Assembly: GCA_963714015.1 (NCBI GenBank)
Contig: OY970223.1
Location: 3,040,001 to 3,104,000 of the forward strand
Length of the DNA: 64,000 nucleotides
Direction: 5' to 3'
Origin: Vulcanimicrobiota bacterium
Lineage (GTDB): Bacteria > Vulcanimicrobiota > Vulcanimicrobiia > Vulcanimicrobiales > Vulcanimicrobiaceae
In this document: piece after piece, positions 1 through 64,000 of the stretch
Layout of the letters: every line of letters begins with the position of its first letter
Position numbering within the stretch: position 1 is the stretch's first letter
Notes under the pieces: model-generated
Told to the model about the DNA's origin: nothing
The model's input: the letters and a program-made list of their open reading frames with translations, nothing else
The model's database searches: none
Made by a program: the position numbers and the translations under genes

Positions 1-1438
1 GCCCGAGGTCGGCGAAAAGTTGAATGTCTGCGCACCGAGATACAGCAGCCCCTCGACGTCCGGCTGCATGACGTACCCGTCGACCGGCAAGAACTGCGCG
101 CCGACGTCCTCATAACCGACGAACGCCGTGGATGTTTTGGTCGTATATCCCAAGCTGTACTCAAGGTATTGCCCGAGCCCGCTGTCCGTGACGTTCGTAC
201 CCGAATCCGATCCCGCGTTCAGGGCGACCACGACATGAGAGCGCTGATTCATCGCATAACTGGTGAGCGCCGTCACGTCGTCGTTGAAGCCGGGAAGGTT
301 CGCCCCAATGTGCTGGACGTTGGCCGCATACGCGACGTTGTCGTTCTGAAGGTTATAGGTAAGGGTTTCACCGTTATCGCTGCGCCCGTTGCCGACAGCG
401 TTGAATGCGGCAAACGAGTACGGTCCCTGTGTCCCCTCATATGCATATCCGTCGCGAAACGTCGGAATCGCCGGCGTGTAGAGAATCGTCGGGCAGTTCA
501 GGCAAATAGATGGAGAATTGAAATTCGAACCCACTTGCGTAAAGAACGGCCGCACCTCTTGAAATTGGCGCTGAAACGCATTCGGTGAGATCGTCTGCTG
601 GTCGATCTCGACGTTCGAGTAATCAGGATGAAACGTCCCAACGAACGATGACGTCGGAGTGACGGGAATCGACACGTCGGCGCCGACCCGTGAGGTGTTT
701 CCGCCGTACTGCGGGGTCGTCGCCTCGCCGAGAGCGTAGAGGCTGAAGTCTCGGCCGCGGCCTGGTCGCCGCCGCATTCTGCGTCACGGGCGCGATGCCG
801 TTCAAAACCCCTGCATACACCGGATCCACGGACGCCTGCTGTCCGCGCATGTGCGACCAGACTTGTATAGTTCCGTTCGCTACGATGCCTTGCGTGAACT
901 GCGCTTTCCACGAGTGCGAACCGCCGCTTCGCATTATGTCGAACGGAATGTGCATCGTCACGCTGTAGCCGCGCGCGGTTCGGGCGGCCGCAGCCGTCCA
1001 TTGCGGCGCATAAGCGCTGTTCTCGCTGGACGACTGATAACGCGCTCCTAACGCGTTCGCGCCGAATGCGTACTGGAATCCTTGCGTGCCTTGCGGGTAG
1101 AGATAGACGGCCACGTAGTCGTCGTTCAGGACGGCGGGTCCGTTCGTGTGCGCCGATGCCGTCAACGGCTCGCTTTGCACGGCGTCGAACGCAAAATCGA
1201 TGCCGGACGGATCCTGCGCCACGTAGACGCTGCTCGGTTCACCCGCCCGCAGGAAGGTGAAATCGAAGTCGACCGGCAGTTTGATCGCGCCCGCCCATGA
1301 CGCATCGATGACGCCGTGCATGTGCGGCGCGGCATGCAACACCGGCACGGTCACCGAAAACGGCTCAGCTGCATCGGCGCGCGCGCCGAGAGAGAGCACC
1401 GTCACTAGAACGGCGCAGCCAAAAACACCAAAACGCAT
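1..1438 (-). CDS. Secreted CBM9-like/DUF5916-type protein; frameshift near 740; runs off the left edge
   Basis: Signal peptide and CBM9-like N-terminus (HGVIDASW...D.V.VYL.P...Y.F..NA.G) in ORF 623..1438. After a 1-nt shift the sequence reads YALGEATTPQYGG...FHPDYSNVEIDQQTI...EVRPFF, resembling the DUF5916 PDFSxVExD/ExRPFF motif. Confidence 0.65.
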
Positions 1439-1439
1439 G

Positions 1440-2162
1440 CTAAATCGCTTCGGCTCGCTGCCAGAGTGCGATGGCCAGCACGCACGTAATTATGGCGATG
1501 GCGATCAGGAGCGGCGCCTCCCAGACGGTGCCGAGCCACTGCAGCGACGCGGAAACGCTGTCCATCGTGTACTTATGTTGTTCCCATCCGGATACAGCCG
1601 CTGCCGTATTGGAAACCGCAACCGGATTGACGACGATCGGAGCCCGCAAGATCGCGCCCAATGCGCTTTGCCATTGCGCCAGATTCATCCATAGGATGAG
1701 GGCGGGCAGCGCGATGACGCCGAAGTATGGAACGCGCCGGCCAAGCATGCTCAGTAATGCGCCCCACCCGTAGACCGCGTATGGCATGGAAAGTCCCCAA
1801 GCGATCTCGCCCGCGCTTGGCGCATCCGACACTTTCAGACAGATATGAAACACAAGGAAAGCTAAGCAGAAGGAAGCCGTAATTCCGGCGAGATCTACTG
1901 CAACTGCTTGCAATGCGACCCTCCACCGTGCCGCGGGAAGGACCCATAGCACCCGTGACGCCTCCCGTGACGCATTGCCCAACGCGACGCAGAAGATTGA
2001 AGCGAAGATCGATGCAGCCCAGCTCGCAACGAGGCACAGCGCGCCGGCATCGGCCCTTCCGGGTCCGTGTGACCAGACGACGACCGCGATCGCAAGCATC
2101 ACGAGCAGCCCCGTATACCATGCTAGGGCTTTGCGCATGACCAAGTACTCTCGATAGATCAT
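1440..2162 (-). CDS. ABC transporter permease-like membrane protein
   Basis: About six hydrophobic segments; overlaps the ABC ATPase stop codon (operon). Confidence 0.7.
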   Translation of the reverse strand: MIYREYLVMRKALAWYTGLLVMLAIAVVVWSHGPGRADAGALCLVASWAASIFASIFCVALGNASREASRVLWVLPAARWRVALQAVAVDLAGITASFCLAFLVFHICLKVSDAPSAGEIAWGLSMPYAVYGWGALLSMLGRRVPYFGVIALPALILWMNLAQWQSALGAILRAPIVVNPVAVSNTAAAVSGWEQHKYTMDSVSASLQWLGTVWEAPLLIAIAIITCVLAIALWQRAEAI

Positions 2163-2989
2163 CCTCGCCGCTCCTTTGCTGCGTCTACCGTTGTAAAGAA
2201 GATGTGCTCCAAGTTCATGGCGCGCCGGTTCACCGTAACCGGAGAAAGCGCGCGCAGCTGCGCCTCGATCTCGGCGACGTCGCCGTTCGCGTAGCGGCGC
2301 TCCAATCGTCCGTCATCGAAAACCGCCTCTACCACAAATCGTCGAGCGCGCAGATCGTCGACGTCGGCCTCGAGCGCAAGCCGGCCGCGGTCGAGAATGG
2401 CAATCCGCTCCGCTGCTTGCTCGACATGTCCGATCTGATGAGATGAAAAGAGAATGGTGACGCCGTCCGCCGCAGCGCTGACGATCGTATCGAGCAGACG
2501 ATACTGGAGTACGGGGTCGAGTCCGGTCGCCGGCTCGTCGAGAATCATGAGTTCCGGCCGTTGCGAAAACGCAAGTGCGAGCGCGACGGCCTGACGCTGA
2601 CCTTTCGAAAGTGCGCGCAACCGCCGTTCCGGTTCGATCTCAAACCGCTCGCTCAAATCCCTCATTAGGTCGCGGTCGAAACGGGAAAAACAGCGGCGCC
2701 GAAACTCGGCGTGCTGCCGCACGGTCATCCAACCGTCGAGGCAGTTGATCTCGGGCACGTAGGCAATGCGGTCGAACATTCGCGGATGGAGCCGCTCGCC
2801 GAAAACTTCGACCTCACCGGACGTTTTCGAAGTCAGACCTAGGACGCACCCGATTGCAGTACTCTTGCCGGCACCGTTACGGCCGAGCAATCCGAGGACA
2901 GTGCCGGGATTGACGTCAAGGGAGAGGTCGTCGACGGCAAGGCGGCCGCCGAAGCGTTTTGTAAGGTGTGCAATGCGTAGTGGAATCAT
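2159..2989 (-). CDS. ABC transporter ATP-binding protein (YtrB-like)
   Basis: Walker A GRNGAGKS, signature LSKGQ, Walker B ILDEP, H-loop SSH. Start placed at MIPLRI, coupled to the GntR stop. Confidence 0.92.
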   Translation of the reverse strand: MIPLRIAHLTKRFGGRLAVDDLSLDVNPGTVLGLLGRNGAGKSTAIGCVLGLTSKTSGEVEVFGERLHPRMFDRIAYVPEINCLDGWMTVRQHAEFRRRCFSRFDRDLMRDLSERFEIEPERRLRALSKGQRQAVALALAFSQRPELMILDEPATGLDPVLQYRLLDTIVSAAADGVTILFSSHQIGHVEQAAERIAILDRGRLALEADVDDLRARRFVVEAVFDDGRLERRYANGDVAEIEAQLRALSPVTVNRRAMNLEHIFFTTVDAAKERRG

Positions 2990-3399
2990 TGTGCTCCGTC
3001 CGTGCCGTTGCCGCGATACCACGCGTCGATCGCGCGTCGAAAAATCGCGTGTACGGCGTTCTCGTCGACCCCCAGCGAAAATGCCTCGCGAATCGTCGCA
3101 TCCATTGCCGCGTCGACGACGTCACGGGCCCCGGTCTTTGCGGCGCCGTCGGCGGCATCGGCTCGAACGTACGCCCCTCGGCCGGGCAGGCTCCGAATGA
3201 TCTCCAGATGCTCGAGCTCCCGCAGCGAGCGAGAAATCGTCGCGGGATTTACAACCAAATCGCTCGCCATCTGCTTAACGGTCGGCAGCTGTTCCCCGGG
3301 CTTCAAAACCCCAATGGCTACCGCGCGCCGGACCTGTTCGACGATCTGAAGGTAAACCGGCAATCCCCTACTCGGGTCGACATGCATATGTAGTGGCAT
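2986..3399 (-). CDS. GntR-family regulator, YtrA subfamily
   Basis: PVYLQIVEQV...LKPGEQLPTVKQMA.DL.VNP.TI...LE...GRGAYV with a short C-terminus, upstream of ABC genes. Confidence 0.92.
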   Translation of the reverse strand: MPLHMHVDPSRGLPVYLQIVEQVRRAVAIGVLKPGEQLPTVKQMASDLVVNPATISRSLRELEHLEIIRSLPGRGAYVRADAADGAAKTGARDVVDAAMDATIREAFSLGVDENAVHAIFRRAIDAWYRGNGTDGAQ

Positions 3400-3413
3400 A
3401 ATTAACTAGGTAA

Positions 3414-3459
3414 TGTACTAGTTAGCTAGTATAATACCGGGCAATTGGTTTGCTGTCAA
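3414..3459 (-). promoter_or_regulatory. Sigma70 promoter with overlapping YtrA-type operator
   Basis: Minus strand TTGACA (3459-3454), 17 bp, TATTAT (3436-3431). Palindrome tgTACTAG-ttag-CTAGTAta at 3414-3433 resembles the YtrA TGTAYTA...TARTACA box. Confidence 0.75.
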
Positions 3460-3513
3460 GCGGCCATCCCCGTCGCGGTCCGCTTAAGGGGTGACCGGGA
3501 CTGCGGGCGGCGC

Positions 3514-4485
3514 CTAACGGGAACTTAGGCCGGAAAGCTCCGCCGTCAGCATGTCCACAACAAGCTGCGGATCTTCGACCTTACCGGTGACGATTGAGTC
3601 AAATGCGGAAACGGCGCGTTCGAAAGCTCGGCGCGCGCGTTTCTCGCCGACGCGGATGGCGATTGGGCGAAGGGCGCGTTCTCTCCACCGCAGGCGCGCC
3701 GGTATTTCGCCGCCTTTGCGCGCGAGTTCCCATAGCAAGCCGCACTCCGTCGCAAGCGCATAGATGAGCGGCACCGCGGCGTTGCGATCGTTGGCGAAAA
3801 GTTCGTGCGCGATGCCTAGCGCTTCACCGACACGCCCTTCCACCAGCGCGCCGGCGTACTGATAAGCCTTGGGATCTTCGATCGTCAGACTCTCTTGCTC
3901 CAGGTCTTTGTACGAAATGCGCCGCCCGCCCAAAGCGAGTTTTTCCAAGTCGTTTCTCACCGATCCCAAGTTTGCTTCGCTGCGTGAAAGCGTGTCGATC
4001 ACGCGCGGTTCGGCGGTTGCTTTGAGTTCGGCTAGGGTCTCCGTGATGAACCGGGTGCGCACGTCTTCGTTGGCGGTCGTATCGATGCGCAGTGCGCCGC
4101 GTCCCGCCATCGCGCCGAACGGCTGCGGCCGCTGTGCGCGCGGCGAAAGCAGATCGCAGATCACCAGGGTGTTGCCTTCAGGAACGCTCTCGGCGACTTC
4201 CCACAATTCCCGGCGCATCGCCGCCTTTAGGCTCTGCGCATCGGTTACGGCAACCACCCGCGAAGCAGCCAAAAACGGCATAGCCTGCACCGCTTCCCGG
4301 ATGCGGCCCGTGTTGTCGATTTGACCGGCCGCGTAACGTTCCAGATTCATGTCGCGCAAATCGGCGGGCAGTATGCGGTCGATCACGGTCTCGAGCGCTC
4401 GATCGGCCAAAGTTCGCTCGGTGCCCTCGATGATGACGAGCTTTCCGATGGCCGGCGATTTTTCAATGAAATCGTAGAACTTCAC
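3514..4485 (-). CDS. holA: DNA polymerase III delta subunit
   Basis: IEGTER.L, DMNLERY, AVQAMPFLAASRVV and NDLEKLAL motifs; 323 aa. Confidence 0.85.
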   Translation of the reverse strand: MKFYDFIEKSPAIGKLVIIEGTERTLADRALETVIDRILPADLRDMNLERYAAGQIDNTGRIREAVQAMPFLAASRVVAVTDAQSLKAAMRRELWEVAESVPEGNTLVICDLLSPRAQRPQPFGAMAGRGALRIDTTANEDVRTRFITETLAELKATAEPRVIDTLSRSEANLGSVRNDLEKLALGGRRISYKDLEQESLTIEDPKAYQYAGALVEGRVGEALGIAHELFANDRNAAVPLIYALATECGLLWELARKGGEIPARLRWRERALRPIAIRVGEKRARRAFERAVSAFDSIVTGKVEDPQLVVDMLTAELSGLSSR

Positions 4486-4569
4486 GTCGCGGCAGTTCCC
4501 GATGCGGCTTCATTGTCCATCCGCGCCGAAGAGGGGGTTGAACCGGGAAGCGGCCAACAAAGCAATTTA

Positions 4570-4815
4570 ATGAAGGGCGACGATATAGCGAAGATCTCCG
4601 AGAGCTTTCGCATTCGTTACGGCGAGTTCCAGGCCACCGGTCTTCCCGCCGTCATCTGCGCCTTCGGGATCGTTATCGTGGCAACCGGTCTGGCCAATCT
4701 GCTGCGGAACAATGCCGAGGCCGCACTGCGCGGGCTGGTCTTCGCGCGTACTTCCGGCCGCGCGCAACAGCCTTCCGAGCCTCGTTCCGAACACCGGCGC
4801 ACCTCGCCGATCTAG
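4570..4815 (+). CDS. Small hypothetical membrane protein
   Basis: MKGDDIAK...GLPAVICAFGIVIVATGLA; one TM segment, fills the gap between holA and mtnA. Confidence 0.45.
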   Translation: MKGDDIAKISESFRIRYGEFQATGLPAVICAFGIVIVATGLANLLRNNAEAALRGLVFARTSGRAQQPSEPRSEHRRTSPI

Positions 4816-5822
4816 CCGACAGCCGCTACGTTCGGACGGAGTTCGAGATTGGGGATCTCGTCCGCATAGGGCGGATGAATGATGCCGTATTCCGTGATGA
4901 ACGCCGCGATCAGATGTCCCGGCGTCACGTCGAACGCCGGATTGTACGCGCGCGCCCCTTCCGGAGCGATGCGCGTTCCGCCGAACACCGCCACTTCGTC
5001 GGCGGGACGCTCCTCAATTGGAATCTCTGCGCCGTTTTCAAGCGCGAAATCAAACGTCGAACGCGGCGCCGCAACGTAGAACGGAATCCCGTGGTGCGCG
5101 GCTGCAATCGCGAGTCCATAGGTTCCAACTTTATTCGCCGTATCACCGTTGCGGCAGATCCTATCGGCGCCGACGATGACGAGGTCGATTCCGCAGCGCT
5201 GCATCGTCATAGCGGCGGCGCCGTCCACGATGAGCGTCGCGTTCACGCCGGCTTGCTGCAGCTCATAATAGGTAAGCCGGGCACCCTGCAGCAGCGGCCG
5301 GGTTTCATCGACGTACACAACAGGACGTTTGCCGTCACGCGCGGCTTGAATGATGACGCCCAGAGCCGTGCCGCCGCCGGCAGTGGCAATAGGTCCGGTA
5401 TTGCAGTGGGTCAAGATGCGCGCGTTCTCCGGAACCAGATCTGCGCCCGCTGCGGCGATTCGGGCGTCCATGCTCCGCTGTTCGGCATGAATCGCTTGCG
5501 CTTCGGCAAGCATATCGGAAGCGGCGAGGACGCGATCGACCGCCCACCTCAAATTTACCGCTGTTGGGCGCGCGTCCCGAAGCCGCTGAGCGGCTGCGTT
5601 AAACGCCGCGTCATCCCCAATATTGGTACGCAGCAGCGCGATTCCGTAGGCGCCGAATACTCCGATGCAAGGCGCACCGCGAACTTCAAGCGTTTTGATT
5701 GCGCTCTCCAGTTCGTCGATGGTCGAAGCGCGGCGCACCAGCGCTTCGTGCGGAAGCCGTCGCTGATCGAGATACTCGACCGCATCGCCGGCCCAACGAA
5801 CCGCATCCAAACAGTCATCCAT
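4812..5822 (-). CDS. mtnA: S-methyl-5-thioribose-1-phosphate isomerase
   Basis: LDQRRLP, VRGAPCIG, RPTAVNL, THCNTG, ETRPLLQG, GADRI..NGDTANKVG, NPAFDVTP. Confidence 0.96.
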   Translation of the reverse strand: MDDCLDAVRWAGDAVEYLDQRRLPHEALVRRASTIDELESAIKTLEVRGAPCIGVFGAYGIALLRTNIGDDAAFNAAAQRLRDARPTAVNLRWAVDRVLAASDMLAEAQAIHAEQRSMDARIAAAGADLVPENARILTHCNTGPIATAGGGTALGVIIQAARDGKRPVVYVDETRPLLQGARLTYYELQQAGVNATLIVDGAAAMTMQRCGIDLVIVGADRICRNGDTANKVGTYGLAIAAAHHGIPFYVAAPRSTFDFALENGAEIPIEERPADEVAVFGGTRIAPEGARAYNPAFDVTPGHLIAAFITEYGIIHPPYADEIPNLELRPNVAAVG

Positions 5823-5850
5823 CGCGCCGCCTTTTCGTCGCGCACAAACA

Positions 5851-5875
5851 AAAAGCCGCGCTGAGCGCGGCTTTT
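5851..5875. terminator. Intrinsic terminator hairpin
   Basis: AAAAGCCGCGC-TGA-GCGCGGCTTTT downstream of the zinc-ribbon gene. Confidence 0.8.
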
Positions 5876-5895
5876 GCTCCTTCGACGCTCAAACG

Positions 5896-6195
5896 TCAGA
5901 CGGCTGCGGGCGCTCCATGCGCCGTGAAGCAGGCGCGGCAATAGACCGGCCGATCTCCACGCGGACGGAACGGAACGGTTGTGGTCGTTCCGCACTCCGC
6001 GCAGACGGCTTCGTAGTTGGGACGCGCACCAGCTGACGCAGGGGCACCAGACCCTTGGCCTTTTCGTAATTGACGGCAATCGCGGCAGCGCTGCGGTTCG
6101 TTTTGAAAACCTTTTTCGGCGTAAAATTGCTGGTCGCGGACGGAGAATACAAAACTATGTCCGCATTCTTTACAAATCAGATTCTTGTCTTCCAA
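5896..6195 (-). CDS. Zinc-ribbon / CxxC-x17-CxxC domain protein
   Basis: CKECG..FVF...QQFYAEKGFQNEPQRCRDC and CAECG...VPFRP.GDRPVYCRAC. Confidence 0.9.
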   Translation of the reverse strand: MEDKNLICKECGHSFVFSVRDQQFYAEKGFQNEPQRCRDCRQLRKGQGSGAPASAGARPNYEAVCAECGTTTTVPFRPRGDRPVYCRACFTAHGAPAAV

Positions 6196-6282
6196 AGGAC
6201 TGGGCCTCCACGAAAGTAGCGAGCCGACACTATGCGACTTGTGTCGGAGAGATTCCTCGCCTGGTTGCGCGGCTTAGCGGAC

Positions 6283-6790
6283 CTATCGTCGAAAGCCGAG
6301 CGGCTCGTGGGGCTGTTCCTTGGGCACCTGCAGCAAGGCGGCGGCTGCAAGGGCCGCTTCGTAACCTTTATCACCTTTTTTGGGGTCGCGCCCGCTCTTC
6401 TGCTTGCAGCAAGTTCTCGGTTGTTAAGACACCGAATCCAATCGGCACCCCAGTCGCGAGCTGCACCGTCATGATGCCGCGCGCGCACTCGCCCGCCACG
6501 TAGTTGAAGTGCGGCGTCTCTCCCCGAATAACGGCCCCAAGCGCGACGACCGCATCCAAGCGATCGTCGGCTTCGATGAGCCGCTTGGCCGCGAGCGGCA
6601 ATTCGAAGCATCCCGGCACGCGGTAAACCGTTACGTCCTCTTCGCGCACATTGCAATCGCGCAAGGCGCGGCGCGCTCCATCTTCGAGCCACTCTGCCAG
6701 TTGGTCGTAGAACTGCGCGACGACGAGAGCAAAGCGTTTCCCGGCAACGTCGTAATGCGCGACAGGCGATCCGTTTTGTTTTTTAGCCAT
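6283..6790 (-). CDS. ribH: 6,7-dimethyl-8-ribityllumazine synthase; apparent 1-nt frameshift near 6388
   Basis: VPGCFELP, ALGAVIRGETPHFNYV, FGVLTTEN. After the shift it continues DPKKGDKGYEAALAA to TAG at 6283. Confidence 0.93.
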
Positions 6791-7172
6791 CAATATTTTC
6801 TATAAGCCGCAGCCGGTTTCCGAACGGATCCAGCAGTTGCATCATTCGGCCCCAAGACTCTTTTTTAATGGCCGGACAACCGGGCGGTTTGGCGCCCAGC
6901 TCCGCCTGCAATGCATCTAGACCAGTCATGTGCACAAGCGAAGTCGAGCCCGGCGTTGCATCCCCGTAATGCTCGGAAAGATGAACGGTTAAGCCGTTCC
7001 GCGAGACTTGCATATACAGCGGTAGCCCTGGTTCAAAGCGATGCTCCCAATCGACCGTGCAGCCCAGATAGTCGATATAGAATTCCTTTGCTTTGTCGAT
7101 ATCGAATATCCGGAAGATCGGAATCGTCTTTGAAAATGTTGCAACGGCGGTATCGGCTGTCGAAGTGTTCAT
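6783..7172 (-). CDS. Glyoxalase/bleomycin-resistance (VOC) protein
   Basis: IPIFRIFD..KAKEFY..YLG..VDWEHRF...LHLSEH.GD.TPG...DPFGNRL. Confidence 0.85.
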   Translation of the reverse strand: MNTSTADTAVATFSKTIPIFRIFDIDKAKEFYIDYLGCTVDWEHRFEPGLPLYMQVSRNGLTVHLSEHYGDATPGSTSLVHMTGLDALQAELGAKPPGCPAIKKESWGRMMQLLDPFGNRLRLIENIDG

Positions 7173-8605
7173 TAGGTGTGATCTCCGTGCATCAGCGGCC
7201 CTTCCACGGGGATACCGTCGAGCAGATGCCCGAGTTTTGCGCGCTTCGTTGCGATATACCGCTTGTTGTGTGCCGTCGGTTCGGTCTGCATCGGAACCCG
7301 TCCGACGATCCGTATCCCATAGCCTTCGAGCCCAAAGATTTTACGCGGGTTATTGGTAAGGACGCGCATCTCCTTAACGCCTAAGTCGGCCAAAATCTGC
7401 GAACCGATTCCGTAATCCCGTTTGTCCACCGGCAGCCCGAGCGCGAGGTTGGCTTCCACCGTATCGGCCCCCTGATCTTGCAGTTGATACGCTCGCAGTT
7501 TGTTGGCCAGGCCGATGCCGCGCCCTTCCTGACGCAAATACAGAAAAATGCCGCGCCCTTCTTTGGCGATGATTTGCATTGCCCCGTCGCGCTGGGCGGC
7601 GCAGTCACAACGCAGCGAATGGAGCGCGTCGCCGGTCAAACATTCGGAGTGAACGCGCACCAGCAAATCTCTGCCGTCGCCGATCTCACCCATGACGAGT
7701 GCGACATGCGTGTTGCGGTCGATGGAATTTTCAAACGCGTAGCCCCGCCACGTTCCGATTTCGGTCGGCAATTGAAACTCCGCGATGCGATGCAGCAGTT
7801 TCTCCGTGCGCCAACGGTATGCAATGAGATCCTTGACCGTAATAAGCCGCACGCCGTGCTTCTTGGCAAAATCGATTAGGCCGTCCAGCCGCTCCATCGT
7901 GCCGTCTTCCGCCATGATCTCGCAAATTACGCCCGCGGGATACAATCCGGCGAGCCGTGCCAGATCGACCGCCGCTTCGGTTTGACCGGCGCGAACCAGC
8001 ACGCCGCCCTCGCGAGCACGCAGCGGAAAGGTGTGACCGGGTCGCAGCAGATCCGACGGACGTGTTGCCGAATCGAGCAGCGCTTGAATCGTCGCCGATC
8101 GATCGTGTGCCGAAATTCCTGTCGTCGTGCGCCCGCGCGCTTCAACCGAAACGGTGAACGCCGTTTCGTGCACGGCGCTGTTTTCGGAAACCATTTGCGG
8201 CAAATGGAGCTCGTCGAGTCGCCGGCCCGTCATCGGAACGCAGATCAAACCGCCCGCGTACTTGCGCATGAAGTTGATAGCTTCGGGCGTGACCATCTGC
8301 GCGGCCATAACGAGGTCGCCTTCGTTTTCGCGATCCTCGTCGTCGAGCACGATGACCATCTTGCCGGCACGAACGTCTTTGATCGCCTCCTCAATCGAGT
8401 CGAAAGGCGATGCCTTTTCCAGCGAATTGGTCAGGTCGGGCAAGACCTGAGTCAGCCGCTGCAAAGAGCGGTAGGACGGCTCACGCTGCCCGGACCGAAG
8501 GTACGAAATCGCAGCCTCCGTTAGCCCGCTGCGCTCAGCCAGGTCCGCGGCGTTAAGGCCTGCGGCTTCCATAGCCGTATTCAATTCCTCAGCAAAGGGA
8601 CTCAC
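7172..8605 (-). CDS. ribBA: XRE-type HTH fused to bifunctional DHBP synthase/GTP cyclohydrolase II
   Basis: Residues ~5-56 form an HTH (LNAADLAERSGLTEAAISYLRSGQREPS). RibB motifs DDEDRENEGDL, TTGISAHDR, RPGH. RibA motifs RVHSECLTGD, RCDC, QEGRGIGL..K, TNNPRK. Confidence 0.95.
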   Translation of the reverse strand: MSPFAEELNTAMEAAGLNAADLAERSGLTEAAISYLRSGQREPSYRSLQRLTQVLPDLTNSLEKASPFDSIEEAIKDVRAGKMVIVLDDEDRENEGDLVMAAQMVTPEAINFMRKYAGGLICVPMTGRRLDELHLPQMVSENSAVHETAFTVSVEARGRTTTGISAHDRSATIQALLDSATRPSDLLRPGHTFPLRAREGGVLVRAGQTEAAVDLARLAGLYPAGVICEIMAEDGTMERLDGLIDFAKKHGVRLITVKDLIAYRWRTEKLLHRIAEFQLPTEIGTWRGYAFENSIDRNTHVALVMGEIGDGRDLLVRVHSECLTGDALHSLRCDCAAQRDGAMQIIAKEGRGIFLYLRQEGRGIGLANKLRAYQLQDQGADTVEANLALGLPVDKRDYGIGSQILADLGVKEMRVLTNNPRKIFGLEGYGIRIVGRVPMQTEPTAHNKRYIATKRAKLGHLLDGIPVEGPLMHGDHT

Positions 8606-8611
8606 GGGCCC

Positions 8612-8641
8612 AGCTTACGCCGCGAACTTAACAACTGTCAA
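8612..8641 (-). promoter_or_regulatory. Probable leaderless promoter of ribBA
   Basis: Minus strand TTGACA (8641-8636), 18 bp, TAAGCT (8617-8612), 6 nt, GTG start at 8605; no Shine-Dalgarno. Confidence 0.6.
8631..8638 (+). repeat. Junction repeat 1, ACAACTGT (probable target-site duplication)
   Basis: tta-ACAACTGT-caaggtaacatac; the same 8-mer occurs at 10708, 15243 and 17853. Confidence 0.9.
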
Positions 8642-8690
8642 GGTAACATACTTGGCTCACCAGGGGCCTGGTGTCTGGTAGGATAGAGAG

Positions 8691-8981
8691 ATGGCCCGCG
8701 CTCGCTTCCACGGTTTGCTTGCGGAGATGGAAGACCGACTCGGCGGAAACTACAATTCCGCGCTCCTCGCAGCCATTCTCGCGGTTGCCCCAATGTTCGT
8801 GGTGGCGATGATTCATTCTGCGCTCGCTTGGCGCTGTCTTGAGTCGTTTTGGGTCGCACTAGTTCTAATTTTGCTAGCACGGGTCTTCCGAGTACAAGTT
8901 CGCGTAGCCCTATTGGGTGGTCTTCTCTGGCTTTGCGGTACGCTGGGCAATTTTTGTGCTACCTCCGGTGTCATCGGGTGA
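8691..8981 (+). CDS. Small hydrophobic cargo protein
   Basis: 96 aa with about three TM-like stretches, inside unit A. Confidence 0.45.
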   Translation: MARARFHGLLAEMEDRLGGNYNSALLAAILAVAPMFVVAMIHSALAWRCLESFWVALVLILLARVFRVQVRVALLGGLLWLCGTLGNFCATSGVIG

Positions 8982-9685
8982 AGTGAGTGCCCCTATTCCC
9001 TATCCAACCCCAATGCTGCAAACATGGGACGGAGTTTACTCTGGTTGGGCAACAGAGCGCGGAGCCAAGTTGCCATACTGGGCGGTAAATCTGTGTCTAG
9101 CCAATTTTGGGAATGAAGATGTCAAGGTAGTGACATACGAGACTTCTAAATTAGATTGGAATTATCGCGACGATCCCACGAAAGTGCGGCCGGTAGTGGA
9201 CAAGATGAGGGCGTCACTCGCTGTTCAAGAGGAAAGGGCGGAACACGCCTGGCCCGAGATTTATCATCCCGATGACCCACGATTACTATCCTGTTCGCAA
9301 AGGTTGGGATATTTCAGAAGACATCCGAGACCATTTTACTGGCACGCACTATATTCAGGTACATTCCGATCACGTAGTAGGGCGCGACGAGCAAATGCAA
9401 ATAATGGCTCAGTACAGAATCCTCTACTACGATGTGGATTTTGTAGAAACGAATTCGCGTGGTATGACCACCTGGAACGCTTGCGGAATCGTGGAGTGGC
9501 AAGGCAGTACAACCCCGTGTCCGGAGGCGGGGGTTAAAAAAGTGAACGACGATATTGACGGCGACGAAGCCATGAGGCGGTTTGAAGAACTCGGGACTAA
9601 ATTGTTCCAAATCAAGAAAGACCACGTTGAGGAAATCACTGAGGGGGAACCTGATGACTACTCGAGCCGGAGCCCGGATGAGTAG
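8982..9685 (+). CDS. Hypothetical cargo protein, probably one gene split by a frameshift near 9270
   Basis: Overlapping ORFs 8917..9537 and 9272..9685, each protein-like in complementary halves; visibly lower GC. Confidence 0.4.
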
Positions 9686-10638
9686 TCCGCAGAGCCGCGT
9701 TCTCGTTCTTCAATTCGCGATAGGTTACGCGCCGTCCGTCCGTATTCTTCAGCACGGCCACGAACCGCTCCGCGTCGTTCCCCTCGCGGGCGTTGAAGCG
9801 GAATACTTGCTCGTCAAGGTAGCGGTCTCAGATGGAACGGACGCGGGCAAATGTAGGTCCCTTTAATGGTCCGCTTCAGGCAGCTCCAGAAGTTCTCGAT
9901 ATTGTTCGTATGCACGCTTTCCGTCAACGTACCGAACCGAGTGGTCAACGAACTTATGCAGGTAGCGAATAGTCCAGCATCCGGTAGGAGCGCAGCGCAT
10001 CGGTGAACACTTGGAACCCGGTTCGACGTTCTGATAAATCTTCGGAAGCAGTACCGCGGCGCGATGGTTCGGAACGACCATAGCCTTCACGCGGCTTTTG
10101 CCTTTTTCTTCGGCGCGTTGCACCATGCCGAACACCGTCGTCTTTCCGGTGCCGGTCCGTGTTTGAGTTTGCGGAAGCCGCTCTTGGAAAAGTAGTTCGT
10201 GCGTACCTTACCGCCGACGAATGTTTCGTCCGCTTCAACTGTACCGGAGAACGCCGCGCCAACGCCGTCTTTCATGGATTCGCGGATGCGATGGAACATG
10301 AACCACGCCGTCTTTTGCGTGACACCCAGGGCGCGGTCCAGTTCACACGACGAGGTTCCGTTCTTCGTGTTTGCCAGGAGCCAAATTGCCGGAAGCCACT
10401 TGGTAAACGAAATCGGACTGTCCTCAAAAATCGTCCCAACCTTGACCGAGAACTGCCGTTTGCACTCTTTGCAGCGCCACATTTTGCGAGTCTTGAGGAA
10501 TTGGACGGACGCCGATCCGCAACCCATGCGCGGGCACGCGATGCCGTTCGGCCAGCGCAATTTAACCGCGTATTCGAACGCCCGCTCGGGGTCCGAGAAG
10601 AAGGTGACTGCCTCGATAAGCGTAGTCGGCGTGTCCAT
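9636..10638 (-). CDS. IS1595-family transposase with several frameshifts
   Basis: N-terminal zinc ribbon (RWPNG..CP..GC...WRCKEC), GTIFEDS, LGVTQKTAWFM.HRIR, VEADET, VFTD, HTNNIENFWS.LKR, RYLDE..FRFN. Confidence 0.92.
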
Positions 10639-10707
10639 GCTTTAACGGTATACTCGAGGGTGTTCCACCAGTGTGGCACTGTGAGGTGAGCCAAGTATAT
10701 TAGCTTG

Positions 10708-10715
10708 ACAACTGT
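10708..10715 (+). repeat. Junction repeat 2, ACAACTGT
   Basis: gtatattagcttg-ACAACTGT-caagatgatatacc. Confidence 0.9.
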
Positions 10716-10780
10716 CAAGATGATATACCTATTGCGGCTTTGCCCATTTCCGGCGAGTTGCACAAAGCGCTAAAGCGTGG

Positions 10781-11185
10781 CTATTGGTGCAGTAGCACGA
10801 TGGCAATCACGGCGTAAAGGCTCAGAACGACGCCACCTAGCGGTATCGCGAGTTTAAGACGAGGATTCGCCGGAACACTGGTCACCCGTGGAAAGGCATA
10901 CGCGAAGTAAGCCCACAGCGCAAGGCTAACGAGTGCTAAAGCAAGGCGCTCAGTCCTTCCAAGCACGGTTAGCCTGTGCACTTTCGGTAATCGATCTGAA
11001 GCCCCCAGATCGCCGATCTCGCATTGCCTGCGCCCAACCTCGTCTTGCAAGCGCAGAGAACGCTCGATCGCGGCCGCCAGGTTATCCTCGGCCTCGGTCG
11101 GCGTCGGCCCAAAGGCCACAATCTCGCGACCTGCGCCCTGCCCCCTGGCGTGGTAGCCGCCCGCAACCTGCAGTAGAGTAGCCAT
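10781..11185 (-). CDS. Hypothetical protein; N-terminus weakly HicB-like, hydrophobic C-terminus
   Basis: GGYHARG...IVAFGPTPTEAEDNLAAAI resembles the HicB G.T.EEA..N...AI pattern. Confidence 0.35.
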   Translation of the reverse strand: MATLLQVAGGYHARGQGAGREIVAFGPTPTEAEDNLAAAIERSLRLQDEVGRRQCEIGDLGASDRLPKVHRLTVLGRTERLALALVSLALWAYFAYAFPRVTSVPANPRLKLAIPLGGVVLSLYAVIAIVLLHQ

Positions 11186-11234
11186 GGTCCAAATTATCCC
11201 ACGCCGTAGCGTTACGTGGCAAATAACTTAATGC

Positions 11235-11350
11235 GGCGGGAAGGCGACCACGCGGAGCGGTTCTATACTGTGCTGAAGAACACGGACGGCCATCGCGTTA
11301 TGTATCGCACCTTGAAGGCGGAAAACCCGAACCTGCGTGTTATGCATCCT
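11235..11350 (+). pseudogene. Remnant of an IS1595 transposase C-terminus, inverted relative to unit A
   Basis: REGDHAERFYTVLKNTDGHRVMYRTLKAENPNLRVMHP versus unit A REGNDAERFVAVLKNTDGRRVTYRELKNENAALRTTHP. Confidence 0.85.
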
Positions 11351-11479
11351 CGGATATCTCGCCCGAATCTCGCCCGCGTCGTCCTCGATAATTTCCCGGT
11401 TATCGTCGTTCTTGCGAACGATTTTGCCGAGCAGGGTTTTCGAAGTTCTCCATAGCCTCGTCGCCGTTTACGTCGTCAT

Positions 11480-12314
11480 TCATAGCAAGTCCAACGCTTC
11501 ATCTGCCAGTTTGCCACCAAGGATTGTCGCCCACGCATCTAGCGCTTTCGCCATGGCTTGTACCGTTTTTGACGTTAATATTTGCCCCGCAATTATTTCG
11601 TGTGTTAGGTCCGTACTGCTTAAGCCATATCTTGACATCATATCGGTAACAATTCTTACGACCTTGGGCCTCACCTTGTCAAATTCGGTATTATCCACGG
11701 TAGTGCTCTCGAGCCATTCCTCAATTATTTCGCGCCCCGTCAGCCCTTTACGCTGCGATTTATGCAGCGTCATGTTATTCACGAACGATTCTAACATTGC
11801 AGAGACGCGCTTTATGCGTGTGTAGTCCGAAGCGAGGGGTGCAATGCGCGACCATTTCTCCGCGCTAATCTGCAAGTCGTTAACCCGCCCCACTAATTTG
11901 TCGTTTTCTAGCGATGCCTCTACCCAGCCATCCGATAACGCATCAGCCTCGGCCTTTAGACCCTCAGTTTTCGTACGCTCCTGTCGGACGATGCTCAATG
12001 GTGTCCTGCAATTTACTTTGGACACCGAGTGACTAAACGAATCAGTAGCCTGCGATGCGGTCGCCGACAAGGACAGGTCCTTTACTTGCGCGTCGTGCCA
12101 CCACAGCAATAGGCCGACCATAAGAAAAAGTGGAGATGAAATCTTGGACTTGCGCCACAAAGTGTCCCAGTTCGGTGTGCGCGTTATAATTCAGCGATGC
12201 CTGGACGGCGTTCTCGTGGTCGATTGCGTCCCATATTCTCCAGGCCCAACCCAGACCAGATATGACGAGCGTTGCAATCGTCGGCCTAGACGGACGCCAC
12301 ACTTTAGAGAACAT
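11480..12314 (-). CDS. Hypothetical membrane-anchored cargo protein (frameshifted)
   Basis: ORFs 12042..12314 and 11480..12160 overlap; TM segments followed by a helical region; lower GC. Confidence 0.4.
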
Positions 12315-12409
12315 CCAGATCGTTTGCGCCGTGAGCGCGACTGATCATTTTGTGACCCTCGATGAGACCAAGGCTGGACTGAAAAAAGCGCCCTCCTTAC
12401 CCTATTAGG

Positions 12410-12497
12410 GCATTGGTGCCTCAGGTGGCTTTGCACATCAAAGGGCGGCTGCACATAAAATACGCTGCTTGCACATAAAACCGAGCCGCTGCAATTA
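12410..12497 (+). repeat. Internal transposon-end-like sequence with periodic GCACATAAAA repeats
   Basis: gtgCCTcAGGtGGCTTTGCACA matches the unit B/C ends. GCACAT repeats at 12433, 12451 and 12471; homologous to 17870-17928. Confidence 0.7.
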
Positions 12498-12661
12498 GGA
12501 ACAGTTTATTTCGTCCGTACGCTTGCAAAGCATGGTATATTTGCGCCATGTTGCCGCGACGGTGGTCGCGGGCAGGGAGTAAAGGGCTCCCCACCCGCAT
12601 CCTCCATCGGGGACGGTCGGAAGCTCCAGGGGTTCCGATCTCGCGCTCCAGGAGGAAAACT

Positions 12662-12808
12662 CTACTCCGGTTTTGGCGCACGACGAGGTGTGTTCCAATA
12701 CGGACTTTTGCACTTCGGGCAAACCATCGGGTCCTGCGACTTGTCCCGAGGCAGCCATTCGTGCCCGCATCGGTCGCACCGATAGCCGGACAGTTTCACC
12801 TTCGCCAT
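12662..12808 (-). CDS. 48-aa zinc-ribbon protein (not in the ORF track)
   Basis: Hand translation MAKVKLSGYRCDRCGHEWLPRDKSQDPMVCPKCKSPYWNTPRRAPKPE*; two CxxC motifs; TTGACG-18-TATACT 6 nt before the ATG. Confidence 0.8.
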   Translation of the reverse strand: MAKVKLSGYRCDRCGHEWLPRDKSQDPMVCPKCKSPYWNTPRRAPKPE

Positions 12809-12814
12809 TCCCGT

Positions 12815-12890
12815 AGTATATACCCACTAGTCTCATACCGTCAATATACCCCCTGGTAGGTTGACTCTGCGCTATCCCTTGTGGTATATT
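12815..12890. promoter_or_regulatory. Divergent promoter pair (zinc-ribbon gene and transposase)
   Basis: Minus strand TTGACG (12844-12839), 18 bp, TATACT (12820-12815). Plus strand TTGACT (12861-12866), 18 bp, TATATT (12885-12890) with a TGn extension. Confidence 0.6.
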
Positions 12891-12920
12891 CTCTTTAGGA
12901 ATATACGAAGGGGTACGAAG

Positions 12921-14141
12921 ATGGAAGCACGGGAACAGCGCGGGCTCGAAATCGCAGCCACCAAGAAACTCGAAAAGTCCGGCCAGAAGTGGCTTGTCCC
13001 ATCCTCCACCGGATCGGGCACGTACGTTGTCGATCCCACCGTCTACGGGCCGGCGACCTGCACTTGTCCCGACTACGAGCTGCACCAAGAGCCGTGCAAA
13101 CACGTCTACGCGGTCGAGTTTACGATCCGACGCGAAACGACGGCCAAGGACGGTACCGTGACGACCGAAACGATCACGTACCGCCAGGAATGGGCCGCGT
13201 ACAATGCGGCACAGGGCAATGAGAAGGTCCGCGTTGCGGAGTTGCTTCGCGAACTGTGCGGCGCAATCGACAACCCACTCCAAAAGCGCGGTCGTCCGCG
13301 TCTGCCGCTCTCCGATCGCGATCTTCTGCGCCGTGATGAAGGTTTACGGCGGAATGTCCGCCCGCCGCTCGGCTTTGCGACCTGAACGACTTTGCCGCTC
13401 GCGGCTTCATCGACAAAGCGCCGCACTTCAATTCCGTTCTCAACGCCCTCGAAAATCCCGATGTAACGGCCATCCTCAAGAACATGATTGAGGAAAGCGC
13501 CGCTCCGCTCGTGACGCTGGAAACGGACTTTGCGGCCGATTCCTCCGGCTTCACGCCCACGACCTATGCCCGGTGGTTCGACGCGAAGTACGGGCGCGAA
13601 ATGACCAAGCACCATTGGCTCAAGGCGCATATCACCGTCGGAACCCGCACGAACATCGTTACGGCGGTCGAAGTCACGGACTACAACGTCCACGATTGCC
13701 CCGTACTGCCCGACCTGCTCAACACGACCGCCAAGCGGTTTACGATGGAGCGCGTTTCGGCCGATAAAGGCTACCTGTCCGATGCGAACGTCCGCGCTAT
13801 CCACTCGCACGGCGCGGTCGCCTTCATCCCGCCGAAAGTCCAACAGCCGTTTCGGCCCCATGCCCGACGCAAGCCGCAAGCGTTCCGACGTATGGCACAA
13901 AATGTTCCACTACTACGCTTTCAAGCGCGACGAGTTTCTGCGCCATTACCATCGGCGGAGCAACGTCGAAACGACATTCCACATGATCAAATCCAAGTTC
14001 GGCAGCCGTATCCGCTCGAAAACGCCTATCGCGCAGACGAACGAAGTTCTCGCGAAGGTCCTGTGCCACAACCTGTGCGTACTCGTTCAGTCCGCGTATG
14101 AACTCGGGATCGAATCGACGTTCTGGAAGCAAACGGCGTGA
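12921..14141 (+). CDS. SWIM zinc finger + DDE (IS4/IS5-like) transposase; about 3 frameshifts
   Basis: SWIM motif CTCPD...PCKHVYAV; RGRPRLP; DFAADSSGF; ADKGY; YHRRSNVETTFHMIK.KFG (Y-2-R-3-E-6-K). Confidence 0.9.
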
Positions 14142-14169
14142 CAGGTCTGAGGTCTTTGGAGGTCCCGAC

Positions 14170-15021
14170 ATGATCCCTATAATCCTGGTGCTAGCCATGG
14201 GTAGTACACCAACCGCGGCTTACGATTTGCCAAGGATCGAGCACCGGTACGCTATAGCCGAAGATAATCAGCGCGATCCCCAAACCCGCAACACCGCCGC
14301 CCAACATTCGGCGGCGAGGGAGCAGATCAACACCAACCCACAGGACTGCTCCTCCGCCGACAATCAAAACACAGCACAGTGCGAGGACGCTAAGAATAAC
14401 CAAAGAATCGCTGTCGCAAACGAGCACATGGTTACTCTCACTATTGTTATCGCTGCTGTTGGCGTTATGCAAACGCTTGCTCTCGTTCTTACGTTGGTAG
14501 CCACCCGAAAGGCGGCGAACGCTACGGCTAAGAGCGTTGACCTTTCCGAACGGTCGCTGAAGATCACTGAGCGTGCACACCTTCAGGTGAGCCAGATTGA
14601 GGTGCGGAGCGGCTTGACGAGTGGGAACATCCCCCGGATCGTAGTGTCGATTGCGAACCGAGGAAGGACACCAGGAACTATAGTAAGCAGTGTTTTTAAA
14701 TTTCAAATCTTCGACACAATTCCAGAATCGCCAACCTTTGATGGCGAGACTCCCAATCAGGTTTTGGTTGGTCCTGGGAACACCGAGACGTCCGATATTA
14801 TGACGCAACACGCCGTCACAACGGACGAGATCGAAGCGATAAAGGCTGCGAAAAAGCAGTTGGTCGTCTGGGGCAGAGTGTTCTATCTCGACGTGTTCGG
14901 GGACCGCCACGAAATGCGGTTTGGGTGCGCGATGAAAATGCACGATCATACCCCGGGCACTCAGGACTATAGGGTGACGTTCAAACAGTTGGTTGGTGAA
15001 GATTACAATCGGGCCGACTAA
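14170..15021 (+). CDS. Hypothetical secreted/membrane cargo protein
   Basis: Signal-like N-terminus, a TM segment (IVIAAVGVMQTLALVLTLVA), then a soluble domain (I.N.G.TPG, G.V.Y.DVFG..H). Confidence 0.65.
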   Translation: MIPIILVLAMGSTPTAAYDLPRIEHRYAIAEDNQRDPQTRNTAAQHSAAREQINTNPQDCSSADNQNTAQCEDAKNNQRIAVANEHMVTLTIVIAAVGVMQTLALVLTLVATRKAANATAKSVDLSERSLKITERAHLQVSQIEVRSGLTSGNIPRIVVSIANRGRTPGTIVSSVFKFQIFDTIPESPTFDGETPNQVLVGPGNTETSDIMTQHAVTTDEIEAIKAAKKQLVVWGRVFYLDVFGDRHEMRFGCAMKMHDHTPGTQDYRVTFKQLVGEDYNRAD

Positions 15022-15116
15022 CGCGAGAGCAGGTATTTTTCCGGTATGCTGAACTTGCGAACCGACCGCTCTTGAGCCATGCCCTGCGGTAACGGGTTGA
15101 CGCTCACGGGCTACGG

Positions 15117-15149
15117 AGGGGATCGGGGAATCCGGTCCCCTTTTCGTTT
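15117..15149 (+). terminator. Intrinsic terminator
   Basis: AGGGGATCGG-ggaat-CCGGTCCCCT followed by TTTCGTTT. Confidence 0.7.
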
Positions 15150-15242
15150 GCTGAGAGGCCGCACATAAAATCGGCAGGCTGCACAAAAAACACGCCCCCA
15201 GGAGCAATAAATGTGCAAAGCCGCCTCAGGTATATCATCTTG

Positions 15243-15250
15243 ACAACTGT
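15243..15250 (+). repeat. Junction repeat 3, ACAACTGT
   Basis: ggtatatcatcttg-ACAACTGT-caaggtaccgtacc. Confidence 0.9.
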
Positions 15251-15310
15251 CAAGGTACCGTACCTAAGGCGGCTTTGCACAAAAAGGCACTTTTGGGGCT
15301 GCTTTTATAT

Positions 15311-15567
15311 GTTGAGCAGGTCGGGGAGTACGGGGCAATCGTTGACGTTGTAGTCCGTGACTTCGACCGCCGTAACGATGTTGGTACGGGTTCCGACGTT
15401 AACATGCGCCTTGAGCCAATGGTGTTTGGTCATTTCGCGCCCGTACTTGGCATCGAACCAGCGGGCATACGTCGTGGGCGTGAAGCCGGAAGAATCGGCA
15501 GCGAAGTCTGTTTCCAGGGTCGCGAGCGGAGCGGCGCTTTCCTCAATCATTCTCTTGAGGATGGCCG
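15311..15567 (-). pseudogene. Internal fragment of a SWIM-DDE transposase, inverted relative to unit B
   Basis: AILKRMIEESAAPLATLETDFAADSSGFTPTTYARWFDAKYGREMTKHHWLKAH...DCPVLPDLLN, nearly identical to the protein encoded at ~13468-13723. Confidence 0.9.
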
Positions 15568-15591
15568 AAGTGCGACCAGCGCTGCAGCCAG

Positions 15592-17268
15592 TTACGCGCT
15601 TGGCAGTGTCTGCAATGGTGAAGTCAGCGTAAGCAGCGCGTATGCGCTGCCGGTGCGATACGTGAGAAGTGCAAGCGTTTCGGTCTCTTCCGGCAAGTAA
15701 TGCGTGCGATCGCGCTTGGGACCACAGATGACAAAGCCGATAAGTTCCGCACGCGCGGTCATCGGCAGCAGCAGTGATCCACGCAATGGATGTGCGGGCT
15801 CGTCGCATTCGAACGGTTCGTGCCAACGCCGCAAACGCAGCACTGCAAAATCGTGAGACGGCAGAATGGAAGGTGTGGGGGCGCTTGGCGTCGCGAGCGC
15901 ATACGCCGACCCGTCGGCCGTGTAGATCGCGACGAAGTCGCTCTCGAGGCGTTGACGCAGCGCCTCGTATGTCTGCAACAACAAGTATTTCGGGTCTGAA
16001 ATAAGGTCGGTCTCCTGCGCGAAGCGCCGTAACGCTTGCATCGCCGCCGTTTGCGAACGGAAGATGATTCGGTTGAGGAATCCTTCGATACGGCGATGAG
16101 CATGCGTGAGGACGACGCCGATGAATACCGCGAGCAGCAACTCCGCGGCGAGAGCGAAACGTGACTCTTCGAGCCATCTGCCGAAGCCCCAATCCACCAG
16201 AGCGAGCAGGGCGATCGTGATTGACGTGATGGTACCGTACAACAGTGCGCGGCTGACCACGAATCGGATGTCGAACAAGCGGTGGCGCAGGATCGTGTAG
16301 GCCAAGGCAATCGGCGCGAGCAGCATCCACGCTTGTGCAAGGTTGATATACGAAACTTCCGCGTAAATGCCGAACATGGGCGCGAGAATATTGTCGATGA
16401 CGATCGAGGGTAAAAACGCGACGGCGAAGGACAGCACAACCCAGCGCAGCCGATTACGGCGCGCTTCATCAGCCTGAACGTATCTGGCGATCAAAATCAC
16501 GATGGCGACGACGTAGATGCTGTTGAGCACGGCGCCGTACACCGTCCAATACGCGGTCGGAGCTCGCGCTCCGGAGACCACCAGCACGACCATCGGAATC
16601 AGCAAGGCAAGCCATACCGCGGGCACAAAAAACGCGATGAGCGCACGTTCGAGTAGCGCTCCGGCGCCGCGCGGCGTTGAATCGGGAAACCGCAGCGCGA
16701 ACGAGACAAAGCCAGCTGCCGATGCCGGAAGCGCAATCGACACGATGAGAGTGACGAGATACTGGGCCGCAGGGTATTCGAGAATCAGTGTGCCGACGAG
16801 GCAAAAGTTGTAGAGAAACGCGTAAAAGGCCCACGTGACGGGGCTCGGCCGGAAGAGCACGAGCGCGGCGGCGAGCAAAATGGCCGCCCACAGTGATACT
16901 ACCGCGATATAATCCGTGACGTTGTCGATGGCCGTTCGACCGAACGGATGCGAACGTAATGTCACGAGCCTGCCCGAACTGAGCGGAAGAGTTATAACGG
17001 CTCCGTCGGGTGCACCGGCATCGTAGCCCAGCGTTAGTGAGGCGCGACCGGTGGGGGATAGGCGACGCATGTCGATGACGTCACCGGCCCGCAAGCCTGC
17101 TCTCGATGCTTGCGCATCCACCGAGGTAATGTAACCGTTCTGCCCCGCGCCAAAGCCGTATGTCGAATACGGATGCCAGGGCAGAAGCAGATCTCCGCCG
17201 TTGGCGAGCAGCGAAGCGGCGGTAAGAACGACAATGAAGACAGTCCGGATGACTGCCCGCGTGTCCAT
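15592..17268 (-). CDS. Multi-TM protein with PDZ-like N-terminal region and C-terminal GAF-like domain
   Basis: ASRAGLRAGDVID, about 9 TM segments, LAYTILRHRLFDI, LLPMTARAELIGFVICG...EE...L; paralogous to 46088-47855. Confidence 0.75.
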   Translation of the reverse strand: MDTRAVIRTVFIVVLTAASLLANGGDLLLPWHPYSTYGFGAGQNGYITSVDAQASRAGLRAGDVIDMRRLSPTGRASLTLGYDAGAPDGAVITLPLSSGRLVTLRSHPFGRTAIDNVTDYIAVVSLWAAILLAAALVLFRPSPVTWAFYAFLYNFCLVGTLILEYPAAQYLVTLIVSIALPASAAGFVSFALRFPDSTPRGAGALLERALIAFFVPAVWLALLIPMVVLVVSGARAPTAYWTVYGAVLNSIYVVAIVILIARYVQADEARRNRLRWVVLSFAVAFLPSIVIDNILAPMFGIYAEVSYINLAQAWMLLAPIALAYTILRHRLFDIRFVVSRALLYGTITSITIALLALVDWGFGRWLEESRFALAAELLLAVFIGVVLTHAHRRIEGFLNRIIFRSQTAAMQALRRFAQETDLISDPKYLLLQTYEALRQRLESDFVAIYTADGSAYALATPSAPTPSILPSHDFAVLRLRRWHEPFECDEPAHPLRGSLLLPMTARAELIGFVICGPKRDRTHYLPEETETLALLTYRTGSAYALLTLTSPLQTLPSA

Positions 17269-17339
17269 CCTCGCAGAACTTCGTGCTCCGACATACCTTC
17301 CCCGCTGCGCAGGAATCGCGCTTTCCGCAACGTCGCCGG

Positions 17340-17790
17340 CGCGAGAGTAGAGCGATACGCACGGGGCGATCGTCGGCGATATTCCCAACACGCCGGGCGT
17401 GCACGGCATCGCACTTGCACCCGAACTCGGCAAGGGCTTTACGTCGAACGGTTCCGACGGCGCGGTAACGGTGTTCGATTTGAATTCGCTCAAACCCATG
17501 ACGACGATTCAAACGGGTGCCAAGGGGCCGGACGGCATCGTGTACGACCCCGCCAATAAGCGCGTGCTGACGTTCAACGGCGAGAGCAACGACGCGACCG
17601 CCAGCGACGCGCAAAACGACCGCGTCGTGGCGACGATTCCGCTTGGCGGACGACCGGAGTTTCCTGTCGCGGACGGCAAAGGCATGGTGTACGACAACAT
17701 CGAGAGCACGAGCGAAATCGTCGCGATTGACACGTCGAGCGCGGCAATCGTCGATCGCCGGAGTTTGGGAAGTTGCCAAAGCCTGTCGGG
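17340..17790 (+). pseudogene. Fragment of a YncE/YVTN-like beta-propeller gene
   Basis: GDIPNTPGVHGIALAPELGKGFTSNG...GPDGIVYDPANKRV...GRPEFPVADGKG; lacks the N- and C-terminal parts. Confidence 0.75.
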
Positions 17791-17852
17791 CAAACCCATT
17801 CGAGGCCTCGCCTTGGCAGCCTCGGTCAAGGTGAGTCAGGTATATCACCCCG

Positions 17853-17860
17853 ACAACTGT
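17853..17860 (+). repeat. Junction repeat 4, ACAACTGT
   Basis: ggtatatcaccccg-ACAACTGT-caaagtggccgtacc. Confidence 0.85.
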
Positions 17861-17930
17861 CAAAGTGGCCGTACCTGAGGGGCTTGCACATGAATCGACG
17901 CTTGCAATAAAATCGAGCCGCCGCAATGAA
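17861..17930 (+). mobile_element. Array unit D: degenerate B-type left end; right boundary not found
   Basis: CAAAGTGGCCGTACCTGAGGGGCTTGCACA, then cttgcaataaaatcgagccgccgcaat, matching cttgcacataaaaccgagccgctgcaat at 12468-12495. Confidence 0.65.
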
Positions 17931-17976
17931 GGCGAGAATGCCACCCGTGTGGCGCCGTTCCGAGTAGTATTTTCCC

Positions 17977-18255
17977 ATGAACCTAGAAACGGGAGCGGTC
18001 CTTTTAGCGCAGATGCAAGCCGACGGCGGAAGATATCGCAATAAGGCGGTTGTCAATGCGGTGCGCGCTGCCGTTGCCATCGTCGTCTGGTTACTGCACG
18101 CGGGCGCCTTCAGCAGCATTGCCTTTTTCATATTCGTAATCTGCGGGTACCTTACGCTGTCAAACTTGGAGCAGTGGAACATCACCAGGCGGCAACAAGA
18201 GTCTGTTGCTCTAGTTATCCTCGGCACAAGTATTTGCGTTTGCGGCGCTCGATGA
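17977..18255 (+). CDS. Small hypothetical membrane protein
   Basis: 92 aa, 2-3 hydrophobic segments. Confidence 0.35.
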   Translation: MNLETGAVLLAQMQADGGRYRNKAVVNAVRAAVAIVVWLLHAGAFSSIAFFIFVICGYLTLSNLEQWNITRRQQESVALVILGTSICVCGAR

Positions 18256-18519
18256 ATATTGCAGCAGCTTGTTTCGGGTGCGCAAAGGATCGGCAAACCC
18301 ATCCCTCTTCCGGACCCGTGGATTGAACGTGCCAATTCCCCGATGAGAAAGCGAGCGAACGGCTTGCTCGCCTGGTCGTTCATCCTTTCACTGGCAATGG
18401 TAGTGTTCCGCCGTCAGCTTCCTAAACTCGGCCCGTTGCCTAGAGTATTTTGTGTCGCTTCCTGCCCTGGCGGGAAGCATGACAACCTGTATTCGACGGT
18501 TCAAGGCCACGGAGACGAA

Positions 18520-19620
18520 GTGTATAAAGCAAAAGCATACGCCGCGGAAACGGCATCATCCGCGCTCACATTGACGACGATACCGCGGCGAGATCTCACG
18601 CAAAACGACGTTCAGATCGAGATATTGTTCTGCGGCATCTGCCATTCGGATTTGCACACAGTGCGCGACGAGTGGGGCGGAACGGTTTACCCGGTCGTTC
18701 CGGGTCATGAAATCGTCGGACGCGTCACAAATGTCGGCTCGGCGGTCACTGCTTTCAAGCCAGGCGATCTTGTGGGCGTCGGATGCCTAGTCGACTCCGA
18801 CGGCACGTGCGAACAGTGCCGCGCCGGCTACGAGAATAATTGCCCGAACCGGGTGCTTACTTACAATTCGTCCGATACGTACCTTGGGGATGTTACCTAC
18901 GGCGGCTACTCCGAGAGCATCATCGCCGACGAACGCTTCGTTCTGCGCATCCCGGAAAATCTTGATATAGCGGGCGCGGCACCGCTGCTATGCGCGGGGA
19001 TCACGACATACTCGCCGATGCGCCATTGGGGCGTCAAGGAAGGTCAGAAAGTCGGCGTTGTCGGGCTGGGCGGTCTCGGTCACATGGGCGTCAAGTTCGC
19101 ACGCGCGTTCGGCGCGCACGTCGTTGTCTTCACCACCTCGCCCAACAAGAAAGACGACGCGCTGCGCCTCGGGGCGAACGACGTGGTGGTTTCGCGAAAT
19201 GCAGACGAGATGCAAGCCCATGCGAACACTTTTGACTTCATCTTGGACACCGTTTCAGCGCAGCACAACATCGACGCATATCTGGAGCTGCTTGCACCGA
19301 ACGGCACCTTGGTCTTGGTCGGCGCTCCGCCGGAGCCGTTGAGCGTGTCTGCATTCAGCCTCATTGCAGGGCGCCGCAGTCTTGCAGGCTCCAATATCGG
19401 TGGAATCCGCGAAACGCAGGAAATGCTTGACTTTTGCGGACGGCACAATATCACGTCGGACGTCGAGGTCATCTCAATTCAAGACGTCAACGACGCTTAC
19501 GAGCGGATGGCCAAATCCGATGTGAAGTACCGCTTCTCGATCGATATGGCGACGCTGAAATCACAGAGTGCTGAAGACGACTCAACAAAGAAGCGCCTAT
19601 CCGAAGCGCATTCTCGGTAG
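18520..19620 (+). CDS. NAD(P)-dependent Zn alcohol dehydrogenase (cinnamyl-ADH/YahK type)
   Basis: CGICHSD, PGHEIVG, APLLCAGITTYSP, GLGGLGHMG, DVKYRF; GGAG RBS before the GTG at 18520. Confidence 0.93.
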   Translation: MYKAKAYAAETASSALTLTTIPRRDLTQNDVQIEILFCGICHSDLHTVRDEWGGTVYPVVPGHEIVGRVTNVGSAVTAFKPGDLVGVGCLVDSDGTCEQCRAGYENNCPNRVLTYNSSDTYLGDVTYGGYSESIIADERFVLRIPENLDIAGAAPLLCAGITTYSPMRHWGVKEGQKVGVVGLGGLGHMGVKFARAFGAHVVVFTTSPNKKDDALRLGANDVVVSRNADEMQAHANTFDFILDTVSAQHNIDAYLELLAPNGTLVLVGAPPEPLSVSAFSLIAGRRSLAGSNIGGIRETQEMLDFCGRHNITSDVEVISIQDVNDAYERMAKSDVKYRFSIDMATLKSQSAEDDSTKKRLSEAHSR

Positions 19621-20040
19621 CAGCCCGTGACGGACACTCTCGTCGCGGCAGGTTGTGGTAGAGCCCGCCTGCCCCTCGCTTGATGAGGGCGTTAGCACGC
19701 CTGGCAGTAGAGTGACAAGGCGCGTTTAGTGTTCTGCGATGCGGGTACTCGACCTTCAGAAAAATGGAGCCCCGCCCCCGTGATAAACAGCCTCCTCCTT
19801 TACGCGATCGGATCGCTCATCTCGCGACCGATTTAGATTCACTTTCCCGCGCGATACACGAAGAGCTGGACTGGCGCGAAAAGCTCGAGCCTGAACCGGC
19901 GGACGACAACGACAACGGCTAGTACGCCAACGTTCCCGCGTCCAGAACGATCCGATGGTCCCGACTGCGTTGATTACTGCGGCTCGATAAGGTGTTTCTT
20001 TATCGTAGTACGGCCGGTTTGAATGGGTACACGCAGCAGC

Positions 20041-20661
20041 ATGGCAGATAAACAGCACAGTTTGGCGACATACCTGAGCGATATGCTCGCGCTTGAAGAA
20101 CACATCCGCATTCCGATCACGGTTCAGGCCGAAGACGCGGACTTCGCGGTGTTCACGAACGCCGCCGCGCTGATAACGCGCCTGAGCGCCCTTTGCGAAA
20201 CGCACATCCAAACGATAAAAAGTGCGCTTGAGGCGAGCGGCGGTCATGAACTCGCCGGCGCAAAATCGGTCGTGACGAACATCGAGGGGTGGTTCGCCGG
20301 CGCGATCGACAAAATGAGGAGAACGAAAGTCGCCAAGGCACTTCGGGACGACTACACCGCGCTCGCATTGTGCGCCGTCAGCTACAGCATGCTGATCTCG
20401 ACCGCAAACGTATGTGGCGACGCTCGCGTGAGTGAACTGGCGCAGCGGCATCTTCGCGATTATGCGGAACTCATTTGGCAGATCGGCGACATCCTGCCGG
20501 GCATCGTCGTCGAGGATTTGCGCGCGCTCGGCCTGCCGCTGCAAGAAGGCACCGCGGAGCTGACGCGGCGGCAGATCGCCGATGCGTGGCACCGCCCAAC
20601 GACAATCGAAAACGAAGCGGCGCTCAACCGCGGGGCGTCCGCGTCTTACCCGACGGCGTAA
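20041..20661 (+). CDS. Ferritin-like (DUF892-like) protein
   Basis: YLSDMLALEEH...Q...H...L, KALRDDY...Y.ML...A; four-helix pattern. Confidence 0.6.
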   Translation: MADKQHSLATYLSDMLALEEHIRIPITVQAEDADFAVFTNAAALITRLSALCETHIQTIKSALEASGGHELAGAKSVVTNIEGWFAGAIDKMRRTKVAKALRDDYTALALCAVSYSMLISTANVCGDARVSELAQRHLRDYAELIWQIGDILPGIVVEDLRALGLPLQEGTAELTRRQIADAWHRPTTIENEAALNRGASASYPTA

Positions 20662-20670
20662 CGCGGACGG

Positions 20671-21678
20671 TTACTGAAACAGCGAAGGATCGAACGTCAC
20701 AATCGGCTTGAGAATCTGCGAACTTCGTAGGGCGGCGTAGGCTTGCGCGGCTTCCTCGAGCGGATACAGCGTTGCGCCCAATCGCTGAGCCGTGACCACC
20801 CCGCGGCCGATCAAATCCAAGGCCTCGCGCGTATCTTGCGGTCCGCAAGAGTAACTCGGCACGAGTTTGACGTCCCGAAAATAGAGATCGTTCGGATCAA
20901 AAGTGAAGGGCACACCGGGTTCGAGCGGGGTAAACATGATCGCGGTTCCGCCCGGCAGAGCCGCGGCGGCGGCGTTGCGCAGCGCGTCGGGCGATCCCGG
21001 TCCGCAGATCACGACGTCCGCTCCTGAAAAATGCTCGTCCGGACGAATCACGCGCACGCCGAGCGTACTAGCAAATCCGCGCCGTTGCTCGATGAAATCG
21101 CTTCCCGAAACCTGCGCGCCGCGAGCAAGGCCGACCAGCGCATGCATTAATCCCATAACGCCCAAACCGATGACGTGCATGCTGTCGCCGTCGCGCAAGC
21201 CGCTGCGTCGAATCGACTTTACGACACAGGCCAGTGGCTCCACGAGTGAGGCATCGACGAATGAGACGTTTTGCGGGAGCCGTAGAGTGTCGCGCACGTT
21301 TTCGGACGGTACGCGAAAGAATTCGGCAAGGCCACCCGGATCGATCGACGTTTTTCGCCACGTGGCACACTGCACGTAATCGCCGCGAGAGCATGCCCGG
21401 CAATCGAAGCACGGCGCATGATGATGCACGAAGACGGGATCCCCCACGCTGAACTCGGCAACACCGCTCCCGGTCCCGACGACCACGCCGGAGGGCTCGT
21501 GCCCGAGCACCAGCGGCGCTTTACGCCGCACGTACCAAGCCATGACGTCGCCGGTGCAAATGCCGCTGGCGCGCGTCTGCACGAGAAGTTCACCAGGGCC
21601 GAGCTGCGGAACCGGGCGCTCCTCCACGCGGATATCATCGACGTCGTAAAGGACTGCCGCGCGCATTGTCTGCATCAC
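20671..21678 (-). CDS. Zn-dependent dehydrogenase (MDR family)
   Basis: GICTGD, LGHEPSG, CFDCRAC..G....C, EPLAC, GLGVMG. Confidence 0.9.
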   Translation of the reverse strand: MMQTMRAAVLYDVDDIRVEERPVPQLGPGELLVQTRASGICTGDVMAWYVRRKAPLVLGHEPSGVVVGTGSGVAEFSVGDPVFVHHHAPCFDCRACSRGDYVQCATWRKTSIDPGGLAEFFRVPSENVRDTLRLPQNVSFVDASLVEPLACVVKSIRRSGLRDGDSMHVIGLGVMGLMHALVGLARGAQVSGSDFIEQRRGFASTLGVRVIRPDEHFSGADVVICGPGSPDALRNAAAAALPGGTAIMFTPLEPGVPFTFDPNDLYFRDVKLVPSYSCGPQDTREALDLIGRGVVTAQRLGATLYPLEEAAQAYAALRSSQILKPIVTFDPSLFQ

Positions 21679-22709
21679 GGCTCGATCGCGAATTTTATTC
21701 CTTCGCCGCTATCCAAGCGAGCGAAGACCGAAGCGATGTCGTCGAGTGGAACCGTCGCCGTGATAAGCGGTCGCGGATCCAGCGCGCCGCCGGAAAGCAG
21801 TTCGTACGCTTCTCGAACTGCGCCGGTCGTAAAATGGAACGGACTGATCAGCCGAACTTCGTCATAATGCAATCGCGCGGCCGAAAAGGAAACGCGAGCG
21901 TCGCCCGGCAGTCCGCCGAAGAACGACACCGTGCCCCCGCGCCGTACCAGCGCCGGTGCGCGTTCCCACACCTCGGGACGCCCGGTACACTCGATCAGCG
22001 CGTCGACGCCACGCCCTTGCGTCATCGCGAAAAGCTCGGCCTGTACGTCACATTCGCGCGTATTCAACGTCGCGCCGATGCCTAGCCATTGCGCCAGTTC
22101 GAGCCGCTCGCTGCGGCGGCCGCAAAGAACGGCGCGAGCGCCCCGCCGCTCCAGCAGCATCGCATGCAAAATTCCGAAGCCGCCGTCGCCCATGACGGCG
22201 ACCACGCTTCCAGGCAGCGGATTCAAAAAAGAAACCGAGTGAACGACGCAGGAGAGCGGCTCCAAAAATGCCGCAGCCGCATATGAAATCTTCGCCGGTT
22301 TGCGAAAACAATTGCGGCGCACGATGTGTGACGGCACCTCGATGAACTCTGCATACGCGCCGAGGATCTTGGTCGACATTACCGATTCGCACAGCTCCTC
22401 CTCACCGCGCGCACACCAGAAGCAGTTACAGCAGGGAGCCGAGTGAACGCACATCACCGCTTCGCCTGCGGTGAATACGGTAACGCCTTCGCCCACAGCC
22501 GCGACGTCTCCGGAAAACTCGTGGCCGAACGGCGTCGGCATGGGCATCTGCGGGTGTCCGCGACGGAATGCTTTCAAATCGGTGCCGTCAGTGAGCGCCG
22601 CGCGCACGCGCACCACGATGCCGCCGGGCGGAGCCGCCGGTGTCGCAACCTGCCGCAGCTCGACGCGGCCCGGCTCCACGAGAATCGCAGATCTCATCAC
22701 GCCAGACAT
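21675..22709 (-). CDS. Zn-dependent dehydrogenase (MDR family)
   Basis: GTDLK, FGHEFSG, CCNCFWC..G....C, EPLSC, GDGGFG. Confidence 0.9.
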   Translation of the reverse strand: MSGVMRSAILVEPGRVELRQVATPAAPPGGIVVRVRAALTDGTDLKAFRRGHPQMPMPTPFGHEFSGDVAAVGEGVTVFTAGEAVMCVHSAPCCNCFWCARGEEELCESVMSTKILGAYAEFIEVPSHIVRRNCFRKPAKISYAAAAFLEPLSCVVHSVSFLNPLPGSVVAVMGDGGFGILHAMLLERRGARAVLCGRRSERLELAQWLGIGATLNTRECDVQAELFAMTQGRGVDALIECTGRPEVWERAPALVRRGGTVSFFGGLPGDARVSFSAARLHYDEVRLISPFHFTTGAVREAYELLSGGALDPRPLITATVPLDDIASVFARLDSGEGIKFAIEP

Positions 22710-23152
22710 TCTCGCAGTGCGCTGCGCATCGGCGGCGGGAGGGGCCGGCTTTTGTGCGATCGTCTATCCATGCATGCGACCACTAAGTGAAACGCCGCTC
22801 CGGCGGCGTTGGTGCGTTCGTTGTGCACGACGGTCAGCCATTTGATCGACGAAGCTCCAACGTGCCGGATGTGCGTGCGCAGCGTCAGCCAGTCACCCAT
22901 CAGCGCGGGATTGTGATAGTCGGCCTCCACATGCACGCGCGGCAGCCAAATGTCGTACTCTTCGAAGACCGTGTTGTATGGAAAGCCCAGCTCGCCGAAA
23001 AAATCCATTTCTGCGCGCTCGACGGCGCGCTGATATGCCGCGAAGTACATGATCCCGGCGATGTCGATGTCGGCCCACTGCACCATCACGCGCGTCTCGA
23101 AGATCCGCGCACCCTCCGGTGTCGTGTCTTTAAACTTGGGCATGGACCGCAT
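22697..23152 (-). CDS. Acyl-CoA thioesterase (4HBT/hotdog fold)
   Basis: VQWADIDIAGIMYF..Y...E.A. Confidence 0.85.
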   Translation of the reverse strand: MRSMPKFKDTTPEGARIFETRVMVQWADIDIAGIMYFAAYQRAVERAEMDFFGELGFPYNTVFEEYDIWLPRVHVEADYHNPALMGDWLTLRTHIRHVGASSIKWLTVVHNERTNAAGAAFHLVVACMDRRSHKSRPLPPPMRSALRECLA

Positions 23153-23720
23153 ACCGCGCGATTGGGTCGACTTCCAAATTCACTGAATCCCCCGGCTCCC
23201 GCCGCCCCAGCGTAGTGCGCTCGAGTGTTTCGGGAATCAAGGCGATCTCGAACCAAGTGTCGGCCACATTCGCTACCGTGACGCTGACGCCGTCAACGCT
23301 GATGAACGCCTTCTCACACACGTACCGCCGCAACGCCGCCGGTAAAGCGACGCGCATGCGTTCGCCTTGTCCTTCGGGCGTGCGCGAAAGCATTTGTCCG
23401 GTAGCATCGACATGGCCGTACACGAAGTGGCCCCCCATGCGGTCGCCGAGCCTGAGCGAATACTCGACATTGACCACGTCGCCTTCGCGCAGCGAGCCCA
23501 GATTCGAACGCGCCAGCGTTTCGGGAACGACGTCGAAGTCCACGATGTTGTGATCGACGCGCGTTGCCGTCAAGCAGACGCCGTTGACTGCAATCGAATC
23601 CTTCGGTTCAACTTCTTCCTCCGATGCATTCTCGCAGCGCAAGGTCAACGTAAGGCCGCCGCCATGCACCGGCGTAATGCGTTGAACCTTTCCCGTATAA
23701 GCGATGAGCCCGCTAAACAT
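23130..23720 (-). CDS. ribE: Riboflavin synthase alpha chain
   Basis: MFSGL start, DSIAVNGVCLT, GGHFVYGHVD, SVDGVSVT, IPETL..T, VNLEVD. Confidence 0.95.
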   Translation of the reverse strand: MFSGLIAYTGKVQRITPVHGGGLTLTLRCENASEEEVEPKDSIAVNGVCLTATRVDHNIVDFDVVPETLARSNLGSLREGDVVNVEYSLRLGDRMGGHFVYGHVDATGQMLSRTPEGQGERMRVALPAALRRYVCEKAFISVDGVSVTVANVADTWFEIALIPETLERTTLGRREPGDSVNLEVDPIARYAVHAQV

Positions 23721-24810
23721 CCGTCTCCACAATCCCCGAGATATGCAAATCTGCTCCCAACCGTTCGACGCGGTCGAATCGAAGGCCCGGCGAGCCGTTG
23801 AGATCGCCCGCAGCGATGACGGGCACCGCCGAAGCGGTGCGCAGCAGCCGCGGTGCAATCAGCCAGTGTAAGCGATCGACGAGTCCGTAAGTCAGCAGGT
23901 GTCCGGCCATCGTCGGGCCGCCCTCGCAGAGCACGCTGGTTATCTCTCGCGCACGCAATTCGTGAAAAGCTTGCGGTATATCGAGCCGAACGTCGCTGTC
24001 CTTGCCGACGTAGATGACGTCCGCCACCGTTTCGACTTCGAGGAATTTCGGTTTGGCGCCGGCTGGAGCGAGGACGATCGTGCGCGCGTACCCTTCAGCC
24101 GGTTCAAAGACTACGCTGCGCGGATCGACCGAATCGGTCTCGCAAGCGACGATGCGAACGTACTCGCGCAATCGATGATGCGCGGGGCGCACTGTAAGCT
24201 GCGGATTATCGATCCGCACCGTTCCGGCGCCCACGATGACGGCGTCGTGAGCGATGCGCAGATCGCGCACGAACGTGCGCGCTTCGCCTCCCGTCAACCA
24301 CTCTTGCCGTCCGCTCTGAGGTGCGACGTACCCGTCCAGCGACATCGCCATCTTCAGCGAAACGTACGGGCGATCGGATCGTATCGCGCGTGCGAACGGC
24401 TCGATCAATGCACGCGATCGTTCGTCATCCTTCACCGCCACGTCGATGGCCCGTTGGCGCAGGAAGGCGATTCCGCCGCCCGCGGTCCGCGGGTTCGGAT
24501 CGATTGCACCAACCACCACGCGCGTGATCCCGGCGGCGGCAACGGCGTTCGAACAAGGCGGCGTGCGGCCCTGATGATTGCATGGCTCCAGCGAAACATA
24601 AAGCGTTGCGCCGTGAGCGGCGTCGCCGGCTTGCCGGACGGCGAGAATCTCGGCGTGCGGCTCTCCCGCCCGATGGTGGTAGCCTTCGCCTGCGATAGCG
24701 TCGCCGGCGACCACGACCGCGCCGACCGGCGGATTCGGCGAGGTGTTTCCGATTCCGCGTTCGGCCAGTTCGCACGCCCGTTCAAGGAAAATCCGGTCTA
24801 GCGCGTCCAT
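23713..24810 (-). CDS. ribD: Riboflavin deaminase/reductase
   Basis: TSPNPPVGAV, HAE, LEPCNHQGRTPPC, KMAMSLDG, DNPQLTVR, EGGP. Confidence 0.96.
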   Translation of the reverse strand: MDALDRIFLERACELAERGIGNTSPNPPVGAVVVAGDAIAGEGYHHRAGEPHAEILAVRQAGDAAHGATLYVSLEPCNHQGRTPPCSNAVAAAGITRVVVGAIDPNPRTAGGGIAFLRQRAIDVAVKDDERSRALIEPFARAIRSDRPYVSLKMAMSLDGYVAPQSGRQEWLTGGEARTFVRDLRIAHDAVIVGAGTVRIDNPQLTVRPAHHRLREYVRIVACETDSVDPRSVVFEPAEGYARTIVLAPAGAKPKFLEVETVADVIYVGKDSDVRLDIPQAFHELRAREITSVLCEGGPTMAGHLLTYGLVDRLHWLIAPRLLRTASAVPVIAAGDLNGSPGLRFDRVERLGADLHISGIVETDV

Positions 24811-24935
24811 CGATCTACCTCCAAATATTGCGCCTAGTCCGGTTTCCGGCCTTGTCCGGTGCGCGGTGCCGGTATTCCGACATTTATCGGGCTCGAGGCA
24901 AGCGACGCGTTCTGCCGTGTCGAACGCGCCGAGCC

Positions 24936-26861
24936 ATGATGGTGAGATATTGCCGTTTGGCTTTGCTATTATTCTTGGCCCTGGCGCCGGCGCTTTTGAC
25001 GCCTTCGCGCGCATCGGCCGCATCGCTCGATCCGCCGCTCGCAACGGCGGGCAACCCGTTGACGGTGGTTCTGGACGAACGCACCGCTCCGCGCGGGTTC
25101 GCGTACACGCATATTACGGTGCCGGTAAAACCCGGACCGTTCACGCTGGACTATCCGATGTGGATTCCGGGCGAGCACGGACCCACCGGACCGCTGAACG
25201 ATCTTTCGGAACTGCGCATCAGCGCTAACGGCCAGCCCGTAACGTGGCAGCGCGATCAAGTCGACATGTACGCTTTTCATATCAACGTCCCGCCTGGCGT
25301 GAACCGCGTGAACGTCGATTTTACCGTGCTGCTGAACCGCCCGAACAACTTCGTCGACGGTAATCTTGCAACGCGAAATATCCTGGTCGGGAATTGGAAC
25401 CGGTACATTCTCTACCAGCGCAATATCAACAACGAACACTACTACGCCAAAGCCAGCCTCATCTTGCCGCAGGGATGGGATTACGCAAGCGCGCTTCCCG
25501 TTGCGTCGCGCAGCGGCAACCGTGTCGACTTCAAGACGGTGACGCTCGAAACGCTCGTGGACTCACCAACTGATTCCGGTAAATACTACCGGCACATCAT
25601 GACGTGGACCGGTGACGGCACGCACACGTACATCGATATGTTCGCGGACCATCCCGAAGATCTCGTGATGACGCCCAAAGAACTTGCGGCCTACAAACGG
25701 ATGACTCCCGAAGCGATCGCGCTTTACGGCGGTCGTCACTGGAACGTCTATCATTCGGAGCTGACGCTCAGCGATCTGATTCCGGGACAAGGCATCGAAC
25801 ACCATCAGTCCAGCGACGATCGCGCCGACGACAACTTCATCACCAGCGCTGCTGAGCAGATGGCCGGCGGCGACTTGCTCACGCACGAGTTTTCGCATTC
25901 GTGGAACGGTAAATATCGCCGGCCCTTCGACCTGCAGCAGCCCAACTACAACCTGCCCTATCCCGAACACACGGAGCTGCTTTGGCAGTACGAAGGCATG
26001 AACCAATATATGGGCGACATACTTGCGTTTCGCTGCGGTATCAAAGGCACCGCAAAAACGTATCCCGATTATCTGGCGACGATCTACTCGCAGATGGCGT
26101 ACGAGCCGGGCCGCGATACCGAGCCGATCATCGACTTGACGACGGGCGCGCCATACTTCTATACCGCCGGCGGTGACTACGGTTCCCTGCGCCGCAGCGC
26201 GGGCGATTTCTACACCGAAGGCGAGCTCATGTGGCTGGACGCGGACACCATCATCCGGCAGCGCACGCACAACAAAAAGTCGATCGACGACTACGTAAAA
26301 GTGTTCGCCGGCGGTACGTCGGCACCGCGCGTCTTCACGTATACTCGCGCCGATCTGGAACATTATCTGAACGAAGTCGTGCCGTACGACTGGCATGGCT
26401 TCTTCCAAAAATACGTCTACTCGATTTCGCCGCTTCCGCCCACCGATGAAATACAGCGAGCGGGATACAAACTCGTCTTCACCGGCAAAGAGAACCCGTA
26501 CGAGCAGAACTTCGAGACATTCGGAAAGTTCATCGACTCGTGGTTCGACGTCGGGCTGCAGCTCGGTGATGACGGCGGCGTCGGAGACGTGCGCGAAGGC
26601 TCGGCGGCATGGAATGCCGGTTTCGGGCCCGGCATGAAGATCGTGGCCGTCAACGATCGCGAATTCACGCCGGATGCGTGGAATGCGGCGATCAAAGCGA
26701 CGTCCGCGAGCTTCAAACCGCTCGATCTGCTCGTGGATTACCAGGGCTACTATAGCGACATGATCCTGAACTACCACGGCGGCCCCAAACATCCGCACTT
26801 GGTGCGGATACCCGGAACCGTCGATATGCTCTCCGACATCATGCGGCCGCACGCGAAGTGA
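24936..26861 (+). CDS. M61 glycyl-aminopeptidase-family metallopeptidase with PDZ domain
   Basis: Signal peptide, WIPGEH, GIEH..S, HEFSHSWNGK, LLW.YEG, C-terminal PDZ. Confidence 0.9.
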   Translation: MMVRYCRLALLLFLALAPALLTPSRASAASLDPPLATAGNPLTVVLDERTAPRGFAYTHITVPVKPGPFTLDYPMWIPGEHGPTGPLNDLSELRISANGQPVTWQRDQVDMYAFHINVPPGVNRVNVDFTVLLNRPNNFVDGNLATRNILVGNWNRYILYQRNINNEHYYAKASLILPQGWDYASALPVASRSGNRVDFKTVTLETLVDSPTDSGKYYRHIMTWTGDGTHTYIDMFADHPEDLVMTPKELAAYKRMTPEAIALYGGRHWNVYHSELTLSDLIPGQGIEHHQSSDDRADDNFITSAAEQMAGGDLLTHEFSHSWNGKYRRPFDLQQPNYNLPYPEHTELLWQYEGMNQYMGDILAFRCGIKGTAKTYPDYLATIYSQMAYEPGRDTEPIIDLTTGAPYFYTAGGDYGSLRRSAGDFYTEGELMWLDADTIIRQRTHNKKSIDDYVKVFAGGTSAPRVFTYTRADLEHYLNEVVPYDWHGFFQKYVYSISPLPPTDEIQRAGYKLVFTGKENPYEQNFETFGKFIDSWFDVGLQLGDDGGVGDVREGSAAWNAGFGPGMKIVAVNDREFTPDAWNAAIKATSASFKPLDLLVDYQGYYSDMILNYHGGPKHPHLVRIPGTVDMLSDIMRPHAK

Positions 26862-26872
26862 GTGAAAGAACG

Positions 26873-28816
26873 ATGAAATATCAAGCACTTGCCGTCGCAG
26901 CGGCACTCAGTCTCTCGCTTCTGACCGCGGGCCCGGCCCGCGCACAGGGCGCCTACCGCTTCGATACGCCGGTGGCGACGCAGAGCGCACCCGAGACCAT
27001 TGTGCTCGATGCGCGCAAAGCGCCGATAGGCCTGGCGTATTCCCACATGGTTATTCCGGTTCGTCCCGGACCGTTCACTATCGATTACCCGCAGTGGATT
27101 CCGGGCGAACACGGGCCGACGGGCCCCCTCAGCGACGTCTCCGAATTGCGTGTGAGCGCGAACGGCCGTCCGCTGGACTGGCACCGCGATCAGGTCGATC
27201 TCTACGCCTTCCATATGAACGTTCCGCAGGGCGTGAACGCGATTCACGTCGACTTTACCGTGCTGTTGAACGGTAACGGCGGACCGATGGCGACGCGCAA
27301 CATCATGGTTGGCAATTGGAATCGCTACATCTTCTACCAGCGCAACATCGATAACACTCAGTACTACGTCAAGGCGTCGATGATCTTGCCGTCCGGTTGG
27401 GATTATGCATCCGCACTTCCGCTCGCGTCGCGCAACGGCGATCATGTGGACTTCAACACCGTAACGCTGGAGACGCTGGTCGATTCACCAACCGACCTGG
27501 GACGTTACGTCAAACACTATACCACTTGGTCCGGTGACGGCGCCAACGCGTACTTGGATCTTTTCGCAGACGCGCCGGAAGATCTCAAGATCGACGACAA
27601 AACGATCGACGCGTACAAACGGCTCGTTCCCGAAGCGATGGCGCTCTATGGAGGCCGCCATTGGAACGTCTACCACGCCGAGCTCACGCTTAGCGATACG
27701 CTTGGCTTCCAGGGCATCGAGCACCATCAGTCCAGTGACGACCGCGCCAACGATTCGTTCATGACGAGTCCGATGGCGCAAATGGCCGGGGGTGACCTGA
27801 TTCCGCACGAGTTTTCACACTCGTGGAACGGCAAATACCGCCGGCCGTTCGATCTTCAGCAGCCGGACTACAACGAACCGTATCCCGAGCATACGGAACT
27901 TCTCTGGCAGTATGAGGGCATGAACCAGTACATGGGTGATATGCTCTCCTTCCGCTCCGGCATTCGCGATCCCAAAGATTACCCTGAGTATTTGGCTTCG
28001 CTGTACGCGCGTTTCGCATATGAGCCCGGACGAAATACGACGCCGATCATCGACACCACGACGGGCGCGCCGTACTACTACTGCTGCGCGCGAGGCGTGT
28101 ATCCGACGATCCGGCGCACGGCGGGCGACTTCTACGGCGAAGGCGAGCTGATGTGGCTCGATGCCGATACGATCATTCGCGAACAATCGCACGGAACGAA
28201 ATCCCTGGACGATTACACGAAGGTCTTCGCCGGCGGCATATCCGCACCGAAAGTCGTAACGTACACCCGCGAAGATCTGGAAGGCTATCTCAATCAAGTC
28301 GTGCCGTACGACTGGCATGGGTTCTTCCAGAAATACGTGTACTCCATCGCTCCGCTGCCGCCGACGGACGAGATCCAGCGCGCGGGTTACAAGCTCGTCT
28401 TCACCGACAAGCCCAACAAGTTCGATGAAGCGCGCAGCGCGGCGTTCCACGGCATATCTTCGTGGTATGACGCCGGGATTGCCCTCAGCGGAAAAGGCAA
28501 CGTCACCGACGTGCGCGAGAACGGACCGGCGTGGAACGCCGGTTTAGCGCCCGGCATGCAGATCGTCGCAGTCAACGGCCGCGAGTTCAGCGGCGATTTG
28601 TGGACCCAGGCGGTTACCGACGCAAAGACCTCCACGGGGCCGATACGCTTGCGCATCAAGCAAGGCCACTGGTATTCGAGGATTGACCTCAACTACCACG
28701 ACGGCCTGAAATATCCGCATCTCGATCGCATTCCCGGAACGACGGACATGCTCTCGGAGATCATGGCGCCGCATGCGACGACCCAGCCGTCGCCGCAGCC
28801 GCGCTCTAAGCCCTAG
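26873..28816 (+). CDS. M61 metallopeptidase, tandem paralog
   Basis: Same motifs (HEFSHSWNGKYRRP); colinear with the preceding gene. Confidence 0.9.
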   Translation: MKYQALAVAAALSLSLLTAGPARAQGAYRFDTPVATQSAPETIVLDARKAPIGLAYSHMVIPVRPGPFTIDYPQWIPGEHGPTGPLSDVSELRVSANGRPLDWHRDQVDLYAFHMNVPQGVNAIHVDFTVLLNGNGGPMATRNIMVGNWNRYIFYQRNIDNTQYYVKASMILPSGWDYASALPLASRNGDHVDFNTVTLETLVDSPTDLGRYVKHYTTWSGDGANAYLDLFADAPEDLKIDDKTIDAYKRLVPEAMALYGGRHWNVYHAELTLSDTLGFQGIEHHQSSDDRANDSFMTSPMAQMAGGDLIPHEFSHSWNGKYRRPFDLQQPDYNEPYPEHTELLWQYEGMNQYMGDMLSFRSGIRDPKDYPEYLASLYARFAYEPGRNTTPIIDTTTGAPYYYCCARGVYPTIRRTAGDFYGEGELMWLDADTIIREQSHGTKSLDDYTKVFAGGISAPKVVTYTREDLEGYLNQVVPYDWHGFFQKYVYSIAPLPPTDEIQRAGYKLVFTDKPNKFDEARSAAFHGISSWYDAGIALSGKGNVTDVRENGPAWNAGLAPGMQIVAVNGREFSGDLWTQAVTDAKTSTGPIRLRIKQGHWYSRIDLNYHDGLKYPHLDRIPGTTDMLSEIMAPHATTQPSPQPRSKP

Positions 28817-29391
28817 CCACTACGACGGCGCGCTCGACGATTGCACCCGCGGAACGTAACACCGCCGCGCAATCCTCGAGCGTTGCCCCCGTCGTGACGA
28901 CGTCGTCGAGCAGCGTGACGCGCCGCCCGTCAAGCGATGCGCCGCGCCACGAAAAACGCCCGCGCGCGGCGAGCCTCGCGTCGCGATTCCTACCGCGCTG
29001 ACGATCGCCGGCCACTTGTTCCAATCCCAAAAGCGCCTCGGGGCCGCTGTACAGATACAGATGACCGGCGATGTATTCGCAGCCGTCGAATCCACGCTCT
29101 CGCCGCCGCGCCCGAGTTGTCGGAACCGGCACGGCCGGTTCATCAGCCGGAAGCAAGTTCCGCTAGCCGCTCCGAGAACGATCGCGCGACGTCTCGACGG
29201 CCGGCCTTGAGCGCAAGTACCGCCCGGCGCAACGGCCCTTCGTACTCGCCCAGCGCAGTAACGCAGAGCGTGGGAAGGTCGAAGCTCAGGTTGGTGTCCA
29301 CCGGCAGGCACCCCTCGCATATGCCCGTTCCGACTTTCGCGCAGCCTCCGCACATTGCGGGAAAGATGAATTCGATGATTTCTTGCAGCAC
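28806..29391 (-). CDS. comF: ComF-family phosphoribosyltransferase (frameshift near 29150)
   Basis: FP..CGGC.....ICEGC, PVP.....RRERGFD, LLDDVVTTGATL. Confidence 0.8.
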
Positions 29392-29451
29392 ATCGCGTCA
29401 TTCACGCTGCAATAGAAAGTGACAATCGTCATGGCAAGCAGTGCCGGGGTA

Positions 29452-30890
29452 ATGAGCGGGTGCTGACATTTTTGTTCGCTGCCGTTCTGTGGCGAGCCGA
29501 CGGATATTCGTCCCGCGACGGTCTCAACGAGCACCGTAGTCGCCGCCTATTCGCGCGCGCGAGGAACCGCCGCGAGCGCTGCAATCCTCGAACGGTACCG
29601 GTTAACTGCCGGAGCGATGGAGATCGATGCAACAGCGGCGATCAAAGCCGTCGACTATCGCATCGATGCTTCGGTGGATGATGCAGACTATTCGATGGGC
29701 CGCGATGGAGGAAAGCGCTGGCGGCGTACGCCGAACGGCGTCGTGCGTTTTATCGAAAGCGACGTCCAAGGGGACGAGTTGGACCGTTGGCCTGAAGCCG
29801 TCGTGGGCTTCGACGCCGCCACCTGCAGTGTCGCCGGGCAAAGCGATACTGCATGGGTCCTGACTTGTCGCGCGCCTTGGGACGTACCGCACTGGTTTTA
29901 TGTGGACAAGGAATCCGGAAGAGTCAGTCGTGAGGTGTCGCGCGAAGGCACGCGCGTTGTGCGTTACGACTTCTCTGATTTCCGCAACACGATAAACGGA
30001 ACGACGCCCTTCCATTGGACGATCTCCGGTTTTGGCGGCGATGCCGAAGTAGAGGTCGTTTCAGTGCAGGCGGCGCCCGCAACGATCCTTCTGCAATTCC
30101 GACCTCGGATGACGTCTTCGAAATGCCGCCCGGGGTTCGAGCGCTTCAACTTTCCGCTAAAGTCGGCTTTCCGATTCGAATTCCGGTCAGCGTAAACAGC
30201 CATCCGGAGACATTCATTTTAGACACGGGAACCTCGCAGATCCTAATGGACGCCGGCGCCGCAGCGCGCGCAGGACTGCACTCGACGCTCGGCCACGCGA
30301 TTGCGTCCGAAATGCGCGTCGGTGACGTCCTAGGGCGCAACATCGCAATGCAAATCGTGGACATTTTCCATGGTTCCGACGGCGACGGACTCTTGGGCAA
30401 TGACTTTTTTCGCGGCCACATCGTCCATATCGACTATAACACCGGCGACCTGGACTTGTTCGCTCGCGACGGTTTTACGCCGCCTGCCGACGCACTGCCG
30501 TTGACTATCGACTTTCGGGAGGGCATGCCGCTCGTGAGCGTGGAGGTAGACTCTGCGTTTCGCGATCGCTATCGCCATCGACACCGGCTCGGTCGATATT
30601 TTGCTTGGCCCAACGTTTTTCAGCGGTCCGGACGCCGCAACGTTCTCTCCAAATTACGGCCGCGAAATCGAAATGAATTTTCTCGAGGGACCGCTGAACG
30701 TTCAGCGGGGAAGAGTAGCCGCGCTCGGTTCGGTGGCGTCCGATTCACATCGGCGCCGGCCGATCTGATTCGACCACTGCCCAACGACTTGGACATTCCC
30801 TTGAACGGGATATTGGGCTGCAACATTCTCGCTACTTTGAATGGTGGTTCGACTACGACTCCAACCGCGCATGGATTCGCTACACCAAAA
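29452..30890 (+). CDS. Secreted protein with two retropepsin-like aspartyl protease domains; several frameshifts, boundaries approximate
   Basis: FILDTGT...DGLLGNDFF and AIDTGS...NGILG, spread over ORFs 29617..30195 and 30015..31070. Confidence 0.6.
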
Positions 30891-30933
30891 ACGCGTCCGG
30901 CAATCCTTGCGGACTGTTCCGGCGCTAGGGCAC

Positions 30934-31926
30934 TCAGGCTAACGAGGCATCGGGCTCATTGGCGACAATCGCGCTCTCGAGCAGCAGGCCCGGTTCAACG
31001 GTGTAGTTCATGCCGACAATCGTGTCGCGAAGGATGGCGTTGTCTCCGATTGTCGAGCCTTGCCAAATGATCGAACGCTCGACGCGCGCGCCCTTGCCGA
31101 CGCTGACGCGAGCGCCAATCACGCTGGGGCCGACGATCTTTGCCGTAGCGTCGATCTGCGCATCAGGGGCAATCCATGAGTCGCTGCTGACCGGCGAATG
31201 GCCGGGAATTTGGAACTTGCCGGTAACGACGTCGATGCTTGCCCGACGATACTCGCCCGGTGTGCCGATGTCGCACCAGTACGATGTCCCGGCATCGTAA
31301 CCGTAAAACGCCTGATTCGCTTCGACGAGCGCCGGAAATACTTGCTTTCCGAAATCGTAGAATTCGCCGGAGGGAATGTAATCGAATATCTGGGGTGAGA
31401 AGGCGTAAATGCCGGTGTTCACGAGATTGCTCAGTTCGGTTCCTTTTGCGGGCTTTTCTTGAAAACCCGTTATCCTGCCCGTTTCGTCGGTCACGACGAC
31501 ACCGTACTGATCGACTTCGTCGCGCTGCACCAGACCGATGGTCGCGATCGCCTTTCGGCTCCCGTGAAAATCGAAAAGCCGATCGAGTGGCAGATTCGTC
31601 AAGTCATCGCAACCGACGACCACGAACGGGGCGCCTGAAAGGAACGACTTCATCTGCTCGACGGCACCGGCGCTCCCGAGCAGCACCTTCTCGTGCAGAT
31701 ACTCAAGACGTACGCCGTATTGCGAGCCGTCGCCGAGCGCGTCGACGATCATCTGGGGCAGATAGTGCACGTTGATCGCAATGTCGTCGAAGCCGTAGGA
31801 TTTCAAATAACGGATCAAATGTACGGCGTTGGGTTCGCCCGCAACAGGGACCAGCGGTTTGGGCACTTGCTTGGTGAGCGGGTACAGACGCGTGCTGAGC
31901 CCGCCGGCGAGAATCATCGCCCTCAT
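30934..31926 (-). CDS. NDP-sugar pyrophosphorylase (mannose-1-P guanylyltransferase-like)
   Basis: ILAGGLSTRLYPLT...PKPL, FQEKP, WCDIG, C-terminal hexapeptide repeats. Confidence 0.9.
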   Translation of the reverse strand: MRAMILAGGLSTRLYPLTKQVPKPLVPVAGEPNAVHLIRYLKSYGFDDIAINVHYLPQMIVDALGDGSQYGVRLEYLHEKVLLGSAGAVEQMKSFLSGAPFVVVGCDDLTNLPLDRLFDFHGSRKAIATIGLVQRDEVDQYGVVVTDETGRITGFQEKPAKGTELSNLVNTGIYAFSPQIFDYIPSGEFYDFGKQVFPALVEANQAFYGYDAGTSYWCDIGTPGEYRRASIDVVTGKFQIPGHSPVSSDSWIAPDAQIDATAKIVGPSVIGARVSVGKGARVERSIIWQGSTIGDNAILRDTIVGMNYTVEPGLLLESAIVANEPDASLA

Positions 31927-31929
31927 CGG

Positions 31930-32670
31930 TTATACTTTCCCTTTCACGAAACGCGACCGGACGCTTTCGCCGGCAACGAGCAAGACAAATCGCGGCAGCG
32001 CTAATTGCCGCTTCCAGCGATGCGGCTCTTTGACGAGCCGGTACAGCCATTCCAGACCAAGCCGCCGCCACTCCTCCGGCGCCCGCTCCACTTTGCCGCT
32101 GATGACGTCGAACGATCCCCCCACGCCGATTCCGGCGCCGCATCCGGTCAACGGCAGGTATTGCGCCAGCCAGTACTCCTGTCGCGGAAACCCCATGCCG
32201 GCGAAGAGCAATCGCGCACCGCTTGCGCGAATCTGCGCCGCAACCTCCGCAGATTCAGCTTCGTTGAAATAGCCGTCGCGAGCGCCGGCCAGCAATAAAC
32301 CGGGATAGCGCTGCTGCAGCGTCCGAGCCGCCGCTTCGGCAACGCCGGGCGAACCGCCGAGCAAGTACACCGCAATCCCATCGCGTGCCGCGCGCCCGCA
32401 AAGATGTTCGATCAGCTCCACGCCGGTAACGCGTTCGCGCAGTGTCGCCCCCCGCGAGCGAGCCACTGCGAGAAGGCCCACTGTATCGCAAAGCGAGAGC
32501 GCGCAGGCGTTGATAATGTCCCGATACCCCCTATCGCGCTGCGCATGCACGACCATTTCCGTGCCCAACGTAACGATCTGCGCCCCGGCACCGCTGCGCG
32601 CAAAACGCAGAATCGCGTCGGCGGCCGCGTCGGCATCGATCGGATCTAGGCGACAGCCGAGAATTTCCAC
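31930..32670 (-). CDS. WecB/TagA/CpsF glycosyltransferase
   Basis: ERVTGVEL, GMGFPRQE, GVGGSFD, LGLEWLYRL..EP.RW.R. Confidence 0.93.
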   Translation of the reverse strand: MEILGCRLDPIDADAAADAILRFARSGAGAQIVTLGTEMVVHAQRDRGYRDIINACALSLCDTVGLLAVARSRGATLRERVTGVELIEHLCGRAARDGIAVYLLGGSPGVAEAAARTLQQRYPGLLLAGARDGYFNEAESAEVAAQIRASGARLLFAGMGFPRQEYWLAQYLPLTGCGAGIGVGGSFDVISGKVERAPEEWRRLGLEWLYRLVKEPHRWKRQLALPRFVLLVAGESVRSRFVKGKV

Positions 32671-33539
32671 TTTTCGATGAGCGGACGCAGCCCTCTCGCC
32701 ACTGCTTCAGGCATTGCATCCAATGGCAGACGGCATTGGCCGGCCGCGAAGCCGAGCTCACGCATCGCCCACTTAACCGCGATCGGATTCGTCACCGAGA
32801 ACAGTCCGTCGATGAGCGGCAACAGCGAGAGATGAATGCGCGCAGCTTCGTCCATGCGGCCCGCGCGATATGCGTCGACCATTTCCGCGTACTCGATCGA
32901 GCAAAGGTGTGATGCCACGCCGACCACGCCGTCCGCGCCCAGGGCCAAACACGGCAAGAATAAATGATCGTCACCCGCATACACGGTGAATCCCTCCCTG
33001 CGATCCTTGAGAATCATGCCGATCTGCTTGAGATCGCCGCTGGACTCTTTTACGCCGGCAATGTTGGCGTAGCGGCTCGCGAGATCCAGGAGTGTTTCGG
33101 GGAGCATGTTGGATCCGGTGCGGCCAGGGATGTTGTAGATGATGACGGGCAGCGACGTCGCTTGCGCAATTGCGCCAAAATGCGCGCGCATGCCGCTTTG
33201 CGGCGGCTTGTTATAGTAGGGCACGACGGCAAGAATCGCGTCGGCACCGGCCTTTTCCGCTGCGGCAACCGCCGCGACGGATTCGCGCGTATCGTTCGTT
33301 CCGGCATTCGCAATCAGCGTCGCGCGGCCGCCGACGGCGTCTTTCACCGCTCGAAACAGGGCGATCTGCTCGTCCGAGGTAAGCGTCTGCCCTTCGCCGG
33401 TCGAACCGGCGATCACCAGACCATCGTGGCGCCGATCCGCCAGCCAGATCGCCAGCCGCGCCGCTTCGCTGTAATTGACCTCGCCGCGTTCGTCGAACGG
33501 CGTAATCATCGCCGTCGCTATTCCGCCGAGCTTTTTCAT
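32646..33539 (-). CDS. dapA: 4-hydroxy-tetrahydrodipicolinate synthase
   Basis: TAMITPF, GSTGE, PYYNKP, YNIPGRT, GVKESSG, TNPIAVK. Confidence 0.96.
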   Translation of the reverse strand: MKKLGGIATAMITPFDERGEVNYSEAARLAIWLADRRHDGLVIAGSTGEGQTLTSDEQIALFRAVKDAVGGRATLIANAGTNDTRESVAAVAAAEKAGADAILAVVPYYNKPPQSGMRAHFGAIAQATSLPVIIYNIPGRTGSNMLPETLLDLASRYANIAGVKESSGDLKQIGMILKDRREGFTVYAGDDHLFLPCLALGADGVVGVASHLCSIEYAEMVDAYRAGRMDEAARIHLSLLPLIDGLFSVTNPIAVKWAMRELGFAAGQCRLPLDAMPEAVARGLRPLIEKWKFSAVA

Positions 33540-34759
33540 ACCGGCTCCCTCACGTTTTGATTTTGCTCCAGATGGAATTCGTCGTGAACCGCCTGTTCGG
33601 CCCGCTGGGCATCCGTCGACGGCACCAGCACCGAGATCGTGATGCTGCTGTCCGTGGTGTGGATGATTTCTACGTTTGCAGCCGAGAGCGCGTTCACGAC
33701 GCGATAGATGACGCCGGGCGTGTAGCGCATGCCCGCACCGACTACCGAAAGTTTGGAGCAACCTTCTCGAACCCGCACCGCCAAGTTGAGATCGCCGAGC
33801 AAGTGGCGAATCTCGCTGCCCCGATCTCCTTCCACCACAAACATCACGCCGGCTTGATTGATCGTTACTTGATCGATCGATATGCCGGCGTCAGCCATGC
33901 GTTGGAACATCTGCAGCTCCACTTGCATGCGACGATTCCGATCCTCGATATCGCCGCGAATGACGCGAATCCACGTGACACGTCCCGAGGCCGTAACGCC
34001 CGTGACCGGTTTCTCTTCGTCGACGTGCTCGTCGACGACGGTCCCAACTCCCGTGCGCAGCCCCTTGATCGCATACCGCGTCCCGGTCTTCTGCGCATAA
34101 TCGGCGGCCTTATGGTGCATCACTTTGGCGCCGTGCTGAGCCAGTTCCGTCATCTCTTCTAAGCCGGCGCGTTCGATCATGTGCGCGCCTTCGATTCGCC
34201 GCGGATCGCCGGTCATGGCACCGCTTACGTCCGTATAAATGTCGACGCTCTCGGCACCGAGTGCGTGTCCCAAAGCAATCGCGGTGAGATCCGTACCGCC
34301 GCGTCCGAGTGTCGTGATCTCGCCGGTTTCGGTGATGCCTTGAAAACCCGCGACGACCGGAATCGCACCGCTTTCCAGTACTTCGCGCACGCGCGCCGGC
34401 TCGACGCGCACGATCTTTGCATCGCCGCTCTTCGCGTTCGTGATGATACCTGCTTGCGCGCCCGTCAGCGGAACCGAAGCTAAACCCGCTTCTTCGAGCG
34501 CGGCCGCAAACACGGCTGCAGAAATGATTTCGCCGCACGCCAGCAGCATGTCGCTTGCGCGCGTGCCCGAACGCCCGCCGATCAACGCCAGAAGCGAATC
34601 GGTCGCATATGCGTCAGGCTCGCGGCCCATGGCGGAAACGACCGCTACGGGGCTACGTCCGCGTTCGCGCTCTTCACGAAGCCGCTCTATCGCGACGCCG
34701 CGCAGCTCCGGTGTGGAGACGGACGTTCCGCCGAATTTTAAAACGACGAACGCAGTCAT
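33536..34759 (-). CDS. Aspartate kinase with two ACT domains
   Basis: KFGGTSV, VVSAMG, GFQG, TLGRGG.D, TDV.G....DP. Confidence 0.95.
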   Translation of the reverse strand: MTAFVVLKFGGTSVSTPELRGVAIERLREERERGRSPVAVVSAMGREPDAYATDSLLALIGGRSGTRASDMLLACGEIISAAVFAAALEEAGLASVPLTGAQAGIITNAKSGDAKIVRVEPARVREVLESGAIPVVAGFQGITETGEITTLGRGGTDLTAIALGHALGAESVDIYTDVSGAMTGDPRRIEGAHMIERAGLEEMTELAQHGAKVMHHKAADYAQKTGTRYAIKGLRTGVGTVVDEHVDEEKPVTGVTASGRVTWIRVIRGDIEDRNRRMQVELQMFQRMADAGISIDQVTINQAGVMFVVEGDRGSEIRHLLGDLNLAVRVREGCSKLSVVGAGMRYTPGVIYRVVNALSAANVEIIHTTDSSITISVLVPSTDAQRAEQAVHDEFHLEQNQNVREPV

Positions 34760-35664
34760 GAGGCGCGGCGAGACATCAGCAATTCGAGAATCTGCACGCC
34801 GTTCGTGGCCGCCCCTTTGCGCAGTTGATCGCCGACGATCCACATTTGGAAACGCCGCCCGTCGCAGGGGCGCAAACGGGCGACGTGCACCATATCGGTG
34901 CCTTCGACCTCGCGCGGGGTAACGATCCCGTGCGGATGAAACACGATTCCGGGCGCGCGCTGCAAGGCCGCGCTCAGTTCATCTACCGTCGTGTCACGCT
35001 CGGTCTCGAAAAACACCGCTTCGGAATGTGCCGTGCGAACCGGAACGCGCACCGTGGTCGCAAAGAGCGGCAGCTCCGGAAGCTCGAGCACTTTGCGAGT
35101 CTCCTCGCGCACCTTGTCCTCTTCGCTCGTATAGCCGTTGGGCTCCATCGTCCCGATCTGCGGCACGACGTTGCCAATGACGTTGCCTTCACCGCGTTCG
35201 AACTCTTCCAGCGCGGCCCGTCCCGCACCGCTTATTGCTTGGTACGTCGCGACATTGACGTGTGCCAGCCCCGCGGCGTCTCGAACCGGTGCAAGTGCAA
35301 CGCACAGGATGATCGCCGTGCAGTTGCCGATCGGAAAAAGGCGATCCTGAGGACGAACGGCGTGCGCGTTTACCTCGGGAACTATCAGCGGCACGTCGGG
35401 CGTCAGGCGAAACGTGGAGTCGTTGTCGATCACGATCGCGCCGCGGTCGATCAGCGCCGGCGCGTACTGCAAGCTCGCGTCCTCCGAGCTGGCGAAAAAC
35501 ACGGCGTCGAAATCGGCCAGCGCCTCGTGCGTCGTTGCCTGCACGTTATCGCGCGTGCGCGACGCGAACAATCCCAAACGATCCACGGGCACGCGCCGCT
35601 CCTCGAGCACACGAACGATGGTCTCACCGACGACGCCGGTCGCTCCGACGACGGCTATGTTCAC
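34756..35664 (-). CDS. asd: Aspartate-semialdehyde dehydrogenase
   Basis: VGATGVVG, PEVN, NC, YQAISGAG, VRVP...HSE, D.LRKGAA.N. Confidence 0.95.
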   Translation of the reverse strand: MNIAVVGATGVVGETIVRVLEERRVPVDRLGLFASRTRDNVQATTHEALADFDAVFFASSEDASLQYAPALIDRGAIVIDNDSTFRLTPDVPLIVPEVNAHAVRPQDRLFPIGNCTAIILCVALAPVRDAAGLAHVNVATYQAISGAGRAALEEFERGEGNVIGNVVPQIGTMEPNGYTSEEDKVREETRKVLELPELPLFATTVRVPVRTAHSEAVFFETERDTTVDELSAALQRAPGIVFHPHGIVTPREVEGTDMVHVARLRPCDGRRFQMWIVGDQLRKGAATNGVQILELLMSRRAS

Positions 35665-36386
35665 TTGAAAAGGCGCTCCCCGGAGGCGCCGCTCAAAAAC
35701 ACGTCTAGCCCGACGTGCAGGCCGCGCAAATTACGGGCGTTGCGAACGGCGAGCAGAATGCCCGCTGCAAAAGACGCCGCCGAGAGCGAGTCGTGGCGAA
35801 TCGTGAGAAGCTCGCCGGTGTTTCCGCAGATGACTTCTTGGTGAGAGACGGCGCCTTGAAGCCGCACGCTGTGAATCGGAACGTTTGCCGGTCCGCCGGC
35901 CGCGCGAATCCGCTCCGCGGTCGCGGAAGCCGTTCCGCTGGGTTTGTCTCGTTTATCGTGACGATGCGTCTCGACGATCTCGATCGTCGGGAAATACCGC
36001 GCGGCTTCTTCGGCAAATCGCATCATCAAGACGGCTCCGATGGCAAAATTCGGCACGATCAGCGCGCCGAGATTGTGCTTCGACGCCAGGGCGTTAAGTT
36101 CGGCACGATCGTTCTCGTCCCACTCGCTCGAGCCAACAATCGGAAAAACCCCATGCTCGAGGCACGCCCGCGCAGCCTGCTGCGTGACGGGCCGCACCGT
36201 GAAGTCGACGAGCACGTCGGGCGTGGTCTCGCGCAGCAGCACTTCGAGATTGCCGTAAATGCGTTCCGCCGGATCGGCGCTGCGCGCGAAACCGCCCGCG
36301 AACTCCAAATCCGGCGCCGCGTCGATTACCTGCCGCGTGAGCCGCCCCATGCGGCCCGACGCGCCCGAAACGGCGACCTTCAGCAT
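35661..36386 (-). CDS. dapB: 4-hydroxy-tetrahydrodipicolinate reductase
   Basis: GASGRMG, DFT, PNFAIG, ETH...K.D.PSGTA. Confidence 0.95.
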   Translation of the reverse strand: MLKVAVSGASGRMGRLTRQVIDAAPDLEFAGGFARSADPAERIYGNLEVLLRETTPDVLVDFTVRPVTQQAARACLEHGVFPIVGSSEWDENDRAELNALASKHNLGALIVPNFAIGAVLMMRFAEEAARYFPTIEIVETHRHDKRDKPSGTASATAERIRAAGGPANVPIHSVRLQGAVSHQEVICGNTGELLTIRHDSLSAASFAAGILLAVRNARNLRGLHVGLDVFLSGASGERLFK

Positions 36387-36584
36387 CCGCTCCCCCAAGC
36401 CAGGGATATCGCTTCGTGTTTAGGGTATTCGGATTCTATTGTCGGTTCCTGCCAAGGACGACGCGGGTTGCACGCCTTAACAACCCGGGCCTGTGTTGAA
36501 TTGCTGTCTCATCGCCGGTTGCATTGTGACGGTCAAGCGTTGGTAGTAGATGTCCCGTCGCTTTGAAAGTTGCATGCCGAAAAA

Positions 36585-37288
36585 TTAGAACATGGCGTCG
36601 ATTTTTATGCGCCTTGCATCGCTAACGCCGGCCTGCCGCAATATTGCATCGAGGGCCGCGTTGTCTGGCGGAACTCCAGCCTGACGAAACATGCGAAGGT
36701 CTAACTCAATACCCTCCATCGCTGCGGGCTCGTAATTGTTGTGCAGCTGCGCTTGGTAGTTTGACCAAACGAGTTTAGCGTCGTTAGCCTTATTAGCCGC
36801 AATGTATTCCGCCCGGGCCTTCGGGTCCGAAATTTGGTCCGAGTTCGGGCATGAGCCAAGTCTACCCCAAGGCTCAGGCGGAGGTACGCAGCCCGCCGTG
36901 GGGAGGTCTTTGAGATCGTGCGGGTCATACGCTGGGTCGTAAACGCTTTCAATGTGTCGTAGTACCTGCGCCCAACCCTGAATTAGGTGGCGACGCCGCA
37001 ATATATATCCTTGAGCTTGACGATGGCGACAAGTCAACGGCGGCAGTAATATCCTCTATCGCAATATCGAGGTCATTGAGGGACCGGGATTGCTCAAAAC
37101 GTCGGAGCGCTTCCGTCGCTCGGGGAATAAACGCCTCGGCACGAGCGCCCATAGCAGTCTGTCATCGGGGTGTTAGTCGTCGACTGCGCTTCCGCAATTT
37201 CTTGTCTCGGCAGCATAAAACATAGGGCTACGCAGCAAGCGATTCTTAGGATACTTCCGTATCGAAACTCCGGTGACATCGTTCTCAT
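36585..37288 (-). CDS. Hypothetical secreted protein, split by frameshifts
   Basis: Three overlapping ORFs (37094..37288 with a signal peptide, 36949..37152, 36585..37037) that read as one gene. Confidence 0.45.
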
Positions 37289-37423
37289 AAGACGCTCCTT
37301 AAAATCCGTGTCGGGACATTAAGAAAACGCCCGGGAGCGGTCAACAACGTATTTCCGATTTGTATGTTAGAAGATCGGGGACGGCTTGCTGACCTCACCA
37401 ACAATGACATCCGAATCGTGTTT

Positions 37424-39579
37424 TTACAGCTTTCGAGGGGCGCGTATTTCAGCATCACCATCTTCTGCCCGACGTTCGGGAAGTCGATCGTCACCAAACC
37501 ATCGCCCCCCGCGCCGACGACGTCGCCGATGGTGCCTTCGCCCCACTTGGGATGCCGCACGCGGTCGCCTTTCTTCAGGTTCATGTTCATACCGGCGCCG
37601 GCAGTCTCATGAATGGAGACTTCACGCCAACGCCCGCCCGCCGGACGGGGAAGCACCACGCCGCCGAGCAGTTCGACATCCGGCATCTCTTCCAAGAAAC
37701 GCGACTTGGGATGCGCGAAGGTGTTGCCGAAGAGCGTGCGCCGCTCGGCATACGAGAGAAACAGGCGATCCATGGCGCGGGTGACGCCGACGTACGCAAG
37801 ACGGCGTTCTTCTTCGAGTTCGGTCATGTCGACGAGCGCCCGCGAGTGCGGGAATACACCCTCTTCGAGCCCGGTAAGAAAGACGTTCGAAAACTCCAGA
37901 CCCTTGGCGCCGTGCATCGTCATCAGCGTCACGTACGACGCTTCCGGATCGAGCGCGTCGAGATCGCTGATAAGCGCAATGTTCGCGAGGAAGGTCGAGA
38001 GTGACGACTCGGCGTCGTTTTGCTCGAATTCGCGCGCTACGCCGACGAGCTCTTGCAAATTTTCCAGGCGCGTGCGCGCATCTGCCGTGTCTTCATTGCG
38101 AAGTTCGCGCAAATAGCCGGATTCTTCCATCACCGCAACGAGCAGGTCCGCAATCGAGTAGTCCGACCGGCGCTCGCGCAAATTCTCGATGAGTTCCGCA
38201 AAGCGCTCGAGTTCCTTGGTCTTCTTCGGAACGGCTTTCTTCAGCAGATCTTTGTCGAAGATCGCTTGTCCGACGGAGACGCGCGCCTCGTTCGCGGCGG
38301 TTACCAGGCTCGCCAAGGTCTGCTGACCGATGCTGCGACGCGGCACGTTGACGATGCGCTTGAACGCCAGCGCGTCGGCCGGATTCTCGATGTAGCGAAG
38401 ATAGGCGATGATGTCTTTGATTTCGGCGCGCGCGTAGAAGCCGACGCCGCCGACGACGCGGTACGGAATGCCTTCGCCGATGAGCGCTTCTTCGAATACG
38501 CGCGACTGCGCGTTGGTGCGATAGAGGACCAGGAAATCGCGATAGGCGGAACCCTCACGAATCAATTCCTTGATCTTCTCGACGACGTAGCGCGCCTCGG
38601 CGCGTTCGGTTTCCGCCGAAAACGCCGTGATCTTCTCGCCTTCGTTGCGCCGCGTGAAGAGCTTCTTGGGCTGACGCGTCTTGTTGTTGGAGACCAGAGC
38701 GTTGGCGGCGTCCAGAATGCGCTGAGTGCTGCGGTAGTTTTCCTCGAGCGTGAAGACCTTGGCGCCCGCGAAATCGTGCTCGAACCGCAGGATCATCTTG
38801 TAATCGCTGCCGCGCCACGAGTAGATCGACTGGTCGTCGTCGCCGACGACAGTGACGTTTTTGTGTTTTTCGGCGAGGATCGCAATGAGCCGGTACTGCG
38901 CGAAGTTGACGTCCTGATACTCGTCGACGAGAACGTATTGGAACTTCTTCTGCCATTTCGTGCGCGTCGCTTCGTCTTTTTCGAACAGGTCAATCGTGCG
39001 CACGATCAAATCGTCGAAGTCTAAGCTGTTCGATTCGCTCAGGCGCCGCTGATACTCGGTGTAGACATTTGCATAGCGCTCACCCAAGAACGACGTGTTG
39101 CGCTGGTGATACTGCTCGGGCCATACCAAAGAATTCTTCGCTTTGCTGATCTCGGCAAGGCACGCACCCGGACTCAACTGGCGCTCGTCGTAATCGAGAT
39201 CGGCCAGGATGTCCTTGATGAGCGCTCGCTGATCGGCGTCGTCGATAATGGCAAAATTCGAAGCGATTCCGGCTTTGCCGCCATCGCGGCGCAGAATGCG
39301 CACGCACATCGAGTGGAACGTACCGACCCATAGATCGCGCGCAGCCGTGCCGACCATCCGCTCGAGACGCGTTTTCATTTCGCCGGCGGCTTTATTGGTG
39401 AACGTCACCGCGAGAATGCGATCCGGCGCAATGTTCAATTCGTCGAGCAAATACGCGATGCGGTTCGTGAGAACGCGCGTCTTGCCGCTGCCCGCACCCG
39501 CAAAAATAAGACACGGGCCGTTGGCGTGACGAACGGCAGCGGATTGTACGTCGTTAAGGGCTTCGGTCTCCAAGATCAT
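37424..39579 (-). CDS. pcrA: ATP-dependent DNA helicase PcrA/UvrD
   Basis: AGAGSGKT, TFTNKAA, DEYQD, VGDDDQSIY, NYRS, KGLEF, EERRLAYVG.TRA, C-terminal RVRHPKWG.G. The natural end is probably YAPLEKL* at 37424 with one missing base. Confidence 0.96.
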
Positions 39580-39698
39580 CCCGAGTGCCTTCGACACGGG
39601 AGCCATTTTCGCCTCGATGGGCCTTCGATACCTCAAGACTGCGCGCTATCGCGCTTCAGATACGGAAGACCCGATCAGCGATATTTGTCGTATTTCGG

Positions 39699-40790
39699 CT
39701 AGCGTGCCACCGACAGCGTCGCTGCCGGACGCGCAGCGAGCGCGTATGCACCGGCTAAATGTGCGAGTGTGGATTCCGCTCCCATATTCATGTTGACCGA
39801 GTCTTCATTAAGGCCGTCGAGACAGCCGCCGTTTCGCGCCATCACGACCCCGCGCGAATTGCGGCCGTAGTACCAGTCGAGTGCAATCTGCGCGGTGGTG
39901 CGGTACGCGGGATCGCCCGTCGCATCGTATGCCACGAGCGCGGCATCAACCATCGCGACCGCTTCCAGAGGTTGTTGACAATAGCGCGGTTTGGTGCCGC
40001 CGCGCCTAAACCACCCTTCATTCCCTACCGGAACGTACACGCCGCCTTCCATCGAAACGCGTTCGTAGAATTGGAACGTGCGCAGACCGATGGCCAGCAC
40101 TTCGTCGTCGCGCAGGGAGAGGCCGGACCGCATCATCGCTTCGGGCAAACGGGCGTTATCGTACGTCAGTTCGTTCTCGAACCAGTGCCAATTAGCGTCG
40201 CGCGTCTCCAGAAACCGAGTCTTCGATTGGTCCGCCAGACCACGCAAATGCTCGCGATACCGGTCGGCATCCGCTCCAGCCACGCTCGCTTCGGCCGCGT
40301 GCGAAAGGCCGATCATGGCATACGCTTGAGAGCGCGTGTACTGAAGCCAATCGAGCGACTGCAGGCCCTTGTCGAAGATCTTCTTACACGTGCGGCGCCA
40401 CGAGCCGCGCGGCGCATAGCGCATCCCGTATCCCATCGACCAAAGCGCCCGGCCGACGGAGTCATGCGTTCCGACCGTGTCCAGCCAGGTGCGATCGTAA
40501 CCCATGAAATTATGGAACCGCCCGTCCGGCATCTGCGCGTTCTGCATGAAAGACAAGTACGTCGAAGCCAGACGTTCGGCGGCTAAGTCATGCGGATCGA
40601 TCTCGAGTTTGGCGATCGCGACCATCAATGCGCGCGAGACGTCGTCGGTACAGTATCCCGTCGAACGATTCGGAACGTCCTCGACCGCGTGCTGAATAAC
40701 GCCCACGTCGTCGCTGAGCGCCATCAGATGCTCCAGCGTCGGCAGCGATCGGACGTTGTTCGGTGCCTCGGGGCCGAATCTATGCAGAAT
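39699..40790 (-). CDS. Glycosyltransferase-associated six-hairpin-like protein; start unclear
   Basis: DDVGVIQHA...GYCTDD.SRAL, GRFHNF, WFE..LTYDNARL, QQPLEA, N.N.GAESTL. No clean start codon; may be a frameshifted fusion with the upstream GT4. Confidence 0.75.
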   Translation of the reverse strand: MLHRFGPEAPNNVRSLPTLEHLMALSDDVGVIQHAVEDVPNRSTGYCTDDVSRALMVAIAKLEIDPHDLAAERLASTYLSFMQNAQMPDGRFHNFMGYDRTWLDTVGTHDSVGRALWSMGYGMRYAPRGSWRRTCKKIFDKGLQSLDWLQYTRSQAYAMIGLSHAAEASVAGADADRYREHLRGLADQSKTRFLETRDANWHWFENELTYDNARLPEAMMRSGLSLRDDEVLAIGLRTFQFYERVSMEGGVYVPVGNEGWFRRGGTKPRYCQQPLEAVAMVDAALVAYDATGDPAYRTTAQIALDWYYGRNSRGVVMARNGGCLDGLNEDSVNMNMGAESTLAHLAGAYALAARPAATLSVAR

Positions 40791-41985
40791 GAATGAGCTC
40801 CATTTCTTGCGGCGCAAACTCCGCAAACAATTTTCCGTATTCCGCGGCCACGTGCGGCCAGGTCATCTGCCGGCCGAAACGATATGCGCGGCGTTCCGTC
40901 GCGCGACGCAGCGATGGATCGTCCAGCAGAGCGGTAACGATGTGCGCAATCGACTTCGCATCGCGGAACTCGCACAAGAACCCGCGATGATGCGAGAGCA
41001 CTTCTTCCGCATACAGATACGGCGTCGAAACGATCGCTTTGCCGCAGCCAACGGCATACGCAAGCGTGCCGCTGACGATCTGCGTCGGGTTGAGGTAGGG
41101 GGTCAGATAGATATCGGTCGCTTCGAGATAGCTGACCAGTTCGTCGAAGTCGAGATACTTGTCGACGAGCTGCACGTTGTTCTGCAAACCATAATCGTGC
41201 ACGCGCTGAATCAGCGACTCGCGATACGACTCACCTTCCTGCCGGCGCACGACCGGATGCGTCTCTCCCAAGATCAGGTAGAGCGTCTCCGGGTGACTCG
41301 CCACGACGCGACGCATCGCTTCGATTGCGTACTCCAAGCCTTTGCCGCGATTGATGAGCCCAAACGTCGAGATCACCATGCGCTGTCCGATGCCGAACGA
41401 CGCTTTCGCCGCGTCAGTACTCCGGAATGGAACATCCGGAACGCCGTGATGAATGACTCGGATGCGCTGGGGATCGATGCCGTAAACGCCGGTCAGCAAA
41501 TTGCTGCCGGTTTGCGACAGAACGACGACGCAGTCCGAATGCGCGCAAAGCTCGCGCGTGACGCGCAGCATCACTTCGTCCGGTTCCGGTAAAACCGTGT
41601 GCAGCGTAAGAGCAACCGGTTTCTCGATGGCTTTGAGCGCATCGACCAGCCACTCGCCGCGCTCTCCACCGAACAAGCCGTACTCGTGTTGGATGTTGAG
41701 CACTTCCGCGGGATGAGCATTAACGATAGCGGCGATGTCGTGATATGCCTCGCGGCGATCTTGTTGTAAGCGTGCCACGACTTCAGGCCCGTACTGGCGG
41801 ACTTCACCGCCCGGTTCATCGATGGCGATAATTTCGGAACTAGTATGGAACGCGCGGTCGAACGACTCCACGACGTCCTTGGTAAAGGTCGCTATTCCGC
41901 ACTCCCGGGGAGGAAAAGAACCCAGGAAAAGGGTGCGCGGAACAGAGACCACGGCCAGCGCGTCTGAGGGTCTGCCAAGCACCAA
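40780..41985 (-). CDS. Glycosyltransferase family 4
   Basis: PPRECGIATF, IQHEYGLFGG, KGLEY, TPY....QIVSGTL.YA. Confidence 0.9.
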   Translation of the reverse strand: MVLGRPSDALAVVSVPRTLFLGSFPPRECGIATFTKDVVESFDRAFHTSSEIIAIDEPGGEVRQYGPEVVARLQQDRREAYHDIAAIVNAHPAEVLNIQHEYGLFGGERGEWLVDALKAIEKPVALTLHTVLPEPDEVMLRVTRELCAHSDCVVVLSQTGSNLLTGVYGIDPQRIRVIHHGVPDVPFRSTDAAKASFGIGQRMVISTFGLINRGKGLEYAIEAMRRVVASHPETLYLILGETHPVVRRQEGESYRESLIQRVHDYGLQNNVQLVDKYLDFDELVSYLEATDIYLTPYLNPTQIVSGTLAYAVGCGKAIVSTPYLYAEEVLSHHRGFLCEFRDAKSIAHIVTALLDDPSLRRATERRAYRFGRQMTWPHVAAEYGKLFAEFAPQEMELIHSA

Positions 41986-42145
41986 CGATCTCCAAACGCC
42001 AGCTTGGGGAAGAGTTGAACAGTGCAGGAGGGTAAGCTGGCGACGACCTCCTACGGCTTCGAAGGTGTTATACCCGAGCCATTCCTACTATAAAACTCCT
42101 CACGAGCAGCAAAGGTTTCACCCGCCCGCTTGCTATGGAGGCCGG

Positions 42146-43228
42146 CTAGCGCACGCCGATCGGTGCGCTTGGGCCGATACGAGAACCTTCCTTCGCCACC
42201 GTGCCCGGTTCGATTACCACGTCGTGACCGATGACGCTCCCGCGCCCGATCTTCGCGCCGGCTCCGACGCGCGAACCGCTCGCGATAATGGTTTCGTCGA
42301 TTTCCGCCCCTTCTTCGACCGTGACGTCTTCCCAGAAGACGCTTTCGGTGATGCGCGCGTTCGCTCCGATACGGCAGCCGGTTCCCAGAACCACGTTCGG
42401 ACCCACACGCGCCGAGGGATCTATCTGCACTCCTGCTTCGATATGAACCGGCGCGATGACGTTCTCACCGTGCACTTTCGACGCCCCCGGACCGTTCACA
42501 CCGGGCTGGAGTTTGAGCGGCATCGCGCCCGAAAGAATGTCACGGTGAGCGTTGAGGTAGTGCTCCGGCCGGCCGAGATCGATCCAGTAATCGCTCGTCG
42601 TAAATGCGTAGAGCGAGTTGCCTTCCGCAAGCAGCTTCGGAAACGTTTCGCGTTCGATGGAGACGTTGCGCCCGGGCGGAATGAGTTTCAAAACGCCGGG
42701 GTCCAGCAGGTATGTGCCGGCATTGATTTCGTCCGTCGGCTCGGTGCCTTTGGGCGGCTTCTCTACGAATTGCGAGATGCGGCCGGTCTCGTCGTGCACG
42801 ACGCAGCCGAATGCGGATGGATCTTCTACTTTAATGAGGTGCAGCGCACCCAGACCGCCCTTCTGCTCGTGGTAGTCGATCATCGCTTGCAGATCGAGAC
42901 TGGTCAGGACGTCGCCGTTCAGCACGAAAAACGGTCCGTGAATGTGCTGCTCGACGTTCTTGATCGCGCCGGCCGTACCGAGCGGCTCGTCCTCGATGAC
43001 GTACGTGATGTTCATTCCGAGGCGTGAGCCGTCGCCGAAGTACTCCGTGATGGCCTGCGGCATATACCCGGCCGGCAGAATCACGTCCCTGATGCCGACG
43101 TCGTACAGGCGCTCGAGCGTCCGCGCCAGGAACGGCACGTTCATGATCGGGACCATCGGCTTGGGCGTTCCGAACGTCAGAGGACGCAGCCGCGTTCCCT
43201 CGCCGCCGACCAGCACGATTGCCTGCAC
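42146..43228 (-). CDS. NDP-sugar pyrophosphorylase (mannose-1-P guanylyltransferase-like)
   Basis: LVGGEGTRLRPLT...PKPM, PLGTAGAI, NGD, FVEKP, hexapeptide repeats. Confidence 0.92.
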   Translation of the reverse strand: MQAIVLVGGEGTRLRPLTFGTPKPMVPIMNVPFLARTLERLYDVGIRDVILPAGYMPQAITEYFGDGSRLGMNITYVIEDEPLGTAGAIKNVEQHIHGPFFVLNGDVLTSLDLQAMIDYHEQKGGLGALHLIKVEDPSAFGCVVHDETGRISQFVEKPPKGTEPTDEINAGTYLLDPGVLKLIPPGRNVSIERETFPKLLAEGNSLYAFTTSDYWIDLGRPEHYLNAHRDILSGAMPLKLQPGVNGPGASKVHGENVIAPVHIEAGVQIDPSARVGPNVVLGTGCRIGANARITESVFWEDVTVEEGAEIDETIIASGSRVGAGAKIGRGSVIGHDVVIEPGTVAKEGSRIGPSAPIGVR

Positions 43229-43412
43229 CTTAAACCTCCACAGTAATCACAGTAAGCAGGAAGGCACAAAGCTGCGCCTTTTAGGGGGCCTATTCCCTGC
43301 TGATCTTCGGCAGTAACGAAATTTTCCAGGCCGCAATACTTCGACGACAGCCGAACACTTGTTCGCGTATAGAGGAGGGATCCGTTCGCCGGACGAGAGC
43401 CCGTCCGGAAAA

Positions 43413-44780
43413 CTACTGTATCCCGATCCCGGCCACCAGGCCGCTTCCCTTGTCAAAAACGGCGATGAACGTCGCCGTGCCGTTGGCAAACTCAACGCGG
43501 TAGGTGTATGCGGTTCCGCGCTCGTCGATGCGCTTGCCTTTGAAGATAATGCTTTTCGGTGCTCCAAGCGGGGCGAGCTGCGCAGCAATCTGCTTTTGCG
43601 TTTGCGGAGTCGCCATCTTAGCGAAGCGTGGATCCAGTTCGCTCGCCTGCAACGTTCCGTGGAGCACTTCATCCAGAAGGTGAAGGATCCGCGGACGCAT
43701 GCTCACATCCTCGCCCGGAGCCGCCGTGCGCGCGGCCAGTGCAGCATCGGGGAACATCGATTCGACGACGGCCGTTTCTACCGCACCCGGATCGCCGGAC
43801 GTACTGTTCTCGAAAACGATGATGTTCACGCGGTCGTTCGGATAATACGAATTCATCGTGAACGAACCAAGCGAACCGCCGTTATGCCAAATGCGCGCAT
43901 GCCCGTCCAGGGGATCGACGCCCAAGCCCATGCCGTACGTGTCGGGAGCGCTGCCTGGAAGCTTCGGCGGTGTGATCATCATTTCGTAGTCGTGCGGGGT
44001 CACGATCTTACCGGAATGAAGTGCCGTGTCCCACGCCGCCATGTCGGCTAGGGTTGAAACGATCGCGCCCGCGCCGCCTGCCCAGCCCTCCTGGATTTCC
44101 GGCGCAGGTTGCAACGGGAGATTGTCGTGCATTCCGTTCCAGTATCCGACTGCGAAATCACTCATGGTAGGCTCATCGGACATGAATCCGGAGTGCGTCA
44201 TTCCGGCGGGTCCGAAGAGATGCTCGCGTACGTACGATTCGTACGACTCACCGGAGACTTTCTCGACCACCTTGCCGAGCACGTAGTAGTTGGTGTTGCT
44301 ATACTCCCACTTCGTGCCCGGCGTAAAGTGGAGCGGAACGTCGACGAGCTTCGCGACCGCTTCCAGACTGCCGCCGGTGGCCAGCTGCGCGGGAGACACG
44401 CGTTGAAGATAATCCGCCAGTCCGCTGACCTGGTTGAGTAACTGCCGTAAGGTGATTTCATTCGCGTGCGGGAACGCCGGCTCGTATTGCGCAAGCTTGT
44501 GGTCGATCGAGAGTTTACCTTGCTCCTGCAACTGCAAAATCGCCGCGGCCGTGAATTGTTTGGTTACCGAACCGATGTTGAAACCGGTGTCTGCGTCGAC
44601 CGGTTCATTTTTCGCGACGTTTCTGCGTCCATAGACTTTAGTATAGACCAGTGCGCCGTCTTTCACGATAGCCACCGCCGCTCCAACGGGCTTTTGCGAC
44701 GTTATGATCTTGTCGACGGCGGCGTTTACCGGGCTCAGCTGTACACTTACGGCTGCCGCTAAAAGAACAAATGAAAACAT
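43413..44780 (-). CDS. Serine hydrolase, class C beta-lactamase/PBP-like
   Basis: GSVTKQF (SxxK), YSN, HNG; signal peptide. Confidence 0.9.
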   Translation of the reverse strand: MFSFVLLAAAVSVQLSPVNAAVDKIITSQKPVGAAVAIVKDGALVYTKVYGRRNVAKNEPVDADTGFNIGSVTKQFTAAAILQLQEQGKLSIDHKLAQYEPAFPHANEITLRQLLNQVSGLADYLQRVSPAQLATGGSLEAVAKLVDVPLHFTPGTKWEYSNTNYYVLGKVVEKVSGESYESYVREHLFGPAGMTHSGFMSDEPTMSDFAVGYWNGMHDNLPLQPAPEIQEGWAGGAGAIVSTLADMAAWDTALHSGKIVTPHDYEMMITPPKLPGSAPDTYGMGLGVDPLDGHARIWHNGGSLGSFTMNSYYPNDRVNIIVFENSTSGDPGAVETAVVESMFPDAALAARTAAPGEDVSMRPRILHLLDEVLHGTLQASELDPRFAKMATPQTQKQIAAQLAPLGAPKSIIFKGKRIDERGTAYTYRVEFANGTATFIAVFDKGSGLVAGIGIQ

Positions 44781-44781
44781 A

Positions 44782-45495
44782 CTAGCGCATCGAGCGCTCG
44801 ATGAGCGCCGTCTGTTGGCTTGTCAGTATTCCCGGCGGGGACGCGAGCACGATCGTCGTTCCCTCGACGCTCCAGGCGGTGGGGTGAATCGTCCGGATGA
44901 TGCCGCCACGGGTGCGGAAGTACGCTTGCATCCCGCGGCTCGGGATCGGCGGAAGTCCGGGCATTGCACCGGGCGCGCCTGCGGGCCTCGAAATGAACAT
45001 CTTATCATCGCCCGGCGAGCCGGGTTCGACGCCGCGGCTCTCGCTAATCGTTAGCGGCCCTTGCGGCGTGTCGTACCGGAAGATGAGACTACGCCCGACG
45101 GTTGCGCCGTTCGGCGGCACGACTTCCGTGATCTCGCCCTGCAGTCCCGATGGGAGGCCGGCGGGTGCGATGACCGTGAACGGCATGTCGCGACGCGCTT
45201 GATCTAACGTTACGGCAGTGGTATTCGCGCTCACCATTTTCCCGTTCACGCTGACAAACACGCGGAACATATGAGCGACTTGCGCCAGCACGTTGCGATC
45301 GCCGAGCACCAGAAACGTCAGAGCCGCTGCGGCCGCGATTGCTACGGCCGGTCTGCGCCACCGCACCTGGACGTCGCGCGGCTGAAGGCGTGCGAGGACC
45401 GCGCGCTCATCATACGCCGGAACAGCAATATCCTCGGCGTACGCGCGCACCACGTTGCCCACGTTATTGGTTGTTGACGATTGATTCATTGACAT
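44782..45495 (-). CDS. Putative single-pass anti-sigma factor
   Basis: One TM segment after a short cytoplasmic N-terminus; directly downstream of an ECF sigma factor. Confidence 0.6.
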   Translation of the reverse strand: MSMNQSSTTNNVGNVVRAYAEDIAVPAYDERAVLARLQPRDVQVRWRRPAVAIAAAAALTFLVLGDRNVLAQVAHMFRVFVSVNGKMVSANTTAVTLDQARRDMPFTVIAPAGLPSGLQGEITEVVPPNGATVGRSLIFRYDTPQGPLTISESRGVEPGSPGDDKMFISRPAGAPGAMPGLPPIPSRGMQAYFRTRGGIIRTIHPTAWSVEGTTIVLASPPGILTSQQTALIERSMR

Positions 45496-46039
45496 ATAAA
45501 ACTCCTGACGATGAGGGAGCCACGGGAAGGGACGCGTCCTCTGCCAGCAGGCCGCGCAATCGGCGATGCGCGATCATCAGCCGCCACCGGATGGTTACCG
45601 GGGAAATCGCGAGGACGTACGCGATCTCCGCGCTCGTCAAATTGTAGTAGTAGCGCAAGAGCACGACGATCCGCAGCGAGGCATCGAGCGATGCAATCGC
45701 GCGCCGGACGTCGATTCGATCGTCCTCGTCGTGTTCGTGCGGCAAGGTGTGCGGGTCGGCGTGCGCGCCGTAATTATCATCGCGCCGTTTCAGGCGCCGG
45801 CACTCATTGCTGACGATACGGTAAAGCCACACTTTGAAGTGCTCGGGGGACCGCAGCTGCTCGATTCGCGACCACGCGCGGGCACAGGCTTCCTGTGCGG
45901 CATCTTGCGCCGCGTGAGGGTCCTGCAGCATCGAATAGGCGATGCGGTAGACGTCGGCCCAGGTCGCTTCGGCGAGCTCGGCGCGCGCCGCAGCGTCACC
46001 GGATACGGCGCGTGCTACGACTTCCCGGAGGTTCTCCAT
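45464..46039 (-). CDS. ECF RNA polymerase sigma factor
   Basis: AQDAAQE, F.VWLYRI..N, LRYYYNLT..EIA..L.IS..T. Confidence 0.9.
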   Translation of the reverse strand: MENLREVVARAVSGDAAARAELAEATWADVYRIAYSMLQDPHAAQDAAQEACARAWSRIEQLRSPEHFKVWLYRIVSNECRRLKRRDDNYGAHADPHTLPHEHDEDDRIDVRRAIASLDASLRIVVLLRYYYNLTSAEIAYVLAISPVTIRWRLMIAHRRLRGLLAEDASLPVAPSSSGVLYVNESIVNNQ

Positions 46040-46087
46040 ATGCAATAGACCCGCTCGAACGCCAAAGTGTTGGTCTAAAGTTCTAAA

Positions 46088-47855
46088 TTACGATGTCAAC
46101 GAGGGCCGCTGCAAGCCGCTTAGCGAGCGTTCGAGCATTGTGGCGCGTTCGCGCCATTGACGAGCCTCGACGGCGCCGTACGCCGTTTCAGCGGCCGAGC
46201 AGAGTTTTGCAAGTAGCGCGATCTCTTCGGGATCGGGCAGGGTGCCCTCGCAGTGATTGCCGTAAAGCGCGAAGCCTTGAAGCTCGTGCTGCGCGACGAT
46301 GGGAATCGCGATCATCGGCCGGTCGTTCCCGTGCGGCCCTCCGTCCAGATGAATGGCGACGTCATCCAGAACGATCGGCCGCTCGAGCGAGAGCAGCGTA
46401 CGCACGAGCAGCGAATCGTCGTCGAATACGCGCAGCGATGCATTCTCCCATCCGGTGGAAGCCTTGCATGAGAACGGTTCGCTTGAACCCAGCCGAGTAA
46501 AGACTGCCGCTGAGGCGAGCGCAAGGATATGGGCGGCCTCAACACCGAGTACATCGTCAACCGCCGACGTCGACGACGCAAATGCGAGTGCCCCAATGCG
46601 ATACTCGATGCGCTTCTCCGCGATATGCCTTGCCCGGAAAACAACGCGATCGATGAGCCGTTCGGTCTTGCCGTGCAGCGAGTTCAGGATGAAGCCAAGC
46701 CCGATAGTGACGACAGACTTCGATTGCCAGCGCAAGGCGCTGTTCGCTCAGCATACGGCTCGTGAGCCAATCAACCAGACTAACGACCACCACAATGAGG
46801 GCCGTCATCGCGCCGTAAACCAAGGTGCGGTTGAGCGCGAAGTTGATGTCCAGGACGCGATGGCGCAACACGGCATACGCGAGCGCGATGGGCAACGCAC
46901 ATGACAAGAGTTGAGAGACGTCGCTAAGCATCGTCGTCAGCGTTGTGTTTCCCCCCAACAACACCAGCATGTTGAATCCCGCATACGCCAGAGCGCTGAC
47001 AACCACGCCTGCGATGACCCAAGAGACACGCCGGCGCGCCTCACCGGCGATGTCGTGATACACCAGCGCGGCAAAGAGCAACGCCAGAATCAACAGCACG
47101 AAGGGTCCCAAGATACCGAACGTGGTCCAAGAGCTGAAAATGAGGGGCTCGTACAGGATTTGCGCGAGACACGCAATCGCGGAGAGCCCGAAGATCGCGT
47201 CGGCGCTGCGAACGCGCAATCGCCCCTTGGCGGTAGCCGGAACCTCCGGAAAACGCGCGATAAAAGGCAGCAGTGCTGCAGCCGGGAGCGTCGAGAACGC
47301 CGCTAAGATGAAAACGGCTATCGCTGTATACCATGCGCCGGGCAACCACGAGAACAGTGCCGCAACATCGCCGGAGATAACGACGCCCGTACCATAAAAT
47401 ACCAACGCCGCCGTTGCAACGGACGGCTTGCGCAGCGCGATGACCGCGACGATGAGCAGCGTTATTATGGCGTTGAGAAGAAAGGGCCAGCTATACTTGA
47501 CGGACGGGATTGCTTCGCCTATGGAGGCGCGAATGCTCACAATGCGCCGCGCACCGTTGTGGATGACGGGAACGGTCAGTGTCGTGCCGGGCGGGCTATG
47601 GCGCAGCTCCAAGCGGAGGCGATCGTCGAGCGGCATCGCCGCGACGTCCACCAAGTCGCCGTTCCGAATGCCTTGCTTGTAGGCTTCGCCGCCGGCCGCG
47701 AGGCCCGTGACCTGTGCTGCGGCTCCCGGTGCGCTCGACTTGGCGACGACAAAGCCAAAACTGGTCCGCTCGATAGGCGCGTAAACCTCGGCGAACGCCA
47801 AAACCAACATAGCGATCGCGAGCGCTGCAAGGAGCCAGCCCCACACGGTTTTCAT
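46088..47855 (-). CDS. Multi-TM protein with PDZ-like region and C-terminal GAF-like domain; frameshift near 46725
   Basis: AYKQGIRNGDLVD, LAYAVLRHRVLDI, AIPIVAQHELQGFALYG...DPEE; ORFs 46557..47855 and 46088..46735. Confidence 0.75.
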
Positions 47856-48024
47856 CGTCGGGCATCTTCAACGGCGGGCCGGGAGCCTGCCTGTCTAGGG
47901 CGCTCGGTCGGCACCGCGAAGTGCCACGCCTGGACCCGGTTTACGCCGCCGCAACGTAAAGCGTCGATCAGCACCCTTGCAAGGCGGTGACGGCGCGGTG
48001 TAGTATAACCGTCGCTGCCCGCGA

Positions 48025-48095
48025 TCCCGGGTGATGAAATGGTATCATGACAGGCTCTGAACCTGTTCTTCCTCGTTCGAGTCGAGGCCCGGGAG
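48025..48095 (+). tRNA. tRNA-Gln(CTG)
   Basis: Acceptor TCCCGGG/CCCGGGA, anticodon arm ACAGG-ctCTGaa-CCTGT, T-arm CCTCG-TTCGAGT-CGAGG; no encoded CCA. Confidence 0.93.
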
Positions 48096-48101
48096 CGTAG
48101 C

Positions 48102-48174
48102 GGCCCTATCGTCTAGAGGCCTAGGACGCCGCCCTCTCACGGCGGTAACGCGGGTTCGAATCCCGCTGGGGCTA
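48102..48174 (+). tRNA. tRNA-Glu(CTC)
   Basis: Anticodon arm CCGCC-ctCTCac-GGCGG, T-arm GCGGG-TTCGAAT-CCCGC. Confidence 0.95.
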
Positions 48175-48189
48175 AATTTTCGGGAGAGA

Positions 48190-48215
48190 AAAACGCCAGC
48201 ATTTGTTGGCGTTTT
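48190..48215. terminator. Terminator hairpin after the tRNA pair
   Basis: AAAACGCCAGC-ATTT-GTTGGCGTTTT. Confidence 0.75.
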
Positions 48216-48284
48216 GTAATTTCCCGAGTTCCCAGATCACTCTGCGGTTGCCATTTGGTTGCCGCGAGCGGCATAACCGCTCCT

Positions 48285-51200
48285 CTATCGCAAGTAGCGT
48301 TCGACGATTTGGTCCACTGAACCAAGCCATGCTTCGTTGGACGTGCCGCCATCGAGCCCTTGACGAATGGCGGAAAGTTGAGCGGCGCGGAGGTCGCTCA
48401 TTAGATATTCCAGCCATTCAGGCTTTCCAGAAGATGCCTCGACGGCCGCACGCATGGCGTCGTCCAGCATTCGCAGAAAGATACGCTCATCGCTTGGCCC
48501 CGTAACGACGAGGTGAATTCCCGGTTGTCGCAATGCACCACCCAGGTACCTACGGAGCGCTATGAGTCGAGCAGTTTCCTGGACATGACCATCAGAGATT
48601 GGAGCGTTCGTCAAATGATGCAAAATCTCATCAACCTCCACTGGAATAAACAGCAGCCCAGAACGGCGGCCGACGTGCAGGACGCGATAATATTCGTCGT
48701 CCTGAATTGCGCCGTTTGAGCGAAGCGTAGCAGTGACATCGAAGCTCGACAGCACAGCGGCACCCTTCTCCGTTCGTTCAAAGCGATTGCAATATCTGTC
48801 ATCAACGAAAAGCTTCTCTCCAACTTGTGCCTCTTCGAGTAACGCGGAGATAGCGTCGGCGTTTGCTCCCAACTCAGAGGACCTGCCTGTACCGCGAAAA
48901 TGAAACAGTCCGCGATCCACGCCATCGCGAATAACATCCATAAGGCCAGCCAGTTTTGAAGCCGCCTGATCGCGTTTTTCGGCCTCGTCCACCTGCCACT
49001 GTACGAAGCGCCTTGACGGTTCCGAAATGTACAGCTCGAAATTACCGATGATTAGTGGTTGCAAGAGCTGTGCTTCCTGCATTAAGCCAACGTGGGCAGA
49101 GTCGAACAACAACTTCGCGGGCCGCGTGATCGTCGGCCCGGCCGGCGCGACTGCTCCCTCCGTCCCCAAAATTCGCAGCGCGTCTTCCCGTTGCCACGAC
49201 GTGAGCAAGCCAAGTGCTACCAATGAATCGATCAGTCGCCGGAGATTAACCGTTACCTCGCTCATCGTCTCACTTAGCGGCACGATCTCATGCGTCTTGA
49301 AGTCCACTGACGGCACTGACGTCACAAAGAACCCGGCGCTAGCAGTGGCCCAAGTGTAGGGATCTTGTGTTGGAACAACCGCTATAACTCGGCCCCTAAT
49401 GGCCGATAGCACTTGCTTCAAATAGCGAATTCGTTCTGGCTGCGCCGTCTCGATTCGCTCACTCATCCCGTGAAGCATCGCGGATGCCTGGACCGGCAGG
49501 ATTACTTTCGAGAATAGTTTTGGCATCAGCATCAGCAACCCGAGATAATGCAGTGTCACGAGGGCCGTCATGTCCACAAGCGCCGTACCGGCAACCCCAT
49601 CCACGAGCGGCCCGCGTCCGCCATGCCTCACATAAGTCGGATTCCACTCTTCGGGTTTACGAGATTGGTTGAGCTCCGACTCGACGAGGTGTGTAACCGC
49701 CAGGGGAAGCCGTTCCGCGTCGGCGATGAGATGAATCGGAACGTCACCATTGCGATACATTGCAGAAAGTCTCTGCAGGCGCTCCCGTGACTCTTTGACC
49801 AGCTGCAGAAGCTGCTCATAGTTTGCTTGCCGAACGCCGGACGCTGCATCCGTAGAAGAGCTGCGGCATACGCTTGATCAGCGATTCTGTTTGCCGCTCG
49901 CGGCCCACGCGATAGGCTAAGTCAAGTGCGTCGACTACTGAGTCGTCAGGAACGCCCAGATCCATCGCCTTGTCCCACATTTCCCCGGCTTCGTGGCGAT
50001 GTGATGCCCCAGCGCTCTCGCAAAGTTTAGAGCAATTCCCGGAGTGATGTCTGCCGCATCGCGGATCTTTGGGACTAATAACGCAATGGCGTCTGTATTT
50101 CCGATTTTAAAAAGAAGGGATGCATACATTTCACTAATTCGGCACTCGGGGCCTCGTCAAAGAATTTCTCACACTCCTTCAGTGCCCGTGTACGGTCGCC
50201 AAGGTTCCATAGCGACATCACGTGAGCATGCCGTACATTGCGTTCGAGCCCTAAACCAGTCCACGCAACAGCGTCTTCGTATAAGCTTTCAGAACATCCT
50301 CATATCGCTTTGTATTGAAGAAGCCGGCCAAGGCTAGTCGAACAGCAGCCGGAACGTATAAGTCGCGAAGAAGCCTGGGTGCATTTGAAGCGACCTTTTG
50401 CCAGTCACCCTTTCTCGCTGCTGACGTACATTCGTCGAGCAGGACAACCGCATTTAACGCCTCTTCGCTTCGTACGGGCCTCTCGTTTTCATCTCGCCGG
50501 ATGGTATCAACCACGCGCTGTACGTCGACGCCTGACTCGCCTTCGAGCGCTTGAATAGCAGCTTTAAACTCCCGCTGTTCAAGCAAGGCGCGCGATAGCA
50601 GCATTTTGCGCTGAAGGCGCTCATTATCAGTTTCATCCGGCGAGGCGTTCATCAAGAGTTTGGCCGCGGCATCGTGGTTTCTGTCTTCAAGCATCAACCA
50701 GCCCGTGAGGAACCGTTGTGCCGGCCGGTCAGTCCCAGCCTCTATGGCCACCTTAGCGCCGGCCAACCATTCCAAGTGAATGTTCAATCCGTACATCCTC
50801 GACCATTGGACGACATAGTCTATTGGCTCGGTGCGCCGCAGCAAGTCGCCGCCGACTACTCTACTATCATCTCGACGGTCCGGATTGATGGCCAAAGAGA
50901 CGAAATGCCAAAATTCGTGGATTTCGACACTGGCGCAGGGACCGTCCAACGCGTCTAGCGCCTTGCGGAAATGCCCCGCAGATTCGTCCAGGTAACGGCG
51001 ACGTTCAGTATCCAAGGTCAGCAGATCCCGCGTGACGGGCTCACCTGGCGCCAGCAGTTGACGAGGGAGTATTGCCGCCGGATAGCACGTAAAAAACTTT
51101 ACAACCCCCGCGGTGTGCTGAACGAGGAGGTTCTTCTCGTCGAGCTCCAGCGCTCGCTTGATCGCCTTAAGTGCCGCTTCGTGCTGACCATGGGCAAGCC

Positions 51201-51633
51201 ACACGAGCGACAAAATCCGATGCATCTCTGCATCGTTACGATTTTCGTCATAGACTGCCTCGATCGCCTTAAGAGCCTCTCTGTGCTGTTGAACGTACAA
51301 CAGATACAAAGCGCGCGTTCTCGCAGAACGAACGCCTTCATGACTTAGCAGTTTGAGCGCGCTTTCTACGCCATTCTTGCTAAATTCAATGTCTGCATCG
51401 ATGACGCTGATTCCTCGTTATCTGGCACAAGCGCTCGACTTTCTCTGGCGAACTGCTCCCCCAAGGGCATGTCGAGGCTCGACGACAATAGCCACCCGGG
51501 CACGCAGTCGTAGCACAGCGGCACGCACTTCAGTTGGAGCTTCCGAAAATTCGTTCGATGCGAGAAGCGTGCTAAGATTTTTTCGTACTTCAACGTAGCG
51601 CCCTTCAGCGAGTCTGCCGTCGCAACGTTTCAA
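48285..51633 (-). pseudogene. Large TPR-repeat protein with C-terminal PIN-like domain, fragmented
   Basis: TPR-like helices in 50251..51309 (EAALKAIKRALELD). PIN-like LVDMTALVTLHYLGLL...LFVDDRY in 48285..49760. Intervening frames are broken. Confidence 0.55.
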
Positions 51634-51663
51634 TATACAAGCTGATCTAGCATGCTGGGCGGC

Positions 51664-52410
51664 TCATATCAGCAGGTCGTCATCGAGATCCGACCGCCTC
51701 AGCCGGTCATTCGCAAATGGAAGGTCCATTGAATCGAACTGGGCCTTTACTATGTTTAATATGCTCGTGAACATAGTAGGGTGCATCCCTGGCGCTGCAA
51801 TCAGCTGCGCAAGCAAATTGTTCATTTGCTCTGCTGTCACTGGGGCCATCGGGAAACGCTCAATTACAGGCGCTGGAAAAACCTGAATGGTTCTTACTTC
51901 TCGCTCGTCGCTATACTCCGTTCGTTTATGAAAAAACAAGGTGTGGATATCGTCTACAATGGGCGGCAGATGGTCATATGAGATAGGTCCGATGCGGACC
52001 GCCGGACTGTCCTCGAATACGGCCCGAACGGCACCGTACGTCGTAGAAATTGCGATAGCAAAGGGGTCGCGGCCGTAAATCCTCCACATCGCGAACGATT
52101 CGCGCCCAGGGTGCCGAAACCAGCATGTTACCGCCGTGCAAGCGCGCGCAGCACGTATTATTTCTTCGTTGGTCGGCGGCGAGCTCATCGTGAGCCCGTA
52201 TCGTCCACAAAGCTTCTTGGCTCGACACCGAGGTAACGCCCGAGACCCGGCGATATTTTGATGTTTCTAAAACCAAATGCACCCTCAGAGGCGTCCTCAA
52301 ACGTGTCGACGCGGGTTTGAAACAGGCCACGACTCGTCAGCATAACGAGAAATGGGCCGAGACTCATATATCGCCAAAGTTCTGTGCTATCAGATAGGAG
52401 AGTGCTTCAC
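51664..52410 (-). CDS. DUF2971-like protein (frameshifted)
   Basis: LWRYMS...F.D..EG, TCW......ES.AMW.IYG, HKR.EYSDEREVR. Confidence 0.65.
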
Positions 52411-52455
52411 ACATCTTTTGAGTTACGTGCGCCTTTTACGCACGCCGCGCCTGCC

Positions 52456-52800
52456 CTAAACGACGGTCAATTGCCGAGACTGCTGCAGAGTCACCTGACG
52501 GAAGCGCATGCGCATAAATACCGAGCGTCGTACTTGGAGTCGTGTGGCCCAAGATTCGAGTACGGTAGCGATATCCACCCCGCCGGCTAACATCCACGTT
52601 GCAGCAGTGTGTCGCAGATCGTGCAAGGTAGCATTTATCTTCGTTCTCCTTCGAATCATGCGAAACGCGTCTGTTGCCAAGAATGGCGCCAGTGGCGAAC
52701 CGATCTCGTTCTGAAAAACGTAGCCCGAGTCACAATAAGCCGGTCCAGCCGCAAGCCGGTCCTGCGCCTGCAACAATATCCCGCGTCATGAGCATGAAGC
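52456..52800 (-). pseudogene. Tyrosine integrase C-terminal remnant
   Basis: YVFQNE.G.PL...LHDLRHTAATWML.AGVD..TV, then in another frame LGH....TTL..YAH. Confidence 0.85.
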
Positions 52801-53257
52801 ACCGGCTTGAAGACCTTGCGTCGACAATCGGGCCTGCGCTCCTGTTTTAGCGTTCCTGTATTTGGTCGGACTCTCGGCCCACTCGAAGGTCGCGGAGTGG
52901 TTAGCGTGGGCGTTGTTTTGGGCCGGAATCGTCGCTGTGACCGTCGTCGGAATGGCACTTTTTCGGCTTCTTACTGTTCTGGAACGTCGCCATGATGCCG
53001 TTGCTCTTAAGGGTCTTTGGAGCCTGGTCTCGGGGAACGGCCGTTATCGGTTCGTGAGCGCTTGGAGGATCGTGGACACAAAGCCTTGGTCGTCGGACAA
53101 GAGCCAAACCCGAGAATAGCGCCGTGCAGCATATGCAGCAAACTGGTTCGAATTGGGCCGTACGGTCACAATTGGGTCGGCGCGAAAACGCTTGATTTAC
53201 CGATAATTTCGAATCCTCGCGGCCGGCCCAGGACCATTCAGTAACGCGCTGCGAGTC

Positions 53258-53280
53258 TTCGAATCCCGCTGGGGCTACCA
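53258..53280 (+). repeat. attR: displaced tRNA-Glu 3' end with CCA
   Basis: 20-bp identity to 48155-48174, followed by CCA. Confidence 0.9.
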
Positions 53281-53289
53281 AAACTTTCC

Positions 53290-53480
53290 TTATTTCACCA
53301 TATACACATCGAGGTACGGCTCAGCGGTGATCTCGATGCTGGAATGTCGAGACGTTTGCTCGTGAGCTCCCGCCCGAACGCCGGCCTTGGACGCAAGCTC
53401 GCATGGTGTCGCATAAACCATGCAGAGTAATGGGTGATGCCGGCACACCTCATCCTGACGCGCTCCGGTGTACGGCCGCA
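53290..53480 (-). pseudogene. Second, heavily eroded tyrosine integrase remnant
   Basis: YTGARQDEVC (TG.R..E) and HSSIEITA..Y motifs in ORF 53290..53610. Confidence 0.5.
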
Positions 53481-53624
53481 AGGCGACGGCATCATCGCTT
53501 CGCACTCCGCAAGAATCGCTTGAGGGGGCTTTATGACTGCCGCGGATTGGGAAGAAGCGTAAGGGTTCGCTTGTCTTTGGCGTAGTTTCCGCGTGAGGCG
53601 GTGGGCCCAATACAGGAGCAAACG

Positions 53625-55557
53625 ATGAGTCGTTACGCTAAGTTCGCGTTCGCAGCAATTTTTTTGCTGGCCGGCTGCGGAAAACATCTGAACTCAATGG
53701 TGCCGGTTGAAGATCGATCGTTGTCTACATCGGTCCACACGTCCATCGCGGCTCCGTCCTTTTCATATAAGGAATATCCGATTCCAACGCTAGCGAGCCA
53801 TCCTCAGGGAATCGCTGTGGGCTCGGACGGGAATCTGTGGTTCGTCGAGAGCTCGGGAAACAACATCGGGCGGATTACGCCTGCGGGTGCCGTGACCGAG
53901 TTCCCTATTCCGACCGCAAATAGCGAACCTGTGGACATCACGCCTGGGCAGCCGGGCTATCTGTGGTTCACCGAATACGCCGGTAATAAACTCGGGCGCA
54001 TTTCCACCTCCGGGACGATCACCGAATATACGATCCCGACCGCATCGAGCCACCCGTTCGGTGTGGTTCAGGGACCCGACGACGCGCCGTGGTTTACCGA
54101 ATCGGCAGCGAACAAGGTCGGCACCTTACGCTCGGGCGGAATCGTCGAATTCACGGTTCCCGGGGCGAACGTTTCCCCACTCGGCATTACGGTTGCAACG
54201 TACGGCGATAATCTGATGTTTGCCGAGAGCAGCGGCTCAGGCATCGGAACGATTACGACGTCGGGCAAGATCACGCAATTGAACACCGGCTTCACATCGC
54301 GTTTTGTCACGACGATCCCCGGTGAAGACCTTTTTTGGACGGACGCTAAAAACAATGCTGTCGGAATTTATGGCTTTAACGGGAACCCGGAAGAGTTTCC
54401 ACTCACTTCGGGTTCCTCGCCGTCGTTCTCCACCGCAGGTCCGTACGGAATGCCGTGGTGGACCGATTTTTCGAGCAGCGACCTCCGCTACTTCGACCTA
54501 AACACGAATGCGCCGTCGGCGCCGATTCAGGTGACAGCGTCCTCCGAACCGGACGGCATTACGTCGCTCAAGGGCAGTCTCTGGTTTACCGAATACAACG
54601 CGAATAAGATCGGCGAGGTCCATCCCGCGCCGACGCCCACGCCGTTCGGCGGCAGCGGTTTATTGTACACAGACGCTGGTTCCAGCGGCTCCGGGCCGGT
54701 CCTCATCTATAAATTGGGCAACGTCAACCCGTCTCGATATATCCTCTCCCCGCCTGTCGGCCTCATTGCCGTATCACAACGAGGCTACATCTACGGCGTG
54801 GGGTCTGATGCGGAAGGCAATCCGCTGATCGACGTTTTTGCTCCCGATGCCAAAGGCCGCGCGAAACCGGTGCGTCAAATCGCAGGGAGCAATACCCAGC
54901 TTAACGGCTTCCAGATCTCTTCGCTGGCCCCTGATGGAAACGATGATCTCTTCGTCGCGGTGTTCAACCCGAATTGCAACGAGAACTGCGGGACGACCAT
55001 TCTGGTCTTTGGTCCGAACGCAAACGGCAACGTTGCGCCGGCTCGAATTCTTACCTACCTGCGCGATCACTCCATCGGGAAGAATGAGACAGGCGTTACC
55101 ATCGCGCCGGACGGCACGTTGTACGCGGCAGCATACATCACCAACCCTGAAAGGGATCCGGCATTATATGCATTCAGGGCAGGCGCCGGCGGCCCCACTG
55201 CTCCCTCGCGAATCATTGCCGGCTCCAATACATTACTGGACTGCGATTCCGGCTACGGACAGGCTTTGTTCGGTTGGGACAGATTCGTCCGGAGACGTCT
55301 TTGCCTTCGGAGTAAACAGCATCGTTGAATTTCCCGGCTCCGCGAACGGCAACGTAAGCCCGATCACCGATTCGAGCTTAGGCCTGCCCAGAGTTCCCAA
55401 TTTTGCGATCGGATCGAACGGGACAATCTACTACTTCGGAGGCGATCAAGAATCCGATTGCGGATTCTTTACGCAACTGCCGGGCGGAAGCCCCCAAGAC
55501 CAAGAGATGTTGTGTCGCCACCGGGGCGGATACGTTGCCGTTCGGGACATCCCATGA
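53625..55557 (+). CDS. Lipoprotein with a Vgb-like beta-propeller plus a second propeller; frameshift near 55270
   Basis: Lipobox LLAGC, repeats P.GI..G.DGNLWF.E...N.IGRIT..G..TEF.IPT, PAPTPTP linker. Confidence 0.8.
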
Positions 55558-55712
55558 AACGCTTCGACGATTGCGCACTCGGAGTGGACACCATTCCGCT
55601 TTGGAAATCCAAGTGCAGCGGCATGGACGTCCCCAGCTCGTTCACTTAAAAGGAACTCGAAGCAAGAACAGGCAGAAACAGAAACCCGTCCTGCTGAAAG
55701 AGCGCGGCCGCG

Positions 55713-56693
55713 TTACGTCCTGCGGTAGAAAAATGCGCTGAGCGCTAAATTCGCCGCGAAAATTGCCATGATCGCATAGCCGACGCTCGAGAAGGAGAGC
55801 CAGTCGCCGAGGCGCGCCAACGGTTGCGAGCCGACGTGGGTACCTATTGCCGCGGCCGCTTCGGCGCCGCCGACGAAAAGCGCGATGACGATCGACAACA
55901 AGGTCATGTTGACGTTGTAGAGCAGCTTTCGTGCGGGCTGCAAATATGCCCAGCCGTACGCGCCGAGCATTGCAACGCCTTCGGCTGTGTCGACAAGCGA
56001 CATGCCCGCGGCAAAAAGCAGCGGCAGCAGTAAGATGTACGCAAGCGGCATGCCACCGGCACCCGATGCGGCGGAGATGCCGAGCAGCGCGACTTCCGTT
56101 GCCGTATCGAAGCCCAGGCCGAACAAAACCCCGATCGGATACATGTGTGCGCTGCACTTGACCATGTCAAGTGCCGGGCGAAGCACGCGCGTCAGCATAC
56201 CTCCCGGGAGCTCGGCATCCACTGAATCGTGCCGCGACCCGCGCAGGATTTCCAAGAGCACGACCACGTTTGCGCCCGCAATCGCGAGCAAGAACAGCGC
56301 CGAGACCCACGTTCCGATTGCCGCACCCAGATGCTCCAATTCCGGGAAGTGCGCTTTTATCACGGTTCCGAACAGGGCGACGATCGCGCTCAAGACGAAA
56401 ACGATCGTCGAGTGGCCGAGCGAAAAATAGAATCCCACCGTAACGGGGCGCTGCCCGTCACGCATCAATTTACGTGTCGTTCCATCGATCGCGGCAATGT
56501 GGTCGGGATCGACCGCATGGCGCAGTCCAAACAAGAACGCGGCGACGCCCAGCGGCAGCAGCAGCGGATACGCATGCGCTGCCCCAAGCAAGGCAATCCA
56601 TCCGATTACCGTCGCCGCGGAAAGAACGGCGAAAACGCCGGCTACACGAGCGCGAGTTTCGCCGCGATCCGCGAATCCAAGAAGTCGATCCAT
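55713..56693 (-). CDS. HoxN/HupN/NixA-family high-affinity nickel permease
   Basis: GLRHAVDPDHIAAID, FSLGHST, GVLFGLGFDTATE. Confidence 0.93.
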   Translation of the reverse strand: MDRLLGFADRGETRARVAGVFAVLSAATVIGWIALLGAAHAYPLLLPLGVAAFLFGLRHAVDPDHIAAIDGTTRKLMRDGQRPVTVGFYFSLGHSTIVFVLSAIVALFGTVIKAHFPELEHLGAAIGTWVSALFLLAIAGANVVVLLEILRGSRHDSVDAELPGGMLTRVLRPALDMVKCSAHMYPIGVLFGLGFDTATEVALLGISAASGAGGMPLAYILLLPLLFAAGMSLVDTAEGVAMLGAYGWAYLQPARKLLYNVNMTLLSIVIALFVGGAEAAAAIGTHVGSQPLARLGDWLSFSSVGYAIMAIFAANLALSAFFYRRT

Positions 56694-57313
56694 TCTTCCA
56701 TCCCCTCGCCGGTTCGCGCGGAAAGTTCGAGCACGGCAAGACCGGGATGCACCCGCTCGATGTTTTCCAGCGCTGCGCTCCGGTCGAAATCCGTTGCTCC
56801 CGCGAGATCGATTTTCGTAACCAGCGCGACGTGCGCGGTCGTGAATGCTAGCGGATATTTGAGCGGCTTATCTTCGCCCTCCGTCACGGAGAACAACACC
56901 ACCCGCAGATCCTCGCCGAGATCGTACTCGGCCGGGCAAATCAGGTTGCCGACGTTCTCGATGGCAAGCACTTCCGCGTCGGCCGCCTCGAACGCCGAGA
57001 GCGCCGACACGATCATTTGCGCGTCCAAACGGCACTCCGCGCCGGTGGCGATCTGCAAGACCGGTGCGCCGCTGCGTTGCAGCCGCCGAGCATCGTTGTC
57101 GGTCGCTTGATCTCCCACCAAGGCAGCGACCTGGTACCGCGCCTTCAGGCGCCGCAGCGTCTCTTCGAGGAGCGTCGTCTTGCCTGCACCCGGGCTCGAG
57201 AGCAAATTGAAAACGAACGTTCCCGAACGTTTAAAGCGTTCGCGCAGGGCCGCCGCCAGCGTAGCGTTCTTCCGCAAAATGCTCTGCTGGACTTGGACCA
57301 GCCGCAGCGTCAT
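56642..57313 (-). CDS. hypB: Hydrogenase nickel-incorporation GTPase
   Basis: SSPGAGKTTLLE, ENVGNLICPA, SVTEGEDKPLKYP, TKIDL. Confidence 0.95.
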   Translation of the reverse strand: MTLRLVQVQQSILRKNATLAAALRERFKRSGTFVFNLLSSPGAGKTTLLEETLRRLKARYQVAALVGDQATDNDARRLQRSGAPVLQIATGAECRLDAQMIVSALSAFEAADAEVLAIENVGNLICPAEYDLGEDLRVVLFSVTEGEDKPLKYPLAFTTAHVALVTKIDLAGATDFDRSAALENIERVHPGLAVLELSARTGEGMEEWIDFLDSRIAAKLALV

Positions 57314-57656
57314 AGATCACCTCCATTGCGGTAACCAGCAGCTCTTGCCCGCCGCGAATATCCGTCGACGACGTTCCGCACACGGGACAAACCGGCAAAC
57401 TGCCGTGTTCGATCACTCGTTCGCACGCGCACTCCTCGCACTTTATCGCAAGCGGCACGCGTTCGATGCGCAAGCGCGATCCGAAAGCGACCGTGCCTTC
57501 CGTTGCCGCTTCCCATGCAAACTCAAGCGCGTCGGGCACAATGCTGGTCAGCACACCGATACGTAAGTTGACACAAACTATCTTTTCAATGCGCTGATCC
57601 GCGGCTCGCTCGCACAACTCGTCGACAATCGCAAGCGCGATCGAAGCTTCGTGCAC
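57310..57656 (-). CDS. hypA: Hydrogenase maturation nickel metallochaperone; 3' end uncertain
   Basis: GTG start giving MHEASIA, CEEC and CPVC, GQEL. As given, the frame reads on into hypB to 57231, which suggests an indel. Confidence 0.9.
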
Positions 57657-57704
57657 GACGTGGTTATTCCCAAATAGCTTCTGGGTACTCGGACAGAGGG
57701 GGAC

Positions 57705-58241
57705 ATGATTATGTCCGACGCGGTTCAGATGCTTGAGGAGCAGCATGCCGAGGTCACGGCGCTGTTTATGAAGCTCGAGCGCCTCAGCGATCCGGTTACG
57801 TGCGAGCATCTGTTCCGCACGATCGACCTCAAATTGCGCGACCACACGGTTATAGAGGAAGAAATATTCTATCCGGCAGTACGGGAGCGCGCCGGTAAAG
57901 GCGGCGATGAACGTGTCCGCGACGCTGTCCACGATCACGACGACGTCAAGAAGGCCTTGGCGGAGGCAGAGGCGGTCAGCCCGACCGACTATACCTTCAA
58001 GAGTAAGGTTTCCGAGGTAAAGCGCCTCGTCGAGCATCACGTGCGCGAAGAAAAGGAAGAGATCTTACCGCTCGCCCGACGCCTGTTCACCGAACCGGAG
58101 CTGGACGAAATGGCTCTGAGAATGCAACAACTCATGTCGATTCACGCTCCGATCTATCAGATAGGCGGAAGCAAGCTTCAAACCGCGGCGCGCGATACGC
58201 TGCGGAACATCGGCGACTTCGTCAGCAAAATCGGCGGCTAA
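57705..58241 (+). CDS. Hemerythrin-like domain protein
   Basis: L..QH..V..LF, H...EEEIFYP, DH, HHVREE. Confidence 0.85.
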   Translation: MIMSDAVQMLEEQHAEVTALFMKLERLSDPVTCEHLFRTIDLKLRDHTVIEEEIFYPAVRERAGKGGDERVRDAVHDHDDVKKALAEAEAVSPTDYTFKSKVSEVKRLVEHHVREEKEEILPLARRLFTEPELDEMALRMQQLMSIHAPIYQIGGSKLQTAARDTLRNIGDFVSKIGG

Positions 58242-58256
58242 TGAAAGGAGGGTCAC

Positions 58257-59294
58257 ATGGGTCCTAAACCTCCCGTGCTCCCCGAAATCAATCTTCTGTG
58301 GATCAACGCCGGCTTGAGCTGCGACGGCGATTCGGTCTCGCTCACGAACGCCCAGCGGCCAAGCGTCGAGGATATCGTGATGGGCGGCATCCCGGGCTTG
58401 CCGAAGGTGAACGTCTGGTGGCCGCTCATTGCATACGAGGTCGGCGATGACTTTATGAAGGCGTACTTCAAAGCCGAACGCGGCGAGCTCGAACCGTTCG
58501 TTTTAGTGATTGAAGGGTCAATCGCTAATGAAAAGGTCAAGAAAGAAGGCTACTGGACCGGATTCGGAAACGATCCCGCAACGGGACAGCCGCGCACGCT
58601 TACAGAGTGGATCGACGCGCTTGCGCCCAAAGCGGTCGCGGTTATCGCGGCCGGCACGTGCGCCACTTACGGCGGCATCCACGCGATGTACGGAAATCCG
58701 ACCGGAGCGATGGGCCTGGCGGATTATCTCGGCTGGAATTGGCGTTCCAAACTCGGTTTGCCGATCATCAACGTTCCGGGTTGTCCGGTGCAGCCCGACA
58801 ACCTGTCCGAGACCTTGACCCAGTTACTGCTGTTCGCCGCCGGCAAAGCGCCGCCGCCGGCGCTCGACGAGATGCTTCGTCCCAAATGGCTGTTCGAACG
58901 CACGGTGCACGAGAACTGCGACCGCGCCGGATATTACGAGGAAGGCAACTTCGCAAAACAATACGGCGATCACCGCTGCCTGGTCAAAATCGGCTGTTGG
59001 GGACCGGTCGTCAAATGCAACGTTCCCAAACGCGGCTGGATGGACGGCATCGGCGGCTGTCCGAATGTCGGCGGAATCTGCATGGCATGCACCATGCCGG
59101 GATTCCCGGACAAATACATGCCGTTCATGGACGAGCCTCCGGGCGCGACGCTTTCCACGACGCTCGTTACCGGCTACGGGCGCTTCATTCGCACGATGCG
59201 CGCGTCCACGATCCATACCGGCGACAAAGAACCCAAGTGGCGCCACCCGGGCGAATCGCTGACGACGGGCTACACGCCGCACACGAAATACTAA
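58257..59294 (+). CDS. hhyS: Group 1h [NiFe]-hydrogenase small subunit
   Basis: AGLSCDGDSV, GTCATYGG, PGCP, HENCDR, GCWGP, GGCPNVGGIC.ACTMPGFPD; no Tat leader. Confidence 0.93.
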   Translation: MGPKPPVLPEINLLWINAGLSCDGDSVSLTNAQRPSVEDIVMGGIPGLPKVNVWWPLIAYEVGDDFMKAYFKAERGELEPFVLVIEGSIANEKVKKEGYWTGFGNDPATGQPRTLTEWIDALAPKAVAVIAAGTCATYGGIHAMYGNPTGAMGLADYLGWNWRSKLGLPIINVPGCPVQPDNLSETLTQLLLFAAGKAPPPALDEMLRPKWLFERTVHENCDRAGYYEEGNFAKQYGDHRCLVKIGCWGPVVKCNVPKRGWMDGIGGCPNVGGICMACTMPGFPDKYMPFMDEPPGATLSTTLVTGYGRFIRTMRASTIHTGDKEPKWRHPGESLTTGYTPHTKY

Positions 59295-59304
59295 GGAAAA
59301 GACA

Positions 59305-61101
59305 ATGACGACGAGAGATATTCCAATCAGCGGCGGCGAGGCGGATCGTTCGCAGCTCGTCGAGATGGCATGGGACCCGATAACCAGGATCGTCGGAAGC
59401 CTCGGCATCTATACTAAGATCGACTTCAAACAGAAACGCGTCGCCGAATGTCACAGCACCTCATCGATCTTTCGCGGCTACAGCGTTTTCATGCGCGGCA
59501 AAGATCCGCGCGACGCGCATTTCATAACGAGCCGCATCTGCGGAATCTGCGGTGATAATCACGCCGCATGCTCCGTCTACGCCCAGAACATGGCTTACGG
59601 CATCGAGAACCCGCCGATGGGCGAGGTGATCATGAATCTCGGCGAGGCGGCCGAGTACATGTTCGACCACAACATTTTCCAAGAGAACCTCGTCGCCGTC
59701 GACTTCTGCGAACGTATGATGCGGGAAACCAATCCGAGCGTGTGGGAGAAGGCGAAACAGACGCCTGCGCCGCATGCGGGGGATCACGGATACCGCACGA
59801 TCGCCGACATTATGAGCGCGTGCAATCCGTTCGAGGGCGAGATCACGCGCCGAGGCCTGGAACTGAGCCGCCTCACGCGCGAGATGTTCTGCCTGATGGA
59901 AGGCCGGCACGTTCACCCTTCCACGCTTTATCCCGGCGGCGTGGGAACGGTCGCCACCATGCAGCTCTTCACCGATTACCTTTCGCGCCTGGTCAAATAC
60001 ATCGAGTGGATGAAGGTCTGCGTCCCGCTGCACGACGACCTTTTCGATTTCTTCTACGACGCGATTCCGGGATACGAACACGTCGGCGAGCGCCGCGTGC
60101 TCCTCGGCTGCTGGGGATCGCTTTATCACGAAGGCGAGGCCGACTTCAAATACAAGAACATGAACCGGTGGGGCAAATCGATGTACGTCACGCCGGGCAT
60201 CGTGGTCGACGGAAAACTCGTCACGAACGAGCTCGTCGACATCAATCTGGGTCTGCGGATCCTGCTGGGCTCATCATATTACGCAGACTGGGAGCAGCAA
60301 GGCAAACTCGTCGACAAAGATCCGCTCGGTAACCCGGTCGATATCCGGCATCCCTGGAACGCGCGACAAATTCCCGAGCCGCAGAAGCGCGACTTCGGCG
60401 GCCGTTACAGCTGGGTCATGTCGCCGCGCTGGTTCGACGGACAGAACTATCTCGCGCTCGATACGGGCGGCGGTCCGCTCGCGCGCCTCTGGTCAACCGC
60501 GCTTTCCGGCCTTGTCGACACCCCGTACGTCAAGGCTTCGCACAATACGGTAAAGATAACGCTGCCCAAGACGTCCCTCAAGCCGGAAGTAACCTTCGAG
60601 TGGAAGATTCCGCGGTGGAGCAACGCGATCGAACGCGACCGCGCGCGAACGTACTTCCAAGCGTACTCCGCGGCGTTGGCGATGCATTTCGTCGAGCTGG
60701 GCATCGCGTTCGTGGGCAAAGGGGAGACGAAAACGTGGAACGACTTCAAAGTACCGCGCGAAGCGATTAGCGTCGGATTTACCGAAGCAGTGCGCGGAGT
60801 GCTTTCACATCATATGGTAATCCGGGACGGAAAGATCGAAAATTATCAGCCGTGGCCGCCGACGCCGTGGAATGGAAGCCCGCGCGATTCATACGGTACG
60901 CCCGGTCCCTACGAAGACGCAGTGCAGAATACGCCTATCTTTGAAGAAAACGGACCCGATTCATTCAAGGGCATCGACATCATGCGCGCGGTGCGCAGCT
61001 TCGATCCGTGTCTGCCGTGCGGCGTGCACATGTACGTCGGCGGAGGGAAGACCGTGGAACGCATTCATACGCCGTTCGGCATCCCGGAACCGCCGGCTTG
61101 A
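59305..61101 (+). CDS. hhyL: Group 1h [NiFe]-hydrogenase large subunit
   Basis: WDPITRIVG, L1 TSRICGICGDNH, L2 SFDPCLPCGVH plus a cleavable C-terminal tail. Confidence 0.95.
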   Translation: MTTRDIPISGGEADRSQLVEMAWDPITRIVGSLGIYTKIDFKQKRVAECHSTSSIFRGYSVFMRGKDPRDAHFITSRICGICGDNHAACSVYAQNMAYGIENPPMGEVIMNLGEAAEYMFDHNIFQENLVAVDFCERMMRETNPSVWEKAKQTPAPHAGDHGYRTIADIMSACNPFEGEITRRGLELSRLTREMFCLMEGRHVHPSTLYPGGVGTVATMQLFTDYLSRLVKYIEWMKVCVPLHDDLFDFFYDAIPGYEHVGERRVLLGCWGSLYHEGEADFKYKNMNRWGKSMYVTPGIVVDGKLVTNELVDINLGLRILLGSSYYADWEQQGKLVDKDPLGNPVDIRHPWNARQIPEPQKRDFGGRYSWVMSPRWFDGQNYLALDTGGGPLARLWSTALSGLVDTPYVKASHNTVKITLPKTSLKPEVTFEWKIPRWSNAIERDRARTYFQAYSAALAMHFVELGIAFVGKGETKTWNDFKVPREAISVGFTEAVRGVLSHHMVIRDGKIENYQPWPPTPWNGSPRDSYGTPGPYEDAVQNTPIFEENGPDSFKGIDIMRAVRSFDPCLPCGVHMYVGGGKTVERIHTPFGIPEPPA

Positions 61102-61586
61102 GCCGCGACGTTCTGGACGCCGGCAGCCGGCGCGTGGAGACGATCCTCGAGCGGTTTAGCGCATTTCCGGCCGATACCGGCGCGCGCGCCGACGCCGAAG
61201 AATTGATCCGCATCGTCTCGTCGCTCCACGGCCAATGTCTGCGCGCTCTCGTGCAAGCGATGCGCGAAGAACTCGGCGATCGCGCGAACGAGACCCTGGA
61301 GCGCAGCTGCGCCGATCCGCTCGTCGCAAGCTTGCTCGTCACGCACGGCCTGCATCCGCTTTCCATCGAAGAGCGCGTGCGCCGCGCGATCGAAATCGTA
61401 CGTCCGGAGCTGCAGACGAATCACGCGGACGCGCGACTTGAAAGCGTCACCGAAGACGTCGTAACGCTCCGCGTCGATGGGGACGCGAACGTCGTTCCGC
61501 TTCTCGAAGGAGCCGTCTACGCAGCCGCCCCCGAGGTGTTGGACGTACGCTGCACCGGTCAAACGATCTCGCTTCTGAGCGTATGA
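61098..61586 (+). CDS. NifU-like hydrogenase accessory protein
   Basis: DPLVASLL..HGLHP...EERV..A...VRP; TTG start overlaps the hhyL stop. Confidence 0.75.
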   Translation: MSRDVLDAGSRRVETILERFSAFPADTGARADAEELIRIVSSLHGQCLRALVQAMREELGDRANETLERSCADPLVASLLVTHGLHPLSIEERVRRAIEIVRPELQTNHADARLESVTEDVVTLRVDGDANVVPLLEGAVYAAAPEVLDVRCTGQTISLLSV

Positions 61587-62186
61587 TGGGGTTCTCGCTT
61601 ACACGGCTCCTACGCGAACCCGCTCCGCAGATACGCTTGCAGTGTGAGATGTGCGCCCTGCCGATCGCCGAAGGGCACGGTCATGTCGTCGACACGTCCG
61701 ATCGGCGGCTGCTATGCACGTGCTACGCGTGCAGCCTTGCTGTTCGTCGGGTCCGGCACTGCGCGCGGACGGTTCAAAGGCGTTCCGAAACGCTACGCCG
61801 CGATTCCGGCGCCGTTATTCAGCGAGGCGCAATGGGAGGCGCTGGGCATTCCAATCGGGCTGGCGTTTTTCTTTGAGAACGGTCAAAGCGGCCATGTCGC
61901 GGCCTTCTACCCCGGTCCCGCCGGTTCTACCGAATCGCAACTGCCGCTCGATGCGTGGACCGAGCTGCGCGAGCGCGAACCGCTGATCGCGCAGATGGAG
62001 CACGACGTCGAAGCGGTGCTCGTTTACCGCCCGCGCGGCGGGCCGGCGCAGTCATACCTGGTGCCGATCGACGCATGCTACGAGCTCGCCGGAATCGTCC
62101 GATCGAAATGGACGGGGATCCACGGCGGCGACGAGCTCCATCAGGCGATCGAACAGTTTTTCGCGCGGATTGCGGAGCGAACCTAA
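61583..62186 (+). CDS. DUF5947-like hydrogenase accessory protein (frameshift near 61740)
   Basis: CEMC...H.H...LLCTCYAC, IPIGLAFF, YPGPAG.TES.L, PIDACYEL.G. Confidence 0.8.
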
Positions 62187-62809
62187 TGAGCGAGCCGCAG
62201 TTCGAAGTTACCGGCGCGCGAGCGCGTGCGCATGCGGCATTACCCGGGATTGCGTTCCAACTCGGCGTGAGCGCCGCGGAACCGGTTGAAGCGATGATCT
62301 TGCGCGTTCAAGTCCGCATCGAACCGCAGTGGCGCAGCTATACCACGGAAGAAAAACCGCTGCTCAACGATCTTTTCGGCACGCCGGACCGCTGGGAGAC
62401 GACGCTCCGGCCGCTTTCATGGGCCGACGTTCCCCTCGCCGTAACCGCATTCGAACGCGAAACGTCGGTTGAACTAACAGTGCACTGCACCTACGATTTC
62501 GACGTAACTGCGACGCGTTACATGAACGCCTTGAATGATGACGAGATTCCCTTGCGGTTCTTGTTCAGCGGCGCCGTATTCCGCCATGGCAGCCGGGGAC
62601 TCTCGACCGTGCGCGTGCCGTGGAGCAGCGAGTGCGCGTATCGGATGAAGCTGCACGTATGGCGCGATGCGATGCGCGCTTTCTACGGCGACGACGCGCT
62701 CATCAAGGTGAGCCGTGAAACGCTCGATCGGCTTCAGCGCTATCGCGCTCTAACTGGCGCGACCAGCTGGGACACGTTTTTCGAACGCGTCCTGGGCGCC
62801 CCGACATGA
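62186..62809 (+). CDS. DUF6084-like hydrogenase accessory protein
   Basis: Q.RIEP..R.Y, DLFG.P.RW..T, CTYDF.V, FLFSG, VPW..E. Confidence 0.8.
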   Translation: MSEPQFEVTGARARAHAALPGIAFQLGVSAAEPVEAMILRVQVRIEPQWRSYTTEEKPLLNDLFGTPDRWETTLRPLSWADVPLAVTAFERETSVELTVHCTYDFDVTATRYMNALNDDEIPLRFLFSGAVFRHGSRGLSTVRVPWSSECAYRMKLHVWRDAMRAFYGDDALIKVSRETLDRLQRYRALTGATSWDTFFERVLGAPT

Positions 62810-63906
62810 TCGATCGCGCGCGCGCCGTTGCAGACGCGGTCCTCTACGAAGGCTTTCTTCTCTTTCCGTACGCCAAGAGCGCGCTGAAAAACCACATGCC
62901 GTTTCAGTTCGGCGTGCTGATGCCGCAAGGCTATGCGGACCCGAGCGAACCGCCGCAAGGGCACTGCGAAGCTGTGCTCTGCGACGTGCGTGACGGCGCC
63001 CGAATCGACGGAGTTCTTCGCTTCCTGCAAGCCGATCCGGATCCCGAAGAGCGCGAAGTGCCGTTCGAATTCCGGGTCGACGGCGAGAGCTCGCCCGTTG
63101 CATTCACAATGGGCCGTCTGCGCGGCGAGATTTCTCTGTCCGTAACCGCAGAAGGCTCGCTGTTCCGCCTTGCCGTCGACGTGCGCAACCTCACGCCCGC
63201 ATCGGCGCCGGCGTCGCGGAACGCCGCGCTTCCGGGCGCCCTCATAAGCGTCAATCTGTTGCTTCAGGCGCAGGGGGCGCGATTTGTTTCGATGCTCGAT
63301 CCGCCGGCGCAGGCGAAGGACGCTGCGTTGCGCTCTCGTAACGACCGGTTTTTCCCGGTGCTTGCGGGCGCCGAAGACGGCGACGTGCATACCTCGGATG
63401 TTTTGCTGATATCGCCCATCATTTTGTACGACTTTCCACGCATTGCCCCCCACAGCCAAACGCGAACCTTCGACGGCACCGAAGTCGACGAGCTGCTGAT
63501 GCTCAGCGTCGCATCTCTCACGGACGAAGAGAAACGCGAAGCGCGCTCCGCACACCCGTTCGTTCGCGAGCTGGTGGAACGGGCCGAAGCGCTCGATGCC
63601 GATACGCAGCAGCTCCTGCACGGCGAACTCACCGGCGGAAGCGGCAAACCGGGGGACGAGCGCGTTATCGTTTCCGGAACGACCATCGGCCCGGGCTCGC
63701 ACGTGCGGGTTCACCCCAAGCGGCGTGCCGACGTATGGGACGACATCGTTCGCGGCATGAGCGCACGTGTAAAGGCCGTGCACACCGACTTCGACGGCAA
63801 CCGCTACGTCGGTGTCGTGTTCGATGCGGATCCTGCAAGCGGCGAGCACGAATGGTACGGCCGCTCGTTTTTCTATGGCGCTGACGAAATCGAGCCGATC
63901 GCATGA
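62806..63906 (+). CDS. Conserved hydrogenase-cluster protein
   Basis: VADAVLYEG..L.PY..SA.KN, SPIILYD.P.IAP.S, FDGTE.DE.L.L....LTDEEKREAR. Confidence 0.8.
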   Translation: MIDRARAVADAVLYEGFLLFPYAKSALKNHMPFQFGVLMPQGYADPSEPPQGHCEAVLCDVRDGARIDGVLRFLQADPDPEEREVPFEFRVDGESSPVAFTMGRLRGEISLSVTAEGSLFRLAVDVRNLTPASAPASRNAALPGALISVNLLLQAQGARFVSMLDPPAQAKDAALRSRNDRFFPVLAGAEDGDVHTSDVLLISPIILYDFPRIAPHSQTRTFDGTEVDELLMLSVASLTDEEKREARSAHPFVRELVERAEALDADTQQLLHGELTGGSGKPGDERVIVSGTTIGPGSHVRVHPKRRADVWDDIVRGMSARVKAVHTDFDGNRYVGVVFDADPASGEHEWYGRSFFYGADEIEPIA

Positions 63907-64000
63907 CGACGCTCGTCGCCGGCTTTGGGAACATCTTCTTCTCCGACGATGGTTTCGGACCGGCGGTCATTCGCGCGCTGAAGCCGGACGAGTTTCCCTC
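63903..64000 (+). CDS. Hydrogenase maturation protease (partial, runs off the window)
   Basis: MTTLVAGFGNIFFSDDGFG (GN...DDG.G motif). Confidence 0.85.
   Translation, partial: MTTLVAGFGNIFFSDDGFGPAVIRALKPDEFP

Follow-up and report, generated by a model that had tools for sequence, protein, structure and literature searches.

The window is a 64,000-nucleotide stretch of a Vulcanimicrobiota bacterium genome. It carries on its minus strand a ribBA gene whose product begins with a helix-turn-helix (HTH) domain, followed downstream by ribH. The features that concern us are listed below by window coordinates.

7172..8605, minus strand: HTH-ribBA coding sequence, 477 amino acids, GTG start
8441..8605, minus strand: XRE/Cro-type helix-turn-helix domain, residues 1-55 (Pfam HTH_3, AF2 model, invariant residues)
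8408..8440, minus strand: variable linker, residues 56-66 (pN/pS; start of the aligned solved chains)
7817..8392, minus strand: DHBP synthase (RibB) domain (Pfam)
7292..7789, minus strand: GTP cyclohydrolase II (RibA) domain (Pfam)
8636..8641, minus strand: -35 hexamer TTGACA, identical with the left half-site (sequence; orthologous geometry)
8612..8617, minus strand: -10-like hexamer TAAGCT, separated from the -35 by 18 nt and from the GTG by 6 nt (sequence; orthologous geometry)
8628..8641, no strand assigned: candidate operator, TTGACAGTTGTTAA on the gene strand, family motif TTnACA-N2-TGTnAA (upstream alignments, genome scans)
6783..7172, minus strand: Glyoxalase_7 gene between ribBA and ribH, its start overlapping the ribBA stop (TAATG)
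6371..6793, minus strand: ribH (lumazine synthase), downstream operon member (gene context)
23130..24810, minus strand: ribD-ribE, the remaining pathway genes, at a distance of 15 kb and without the palindrome upstream (context only)

The preliminary description of this DNA, made from the letters alone, had proposed an XRE-type HTH in frame with an intact RibB-RibA, and the Pfam profiles bore this out. HTH_3 (PF01381) matched residues 11-55 (E 9.9e-7, 29.2 bits against a cut-off of 23), DHBP_synthase (PF00926) residues 72-263 (E 1.6e-88, profile positions 1-191 of 191) and GTP_cyclohydro2 (PF00925) residues 273-438 (E 2.2e-70, positions 2-165 of 165); by this coverage, both catalytic domains are full-length and lie in one polypeptide, in frame with the HTH. 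The DDEDRENEGD motif and cysteines C322, C333 and C335, which we take to have catalytic roles, were invariant across 49 sequences. In a profile search, the protein was the sole DHBP_synthase match and the sole GTP_cyclohydro2 match of the 3.56 Mb genome, and by this single-match status it should be the cell's working and only riboflavin entry enzyme. The AF2 model folded the N-terminal region into a compact bundle of about five helices (residues 3-15, 19-26, 30-38, 45-54 and 56-65), with block-mean pLDDT values of 83-95 over residues 1-40. Seventeen solved RibB or RibBA chains aligned from query residue 59-69 onward (63-69 in all but one), and none of them contains an HTH; Mycobacterium tuberculosis RibA2 (PDB 4i14) shares the enzyme part, with E 3.9e-139 over query residues 68-465 and a Foldseek E of 1.1e-36. 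The HTH domain matched known XRE members, the 434 repressor (E 0.056-0.2) and SinR (E 0.32-0.9), too weakly for subfamily placement; these have the same type of domain but are stand-alone regulators.

The fusion spans one order of the phylum, with homologues named Eremiobacterota or Vulcanimicrobiota. With residues 1-70 as the query, 131 of 250 candidate proteins reached E<=1e-3, and precomputed Pfam annotation placed PF01381 and PF00926 together on 118 of the 120 homologues listed. In a genome search with the first 110 amino acids, the fusion was matched in 198/206 cases in family f1 and in 3/3 in family f2, and the best 150 genome matches all began at query residue 1-4. The HTH residues G27, T29, E30, S34, L36, R37, R41, P43 and S44, recognition helix included, were invariant in 49 sequences. 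Synonymous change was saturated while residues stayed fixed, and pN/pS was 0.40 for the HTH, 0.83 for the linker and 0.21 for RibB; the HTH is under purifying selection and the linker is not. The preliminary description had allowed that close relatives might lack the HTH or start translation downstream of it. Three relatives have lost the domain. The HTH is a conserved and selected part of the protein, which makes a downstream start unlikely.

Elsewhere, two unrelated HTH-RibB(A) fusions were found, one represented by P0234 and P0271 (named Dehalococcoidia) and the other by P0148, which suggests that the same solution has been reached more than once in evolution. A genome scan with P0271 as query did not find the loci of these fusions, and a search set of 50%-identity representatives returned mostly fragments. 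The N-terminal extension of L134 was rejected as an HTH fusion because its frame merely runs open, and those of L087 and L145, which are without an HTH, look the same.

The arrangement of promoter and start codon is conserved across the orthologues. In 32 of 41 loci, TAnnnT follows TTGACA at a distance of 16-18 nt; 25 of these 32 standard-geometry loci have exactly 6 nt between its end and the start codon, as does the window. A -10 element in this position predicts a leaderless ribBA mRNA, and the leaderless gene of the preliminary description thus stands as a prediction from geometry in 32/41 orthologous loci. In the window itself, a simple sigma-70 scanner called no promoter upstream of ribBA because TAAGCT matches TATAAT at only 3/6 positions. 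The remaining nine loci have no TAnnnT at the expected place, several of them carrying a second upstream copy, and the distance between site and start codon is 28-33 nt in five and 64 nt in one.

Over this promoter lies the imperfect palindrome that had been picked out as a candidate operator. It extends from about -36 to -23, over the -35 and into the beginning of the spacer, and the first six bases of 8628-8641 on the gene strand are a perfect TTGACA. Since one half of the palindrome doubles as the -35, its conservation reflects in part that of the promoter. An alignment of 40 promoters from about 40 genera separated the two: the TT.ACA and TGT.AA positions were conserved in 36-40 of the 40, and the third position of the left half-site was G in 38, matching the -35 requirement, whereas the corresponding position on the right varied freely (T19, A11, C9, G1). 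This asymmetry makes the promoter constraint separable from an operator constraint. The palindrome is usually nearly unique within a genome. Exactly one exact site was found in 14 of 20 other genomes, in front of ribBA where checked, and a control scan with the motif read backward yielded 0-1 sites in each genome. Extra exact sites in G045, G148, G199 and G233 had no common gene context; the second site of G148 lies about 2.1 kb upstream of its ribBA. The window's own 3.56 Mb genome holds 3 occurrences of the TTNACANNTGTNAA motif against 0.7 expected from base composition, all inside the window; the two that are not at ribBA (10705 and 15240) are likewise perfect palindromes and adjoin transposase-like genes.

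The palindrome accompanies the HTH, and where the HTH has been lost the palindrome has gone with it. When a site was counted within 150 nt upstream of ribBA at no more than 2 mismatches, the motif was present at all 49 HTH-bearing loci (0 mismatches in 38, one in 10, two in 1), and the palindrome noted in the preliminary description fits it. At 92 HTH-less loci the best upstream sequence had 3-6 mismatches, and the motif was thus present in 0/92; the compared genomes are relatives, so these counts overstate independence. G077, G145 and G162 lack both the HTH and the palindrome. A quick tree built on 172 columns placed G145 and G162 inside a well-supported clade (96) with HTH-bearing members, and paired G077, on a long branch, with an HTH-bearing sequence at weaker support (89). 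The G077 promoter has kept TTGACA, a 17-nt spacer, TAGCCT and 6 nt to the ATG, and the right half-site is gone. G018 was rejected as a further HTH-less case, its contig ending 42 bp beyond the match. In one clade, altered HTH residues (TEGAIS, RR[TS]PS, QAL) accompany altered half-sites (ACG/CGT), a co-change that is only a hint because it concerns one lineage.

Bacterial riboflavin synthesis is a textbook case of riboswitch control, and the absence of an FMN riboswitch claimed in the preliminary description held on every scale searched. An Rfam scan of the window brought only two tRNAs to the gathering score, a search for RF00050 in 6000-26000 with permissive filters gave nothing at E<=1, and none was found in the whole genome. 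In a set of 80 genomes from the phylum, HTH-bearing and HTH-less alike, the count was 0/80 under stricter filters with at most 35 candidates scored per genome, so there is no contrast within the phylum between riboswitch and HTH. The count was also 0/20 in the HTH-less relatives of family f3, which indicates that this lineage manages without either device. The fusion has therefore not simply taken the place of a riboswitch one for one.

Downstream, ribH follows ribBA in all 40 orthologous loci examined, usually within about 50 nt, and the Glyoxalase_7 insert occurs only in the window and in L001, of the same genus, among 41 loci. The ribD gene starts with ATG at 24810 behind GGAGG, and a divergent signal-peptide ORF begins near 24933; the gap is about 122 bp, close to the 125 bp estimated earlier, and no riboswitch was found in it. 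No palindrome was present upstream of ribD-ribE even with one mismatch allowed, and the 10 one-mismatch sites in the genome are scattered, none of them near ribD, ribE or ribF. The predicted regulon is accordingly ribBA-ribH, with ribD-ribE excluded. Of the earlier proposal of a repressor of riboflavin synthesis, the part that stands is a site on the ribBA-ribH promoter; control of the whole pathway does not, since ribD-ribE has no site.

After weighing these data, we consider it likely that HTH-RibBA is an autorepressing trigger enzyme that controls ribBA-ribH through its predicted leaderless promoter. A DNA-binding domain and a predicted enzyme share one polypeptide, and a conserved candidate operator lies on the promoter of its own operon; an enzyme with a DNA-binding domain and a matching palindrome on its own promoter probably represses its own gene. 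The autoregulatory reading of the preliminary description thus gains computational support from the fusion, the selection on the HTH and the conserved, near-unique palindrome, from which we infer binding and repression. In this putative mechanism, the RibB and RibA domains would run both entry reactions of riboflavin synthesis, and the N-terminal HTH, presumably paired through the protein dimer, would bind the 14-bp palindrome TTnACA-N2-TGTnAA. Solved DHBP synthases are dimers, by analogy with which HTH-RibBA would probably dimerise as well, and a dimer on a palindrome of roughly 14 bp is typical of the XRE family. A dimer bound over the -35 and early spacer would block RNA polymerase and would thereby determine how much ribBA-ribH transcript is made. 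DNA binding may in turn respond to a flavin or to some compound bound by the enzyme domains.

Other readings of the same data were weighed against autorepression. The palindrome could be the operator of a separately encoded regulator, with the fused HTH serving protein contacts, localisation or binding to other DNA. XRE-type proteins are common and the two further window palindromes adjoin transposase-like rather than rib genes, both of which would suit this reading; however, the palindrome disappeared with the HTH in three genomes (G145 and G162 firmly placed, G077 less securely), the first 110 amino acids found no second match in the same genome at E<=1e-3, and a site that is single-copy in 14/20 genomes fits an autoregulator. 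We therefore regard a separate regulator as unlikely. It also seems improbable to us that what is conserved is no more than a strong promoter and its spacer, and that the HTH is a tolerated leftover of a regulator gene that was fused accidentally and has no present regulatory role. The spacer carries TGT and AA in 36-40 of 40 promoters, mirroring the left half, and the sequence of a spacer does not belong to the standard elements of a sigma-70 promoter. Additionally, G077 keeps the -35, the -10 and their spacing yet has lost TGTnAA along with the HTH, and the HTH, not the linker, is under purifying selection. These observations have to be set against a left half-site that is a perfect -35 and against the expectation that a leaderless gene, which depends wholly on its promoter, conserves the promoter region.

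HTH-RibBA might bind the palindrome and yet activate, or act both ways depending on ligand, in the manner of MerR-type regulators, as a site between -35 and -10 and a weak -10 (3/6 to TATAAT), typical of promoters that need help, would allow. We give this little weight, since MerR-type promoters have a 19-20 nt spacer and the one here, at 16-18 nt, lies outside that range, the -35 is already a perfect consensus, and G077 has the same promoter layout without an HTH. Finally, the HTH could be untranslated, the real start lying near residue 60-66 and the upstream frame being open by chance or a separate small gene. The GTG start of the annotated ORF and a TTG at codon 55 leave room for this, but the frame and its residues are conserved across an order, with residues fixed despite saturated synonymous change. 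The start codon is ATG in 20/41 orthologous loci, at the same position, which is 35-36 nt from the -35 in 30/41. Moreover, a Shine-Dalgarno sequence precedes MPLATIEEAI in HTH-less relatives, and the linker of the window gene shows none. An untranslated HTH is thus very improbable.

Returning to autorepression, we also propose, more tentatively and at somewhat less than even chances, that HTH-RibBA is a protein feedback switch. Occupancy of the RibB or RibA site, by Ru5P, GTP or their products, or the binding of a flavin, would alter the presentation of the dimer's two HTH domains, and the entry enzyme would thereby sense flux and set its own synthesis. Such a switch would stand in for the FMN riboswitch across the order and would have been reached repeatedly. 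The FMN riboswitch (RF00050) also provides feedback control of riboflavin synthesis, acting at ribB or the rib operon as an RNA device in a leader, whereas ribBA here is predicted to have no leader.

The nearest parallel is archaeal RbkR, a riboflavin kinase with a DNA-binding domain that is described as a regulator of rib genes, its own operon among them, and as occurring where there are no FMN riboswitches (PMC5397151). RbkR thus also joins a riboflavin-pathway enzyme to a DNA-binding domain, and in our case, too, no FMN riboswitch was found; according to that account, RbkR is a CTP-dependent kinase that makes FMN, carries PF12802 and governs many rib and transporter genes (PMC5397151). HTH-RibBA differs in being the entry enzyme RibBA with an XRE-type HTH_3, in a bacterium, and with a predicted regulon of a single operon. 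The same source names BirA, NadR and PutA as bacterial trigger enzymes, which likewise have an N-terminal DNA-binding domain on a pathway enzyme and an operator (here a candidate) in their own or a pathway promoter (PMC5397151). Unlike HTH-RibBA, these proteins act outside riboflavin synthesis and their effectors are known. That of BirA, for example, is a reaction intermediate. In Wolbachia, XRE-family factors are reported to regulate ribA; as described there, they are separate, unfused proteins tied to type IV secretion genes (PMC3518464). A search of mainly open-access literature returned no description of an HTH-RibBA fusion, and the sole enzyme-fused regulator of the riboflavin pathway found in it was the archaeal kinase RbkR.

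If autorepression is correct, HTH-RibBA would be the first bacterial rib enzyme regulating its own gene. It offers a clean test system, with one protein, usually one 14-bp site per genome, a predicted leaderless promoter and natural losses of the HTH together with the site, and the protein and its promoter would form a compact sensor module that can be tested in a heterologous host. HTH-RibBA also opens a direct route to the question of how vitamin B2 synthesis is controlled in a phylum in which no FMN riboswitch was found.

The HTH-ribBA gene, its domains, its promoter and its surroundings are laid out as follows.

Features of the HTH-ribBA region (window positions, or protein residues where stated)
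5896-6195, minus strand: treble-clef zinc-finger gene (zf_Tbcl + zf_Tbcl_2), downstream of ribH
6371-6793, minus strand: ribH, downstream of the Glyoxalase_7 gene
6783-7172, minus strand: Glyoxalase_7 gene, first downstream of ribBA, its own ATG overlapping the ribBA stop
7172-8605, minus strand: HTH-ribBA, ORF of 477 residues with a GTG start
Residues 11-55: HTH_3 domain (Pfam E 9.9e-7, 29.2 bits, cut-off 23)
Residues 72-263: full DHBP synthase domain (Pfam E 1.6e-88)
Residues 273-438: full GTP cyclohydrolase II domain (Pfam E 2.2e-70)
8617-8612, minus strand: TAAGCT, 18 nt past TTGACA, followed by 6 nt and the GTG at 8605
8641-8636, minus strand: -35 TTGACA upstream of HTH-ribBA
9863-10638: IS1595 Zn-ribbon/DDE transposase fragment near the extra palindromes
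13484-14141 and 15305-16330: DDE_Tnp_1 transposase fragments near the extra palindromes
23130-24810: ribD-ribE, 15 kb from ribBA

The preliminary description read this gene as an HTH in frame with an intact RibB-RibA, and the Pfam search agreed, with HTH_3 above its cut-off and both enzyme domains full. In the 3.56 Mb single-contig genome, HTH-ribBA was the single match for each enzyme family, which argues that it must encode the working enzyme. Of 41 loci, just two, the window's and L001 (same genus), have Glyoxalase_7 separating ribBA from ribH, and the treble-clef gene lies 3′ of ribH in 25. The window's only Rfam matches were two adjacent tRNA genes (48025-48174).

Residues 1-70, used as the query, recovered 131 proteins at E<=1e-3 from 250 candidates. 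PF01381 and PF00926 occur together in 118 of the 120 homologues listed, which are nearly all 456-489 aa long and come from sources named as Eremiobacterota or Vulcanimicrobiota MAGs. For all 17 solved RibB/RibBA relatives the alignment begins at query residue 59-69 (63-69 except one), and therefore none contains the HTH domain; the HTH alone gave weak matches to the 434 repressor, SinR and other XRE proteins. The homologous N-termini align gap-free, with SGLTE[AS]AIS[YL]LRSG[QR]REPSY almost fixed, and residues 1-54 form a confident helical bundle in an AF2 model built from 49 sequences. Across the 41 loci, pN/pS was 0.40 in the HTH region, 0.83 in the linker and 0.21-0.22 in the enzyme domains, values that are rough because pS was saturated near 0.6. 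Judged by sequence, the HTH is part of the RibBA protein, against the rival reading that translation begins downstream of it.

The palindrome proposed earlier as a candidate operator was followed through 40 orthologous ribBA loci, about one per genus, where its conserved form is TTnACA-N2-TGTnAA. The string c-TTGACA-nt-TGT-n-AA-g stands immediately 5′ of the start codon in all 40, and the TT.ACA and TGT.AA positions are conserved in 36-40. Conservation of the promoter alone is a rival explanation for such a site, since the left half-site doubles as the -35 element. In the right half the third base varies freely (T19, A11, C9, G1), and its mirror position in the left half is G in 38/40, as the -35 hexamer needs, which indicates that the dyad is conserved beyond the promoter requirement. 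Within 150 nt upstream of 49 HTH-bearing ribBA loci, the best site had no mismatch in 38, one in 10 and two in 1, whereas the best sites at 92 HTH-less loci (losses in f1, the window's family, with f3, f11, f20 and other phyla) had 3-6 mismatches, none having two or fewer.

Natural losses of the HTH bear on the same question. With the first 110 residues as query, 301 genomes of the phylum (tallies that include ten genomes flagged unpublished; locus-level statements rest on the others) gave matches in 198/206 f1, 3/3 f2 (a second family of the same order) and 22/22 f3 genomes (f3, a family of the same class, at E near 1e-15 to 1e-18); the best 150 all lay in f1 and started at query residue 1-4. 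In 32 chosen genomes, searching with the full-length protein found the HTH in f2 (3/3) and in f1 genomes G011, G039 and G053, and found none in f3 (10/10), f11 (2/2), f20 (3/3) or f1 genomes G077, G145 and G162. G018, also considered as HTH-less, was uninformative, its contig ending 42 bp beyond the match. In a quick tree of 172 DHBP-synthase columns with many unresolved forks, G145 and G162 fell within a starred clade (96) among HTH-bearing rows, and G077 adjoined an HTH-bearing row (support 89) on a long branch. In G077, TTGACA, the 17-nt spacer, TAGCCT and the 6 nt to ATG are retained but the right half-site is decayed (TTGACAccgtTTGC); in G145 and G162 ribBA is preceded by an ordinary Shine-Dalgarno leader without the palindrome. 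Therefore, the -35 can persist without TGTnAA, and TGTnAA goes with HTH loss. This pattern speaks against a further rival reading, in which some other protein occupies the palindrome. Where the HTH reads TEGAIS, RR[TS]PS and QAL, in a single clade, half-sites tend to be ACG/CGT and the spacing shorter; coming from one lineage, this no more than hints at co-evolution.

The exact motif occurs three times in the window's genome (0.7 expected). Exactly one exact site was found in 14 of 20 other f1 genomes, the one before ribBA wherever coordinates were compared; G097 has a site with one mismatch, HTH-less G145 has no exact site in its genome, and the pattern reversed, as a control, matched 0-1 times per genome. 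Besides 8628, the only exact copies are perfect palindromes (TTGACAACTGTCAA) at 10705-10718 and 15240-15253, with like flanks (AGGTATATCATC-like, then GGCTTTGCNCA), in a stretch where transposase fragments are frequent; HTH-RibBA might also bind them. Between the palindromes at 8628 and 10705 (8642-10704), at least 9697-10704 runs inverted relative to G148 (L023/L065), and 8655-9696 has no counterpart; these palindrome copies look like inversion boundaries. G148 carries an intact 275-aa IS1595-like ORF, divergent from ribBA and about 98 nt from its start; in the window's counterpart (9697-10719, 76% DNA identity) two ORFs, of 183 aa and 90 aa, make up the split gene.

Other upstream motifs were also seen. 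Two or three repeats like TGCCCATAAAA / TTAATGGGCAAAGCC lie 60-130 nt upstream of ribBA, just 5′ of the palindrome, in L001, L007, L015, L019, L038, L040 and L108 (several genera, mixed orientations), and a second factor may bind them; the motif, which in the genus of the window reads TGTGCA, also occurs at window 12427-12480 and 15160-15285. A separate palindrome, ACTTGAAAC-N6-GTTTCAAGT, upstream of ribBA in L002, L004, L009, L013, L022, L036 and L113, stands before a divergent ORF of ~200 aa and is probably the operator for that gene's own regulator. The same HTH-RibBA family, with the palindrome and upstream motifs of the Eremiobacterota loci, is present on contigs L108 and L113, whose labels are Verrucomicrobiia and Candidatus Acidiferrales; gene transfer, mis-binning or mislabelling could account for this.

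The promoter geometry agrees with the leaderless gene suggested earlier. TAnnnT is placed 16-18 nt past TTGACA in 32/41 loci and ends exactly 6 nt from the start codon in 25 of these (7-9 nt in the other 7); TTGACA lies 35 or 36 nt from the start codon (GTG 21, ATG 20) in 30/41. This spacing predicts a leaderless mRNA and places the palindrome at about -36 to -23. Nine loci, most of them from a single clade, are arranged differently, and some of these have a second palindrome 20-30 bp upstream. A simple promoter scanner called no promoter upstream of the window's ribBA, since its -10 shares just 3/6 positions with TATAAT. The palindrome placement fits occlusion of RNA polymerase; that HTH-RibBA activates rather than represses is a rival reading.

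Neither the window, its genome nor a set of 80 genomes from across the phylum (34 f1, 3 f2, 20 f3, 23 others) yielded an FMN element, the set of 80 being searched with stricter filters and at most 35 candidates scored per genome, in a search that matched 7/14 named control genomes. The absence is thus phylum-wide in the sample and not peculiar to HTH carriers: f3, with its classical HTH-less ribE-ribBA arrangement, had no match in 20 genomes. There, ribBA directly follows ribE with a Shine-Dalgarno sequence, and a RibE match lies upstream of ribBA in 8/40 loci from HTH-bearing genomes; therefore, the fusion looks like insertion of a promoter and HTH between ribE and ribBA. L020 is an example, with an intergenic gap of ~67 nt and a ribE stop codon that seems to overlap the -35.

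Closest to HTH-RibBA is RbkR of Archaea, in which a riboflavin kinase is fused to a DNA-binding domain (PMC5397151). The same paper lists the bacterial trigger enzymes BirA, NadR and PutA; none of these three acts in riboflavin synthesis. The terms helix-turn-helix, XRE and RbkR are all absent from the accessible text of a 2026 review of riboflavin regulation (PMC13028884). We found no description of HTH-RibBA in the literature searched. RibB(A) also carries HTH_3 domains unlike that of the window's family in P0234/P0271 (482 aa, Dehalococcoidia per one source) and in P0148, a fragment, which points to recurrent invention.

That HTH-RibBA binds DNA, dimerises, regulates in a given direction and responds to an effector is inferred. 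HTH-RibBA would be an autorepressing trigger enzyme. ribH is downstream of ribBA in 40/40 fetched loci (gap <= about 50 nt in most), and no motif site was found near ribD-ribE or ribF in the window's genome, one mismatch allowed; the predicted target is thus the ribBA-ribH operon alone, which would place the two entry reactions, together with the lumazine step, under HTH-RibBA.

Follow-up and report, generated by a model that had tools for sequence, protein, structure and literature searches.

Transposon Tn7, by way of TnsD, inserts at a fixed offset next to a protein-bound site. The P-element study PMC2577343 describes a 14-bp palindromic target around an 8-bp target site duplication (TSD), which the terminal 3 nt of the element restore, and proposes that this restoration regenerates a "safe haven." This model of a staggered cut in a palindromic target that is restored by the element tips is the closest precedent for the locus described here, an array of IS1595-family insertion sequences (ISs) adjacent to ribBA. 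Our preferred reading, to which we assign a probability of roughly 85%, is that DDE transposons entered a single native site one after another in a site-specific manner and that a second layer of targeted insertions was then added.

Anatomy of the array and its target site

The window analyzed (64,000 nucleotides) is part of a metagenome-assembled genome (MAG) consisting of one contig of 3.56 Mb; the family goes under Eremiobacterota or Vulcanimicrobiota in related records. There are exactly four copies of the 8-mer ACAACTGT in the window, at positions 8631, 10708, 15243, and 17853, all of them on the plus strand. The shuffle expectation was 0.79 copies, and four copies were reached in 1 of 100 shuffles. 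Both strands of the whole genome contain 21 copies, among which only the four of the array adjoin IS-like ends. Such an end directly follows all four 8-mers and directly precedes the three internal ones, with a 0-nt spacer, leaving 2069, 4527, and 2602 bp between successive 8-mers. The initial annotation had reported the four positions, the abutting transposon-like ends, and the unit lengths, all of which were borne out by the exact count and the junction sequences. It had also assumed that two transposon types share one site, which did not hold: all junction-proximal ends are of a single type, a 23-bp IS1595-type inverted repeat (IR), which at four places in the window is broken after 16 nt where the IR of an unrelated second IS intrudes. 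No copy of either element was found in the whole genome outside the array.

The proposed 8-mer site is real but is only the center of a 16-bp palindrome, CTTAACA-NN-TGTCAAG (Table 1). Copy 1 has a native left half, and its rightmost 4 nt are supplied by the left IR (IRL) of unit A. The palindrome is a native site, conserved in the family and unique in the genome. It was found upstream of ribBA in 9 of 9 aligned relatives and in all 13 additional flanks, its central NN differing among genomes (AC, GT, AA, CT, TC, GA), and it was kept, for example, in G018, G017, G011, and G020 though nothing IS-like follows. A scan of the genome allowing up to 2 mismatches returned 8 matches: 3 copies in the array and 5 others, of which none adjoins an IS end.

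The neighboring gene joins an N-terminal helix-turn-helix (HTH) domain to DHBP synthase and GTP cyclohydrolase II, and a homologue is present in 41 of 41 relatives. HTH-ribBA is the host gene whose promoter is the transposon target. The -35 box, TTGACA (8636-8641), combines TGT of the TSD with CAA of the IR tip and overlaps the right half of the palindrome. It is separated by an 18-nt spacer from a -10-like TAAGCT (8612-8617), itself 6 nt away from the GTG start codon at 8605. The layout TTGACA-17/18-TAnnnT-6/7-start recurred in 15 of 18 aligned genomes, and two have CTGACA and TCGACA. A strict sigma-70 consensus scan did not call the ribBA promoter, since its -10 matches at just 3 of 6 positions. 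The palindrome region is predicted to function in the ribBA promoter.

Table 1. Features of the array and of the adjacent ribBA gene (positions in the window)
Feature	Positions	Strand	Remarks
HTH_3-RibBA fusion gene	7172..8605	-	Pfam PF00926, PF00925, PF01381
Predicted leaderless ribBA promoter	8612..8641	-	Predicted from sequence
Palindrome copy 1, CTTAACAACTGTCAAG	8627..8642	+	Includes TSD copy 1 (8631-8638)
Unit A, IS1595-family passenger-carrying IS	8639..10707	.	2069 bp
Unit A passenger region	8691..9685	+	Overlapping ORFs without family match
Unit A transposase pseudogene	9675..10638	-	Zn_ribbon_IS1595 + DDE_Tnp_IS1595
Palindrome copy 2, CTTGACAACTGTCAAG	10704..10719	+	Includes TSD copy 2 (10708-10715)
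Unit B', decayed IS1595-type unit	10716..15242	.	4527 bp
Solo IS5-like IR remnant, GGCTTTGCCCA...	10736..10790	+	Extent approximate
IS1595-type transposase C-terminus remnant, unit B'	11213..11353	+	
Nested IS5-like element	12427..15222	+	2796 bp
SWIM + DDE_Tnp_1 transposase of nested IS	12861..14101	+	Pfam
Passenger ORF in nested IS	14098..15021	+	307 aa; without family match
Palindrome copy 3, CTTGACAACTGTCAAG	15239..15254	+	Includes TSD copy 3 (15243-15250)
Unit C', composite remnant	15251..17852	.	2602 bp
Second IS5-like copy, inverted, truncated	15271..15567	-	
Palindrome copy 4, degenerate, CCCGACAACTGTCAAA	17849..17864	+	Includes TSD copy 4 (17853-17860)
Unit D'	17861..20020	.	Right limit approximate

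The IR length and boundary of unit A were set by comparing relatives; its IRL (8639-8661) and right IR (IRR; 10685-10707) are identical at 21 of 23 positions. Family assignment of its transposase rests on matches of the N-terminal ORF in Pfam and to NF033547 of NCBIfam (76.5 bits against a cutoff of 75), and tblastn alignment with the intact protein of genome G119 revealed at least three frameshifts. In unit B', the first 20 nt of the IRL occupy 10716-10735, and the IRR lies in two parts, at 12415-12426 and 15232-15242; rejoined, it reads CAAGATGATATACCTGAGGCACC on the opposite strand and matches the IRL at 17 of 20 positions. The transposase remnant of this unit shows 46% identity to residues 268-317 of the G119 protein, and its two minus-strand ORFs (10781-11185 and 11480-12160) gave no family match. 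The ends of unit C' (first 20 nt of the IRL, 15251-15270; IRR, 17830-17852) match poorly, at 11 of 20 positions; its 635-aa ORF (15592-17499, minus strand) and truncated beta-propeller ORF (17399-17878, plus strand) both have paralogous stretches elsewhere in the genome. Unit D', which carries a zinc alcohol dehydrogenase gene (within 18259-19620), begins with the first 20 nt of the IRL (17861-17880), followed from 17881, once more after 16 nt, by a degenerate IS5-like IR, GGCTTGCACA.... No right end was found for unit D', whose limit was thus set only where synteny with relatives resumes, at ~20041. The mismatched ends of unit C' and the lack of a right end in unit D' indicate that deletion or recombination, in addition to insertion, reshaped the array at least in part.

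Site specificity of the IS1595-type clade

The elements of the array belong to a clade of ISNwi1-like, passenger-carrying ISs of the IS1595 family with 23-bp IRs and an 8-bp TSD. This site clade inserts only at the center of the palindrome. The 23-bp IRs of generic sister elements have GG-type tips, whereas those of the site clade have CAAG or CAGG tips, and CAAG is the outer 4 nt of the palindrome. In 11 of 12 cases, generic relatives are flanked by perfect 8-bp direct repeats whose sequences are unrelated; those of the site clade correspond, on both sides, to the local palindrome center (ACAGTTGT, ACAAATGT, ACAACCGT, and ACATCTGC). In a sample of 121 genomes, 5 of 5 closest transposase homologues were located at the palindrome, and none of 19 more distant transposase loci had the palindrome site at its ends. 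In a quick tree, the 11 site-clade sequences needed one change (support, 77) and were nested in a 98-supported clade with six generic sisters.

Searching 348 genomes of the family for the 8-mer followed by the IRL retrieved 93 places in 72 genomes and 24 of 78 genera, per-genome counts being rough since many of these genomes are fragmented MAGs, some with two ribBA contigs (G149 and G350); the reversed control gave 0 matches. Twelve places were fetched: 9 were beside ribBA, 1 was spurious, 1 was the far boundary of an element, and the remaining one was a junction at the end of a contig lacking ribBA. At most of the occupied sites surveyed, just one end matches; either elements with two intact ends are in the minority, or the second end has diverged. 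The transposase gene is found in both orientations relative to ribBA. Single insertions into an otherwise empty site were found in G090, G119, L094, and L095 and arrays of at least two units in G108, G084, G267 (L090), G349 (L113), G323, and G149, stacks being known from this genome and at least six others. The first element of G108 has ACAGTTGT at one flank and the reverse complement, ACAACTGT, at the other, an arrangement not predicted by simple serial insertion.

These comparisons agree with the initial annotation in that the 8-mer is a real, repeatedly re-used TSD of IS1595-family cargo elements building a head-to-tail array. The element does not carry the 8-mer as a fixed part, because the two central bases differ from genome to genome and always equal those of the native site; nor are close homologues scattered solo copies, since they occupy the same site in other genera. 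The idea that each element lands at the edge of a resident one had to be modified: the target is the native promoter palindrome, and the single insertions indicate that a resident is unneeded. The decay gradient that had hinted at possible polar growth from the ribBA side found no consistent counterpart in the arrays of other genomes.

An IS5-like element at a fixed offset

The nested IS5-like element has IRs (GGCTTTGCACA...), subterminal GCACATAAAA-like repeats, and a perfect 9-bp TSD, GCCTCAGGT (12418-12426 and 15223-15231), and 16 nt separate its right IR from palindrome 3. Its transposase, which has an N-terminal SWIM finger, is encoded here in two frames (12861-13385 and 13484-14101) but in a single ORF of 405 to 410 aa in intact relatives (G125, G058, G095, and G092). 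The solo IR remnant lies exactly 16 nt from palindrome 2, and the IR of the inverted copy, which begins at 15271, lies 16 nt from palindrome 3. The transposase fragment of that copy (15310-15567) is 92% identical to 13467-13724.

The IS5-like element lands at a fixed offset from the palindrome. The pattern ACANNTGTCAAG-N{8,24}-GGCTTTGC was found at 21 places in 19 genomes and 13 genera, with a gap of 16 nt in 19 of 21 places and of 17 nt in 2 of 21; the reversed control gave 1 match. In G125, G058, and G068, the element occurs in both orientations with perfect 9-bp TSDs that differ in sequence (TGTCGTCGC, ACATGAGTC, and GGGCCGGAC), and in G125 and G068 it lies outside any IS1595-type IR. Distant relatives of the transposase also carry SWIM and insert elsewhere (TSDs CTTGCAATG, GTTTCGGTG, and GCGCCGTAC). 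The 8-bp duplication is the work of just one of the two transposase families; the SWIM/DDE_Tnp_1 element has its own 9-bp TSD and a fixed 16-nt offset.

Proposed mechanism and alternative explanations

Under serial site-specific transposition, the target would be the unique palindrome, whose right half bears the -35 box (TTGACA, gene strand) of the apparently leaderless HTH-ribBA promoter. The IS1595-type clade would cut this palindrome symmetrically with an 8-bp stagger, leading to duplication of the central ACANNTGT. Since the CAAG tips copy the outer bases of the palindrome, every insertion would rebuild the -35 box before ribBA and leave a full palindrome at each end of the new element. 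The palindrome being renewed and multiplied, later elements may enter any copy, and units with different passengers would be stacked head to tail, with only the 8-mer between them, because a full target remains on both sides. The IS5-like element inserts with its IR 16 nt (17 nt in two cases) from the palindrome, whichever the side or the orientation. Within arrays, this offset falls in the IR of the first family (nt 12 to 20), which is thereby split, and later deletions would leave solo IS5-like IRs, accounting for the ends initially described as "B-type" and "chimeric." The insertions probably occurred in this order, and selection may have favored tips that restore the promoter. Comparative anatomy suggests that these elements were active in transposition; in this genome, both transposase genes are frameshifted, indicating that the array is a fossil, immobile now.

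The targeting step alone could be explained differently, both transposons finding a host protein bound at the site rather than the DNA sequence itself. The most plausible candidate for such a guide is the RibBA-fused HTH domain acting as a putative autorepressor on the palindrome. This explanation, which we regard as possible but doubtful, fits the array anatomy and the use of one landmark by two unrelated transposase families, one inserting at the dyad and the other 16 nt from the palindrome edge regardless of local sequence. Such a fixed offset resembles that of Tn7 TnsD. The palindrome and the HTH domain co-occur in all family genomes examined and in 2 of 2 sister-family genomes; for a third family in the same class, residues 1 to 61 are missing from 5 of 5 ribBA genes, and the palindrome was not found, allowing up to 4 mismatches, in ~0.7 kb upstream of ribBA. 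Its uniqueness in the genome would also suit a single autoregulatory operator. However, mimicry of the outer bases of the target by the IS1595-type tips is in keeping with a transposase that recognizes tip-like DNA directly, a protein on the dyad might block rather than aid cutting there, and the distant SWIM-bearing relatives use other sites. In addition, no sequence similarity was found between the transposases and the HTH domain.

Recombination, for example through homologous exchange with the arrays of other strains or through deletions and inversions between IS copies, is an unlikely origin of the array. The shared 8-mer would in that case reflect one or two insertions followed by rearrangement, as might be suspected from the ends of units C' and D', the several truncated IS remnants, the 60-bp junction palindromes, which are possible recombination substrates, and the flipped 8-mer of G108, which indicates that units can rearrange along with their flanks. 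Against this, passengers are unrelated from unit to unit, IR pairs vary between units but match within A and B', and every junction consists exactly of an end, 8 bp, and an end. Arrays in other genera (G084 and L090) contain intact, differing transposase genes, and clean single insertions with perfect TSDs point to insertion at the site as the primary event.

We give very little credence to cassettes moved by a site-specific recombinase, of the integron or serine recombinase type, with the palindrome as the core and the transposase genes as passengers. The junction, with 7-bp inverted arms and a 2-bp center, does resemble a serine recombinase crossover site, and the placement of the two left arms, CTTAACA in the native site and CTTGACA in the elements, recalls that of attL and attR. 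Of the 17 ORFs scanned in the region, however, none yielded a recombinase domain, and generic relatives display the same architecture of 23-bp IRs and 8-bp TSDs at random sites. The IR boundary is at CAAG rather than TGT, and both element orientations occur at the site, which a nonpalindromic 2-bp core would forbid. The likeness to integrons and CRISPR initially noted is superficial, since a recombinase plays no part. It is equally improbable that the tandem structure is an assembly artifact of a repeat-rich metagenomic region: although the genome is a MAG, it was assembled as a single contig, none of the units duplicates another, which leaves little to misjoin, and MAGs of other genera repeat the same architecture.

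The palindrome at the putative ribBA promoter and its copies in the window

The octamer ACAACTGT occurs at 8631, 10708, 15243 and 17853, always on the plus strand, as the initial annotation had stated, and the unit lengths of 2069, 4527 and 2602 bp, with no spacer, were likewise confirmed by the junction sequences and a coordinate check. Shuffled versions of the window are expected to contain 0.79 copies, and 1 in 100 of them had as many as four. The 3.56-Mb one-contig genome contains 21 copies, on both strands, with transposon-like ends adjoining only the four of the window. The remaining 17 copies are unoccupied, indicating that the octamer alone is not the target or is insufficient. In the window, it is the center of a 16-bp palindrome, which is unique within this genome; a search allowing up to two mismatches returned eight genomic matches, three of which were the array copies, and an insertion sequence (IS) end was present beside none of the five others. 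Comparison of positions 8401 to 20000 with the genome by blastn revealed no further genomic copy of either of the two elements described below; the only matches were repeats within the region itself and three short stretches of paralogous genes. A public sequencing run contained 5% of the sampled words and assembled to short contigs, none of which bridged a junction by the rule of the tool. One read-derived piece (17839 to 18022) extends just 14 letters leftward of the octamer, and a read-derived skip of 1,076 bp at 16103/17180 bears 13 other letters and probably originates from a paralogue or another organism.

Features of the ribBA locus and of the adjoining array (window positions)
Feature	Position	Strand	Sequence	Remark
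ribBA	7172-8605	minus		N-terminal helix-turn-helix (XRE-type HTH); left of the array
Palindrome copy 1	8627		CTTAACAACTGTCAAG	16 bp, octamer central
-35 box	8636-8641			TGT of the octamer plus CAA from the first bases of the element
Palindrome copies 2 and 3	10704 and 15239		CTTGACAACTGTCAAG	16 bp, octamer central
Transposase remnant of unit B'	11213-11353			C-terminal part only
Full nested second element	12427-15222		GCCTCAGGT	Perfect 9-bp target site duplication (sequence given); within the right inverted repeat of unit B'
ORFs in unit C'	15592-17878			635-aa membrane-like ORF; truncated YVTN-type beta-propeller ORF through the right inverted repeat
Palindrome copy 4	17849		CCCGACAACTGTCAAA	16 bp, octamer central
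ribD	23713-25044			M61 pair lies between ribD and the next conserved stretch
M61 peptidase gene pair	24828-28816			Tandem paralogues

A ribBA homologue was found in all 41 relatives searched. The motif CTT(A/G)ACA-NN-TGT(C/G)AA(G/C) is located just upstream of the ribBA start in 9 of 9 relatives aligned, and 13 of 13 further flanks each contained one ribBA-adjacent palindrome, the central dinucleotide varying by genome (AC, GT, AA, CT, TC or GA). Empty sites, in which the palindrome is followed by ordinary sequence, were present in the relatives' genomes G018, G017, G011 and G020, among others. Read on the gene strand, a layout consisting of TTGACA, 17 to 18 nt, TAnnnT, 6 to 7 nt and the start codon was conserved in 15 of the 18 aligned genomes, and CTGACA or TCGACA stands in place of TTGACA in two more. 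Judged from sequence, this layout would be the promoter of a leaderless mRNA. It was absent from the calls of a strict sigma-70 consensus scan; the promoter reading was retained on comparative grounds, i.e., the layout across the 18 aligned genomes. The palindrome spans the -35 box and the spacer of this leaderless-looking promoter. From the palindrome to the conserved block that follows it (from ~20041 in the window), the relatives have 0.3 to 12.6 kb of DNA and the window has 11.4 kb, indicating that the stretch is a variable hotspot.

A sister family has both the palindrome and the HTH domain in 2 of 2 genomes. Residues 1 to 61 are lacking from 5 of 5 ribBA genes in a third family of the same class, for which no palindrome was found in the ~0.7 kb fetched, one further locus having no ribBA match. 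This co-occurrence (both features in two families, neither in the third) suggests that RibBA may autoregulate riboflavin synthesis.

The units to the right of ribBA (A, B', C' and D') differ in their state of decay. Transposase sequence survives only in unit A, which has two ends and a dead transposase, and as a remnant in unit B'. Unit C', whose ends match at 11 of 20 positions, contains fragments of genes that have paralogues at other genomic positions and probably consists of fused remnants; the genomic paralogues of its ORF stretches are 87% identical over 161 nt, 66% over 650 nt and 75% over 382 nt. Unit D' has a left end alone, no right inverted repeat (IR) being found as far as the conserved block. 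Decay increasing away from ribBA fits polar growth of the array, a gradient for which the arrays of other genomes show no consistent pattern.

Ends, target duplications and distribution of the IS1595-type elements

The transposase of unit A, whose gene contains at least three frameshifts, matched PF12760 (E=1.6e-12) and NCBIfam model NF033547 (76.5 bits; cutoff, 75). An intact relative from genome G119 scored 179.7 bits with NF033547 and matched both PF12762 and PF12760. Relatives were gathered from 121 family genomes and a public genome collection (51 loci), and a 23-bp IR was found to be common to the 130 nt upstream of the transposase genes. This IR starts with GGGGA(T/C)TATA in the relatives inserted elsewhere (generic sisters) and with CAAG(A/G)TGATATA, or with CAAG or CAGG at the tip, in the members inserted at the ribBA palindrome (site clade). 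The ISfinder consensus of the ISNwi1-like subgroup, which we take to start with GG..AT TAT, agrees with the site-clade IR in the inner part and differs at the tips. For generic relatives with both ends found, perfect 8-bp direct repeats of unrelated sequence were present in 11 of 12 cases (AAACATTC, CATATCTT, AAACGTCC, GCACCTGC, ATAAGAAT, CGCGCTCC, ATTGTTAT, ACTGCTGA, AGAGTTAG, AACTTTCG and ATATTTTT), which fixes the boundary of the IR and establishes an 8-bp target site duplication (TSD) for the IS1595-type family. A 2-bp duplication with tips starting from TGT, as in some IS5 groups, is excluded by the 23-bp IR and 8-bp TSD of these generic relatives.

Perfect 8-bp direct repeats were also found in 4 of 5 site-clade elements examined (G119, ACAGTTGT; G090, ACAAATGT; fetched loci L094, ACAACCGT, and L095, ACATCTGC), the fifth element, in G108, having the reverse complement. 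In these four elements, the repeat on either side is identical to the center of the ribBA palindrome of the same locus. Units A, B', C' and D' are members of the IS1595 family by transposase, IR and TSD. The IS1595-type elements are 1.8 to 4.8 kb in length and carry unrelated passenger genes. None of the 11 passenger ORFs of the site clade had a Pfam match, and all-against-all blastp of 35 passenger ORFs returned one weak pair; the passenger ORFs had no family match, were unrelated between units and genomes, and displayed no functional theme. The cargo of generic sisters at four loci (L093, L097, L100 and L111) includes Cas2-like, DUF3800, PIN-domain and SocA/Panacea antitoxin-like proteins, which hints at toxin-antitoxin or defense functions.

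In its native state, the site consists of CTTA, ACANNTGT and CAAG, and the IRs have the tips CAAG...CTTG. The TSD is therefore centered in the palindrome and the tips equal its outer bases, as the tip-restoration model predicts. Insertion would generate a left junction of CTTA, octamer and the CAAG of the element and a right junction of the CTTG of the element, octamer and CAAG. The full palindrome would be restored on both flanks and the -35 box rebuilt before ribBA, so that a later element could enter either palindrome copy and produce the end-octamer-end arrangement. Since the tips of the element copy the flanks of the target, the essential promoter of the host would survive and the target would be renewed. 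We infer that the tips were changed by selection for continued ribBA expression. By analogy, the system behaves like the single-site extreme of the palindromic-target, tip-restoration model. The initial annotation had proposed that each element lands at the edge of a resident one. Repeated insertion with reuse of the 8-bp TSD stands, whereas a resident element is unneeded, as the interval from ribBA to the conserved block contains one cleanly inserted element in both G090 and G119.

Arrays of at least two units were found elsewhere in G084, G108, G267 (locus L090), G349 (L113), G323 and G149. The two elements of G084 are head to head, and three palindromes are carried by two contigs of G108. 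In the latter genome (L084/L092 on contig C2 and L088 on C6), the octamer next to the first element is ACAGTTGT at the end facing ribBA and the reverse complement of this, ACAACTGT, at the other end, and ACAACTGT adjoins both ends of the second element. This flipped octamer is unexpected under simple serial insertion and could result from inversion of a unit with its flanks or from exchange with another strain. The transposase is oriented toward ribBA in the window, in G098 and in unit 1 of G084, and away from it in G090, G119 and G108.

The five closest transposase homologues in the search of 121 genomes (75 to 84% identical) were all located at the palindrome, and none of 19 more distant loci had the palindrome at the element ends. 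Thus, the homologues are not confined to scattered copies with unrelated TSDs, an outcome that the initial annotation had named as contrary to its proposal. In a quick tree, as opposed to a careful search, one change suffices for the 11 site-clade rows (support, 77), and the site clade and six generic sisters from the same phylum share a clade with a support of 98. The octamer followed by the IR start, with one mismatch allowed, was detected at 93 places in 72 of 348 family genomes and 24 of 78 genera, per-genome counts being rough because of doubled ribBA contigs, and the reversed control yielded no match in the 348 genomes. Among the genomes counted here and in the search for ribBA homologues, a few (G010, G021, G023, G036 and G117) are flagged as unpublished, and no claim depends on them alone. 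Twelve places were fetched. ribBA adjoins nine of them, one is the far boundary of the element of G003, with the same octamer as on the ribBA side, one is a spurious one-mismatch match, and one (G084:C22) is a contig-end junction without ribBA that likely continues the array of that genome. Two contigs, each containing ribBA with an occupied palindrome, were present in the metagenome-assembled genomes G149 (L151/L152) and G350 (L153/L154), which are probably strain mixtures. Literature searches brought up neither a description of an IS1595 clade with site specificity nor one of the present locus.

The nested IS5-like element

The ends that the initial annotation had designated as B-type are real. 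They belong, not to a second user of the 8-bp site, but to an IS5-like IS with a 9-bp TSD. These ends consist of GGCTTTGC(A/C)CA and GCACATAAAA-like subterminal repeats, and their tips presumably resemble those of IS903-like members of the IS5 family. The transposase combines a SWIM finger (PF04434) and a DDE_Tnp_1 domain (PF01609; 92.8 bits); it is encoded by one ORF of 405 to 410 aa in intact relatives and is split over two frames in the window. Among NCBIfam models, NF033579 (IS5) gave the best match to the intact relatives, which covered the whole profile with 125.6 bits against a cutoff of 140. By its DDE_Tnp_1 domain and 9-bp TSD, the nested element is IS5-like, with this below-cutoff NCBIfam score and the additional SWIM finger. 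Without the nested element, the right IR of unit B' is a normal IS1595-type IR, identical to the left IR of B' at 17 of 20 positions. Palindromes 2, 3 and 4 are each followed on their right by a solo or truncated IR of the second element, which at palindrome 3 bears an inverted transposase fragment (92% identity over 258 nt). In arrays, the second element thus lands within the IR of the first family and splits it, which accounts for units described earlier as chimeric: the appearance is as reported, and the cause is this splitting.

In the window, the palindrome and the second-element IR are separated by 16 nt every time. The second element also adjoins the ribBA palindrome, in both orientations, in G125, G058 and G068, with perfect 9-bp TSDs that differ in sequence (TGTCGTCGC, ACATGAGTC and GGGCCGGAC, respectively), and TSDs of 9 bp were also found in G095, G060 and G092. 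A family-wide search with a free gap of 8 to 24 nt detected 21 places in 19 genomes and 13 genera, the gap being 16 nt at 19 places and 17 nt at 2; the reversed control gave one match. No local IS903-type motif was seen around the 9-bp TSD in the flanks. The fixed offset combined with differing TSDs indicates that the second element is positioned by the palindrome or a bound factor rather than by local sequence. The second IS could instead target the IR sequence of the first family, within which it lies in arrays. This alternative is weakened by the 16 intervening nucleotides, which are not IS1595-like in G125 and G068 and not IR-like in G053, G049 and G277 either, even if such stretches could be very old IR relics. 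Positioning from the palindrome leaves a further choice, since the transposases of both elements may read it directly or may both rely on a host protein bound there, for instance HTH-RibBA. No insertion at the same offset on the ribBA side, i.e., in the -10 region, was seen among the ribBA-upstream sequences examined. With its palindrome-based positioning, the second element behaves, by analogy, like a fixed-offset att-site transposon.

More distant SWIM/IS5-like relatives (~50% identity) are inserted elsewhere with other 9-bp TSDs. One such relative, in G060:C1 (L053, ~6610 to 14421), has a 9-bp TSD (GTTTCGGTG) and is bounded by IRs that lie 7.8 kb apart and share 45 or more identical nucleotides; this relative is either a composite form or a large form with passengers. 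The TSD (CTTGCAATG) of an ~55%-identical relative in G095:C1 (L052, ~8448 to 11790) abuts a different, small palindrome, TTGCA-N4-TGCAA. Palindrome-guided targeting may be wider among the SWIM/IS5-like group.

Comparison with known systems and possible readings of the locus

Tn7 and Tn7-like elements insert beside a conserved essential gene (attTn7), at a fixed distance from the recognized sequence, and can accumulate there. The second element shares this fixed distance, and several elements likewise occupy one site. Unlike Tn7, each family has a single DDE transposase and targets a promoter instead of the 3' end of a gene, and the first family inserts within the recognized sequence and regenerates it. 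No TnsA/TnsB/TnsC-type domain was found among the window ORFs scanned or among 26 element ORFs of the relatives. Integrons and IS26 translocatable-unit arrays are likewise able to expand at one locus through units whose cargo differs. The resemblance to integrons suggested by the initial annotation did not hold, since a scan of 17 ORFs of the window detected no tyrosine or serine recombinase domain and the units occur in both orientations, rather than in the fixed orientation of integron cassettes; the array contains neither an integrase nor attC. It also differs from IS26 arrays, in which a single IS copy is shared, as each unit has its own IR pair and a true TSD. The system is thus neither an integron or recombinase array nor Tn7-like, the defining genes being absent among the scanned ORFs. 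IS30 targets its own ends, which then abut at a short spacer, and its end-to-end dimers are unstable intermediates, whereas the arrays of the window are fixed.

The passenger-carrying members of the IS1595 family, presumably the ISNwi1-like group, have in common with the units the Zn-ribbon_IS1595 and DDE_Tnp_IS1595 domains, ~23-bp IRs, an 8-bp TSD and passengers. The site clade differs from other IS1595 elements in using one promoter palindrome rather than scattered targets, in stacking head to tail, and in having tips switched from the GG type to CAAG, copying the target. The P element of Drosophila is described as having 3 terminal nucleotides that restore a 14-bp palindromic target around an 8-bp TSD, and the restored target is proposed there as a regenerated "safe haven" drawing further insertions (PMC2577343). 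The likeness lies in the 8-bp TSD centered in a palindrome and in the terminal nucleotides that restore the target. The P element has a degenerate, genome-wide preference, whereas the site clade uses one unique site per genome, has a 4-nt mimicry that rebuilds a -35 box, and forms stable multi-unit bacterial arrays. For REP-specific ISs, Tobes and Pareja (2006, PMC1525189) described transposases with a high selectivity for a short palindrome; REP sites exist in many copies, and the ribBA palindrome in only one until the IS multiplies it. IS903 is listed with a 9-bp TSD (Table 1, PMC2577343), and IS5/IS903-like elements resemble the nested element in this respect, in the DDE_Tnp_1 domain and in IRs starting with GGC. 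Unlike IS903, the nested element has an N-terminal SWIM finger, a passenger gene and a fixed 16-nt offset from the palindrome.

A broader reading, to which we give a probability of only about 0.3, is that the promoter/operator palindrome of the essential gene ribBA is a self-multiplying, recombinase-free dock for two DDE transposases that use a shared landmark, the second family being a hyperparasite. The landmark would presumably be the bound HTH-RibBA protein. The evolved tips of the first family would rebuild promoter and dock, so that docks would multiply with each insertion, and the second family would land beside every new dock, disabling the ends of the first. Such a dock would amount to a natural and minimal form of integration at one site, in which a single protein suffices and the site renews itself, and would be a bacterial counterpart to the transcription factor-tethered integration of yeast retrotransposons.

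IS1595-family ISs are regarded as ordinary nonspecific transposons. Here, one clade occupies a single site per genome over at least 24 genera of an uncultured phylum, which points to a route from an IS to a benign site-specific carrier of cargo that involves neither a recombinase nor Tn7-like machinery. Many unknown passenger genes accumulate in the arrays, and the 16-nt offset of the second element offers an independent second handle on the steering of DDE transposases. If their specificity holds experimentally, both elements are compact candidate tools for site-directed integration.

Beyond the array, the homology to the relatives' loci skips from ~24809 to ~28828, the intervening 4 kb having no DNA match in these loci. 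This stretch contains two tandem paralogous M61 peptidase genes encoding proteins of 677 and 652 aa, the second of which contains a PDZ domain.

Follow-up and report, generated by a model that had tools for sequence, protein, structure and literature searches.

How can two insertion sequences with unrelated transposases carry one outer end motif and occupy one place in a chromosome? The question is raised by insertion sequences piled up at a single chromosomal site between 8.6 and 17.9 kb of the window, the whole stretch of 64,000 nucleotides analysed. A sequence-only reading had described two neighbouring units, A with an IS1595 transposase and B with a SWIM and DDE transposase, and had seen in their ends an outer motif common to both families, together with a common target. 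The explanation that we consider very likely is that two IS families home to one palindrome, that the SWIM-type element (b) is nested in IS1595 ends and that repeated insertion built the array.

Layout of the array

At the locus the IS1595-family elements a1, a2 and a3 stand in tandem, and all separators are the octamer ACAACTGT, an 8-bp duplication (Table 1). The end motifs of units A and B are real and lie where they had been placed: a1, the former unit A, has the left end CAAGGTAACATACTTGGCTCACC (8639-8661) and the right end CAAGCTAATATACTTGGCTCACC (reverse complement of 10685-10707), with 24 of 26 positions of the repeat pair matching, and unit B has the ends CAAGATGATATACCTATTGCGGCTTTGCCCA (10716-10746) and CAAGATGATATACCTGAGGCGGCTTTGCACA (reverse complement of 15212-15242). 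The likeness of these end types stands, the proposed length of ~15 bp does not, as the common pattern runs over ~20 nt (CAAGnTrATATACyTGr). A fourth junction at 17830-17890 was absent from the earlier description.

The junction core TTGACAACTGTCAA (up to two mismatches) gave 7 matches in the window versus 0.15 expected, a count in which two of the four junction places are palindromic and scored on both strands; the junctions lie at 8628, 10705, 15240 and 17850, and one further match is an outlier at 61873. A further match at genome position 2,212,368, within unrelated sequence, was discarded as chance. The pattern CAAGnTnAnATAC had 4 matches in the 3.56-Mb genome, every one at these unit borders. 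Close matches to the inner end motifs were confined to this locus genome-wide, and looser ones elsewhere in the genome lacked the junction context. Among 185,579 species the junction pattern was present in 22 records, 21 of them labelled Eremiobacterota or Baltobacteraceae; the remaining one is a short contig with the label Acidoferrum.

None of the transposase genes in the window is intact. In a1 the gene runs from 10638 to 9639 in two frames plus stops, and passenger ORFs occupy 8691-9685. The IS1595 transposase copy of the window retains a zinc ribbon (47.6 bits) and, below the cutoff, a fragment of the DDE domain, while intact relatives reach 178-181 bits with NF033547 (the NCBIfam model for IS1595, cutoff 75), 114-123 bits with PF12762 (ISXO2-like DDE) and 38-47 bits with PF12760 (IS1595 zinc ribbon). 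The third unit has a good a-type repeat on its right side (17830-17852) and a poor one as its left arm. Its contents resemble rearranged host DNA: a piece of the b transposase in inverted orientation (15314-15568) is accompanied by host-paralogue genes, namely a 635-aa membrane protein (15592-17499, minus strand) and a beta-propeller fragment.

Table 1. Features of the insertion sequence array and of the adjoining host gene, in window positions
Feature	Position	Strand	Remarks
HTH_3 + RibBA fusion gene, 477 aa	7172..8605	-	Pfam HTH_3, DHBP_synthase, GTP_cyclohydro2; NCBIfam PRK09311 626 bits
First junction, CTTA-ACAACTGT-CAAG	8627..8642	.	native left palindrome half, duplication copy 1 (8631-8638), a1 tip
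a1, IS1595-family element, 2069 bp	8639..10707	-	inverted repeats 8639-8661 and 10685-10707
Duplication copy 2, ACAACTGT	10708..10715	.	
a2, decayed IS1595-type element (unit B)	10716..15242	+	
Lone b-type end, GGCTTTGCCCATTTCC...	10736..10790	+	inner limit approximate
IS1595 transposase C-terminus remnant within a2	11213..11401	+	tblastn with intact relatives; inverted repeat with a1
b target duplication (9 bp) GCCTCAGGT, left copy	12418..12426	.	
b element, 2796 bp	12427..15222	+	terminal repeats GGCTTTGCACAT and subterminal GCnGCACATAAAA repeats
Small zinc-ribbon-like ORF in b	12660-12809	-	
SWIM + DDE_Tnp_1 transposase pseudogene in b	12897-14138		
Further ORF in b	14098-15021		
b target duplication (9 bp) GCCTCAGGT, right copy	15223..15231	.	
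Duplication copy 3, ACAACTGT	15243..15250	.	
Third unit, rearranged	15251..17852	.	left arm CAAGGTACCGTACCTAAGGC, then b end from 15271
Duplication copy 4, ACAACTGT	17853..17860	.	
CAAA and 16-nt spacer, then degenerate b left end	17861..17935	+	b end from 17881, with subterminal repeats

The host palindrome and the IS1595-type elements

The HTH-RibBA gene, an essential riboflavin gene, begins ~30 nt downstream of the 16-bp palindrome CTTnACAnnTGTCAAG. The central octamer of this palindrome is ACAACTGT; the general form is CTTnACA-nn-TGTCAAG with the octamer ACAnnTGT. The whole genome contains it three times, always within this array, and five shuffles gave 0-1 occurrences. For the upstream comparison 25 relatives (Eremiobacterota, Baltobacteraceae) were taken from published genomes and upstream sequence was obtained from 24. 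The HTH-RibBA fusion is kept in the relatives, and the palindrome is native upstream of the gene in 22 of the 24 with at most one mismatch; at L071, L072, L076 and L082 it is present without adjoining element sequence. This conservation suggests that the palindrome contains the -35 box, TTGACA, of a promoter from which ribBA is transcribed without a leader. The promoter reading draws on conservation, since a consensus sigma-70 scan of 8400-8900 returned no promoter and the -10 candidate TAAGCT matches the consensus in 3 of 6 positions only. Divergent sigma-70 promoters at the junction were considered and rejected: at a spacing of 13 nt TATAC is too close, and the scan was empty. Probably, the palindrome is also an operator of the HTH domain. 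A TetR-type operator was seen beside empty sites in relatives, none in this genome.

All 12 complete a-type elements in relatives (nine tabulated by script, three, L039, L125 and L126, read by eye) sit in an ACAnnTGT-like octamer with identical 8-bp flanks, and the flank duplication also copies the non-consensus octamers TCAGTTGT and ACGGTTGT. Models with duplications of 2, 5, 9, 12 and 16 bp were rejected, as only 8 bp agrees with these deviating octamers and at the same time leaves the element ends symmetric. The norm of the IS1595 family is 8 bp (PMC12561309). The terminal inverted repeats measure 23-26 nt, and an IS1595 transposase adjoins the target site in 11 of 21 loci. Of 201 genomes, 13 contained the repeat core GATATAYYTGRNNCACC, with 15 matches in total. 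Thirteen of these matches keep the exact spacing from an octamer of the ACAnnTGT type; for the two off the palindrome (L092, L095) a partner repeat was sought and none found, so true tips cannot be defined from these two. Passenger ORFs compared across genomes had no mutual similarity. The a-type elements thus enter the central octamer and duplicate its 8 bp. Because the tips of a1 read CAAG...CTTG, the palindrome is rebuilt at the borders and each insertion offers a fresh target, hence the tandem array separated by ACAACTGT. The gene-proximal tip is always CAAG, presumably because the -35 box is thereby restored; the far tip is often GGGG instead, regardless of the direction of the transposase gene.

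The junctions invite another interpretation, in which a site-specific recombinase assembled an array of cassettes (as in integrons, or through a serine recombinase whose crossover spans 2 bp), the junctions are the recombination sites and the transposases are cargo. All junctions share the asymmetric centre AC in one direction, and they are long palindromes (the arms of J3 have 34 nt and are 82% complementary). However, the repeated flank comprises 8 bp and not 2, it copies non-consensus native bases, and its length is the IS1595 norm cited above; the units also possess IS1595 transposases as well as inverted repeats of 23-26 nt. A domain scan of 23 ORFs at the window locus (6.8 to 20.6 kb) revealed no recombinase. 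We consider this origin highly improbable, and a serine or tyrosine recombinase array, first suggested by the 2-bp asymmetric centre, was dropped on the 8-bp flanks and the missing recombinase.

Position of the SWIM-type element

The b element, which is IS5-like, is a nested passenger with its own ends near 12410, bounded by GGCTTTGCACAT and by the duplication GCCTCAGGT; its terminal repeats (12427-12438 and 15211-15222) are identical in 12 of 12 positions. The catalytic domain matches PF01609 (DDE_Tnp_1) with 59-62 bits. With a query lacking the C-terminus, b stayed below every cutoff of the NCBIfam IS-family models, the best being IS5_2 (78.7 bits, cutoff 140), and far below those of IS1182, ISNCY, IS982 and IS4. 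Insertion of b has split the right repeat of a2 into 12415-12426 and 15223-15242; restored, GGTGCCTCAGGTATATCATCTTG is the AGGCACC variant of L042, L044 and L045. The left repeat of a2 (10716-10735) is cut by the lone b end, which begins 23 nt after the T of TGTCAAG and for which no partner end was found. The b elements make 9-bp duplications and prefer landing points that place the end 23 nt from this T. Beside an a-type tip this point falls inside the a-type inverted repeat, so each end of unit B is a composite, 20 nt from the IS1595 repeat with a b end adjoining them, and this is the whole reason for the apparent sharing of an outer motif. What had been taken as common to two transposase families is the outer part of the IS1595-type inverted repeat. 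Apparent shared ends of different families should be checked for nesting first in annotation.

The distance between b ends and the T of TGTCAAG is 23 nt in 10 genomes, 24 nt in one more and 32 nt (23 + 9) in another. Native spacers of unrelated sequence adjoin b ends at 23 nt in G373, G043 and G113 and at 24 nt in G059. All five b elements having both ends are flanked by 9-bp duplications: GCCTCAGGT in the window, ACCTGAGGC in L040 (SWIM and DDE at 73% and 67% identity), ATCTGACTC in L036, GTTGGCATG within a native spacer in L058/L102/L119 and ATGTCAAGG in L117/L121. The end consensus is GGCTTTGC(A/C)CA with subterminal repeats of the GCCCATAAAA type. Among the convincing b ends of 121 genomes, about half are away from the site (L103, L109, L112, L117/L121, L118, L120); b prefers the palindrome offset but is no strictly site-specific element.

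If both elements truly ended at CAAG..., the outer ~15 nt would be a signal for two transposases or for a shared factor. The motif does flank an IS1595 unit and a SWIM-transposase unit in inverted orientation, an arrangement recurring in G202, G191, G210 and G157, yet the repeats and 9-bp duplications belonging to b lie inside it (12418-12426, 15223-15231), unit B contains an IS1595 transposase remnant, and b stands beside the unrelated native spacers. In other genomes b also occurs at other loci, with the same own ends and without the motif. A signal of this kind is very unlikely. Also unlikely, to a lesser degree, is that b aims at the IS1595 inverted repeat itself (sequence like ACCTGAGGC) and that the common locus is a by-product. 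Most b ends at the locus are found in a-type or a-like spacers (four in the window, further ones in G202, G191, G210, G157, G331 and G122), and in L038 a b end cuts the a-type right repeat at the same place. The native spacers, however, are unlike the a-type repeat at equal geometry, one of them (G373) with the proven duplication GTTGGCATG, and the duplicated 9-mers have no consensus. It is extremely improbable that both elements insert widely and survive only in this intergenic gap. Insertions are tolerated there, the distance from HTH-ribBA to the next conserved block ranging in relatives between about 0.6 and 12.5 kb, but tolerance cannot produce base-exact positions such as the one octamer used by all 12 a elements or the 23 nt of b in 10 genomes.

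The proposal of one target for both families is retained for the palindrome CTTnACAnnTGTCAAG and not for the point of entry, since IS1595 inserts at the centre and the SWIM element 23 nt away. Both elements may recognise the palindrome or a protein bound there; the whole account, insertion events included, is drawn from static genomes, mostly metagenome bins. A more specific version, rather unlikely in our estimate, makes the HTH-RibBA protein on its own operator palindrome the landing pad for both unrelated transposases: the dyad would be the entry point of IS1595, a position 23 bp off to one side that of the SWIM element, and the IS1595 tip would have evolved to rebuild the -35 box and the operator. 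If true, a host transcription factor would guide bacterial insertion sequences to a safe site. This would account for the meeting of families without a common end sequence at a single unique site, and for the constant distance of b regardless of the spacer.

Comparison with known systems

Tn7 uses attTn7, one safe chromosomal site beside an essential gene, at a fixed distance from the recognised sequence. The locus described here is likewise a safe site next to an essential gene, and b keeps a fixed distance whatever the sequence at the insertion point. In contrast to Tn7, a and b are single-transposase elements, occur in both orientations and commonly stand in tandem, hence with no sign of target immunity; neither a TnsA/B/C core nor a target selector was found in the ORFs of a and b, which comprise a single transposase and unrelated passengers.

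Within the IS1595 family, the a elements share with ISApl4 the zinc ribbon, the ISXO2-like DDE domain, terminal inverted repeats and the 8-bp duplication (Siguier et al. 2009, cited in PMC12561309), and some of them carry passenger genes. ISApl4 is dispersed in 39 copies, and its duplications are A/T-rich (PMC12561309). The a elements differ from it by the use of one unique 16-bp palindrome per genome, usually at a single locus, and by a gene-proximal tip that rebuilds the palindrome. IS30 uses nearly palindromic hot-spot targets and inserts beside its own inverted repeats (PMC9333248). A favoured symmetric target, abutted end-to-end junctions and tandem copies are thus features in common; IS30 differs by another transposase family, 2-bp duplications instead of 8 bp, and circles or dimers. 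Insertion sequences targeting REP palindromes are also aimed at a host palindrome (PMC1525189). REPs exist in hundreds of copies, whereas the CTTnACAnnTGTCAAG palindrome is unique to this array. Transposases with SWIM and DDE_Tnp_1 have the same domain pair as b; in the Atlas this pair was present in 19 of the 30 feature matches listed, and the top three clusters scored 0.95-0.98.

IS1595 elements are taken to insert widely. Among the titles listed in a literature search, none reported a site-specific member. The subgroup described here is linked to a single, unique palindrome of 16 bp that lies in an essential gene's promoter region. Because the tip restores the sequence that is split, the insertion need not harm the gene and makes a fresh target. 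With a second, unrelated element measuring 23 nt from the same palindrome, a natural pair is at hand for the study of site choice by single-protein DDE transposases, and possibly a route to compact site-specific insertion tools.

Junctions and gene content of the array

The end sequences quoted in the sequence-only reading were present in the window at the positions it gave. The 3.56-Mb genome as a whole contained four copies of their pattern CAAGnTnAnATAC, every one at the borders of unit A (element a1) or unit B (element a2). A search of the window for the junction core TTGACAACTGTCAA with at most two mismatches yielded seven matches where 0.15 were expected; six of these lay at four junctions, while the seventh, at 61873, was unrelated to them. 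Each junction had the form of a reverse-complemented arm, CTTG-ACAACTGT-CAAG and a second arm. Two kinds of arm were distinguished: type a reads CAAGnTrATATACyTG followed by GCTCACC or ACTCACC, and type b shares the first ~20 nt with type a and continues with GGCTTTGCACA and GCnGCACATAAAA repeats. At 12427 a b-like half end was present without the outer part.

All element copies in the window were dead (see table). The transposase of unit A was traced by tblastn with intact relatives as queries; its zinc ribbon scored 47.6 bits. No recombinase domain was detected in the 23 ORFs scanned between 6.8 and 20.6 kb of the window. The 49-aa ORF upstream of the b transposase had no Pfam match, and the 635-aa membrane protein had none in Pfam or NCBIfam. 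More than 20 paralogues of the latter were present in the genome, the best (48% identity) at 1.18 Mb. The beta-propeller-like fragment shared 71% identity with a copy at 19.6 kb of the genome; the start of the 635-aa ORF, which overlaps the fragment, matched there as well. This points to a segmental duplicate caught in the array.

Features of the array and of a related locus (window positions unless a locus is named)
Feature	Position	Strand	Remarks
HTH-RibBA fusion gene	7172-8605	-	477-aa ORF starting on the left side of the first junction; fusion of an HTH_3 domain and RibBA
Junctions	8628, 10705, 15240, 17850		six junction-core matches
Element a1 (unit A)	8639-10707	-	IS1595 family, 2069 bp
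a1 transposase	10638 to 9639		broken, two frames with stops
Element a2 (unit B)	10716-15242		
IS1595 transposase remnant	11213-11401		C-terminal part, in unit B
Element b	12427-15222		terminal repeat GGCTTTGCACAT, 12/12
49-aa ORF	12660-12809	-	inside b; two CxxC pairs, zinc-ribbon-like
b transposase	12897-14138		SWIM and DDE_Tnp_1; four frame segments
Partial transposase copy	15310-15567		inverted, 258 nt, 92% alike to part of the SWIM and DDE_Tnp_1 transposase
Membrane protein	15592-17499	-	635 aa
Beta-propeller-like fragment	17399-17791	+	
Passenger in b of G191	L040 2780-3814	-	344-aa ORF with P63C domain

Two elements with ends of their own

Twelve complete a-type elements with both inverted repeats were found: a1 of the window, nine of 2.0-3.0 kb in related genomes (loci L037, L039, L042, L045, L046, L051, L052, L053, L126), one of 850 bp (L125) and one of 50 bp (L047). 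Identical octamers, the centre of the palindrome, flanked all 12. Where the native octamer deviated from ACAnnTGT (TCAGTTGT in L051, ACGGTTGT in L053), both copies carried the deviation. This excludes a 2-bp duplication and agrees with one of 8 bp, the length that a passage of PMC12561309 gives for the IS1595 family. The intact a-type transposases (328-350 aa) were clear members of this family; L045 and L053 are examples of loci with an intact copy of the element. In 11 of 21 loci an IS1595 transposase lay beside the site, in either orientation. Searched alone, without the palindrome, the repeat core gave 15 matches in 13 of 201 genomes; 13 kept the exact spacing to the octamer, and the remaining two had no partner repeat. 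The passenger ORFs were different in each element. Tandem copies were present in the window, L037, L051 and L032.

The tip near ribBA was CAAG in all 12 elements, leaving TTGACA intact. The far tip varied: CAAG (3 elements), GGGG (6; L042, L045, L046, L047, L052, L126), CCGG (2), CATG (1) and CAGG (1), with CGGG on a solitary a-type right repeat at junction J4 of the window, outside the 12. The variation was independent of the direction of the transposase gene. Inversion in place by recombination between repeats is a known process, as a passage of PMC3004938 describes, and may account for this independence. That selection for the -35 box, together with such inversion, lies behind the near CAAG and far GGGG tips is a guess.

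The b copy of the window was bounded on both sides by the duplication GCCTCAGGT. Its removal in silico restored GGT-GCCTCAGGT-ATATCATCTTG, an a-type right repeat in the AGGCACC variant also found in L042, L044 and L045. Since unit B also retains a remnant of an IS1595 transposase, it is a decayed IS1595 element into which b has inserted. The terminal motif that had seemed common to two transposase families is explained by this nesting: the SWIM transposase is a passenger with ends of its own, the case that the sequence-only reading had named against itself.

Duplications of 9 bp were observed at four further b elements. One of them, L040, bears the SWIM-DDE gene, its reading broken at two masked bases; another, that of G373, is a 318-bp copy within native spacer. 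In ten genomes b ends began 23 nt after the T of TGTCAAG: four times in the window, in G202, G191, G210, G157, G331 and G122, and within unrelated native spacers in G373, G043 and G113. The b end of G059 lay at 24 nt, again in native and unrelated spacer, and that of G253 at 32 nt, i.e., 23 nt plus a near-duplicate 9-mer. In L038 a b end interrupts an a-type right repeat just where one does so in the window. The sequence GGCTTTGCMCAYNAA had 22 matches in 121 genomes (a match from the unpublished G212 was left out of the assessment), and ~15 were judged real b ends from their subterminal repeats. About half of the real ends lay away from the palindrome site, thus b is not exclusive to it. In L049 (G253, ~505-540) CCTATTGC occurs twice as near-duplicate 9-mers, and CTGACGC is repeated in the upstream region of L057 (G401), both with no element between; these resemble b duplications left behind, or scars of excision.

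The sequences show two elements that differ in their ends and in the length of their duplications, one native and unique palindrome, and base-exact positions of insertion relative to it. The single target proposed for both families stands in a sharper form.

The HTH-RibBA gene and its palindrome

This gene encodes an in-frame fusion of an XRE-type HTH domain (~65 residues) with RibBA, a bifunctional riboflavin enzyme (window and left flanks of L007-L035). Conservation of the fusion extends through the family, with 59 of 61 genomes carrying it, or 53 of 55 without six unpublished genomes, all of which had matches. The start of the gene formed the left flank in 24 of 30 fetched loci. A search of 401 genomes from the phylum, allowing up to one mismatch, located the 19-mer TGTCAAGNTRATATACYTG in 32 of the family's 296 other genomes, against one of 104 genomes of other families; this single match was coding-like, lacked an adjacent palindrome and was dismissed as chance. 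Matches per genome were mostly one or two, control matches three in all. The palindrome TTnACAnnTGTnAA occurred three times in the window's genome, always in the array, and 0-1 times in five shuffles.

The upstream region was sought in 25 published relatives and obtained from 24; in L070 the contig begins with the gene itself. Of these 24 relatives, 22 had CTTnACAnnTGTCAA(G/C), differing by one base at most, ~28-32 nt before the start codon. Sites without element sequence beside the palindrome exist (L071, L072, L076, L082). Such native palindromes show that TGTCAAG belongs to the host, unlike the sequence after it in the window. In the same four loci a second palindrome, ATACTTGAAACGnnCGTTTCAAGTAT, an unrelated TetR-type operator, directly follows, and the divergent gene beyond it begins like a TetR-type regulator; neither was present in the window's genome. 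In L128 (G206, same genus) TGTGAAG replaces TGTCAAG as the right half of the palindrome, and the sequence after it, GCGGCAAAGCCGCGGCAAAGG, is similar to inverted fragments of b ends.

The unique palindrome overlaps the likely promoter of the gene. On the gene strand it contains TTGACA, 16-18 nt before a TAnnnT that stands 5-9 nt before the start codon of ribBA. This spacing and the nearness to the start codon point to a likely leaderless promoter; a promoter scan with the consensus found none at the palindrome site. The fused HTH domain probably uses the palindrome as its operator, and HTH-RibBA may be an enzyme repressing its own gene. With CAAG at both tips, the far junction would again be a full palindrome, which would account for the tandem arrays.

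Distribution and relation to known elements

A search of 185,579 species genomes for the junction pattern ACANNTGTCAAGRTGATATAYYTG gave 22 records, 21 of them labelled Eremiobacterota, WPS-2, Vulcanimicrobiota or Baltobacteraceae and one a 5.8-kb contig labelled Acidoferrum. Between HTH-ribBA and the next conserved block lay ~11.6 kb in the window, compared with ~0.6 to 12.5 kb in relatives. The evidence comes mostly from metagenome bins, whose contigs often break at these junctions; several (G240, G213, G362, G053, G296) start or stop within ~200 nt of them. Assemblies seem to break at the array, and the occupancy counts are therefore lower bounds.

Judged by sequence comparison, the system is a new variant on known kinds: a site-specific subgroup of IS1595 combined with an offset-targeting SWIM/IS5-like element.
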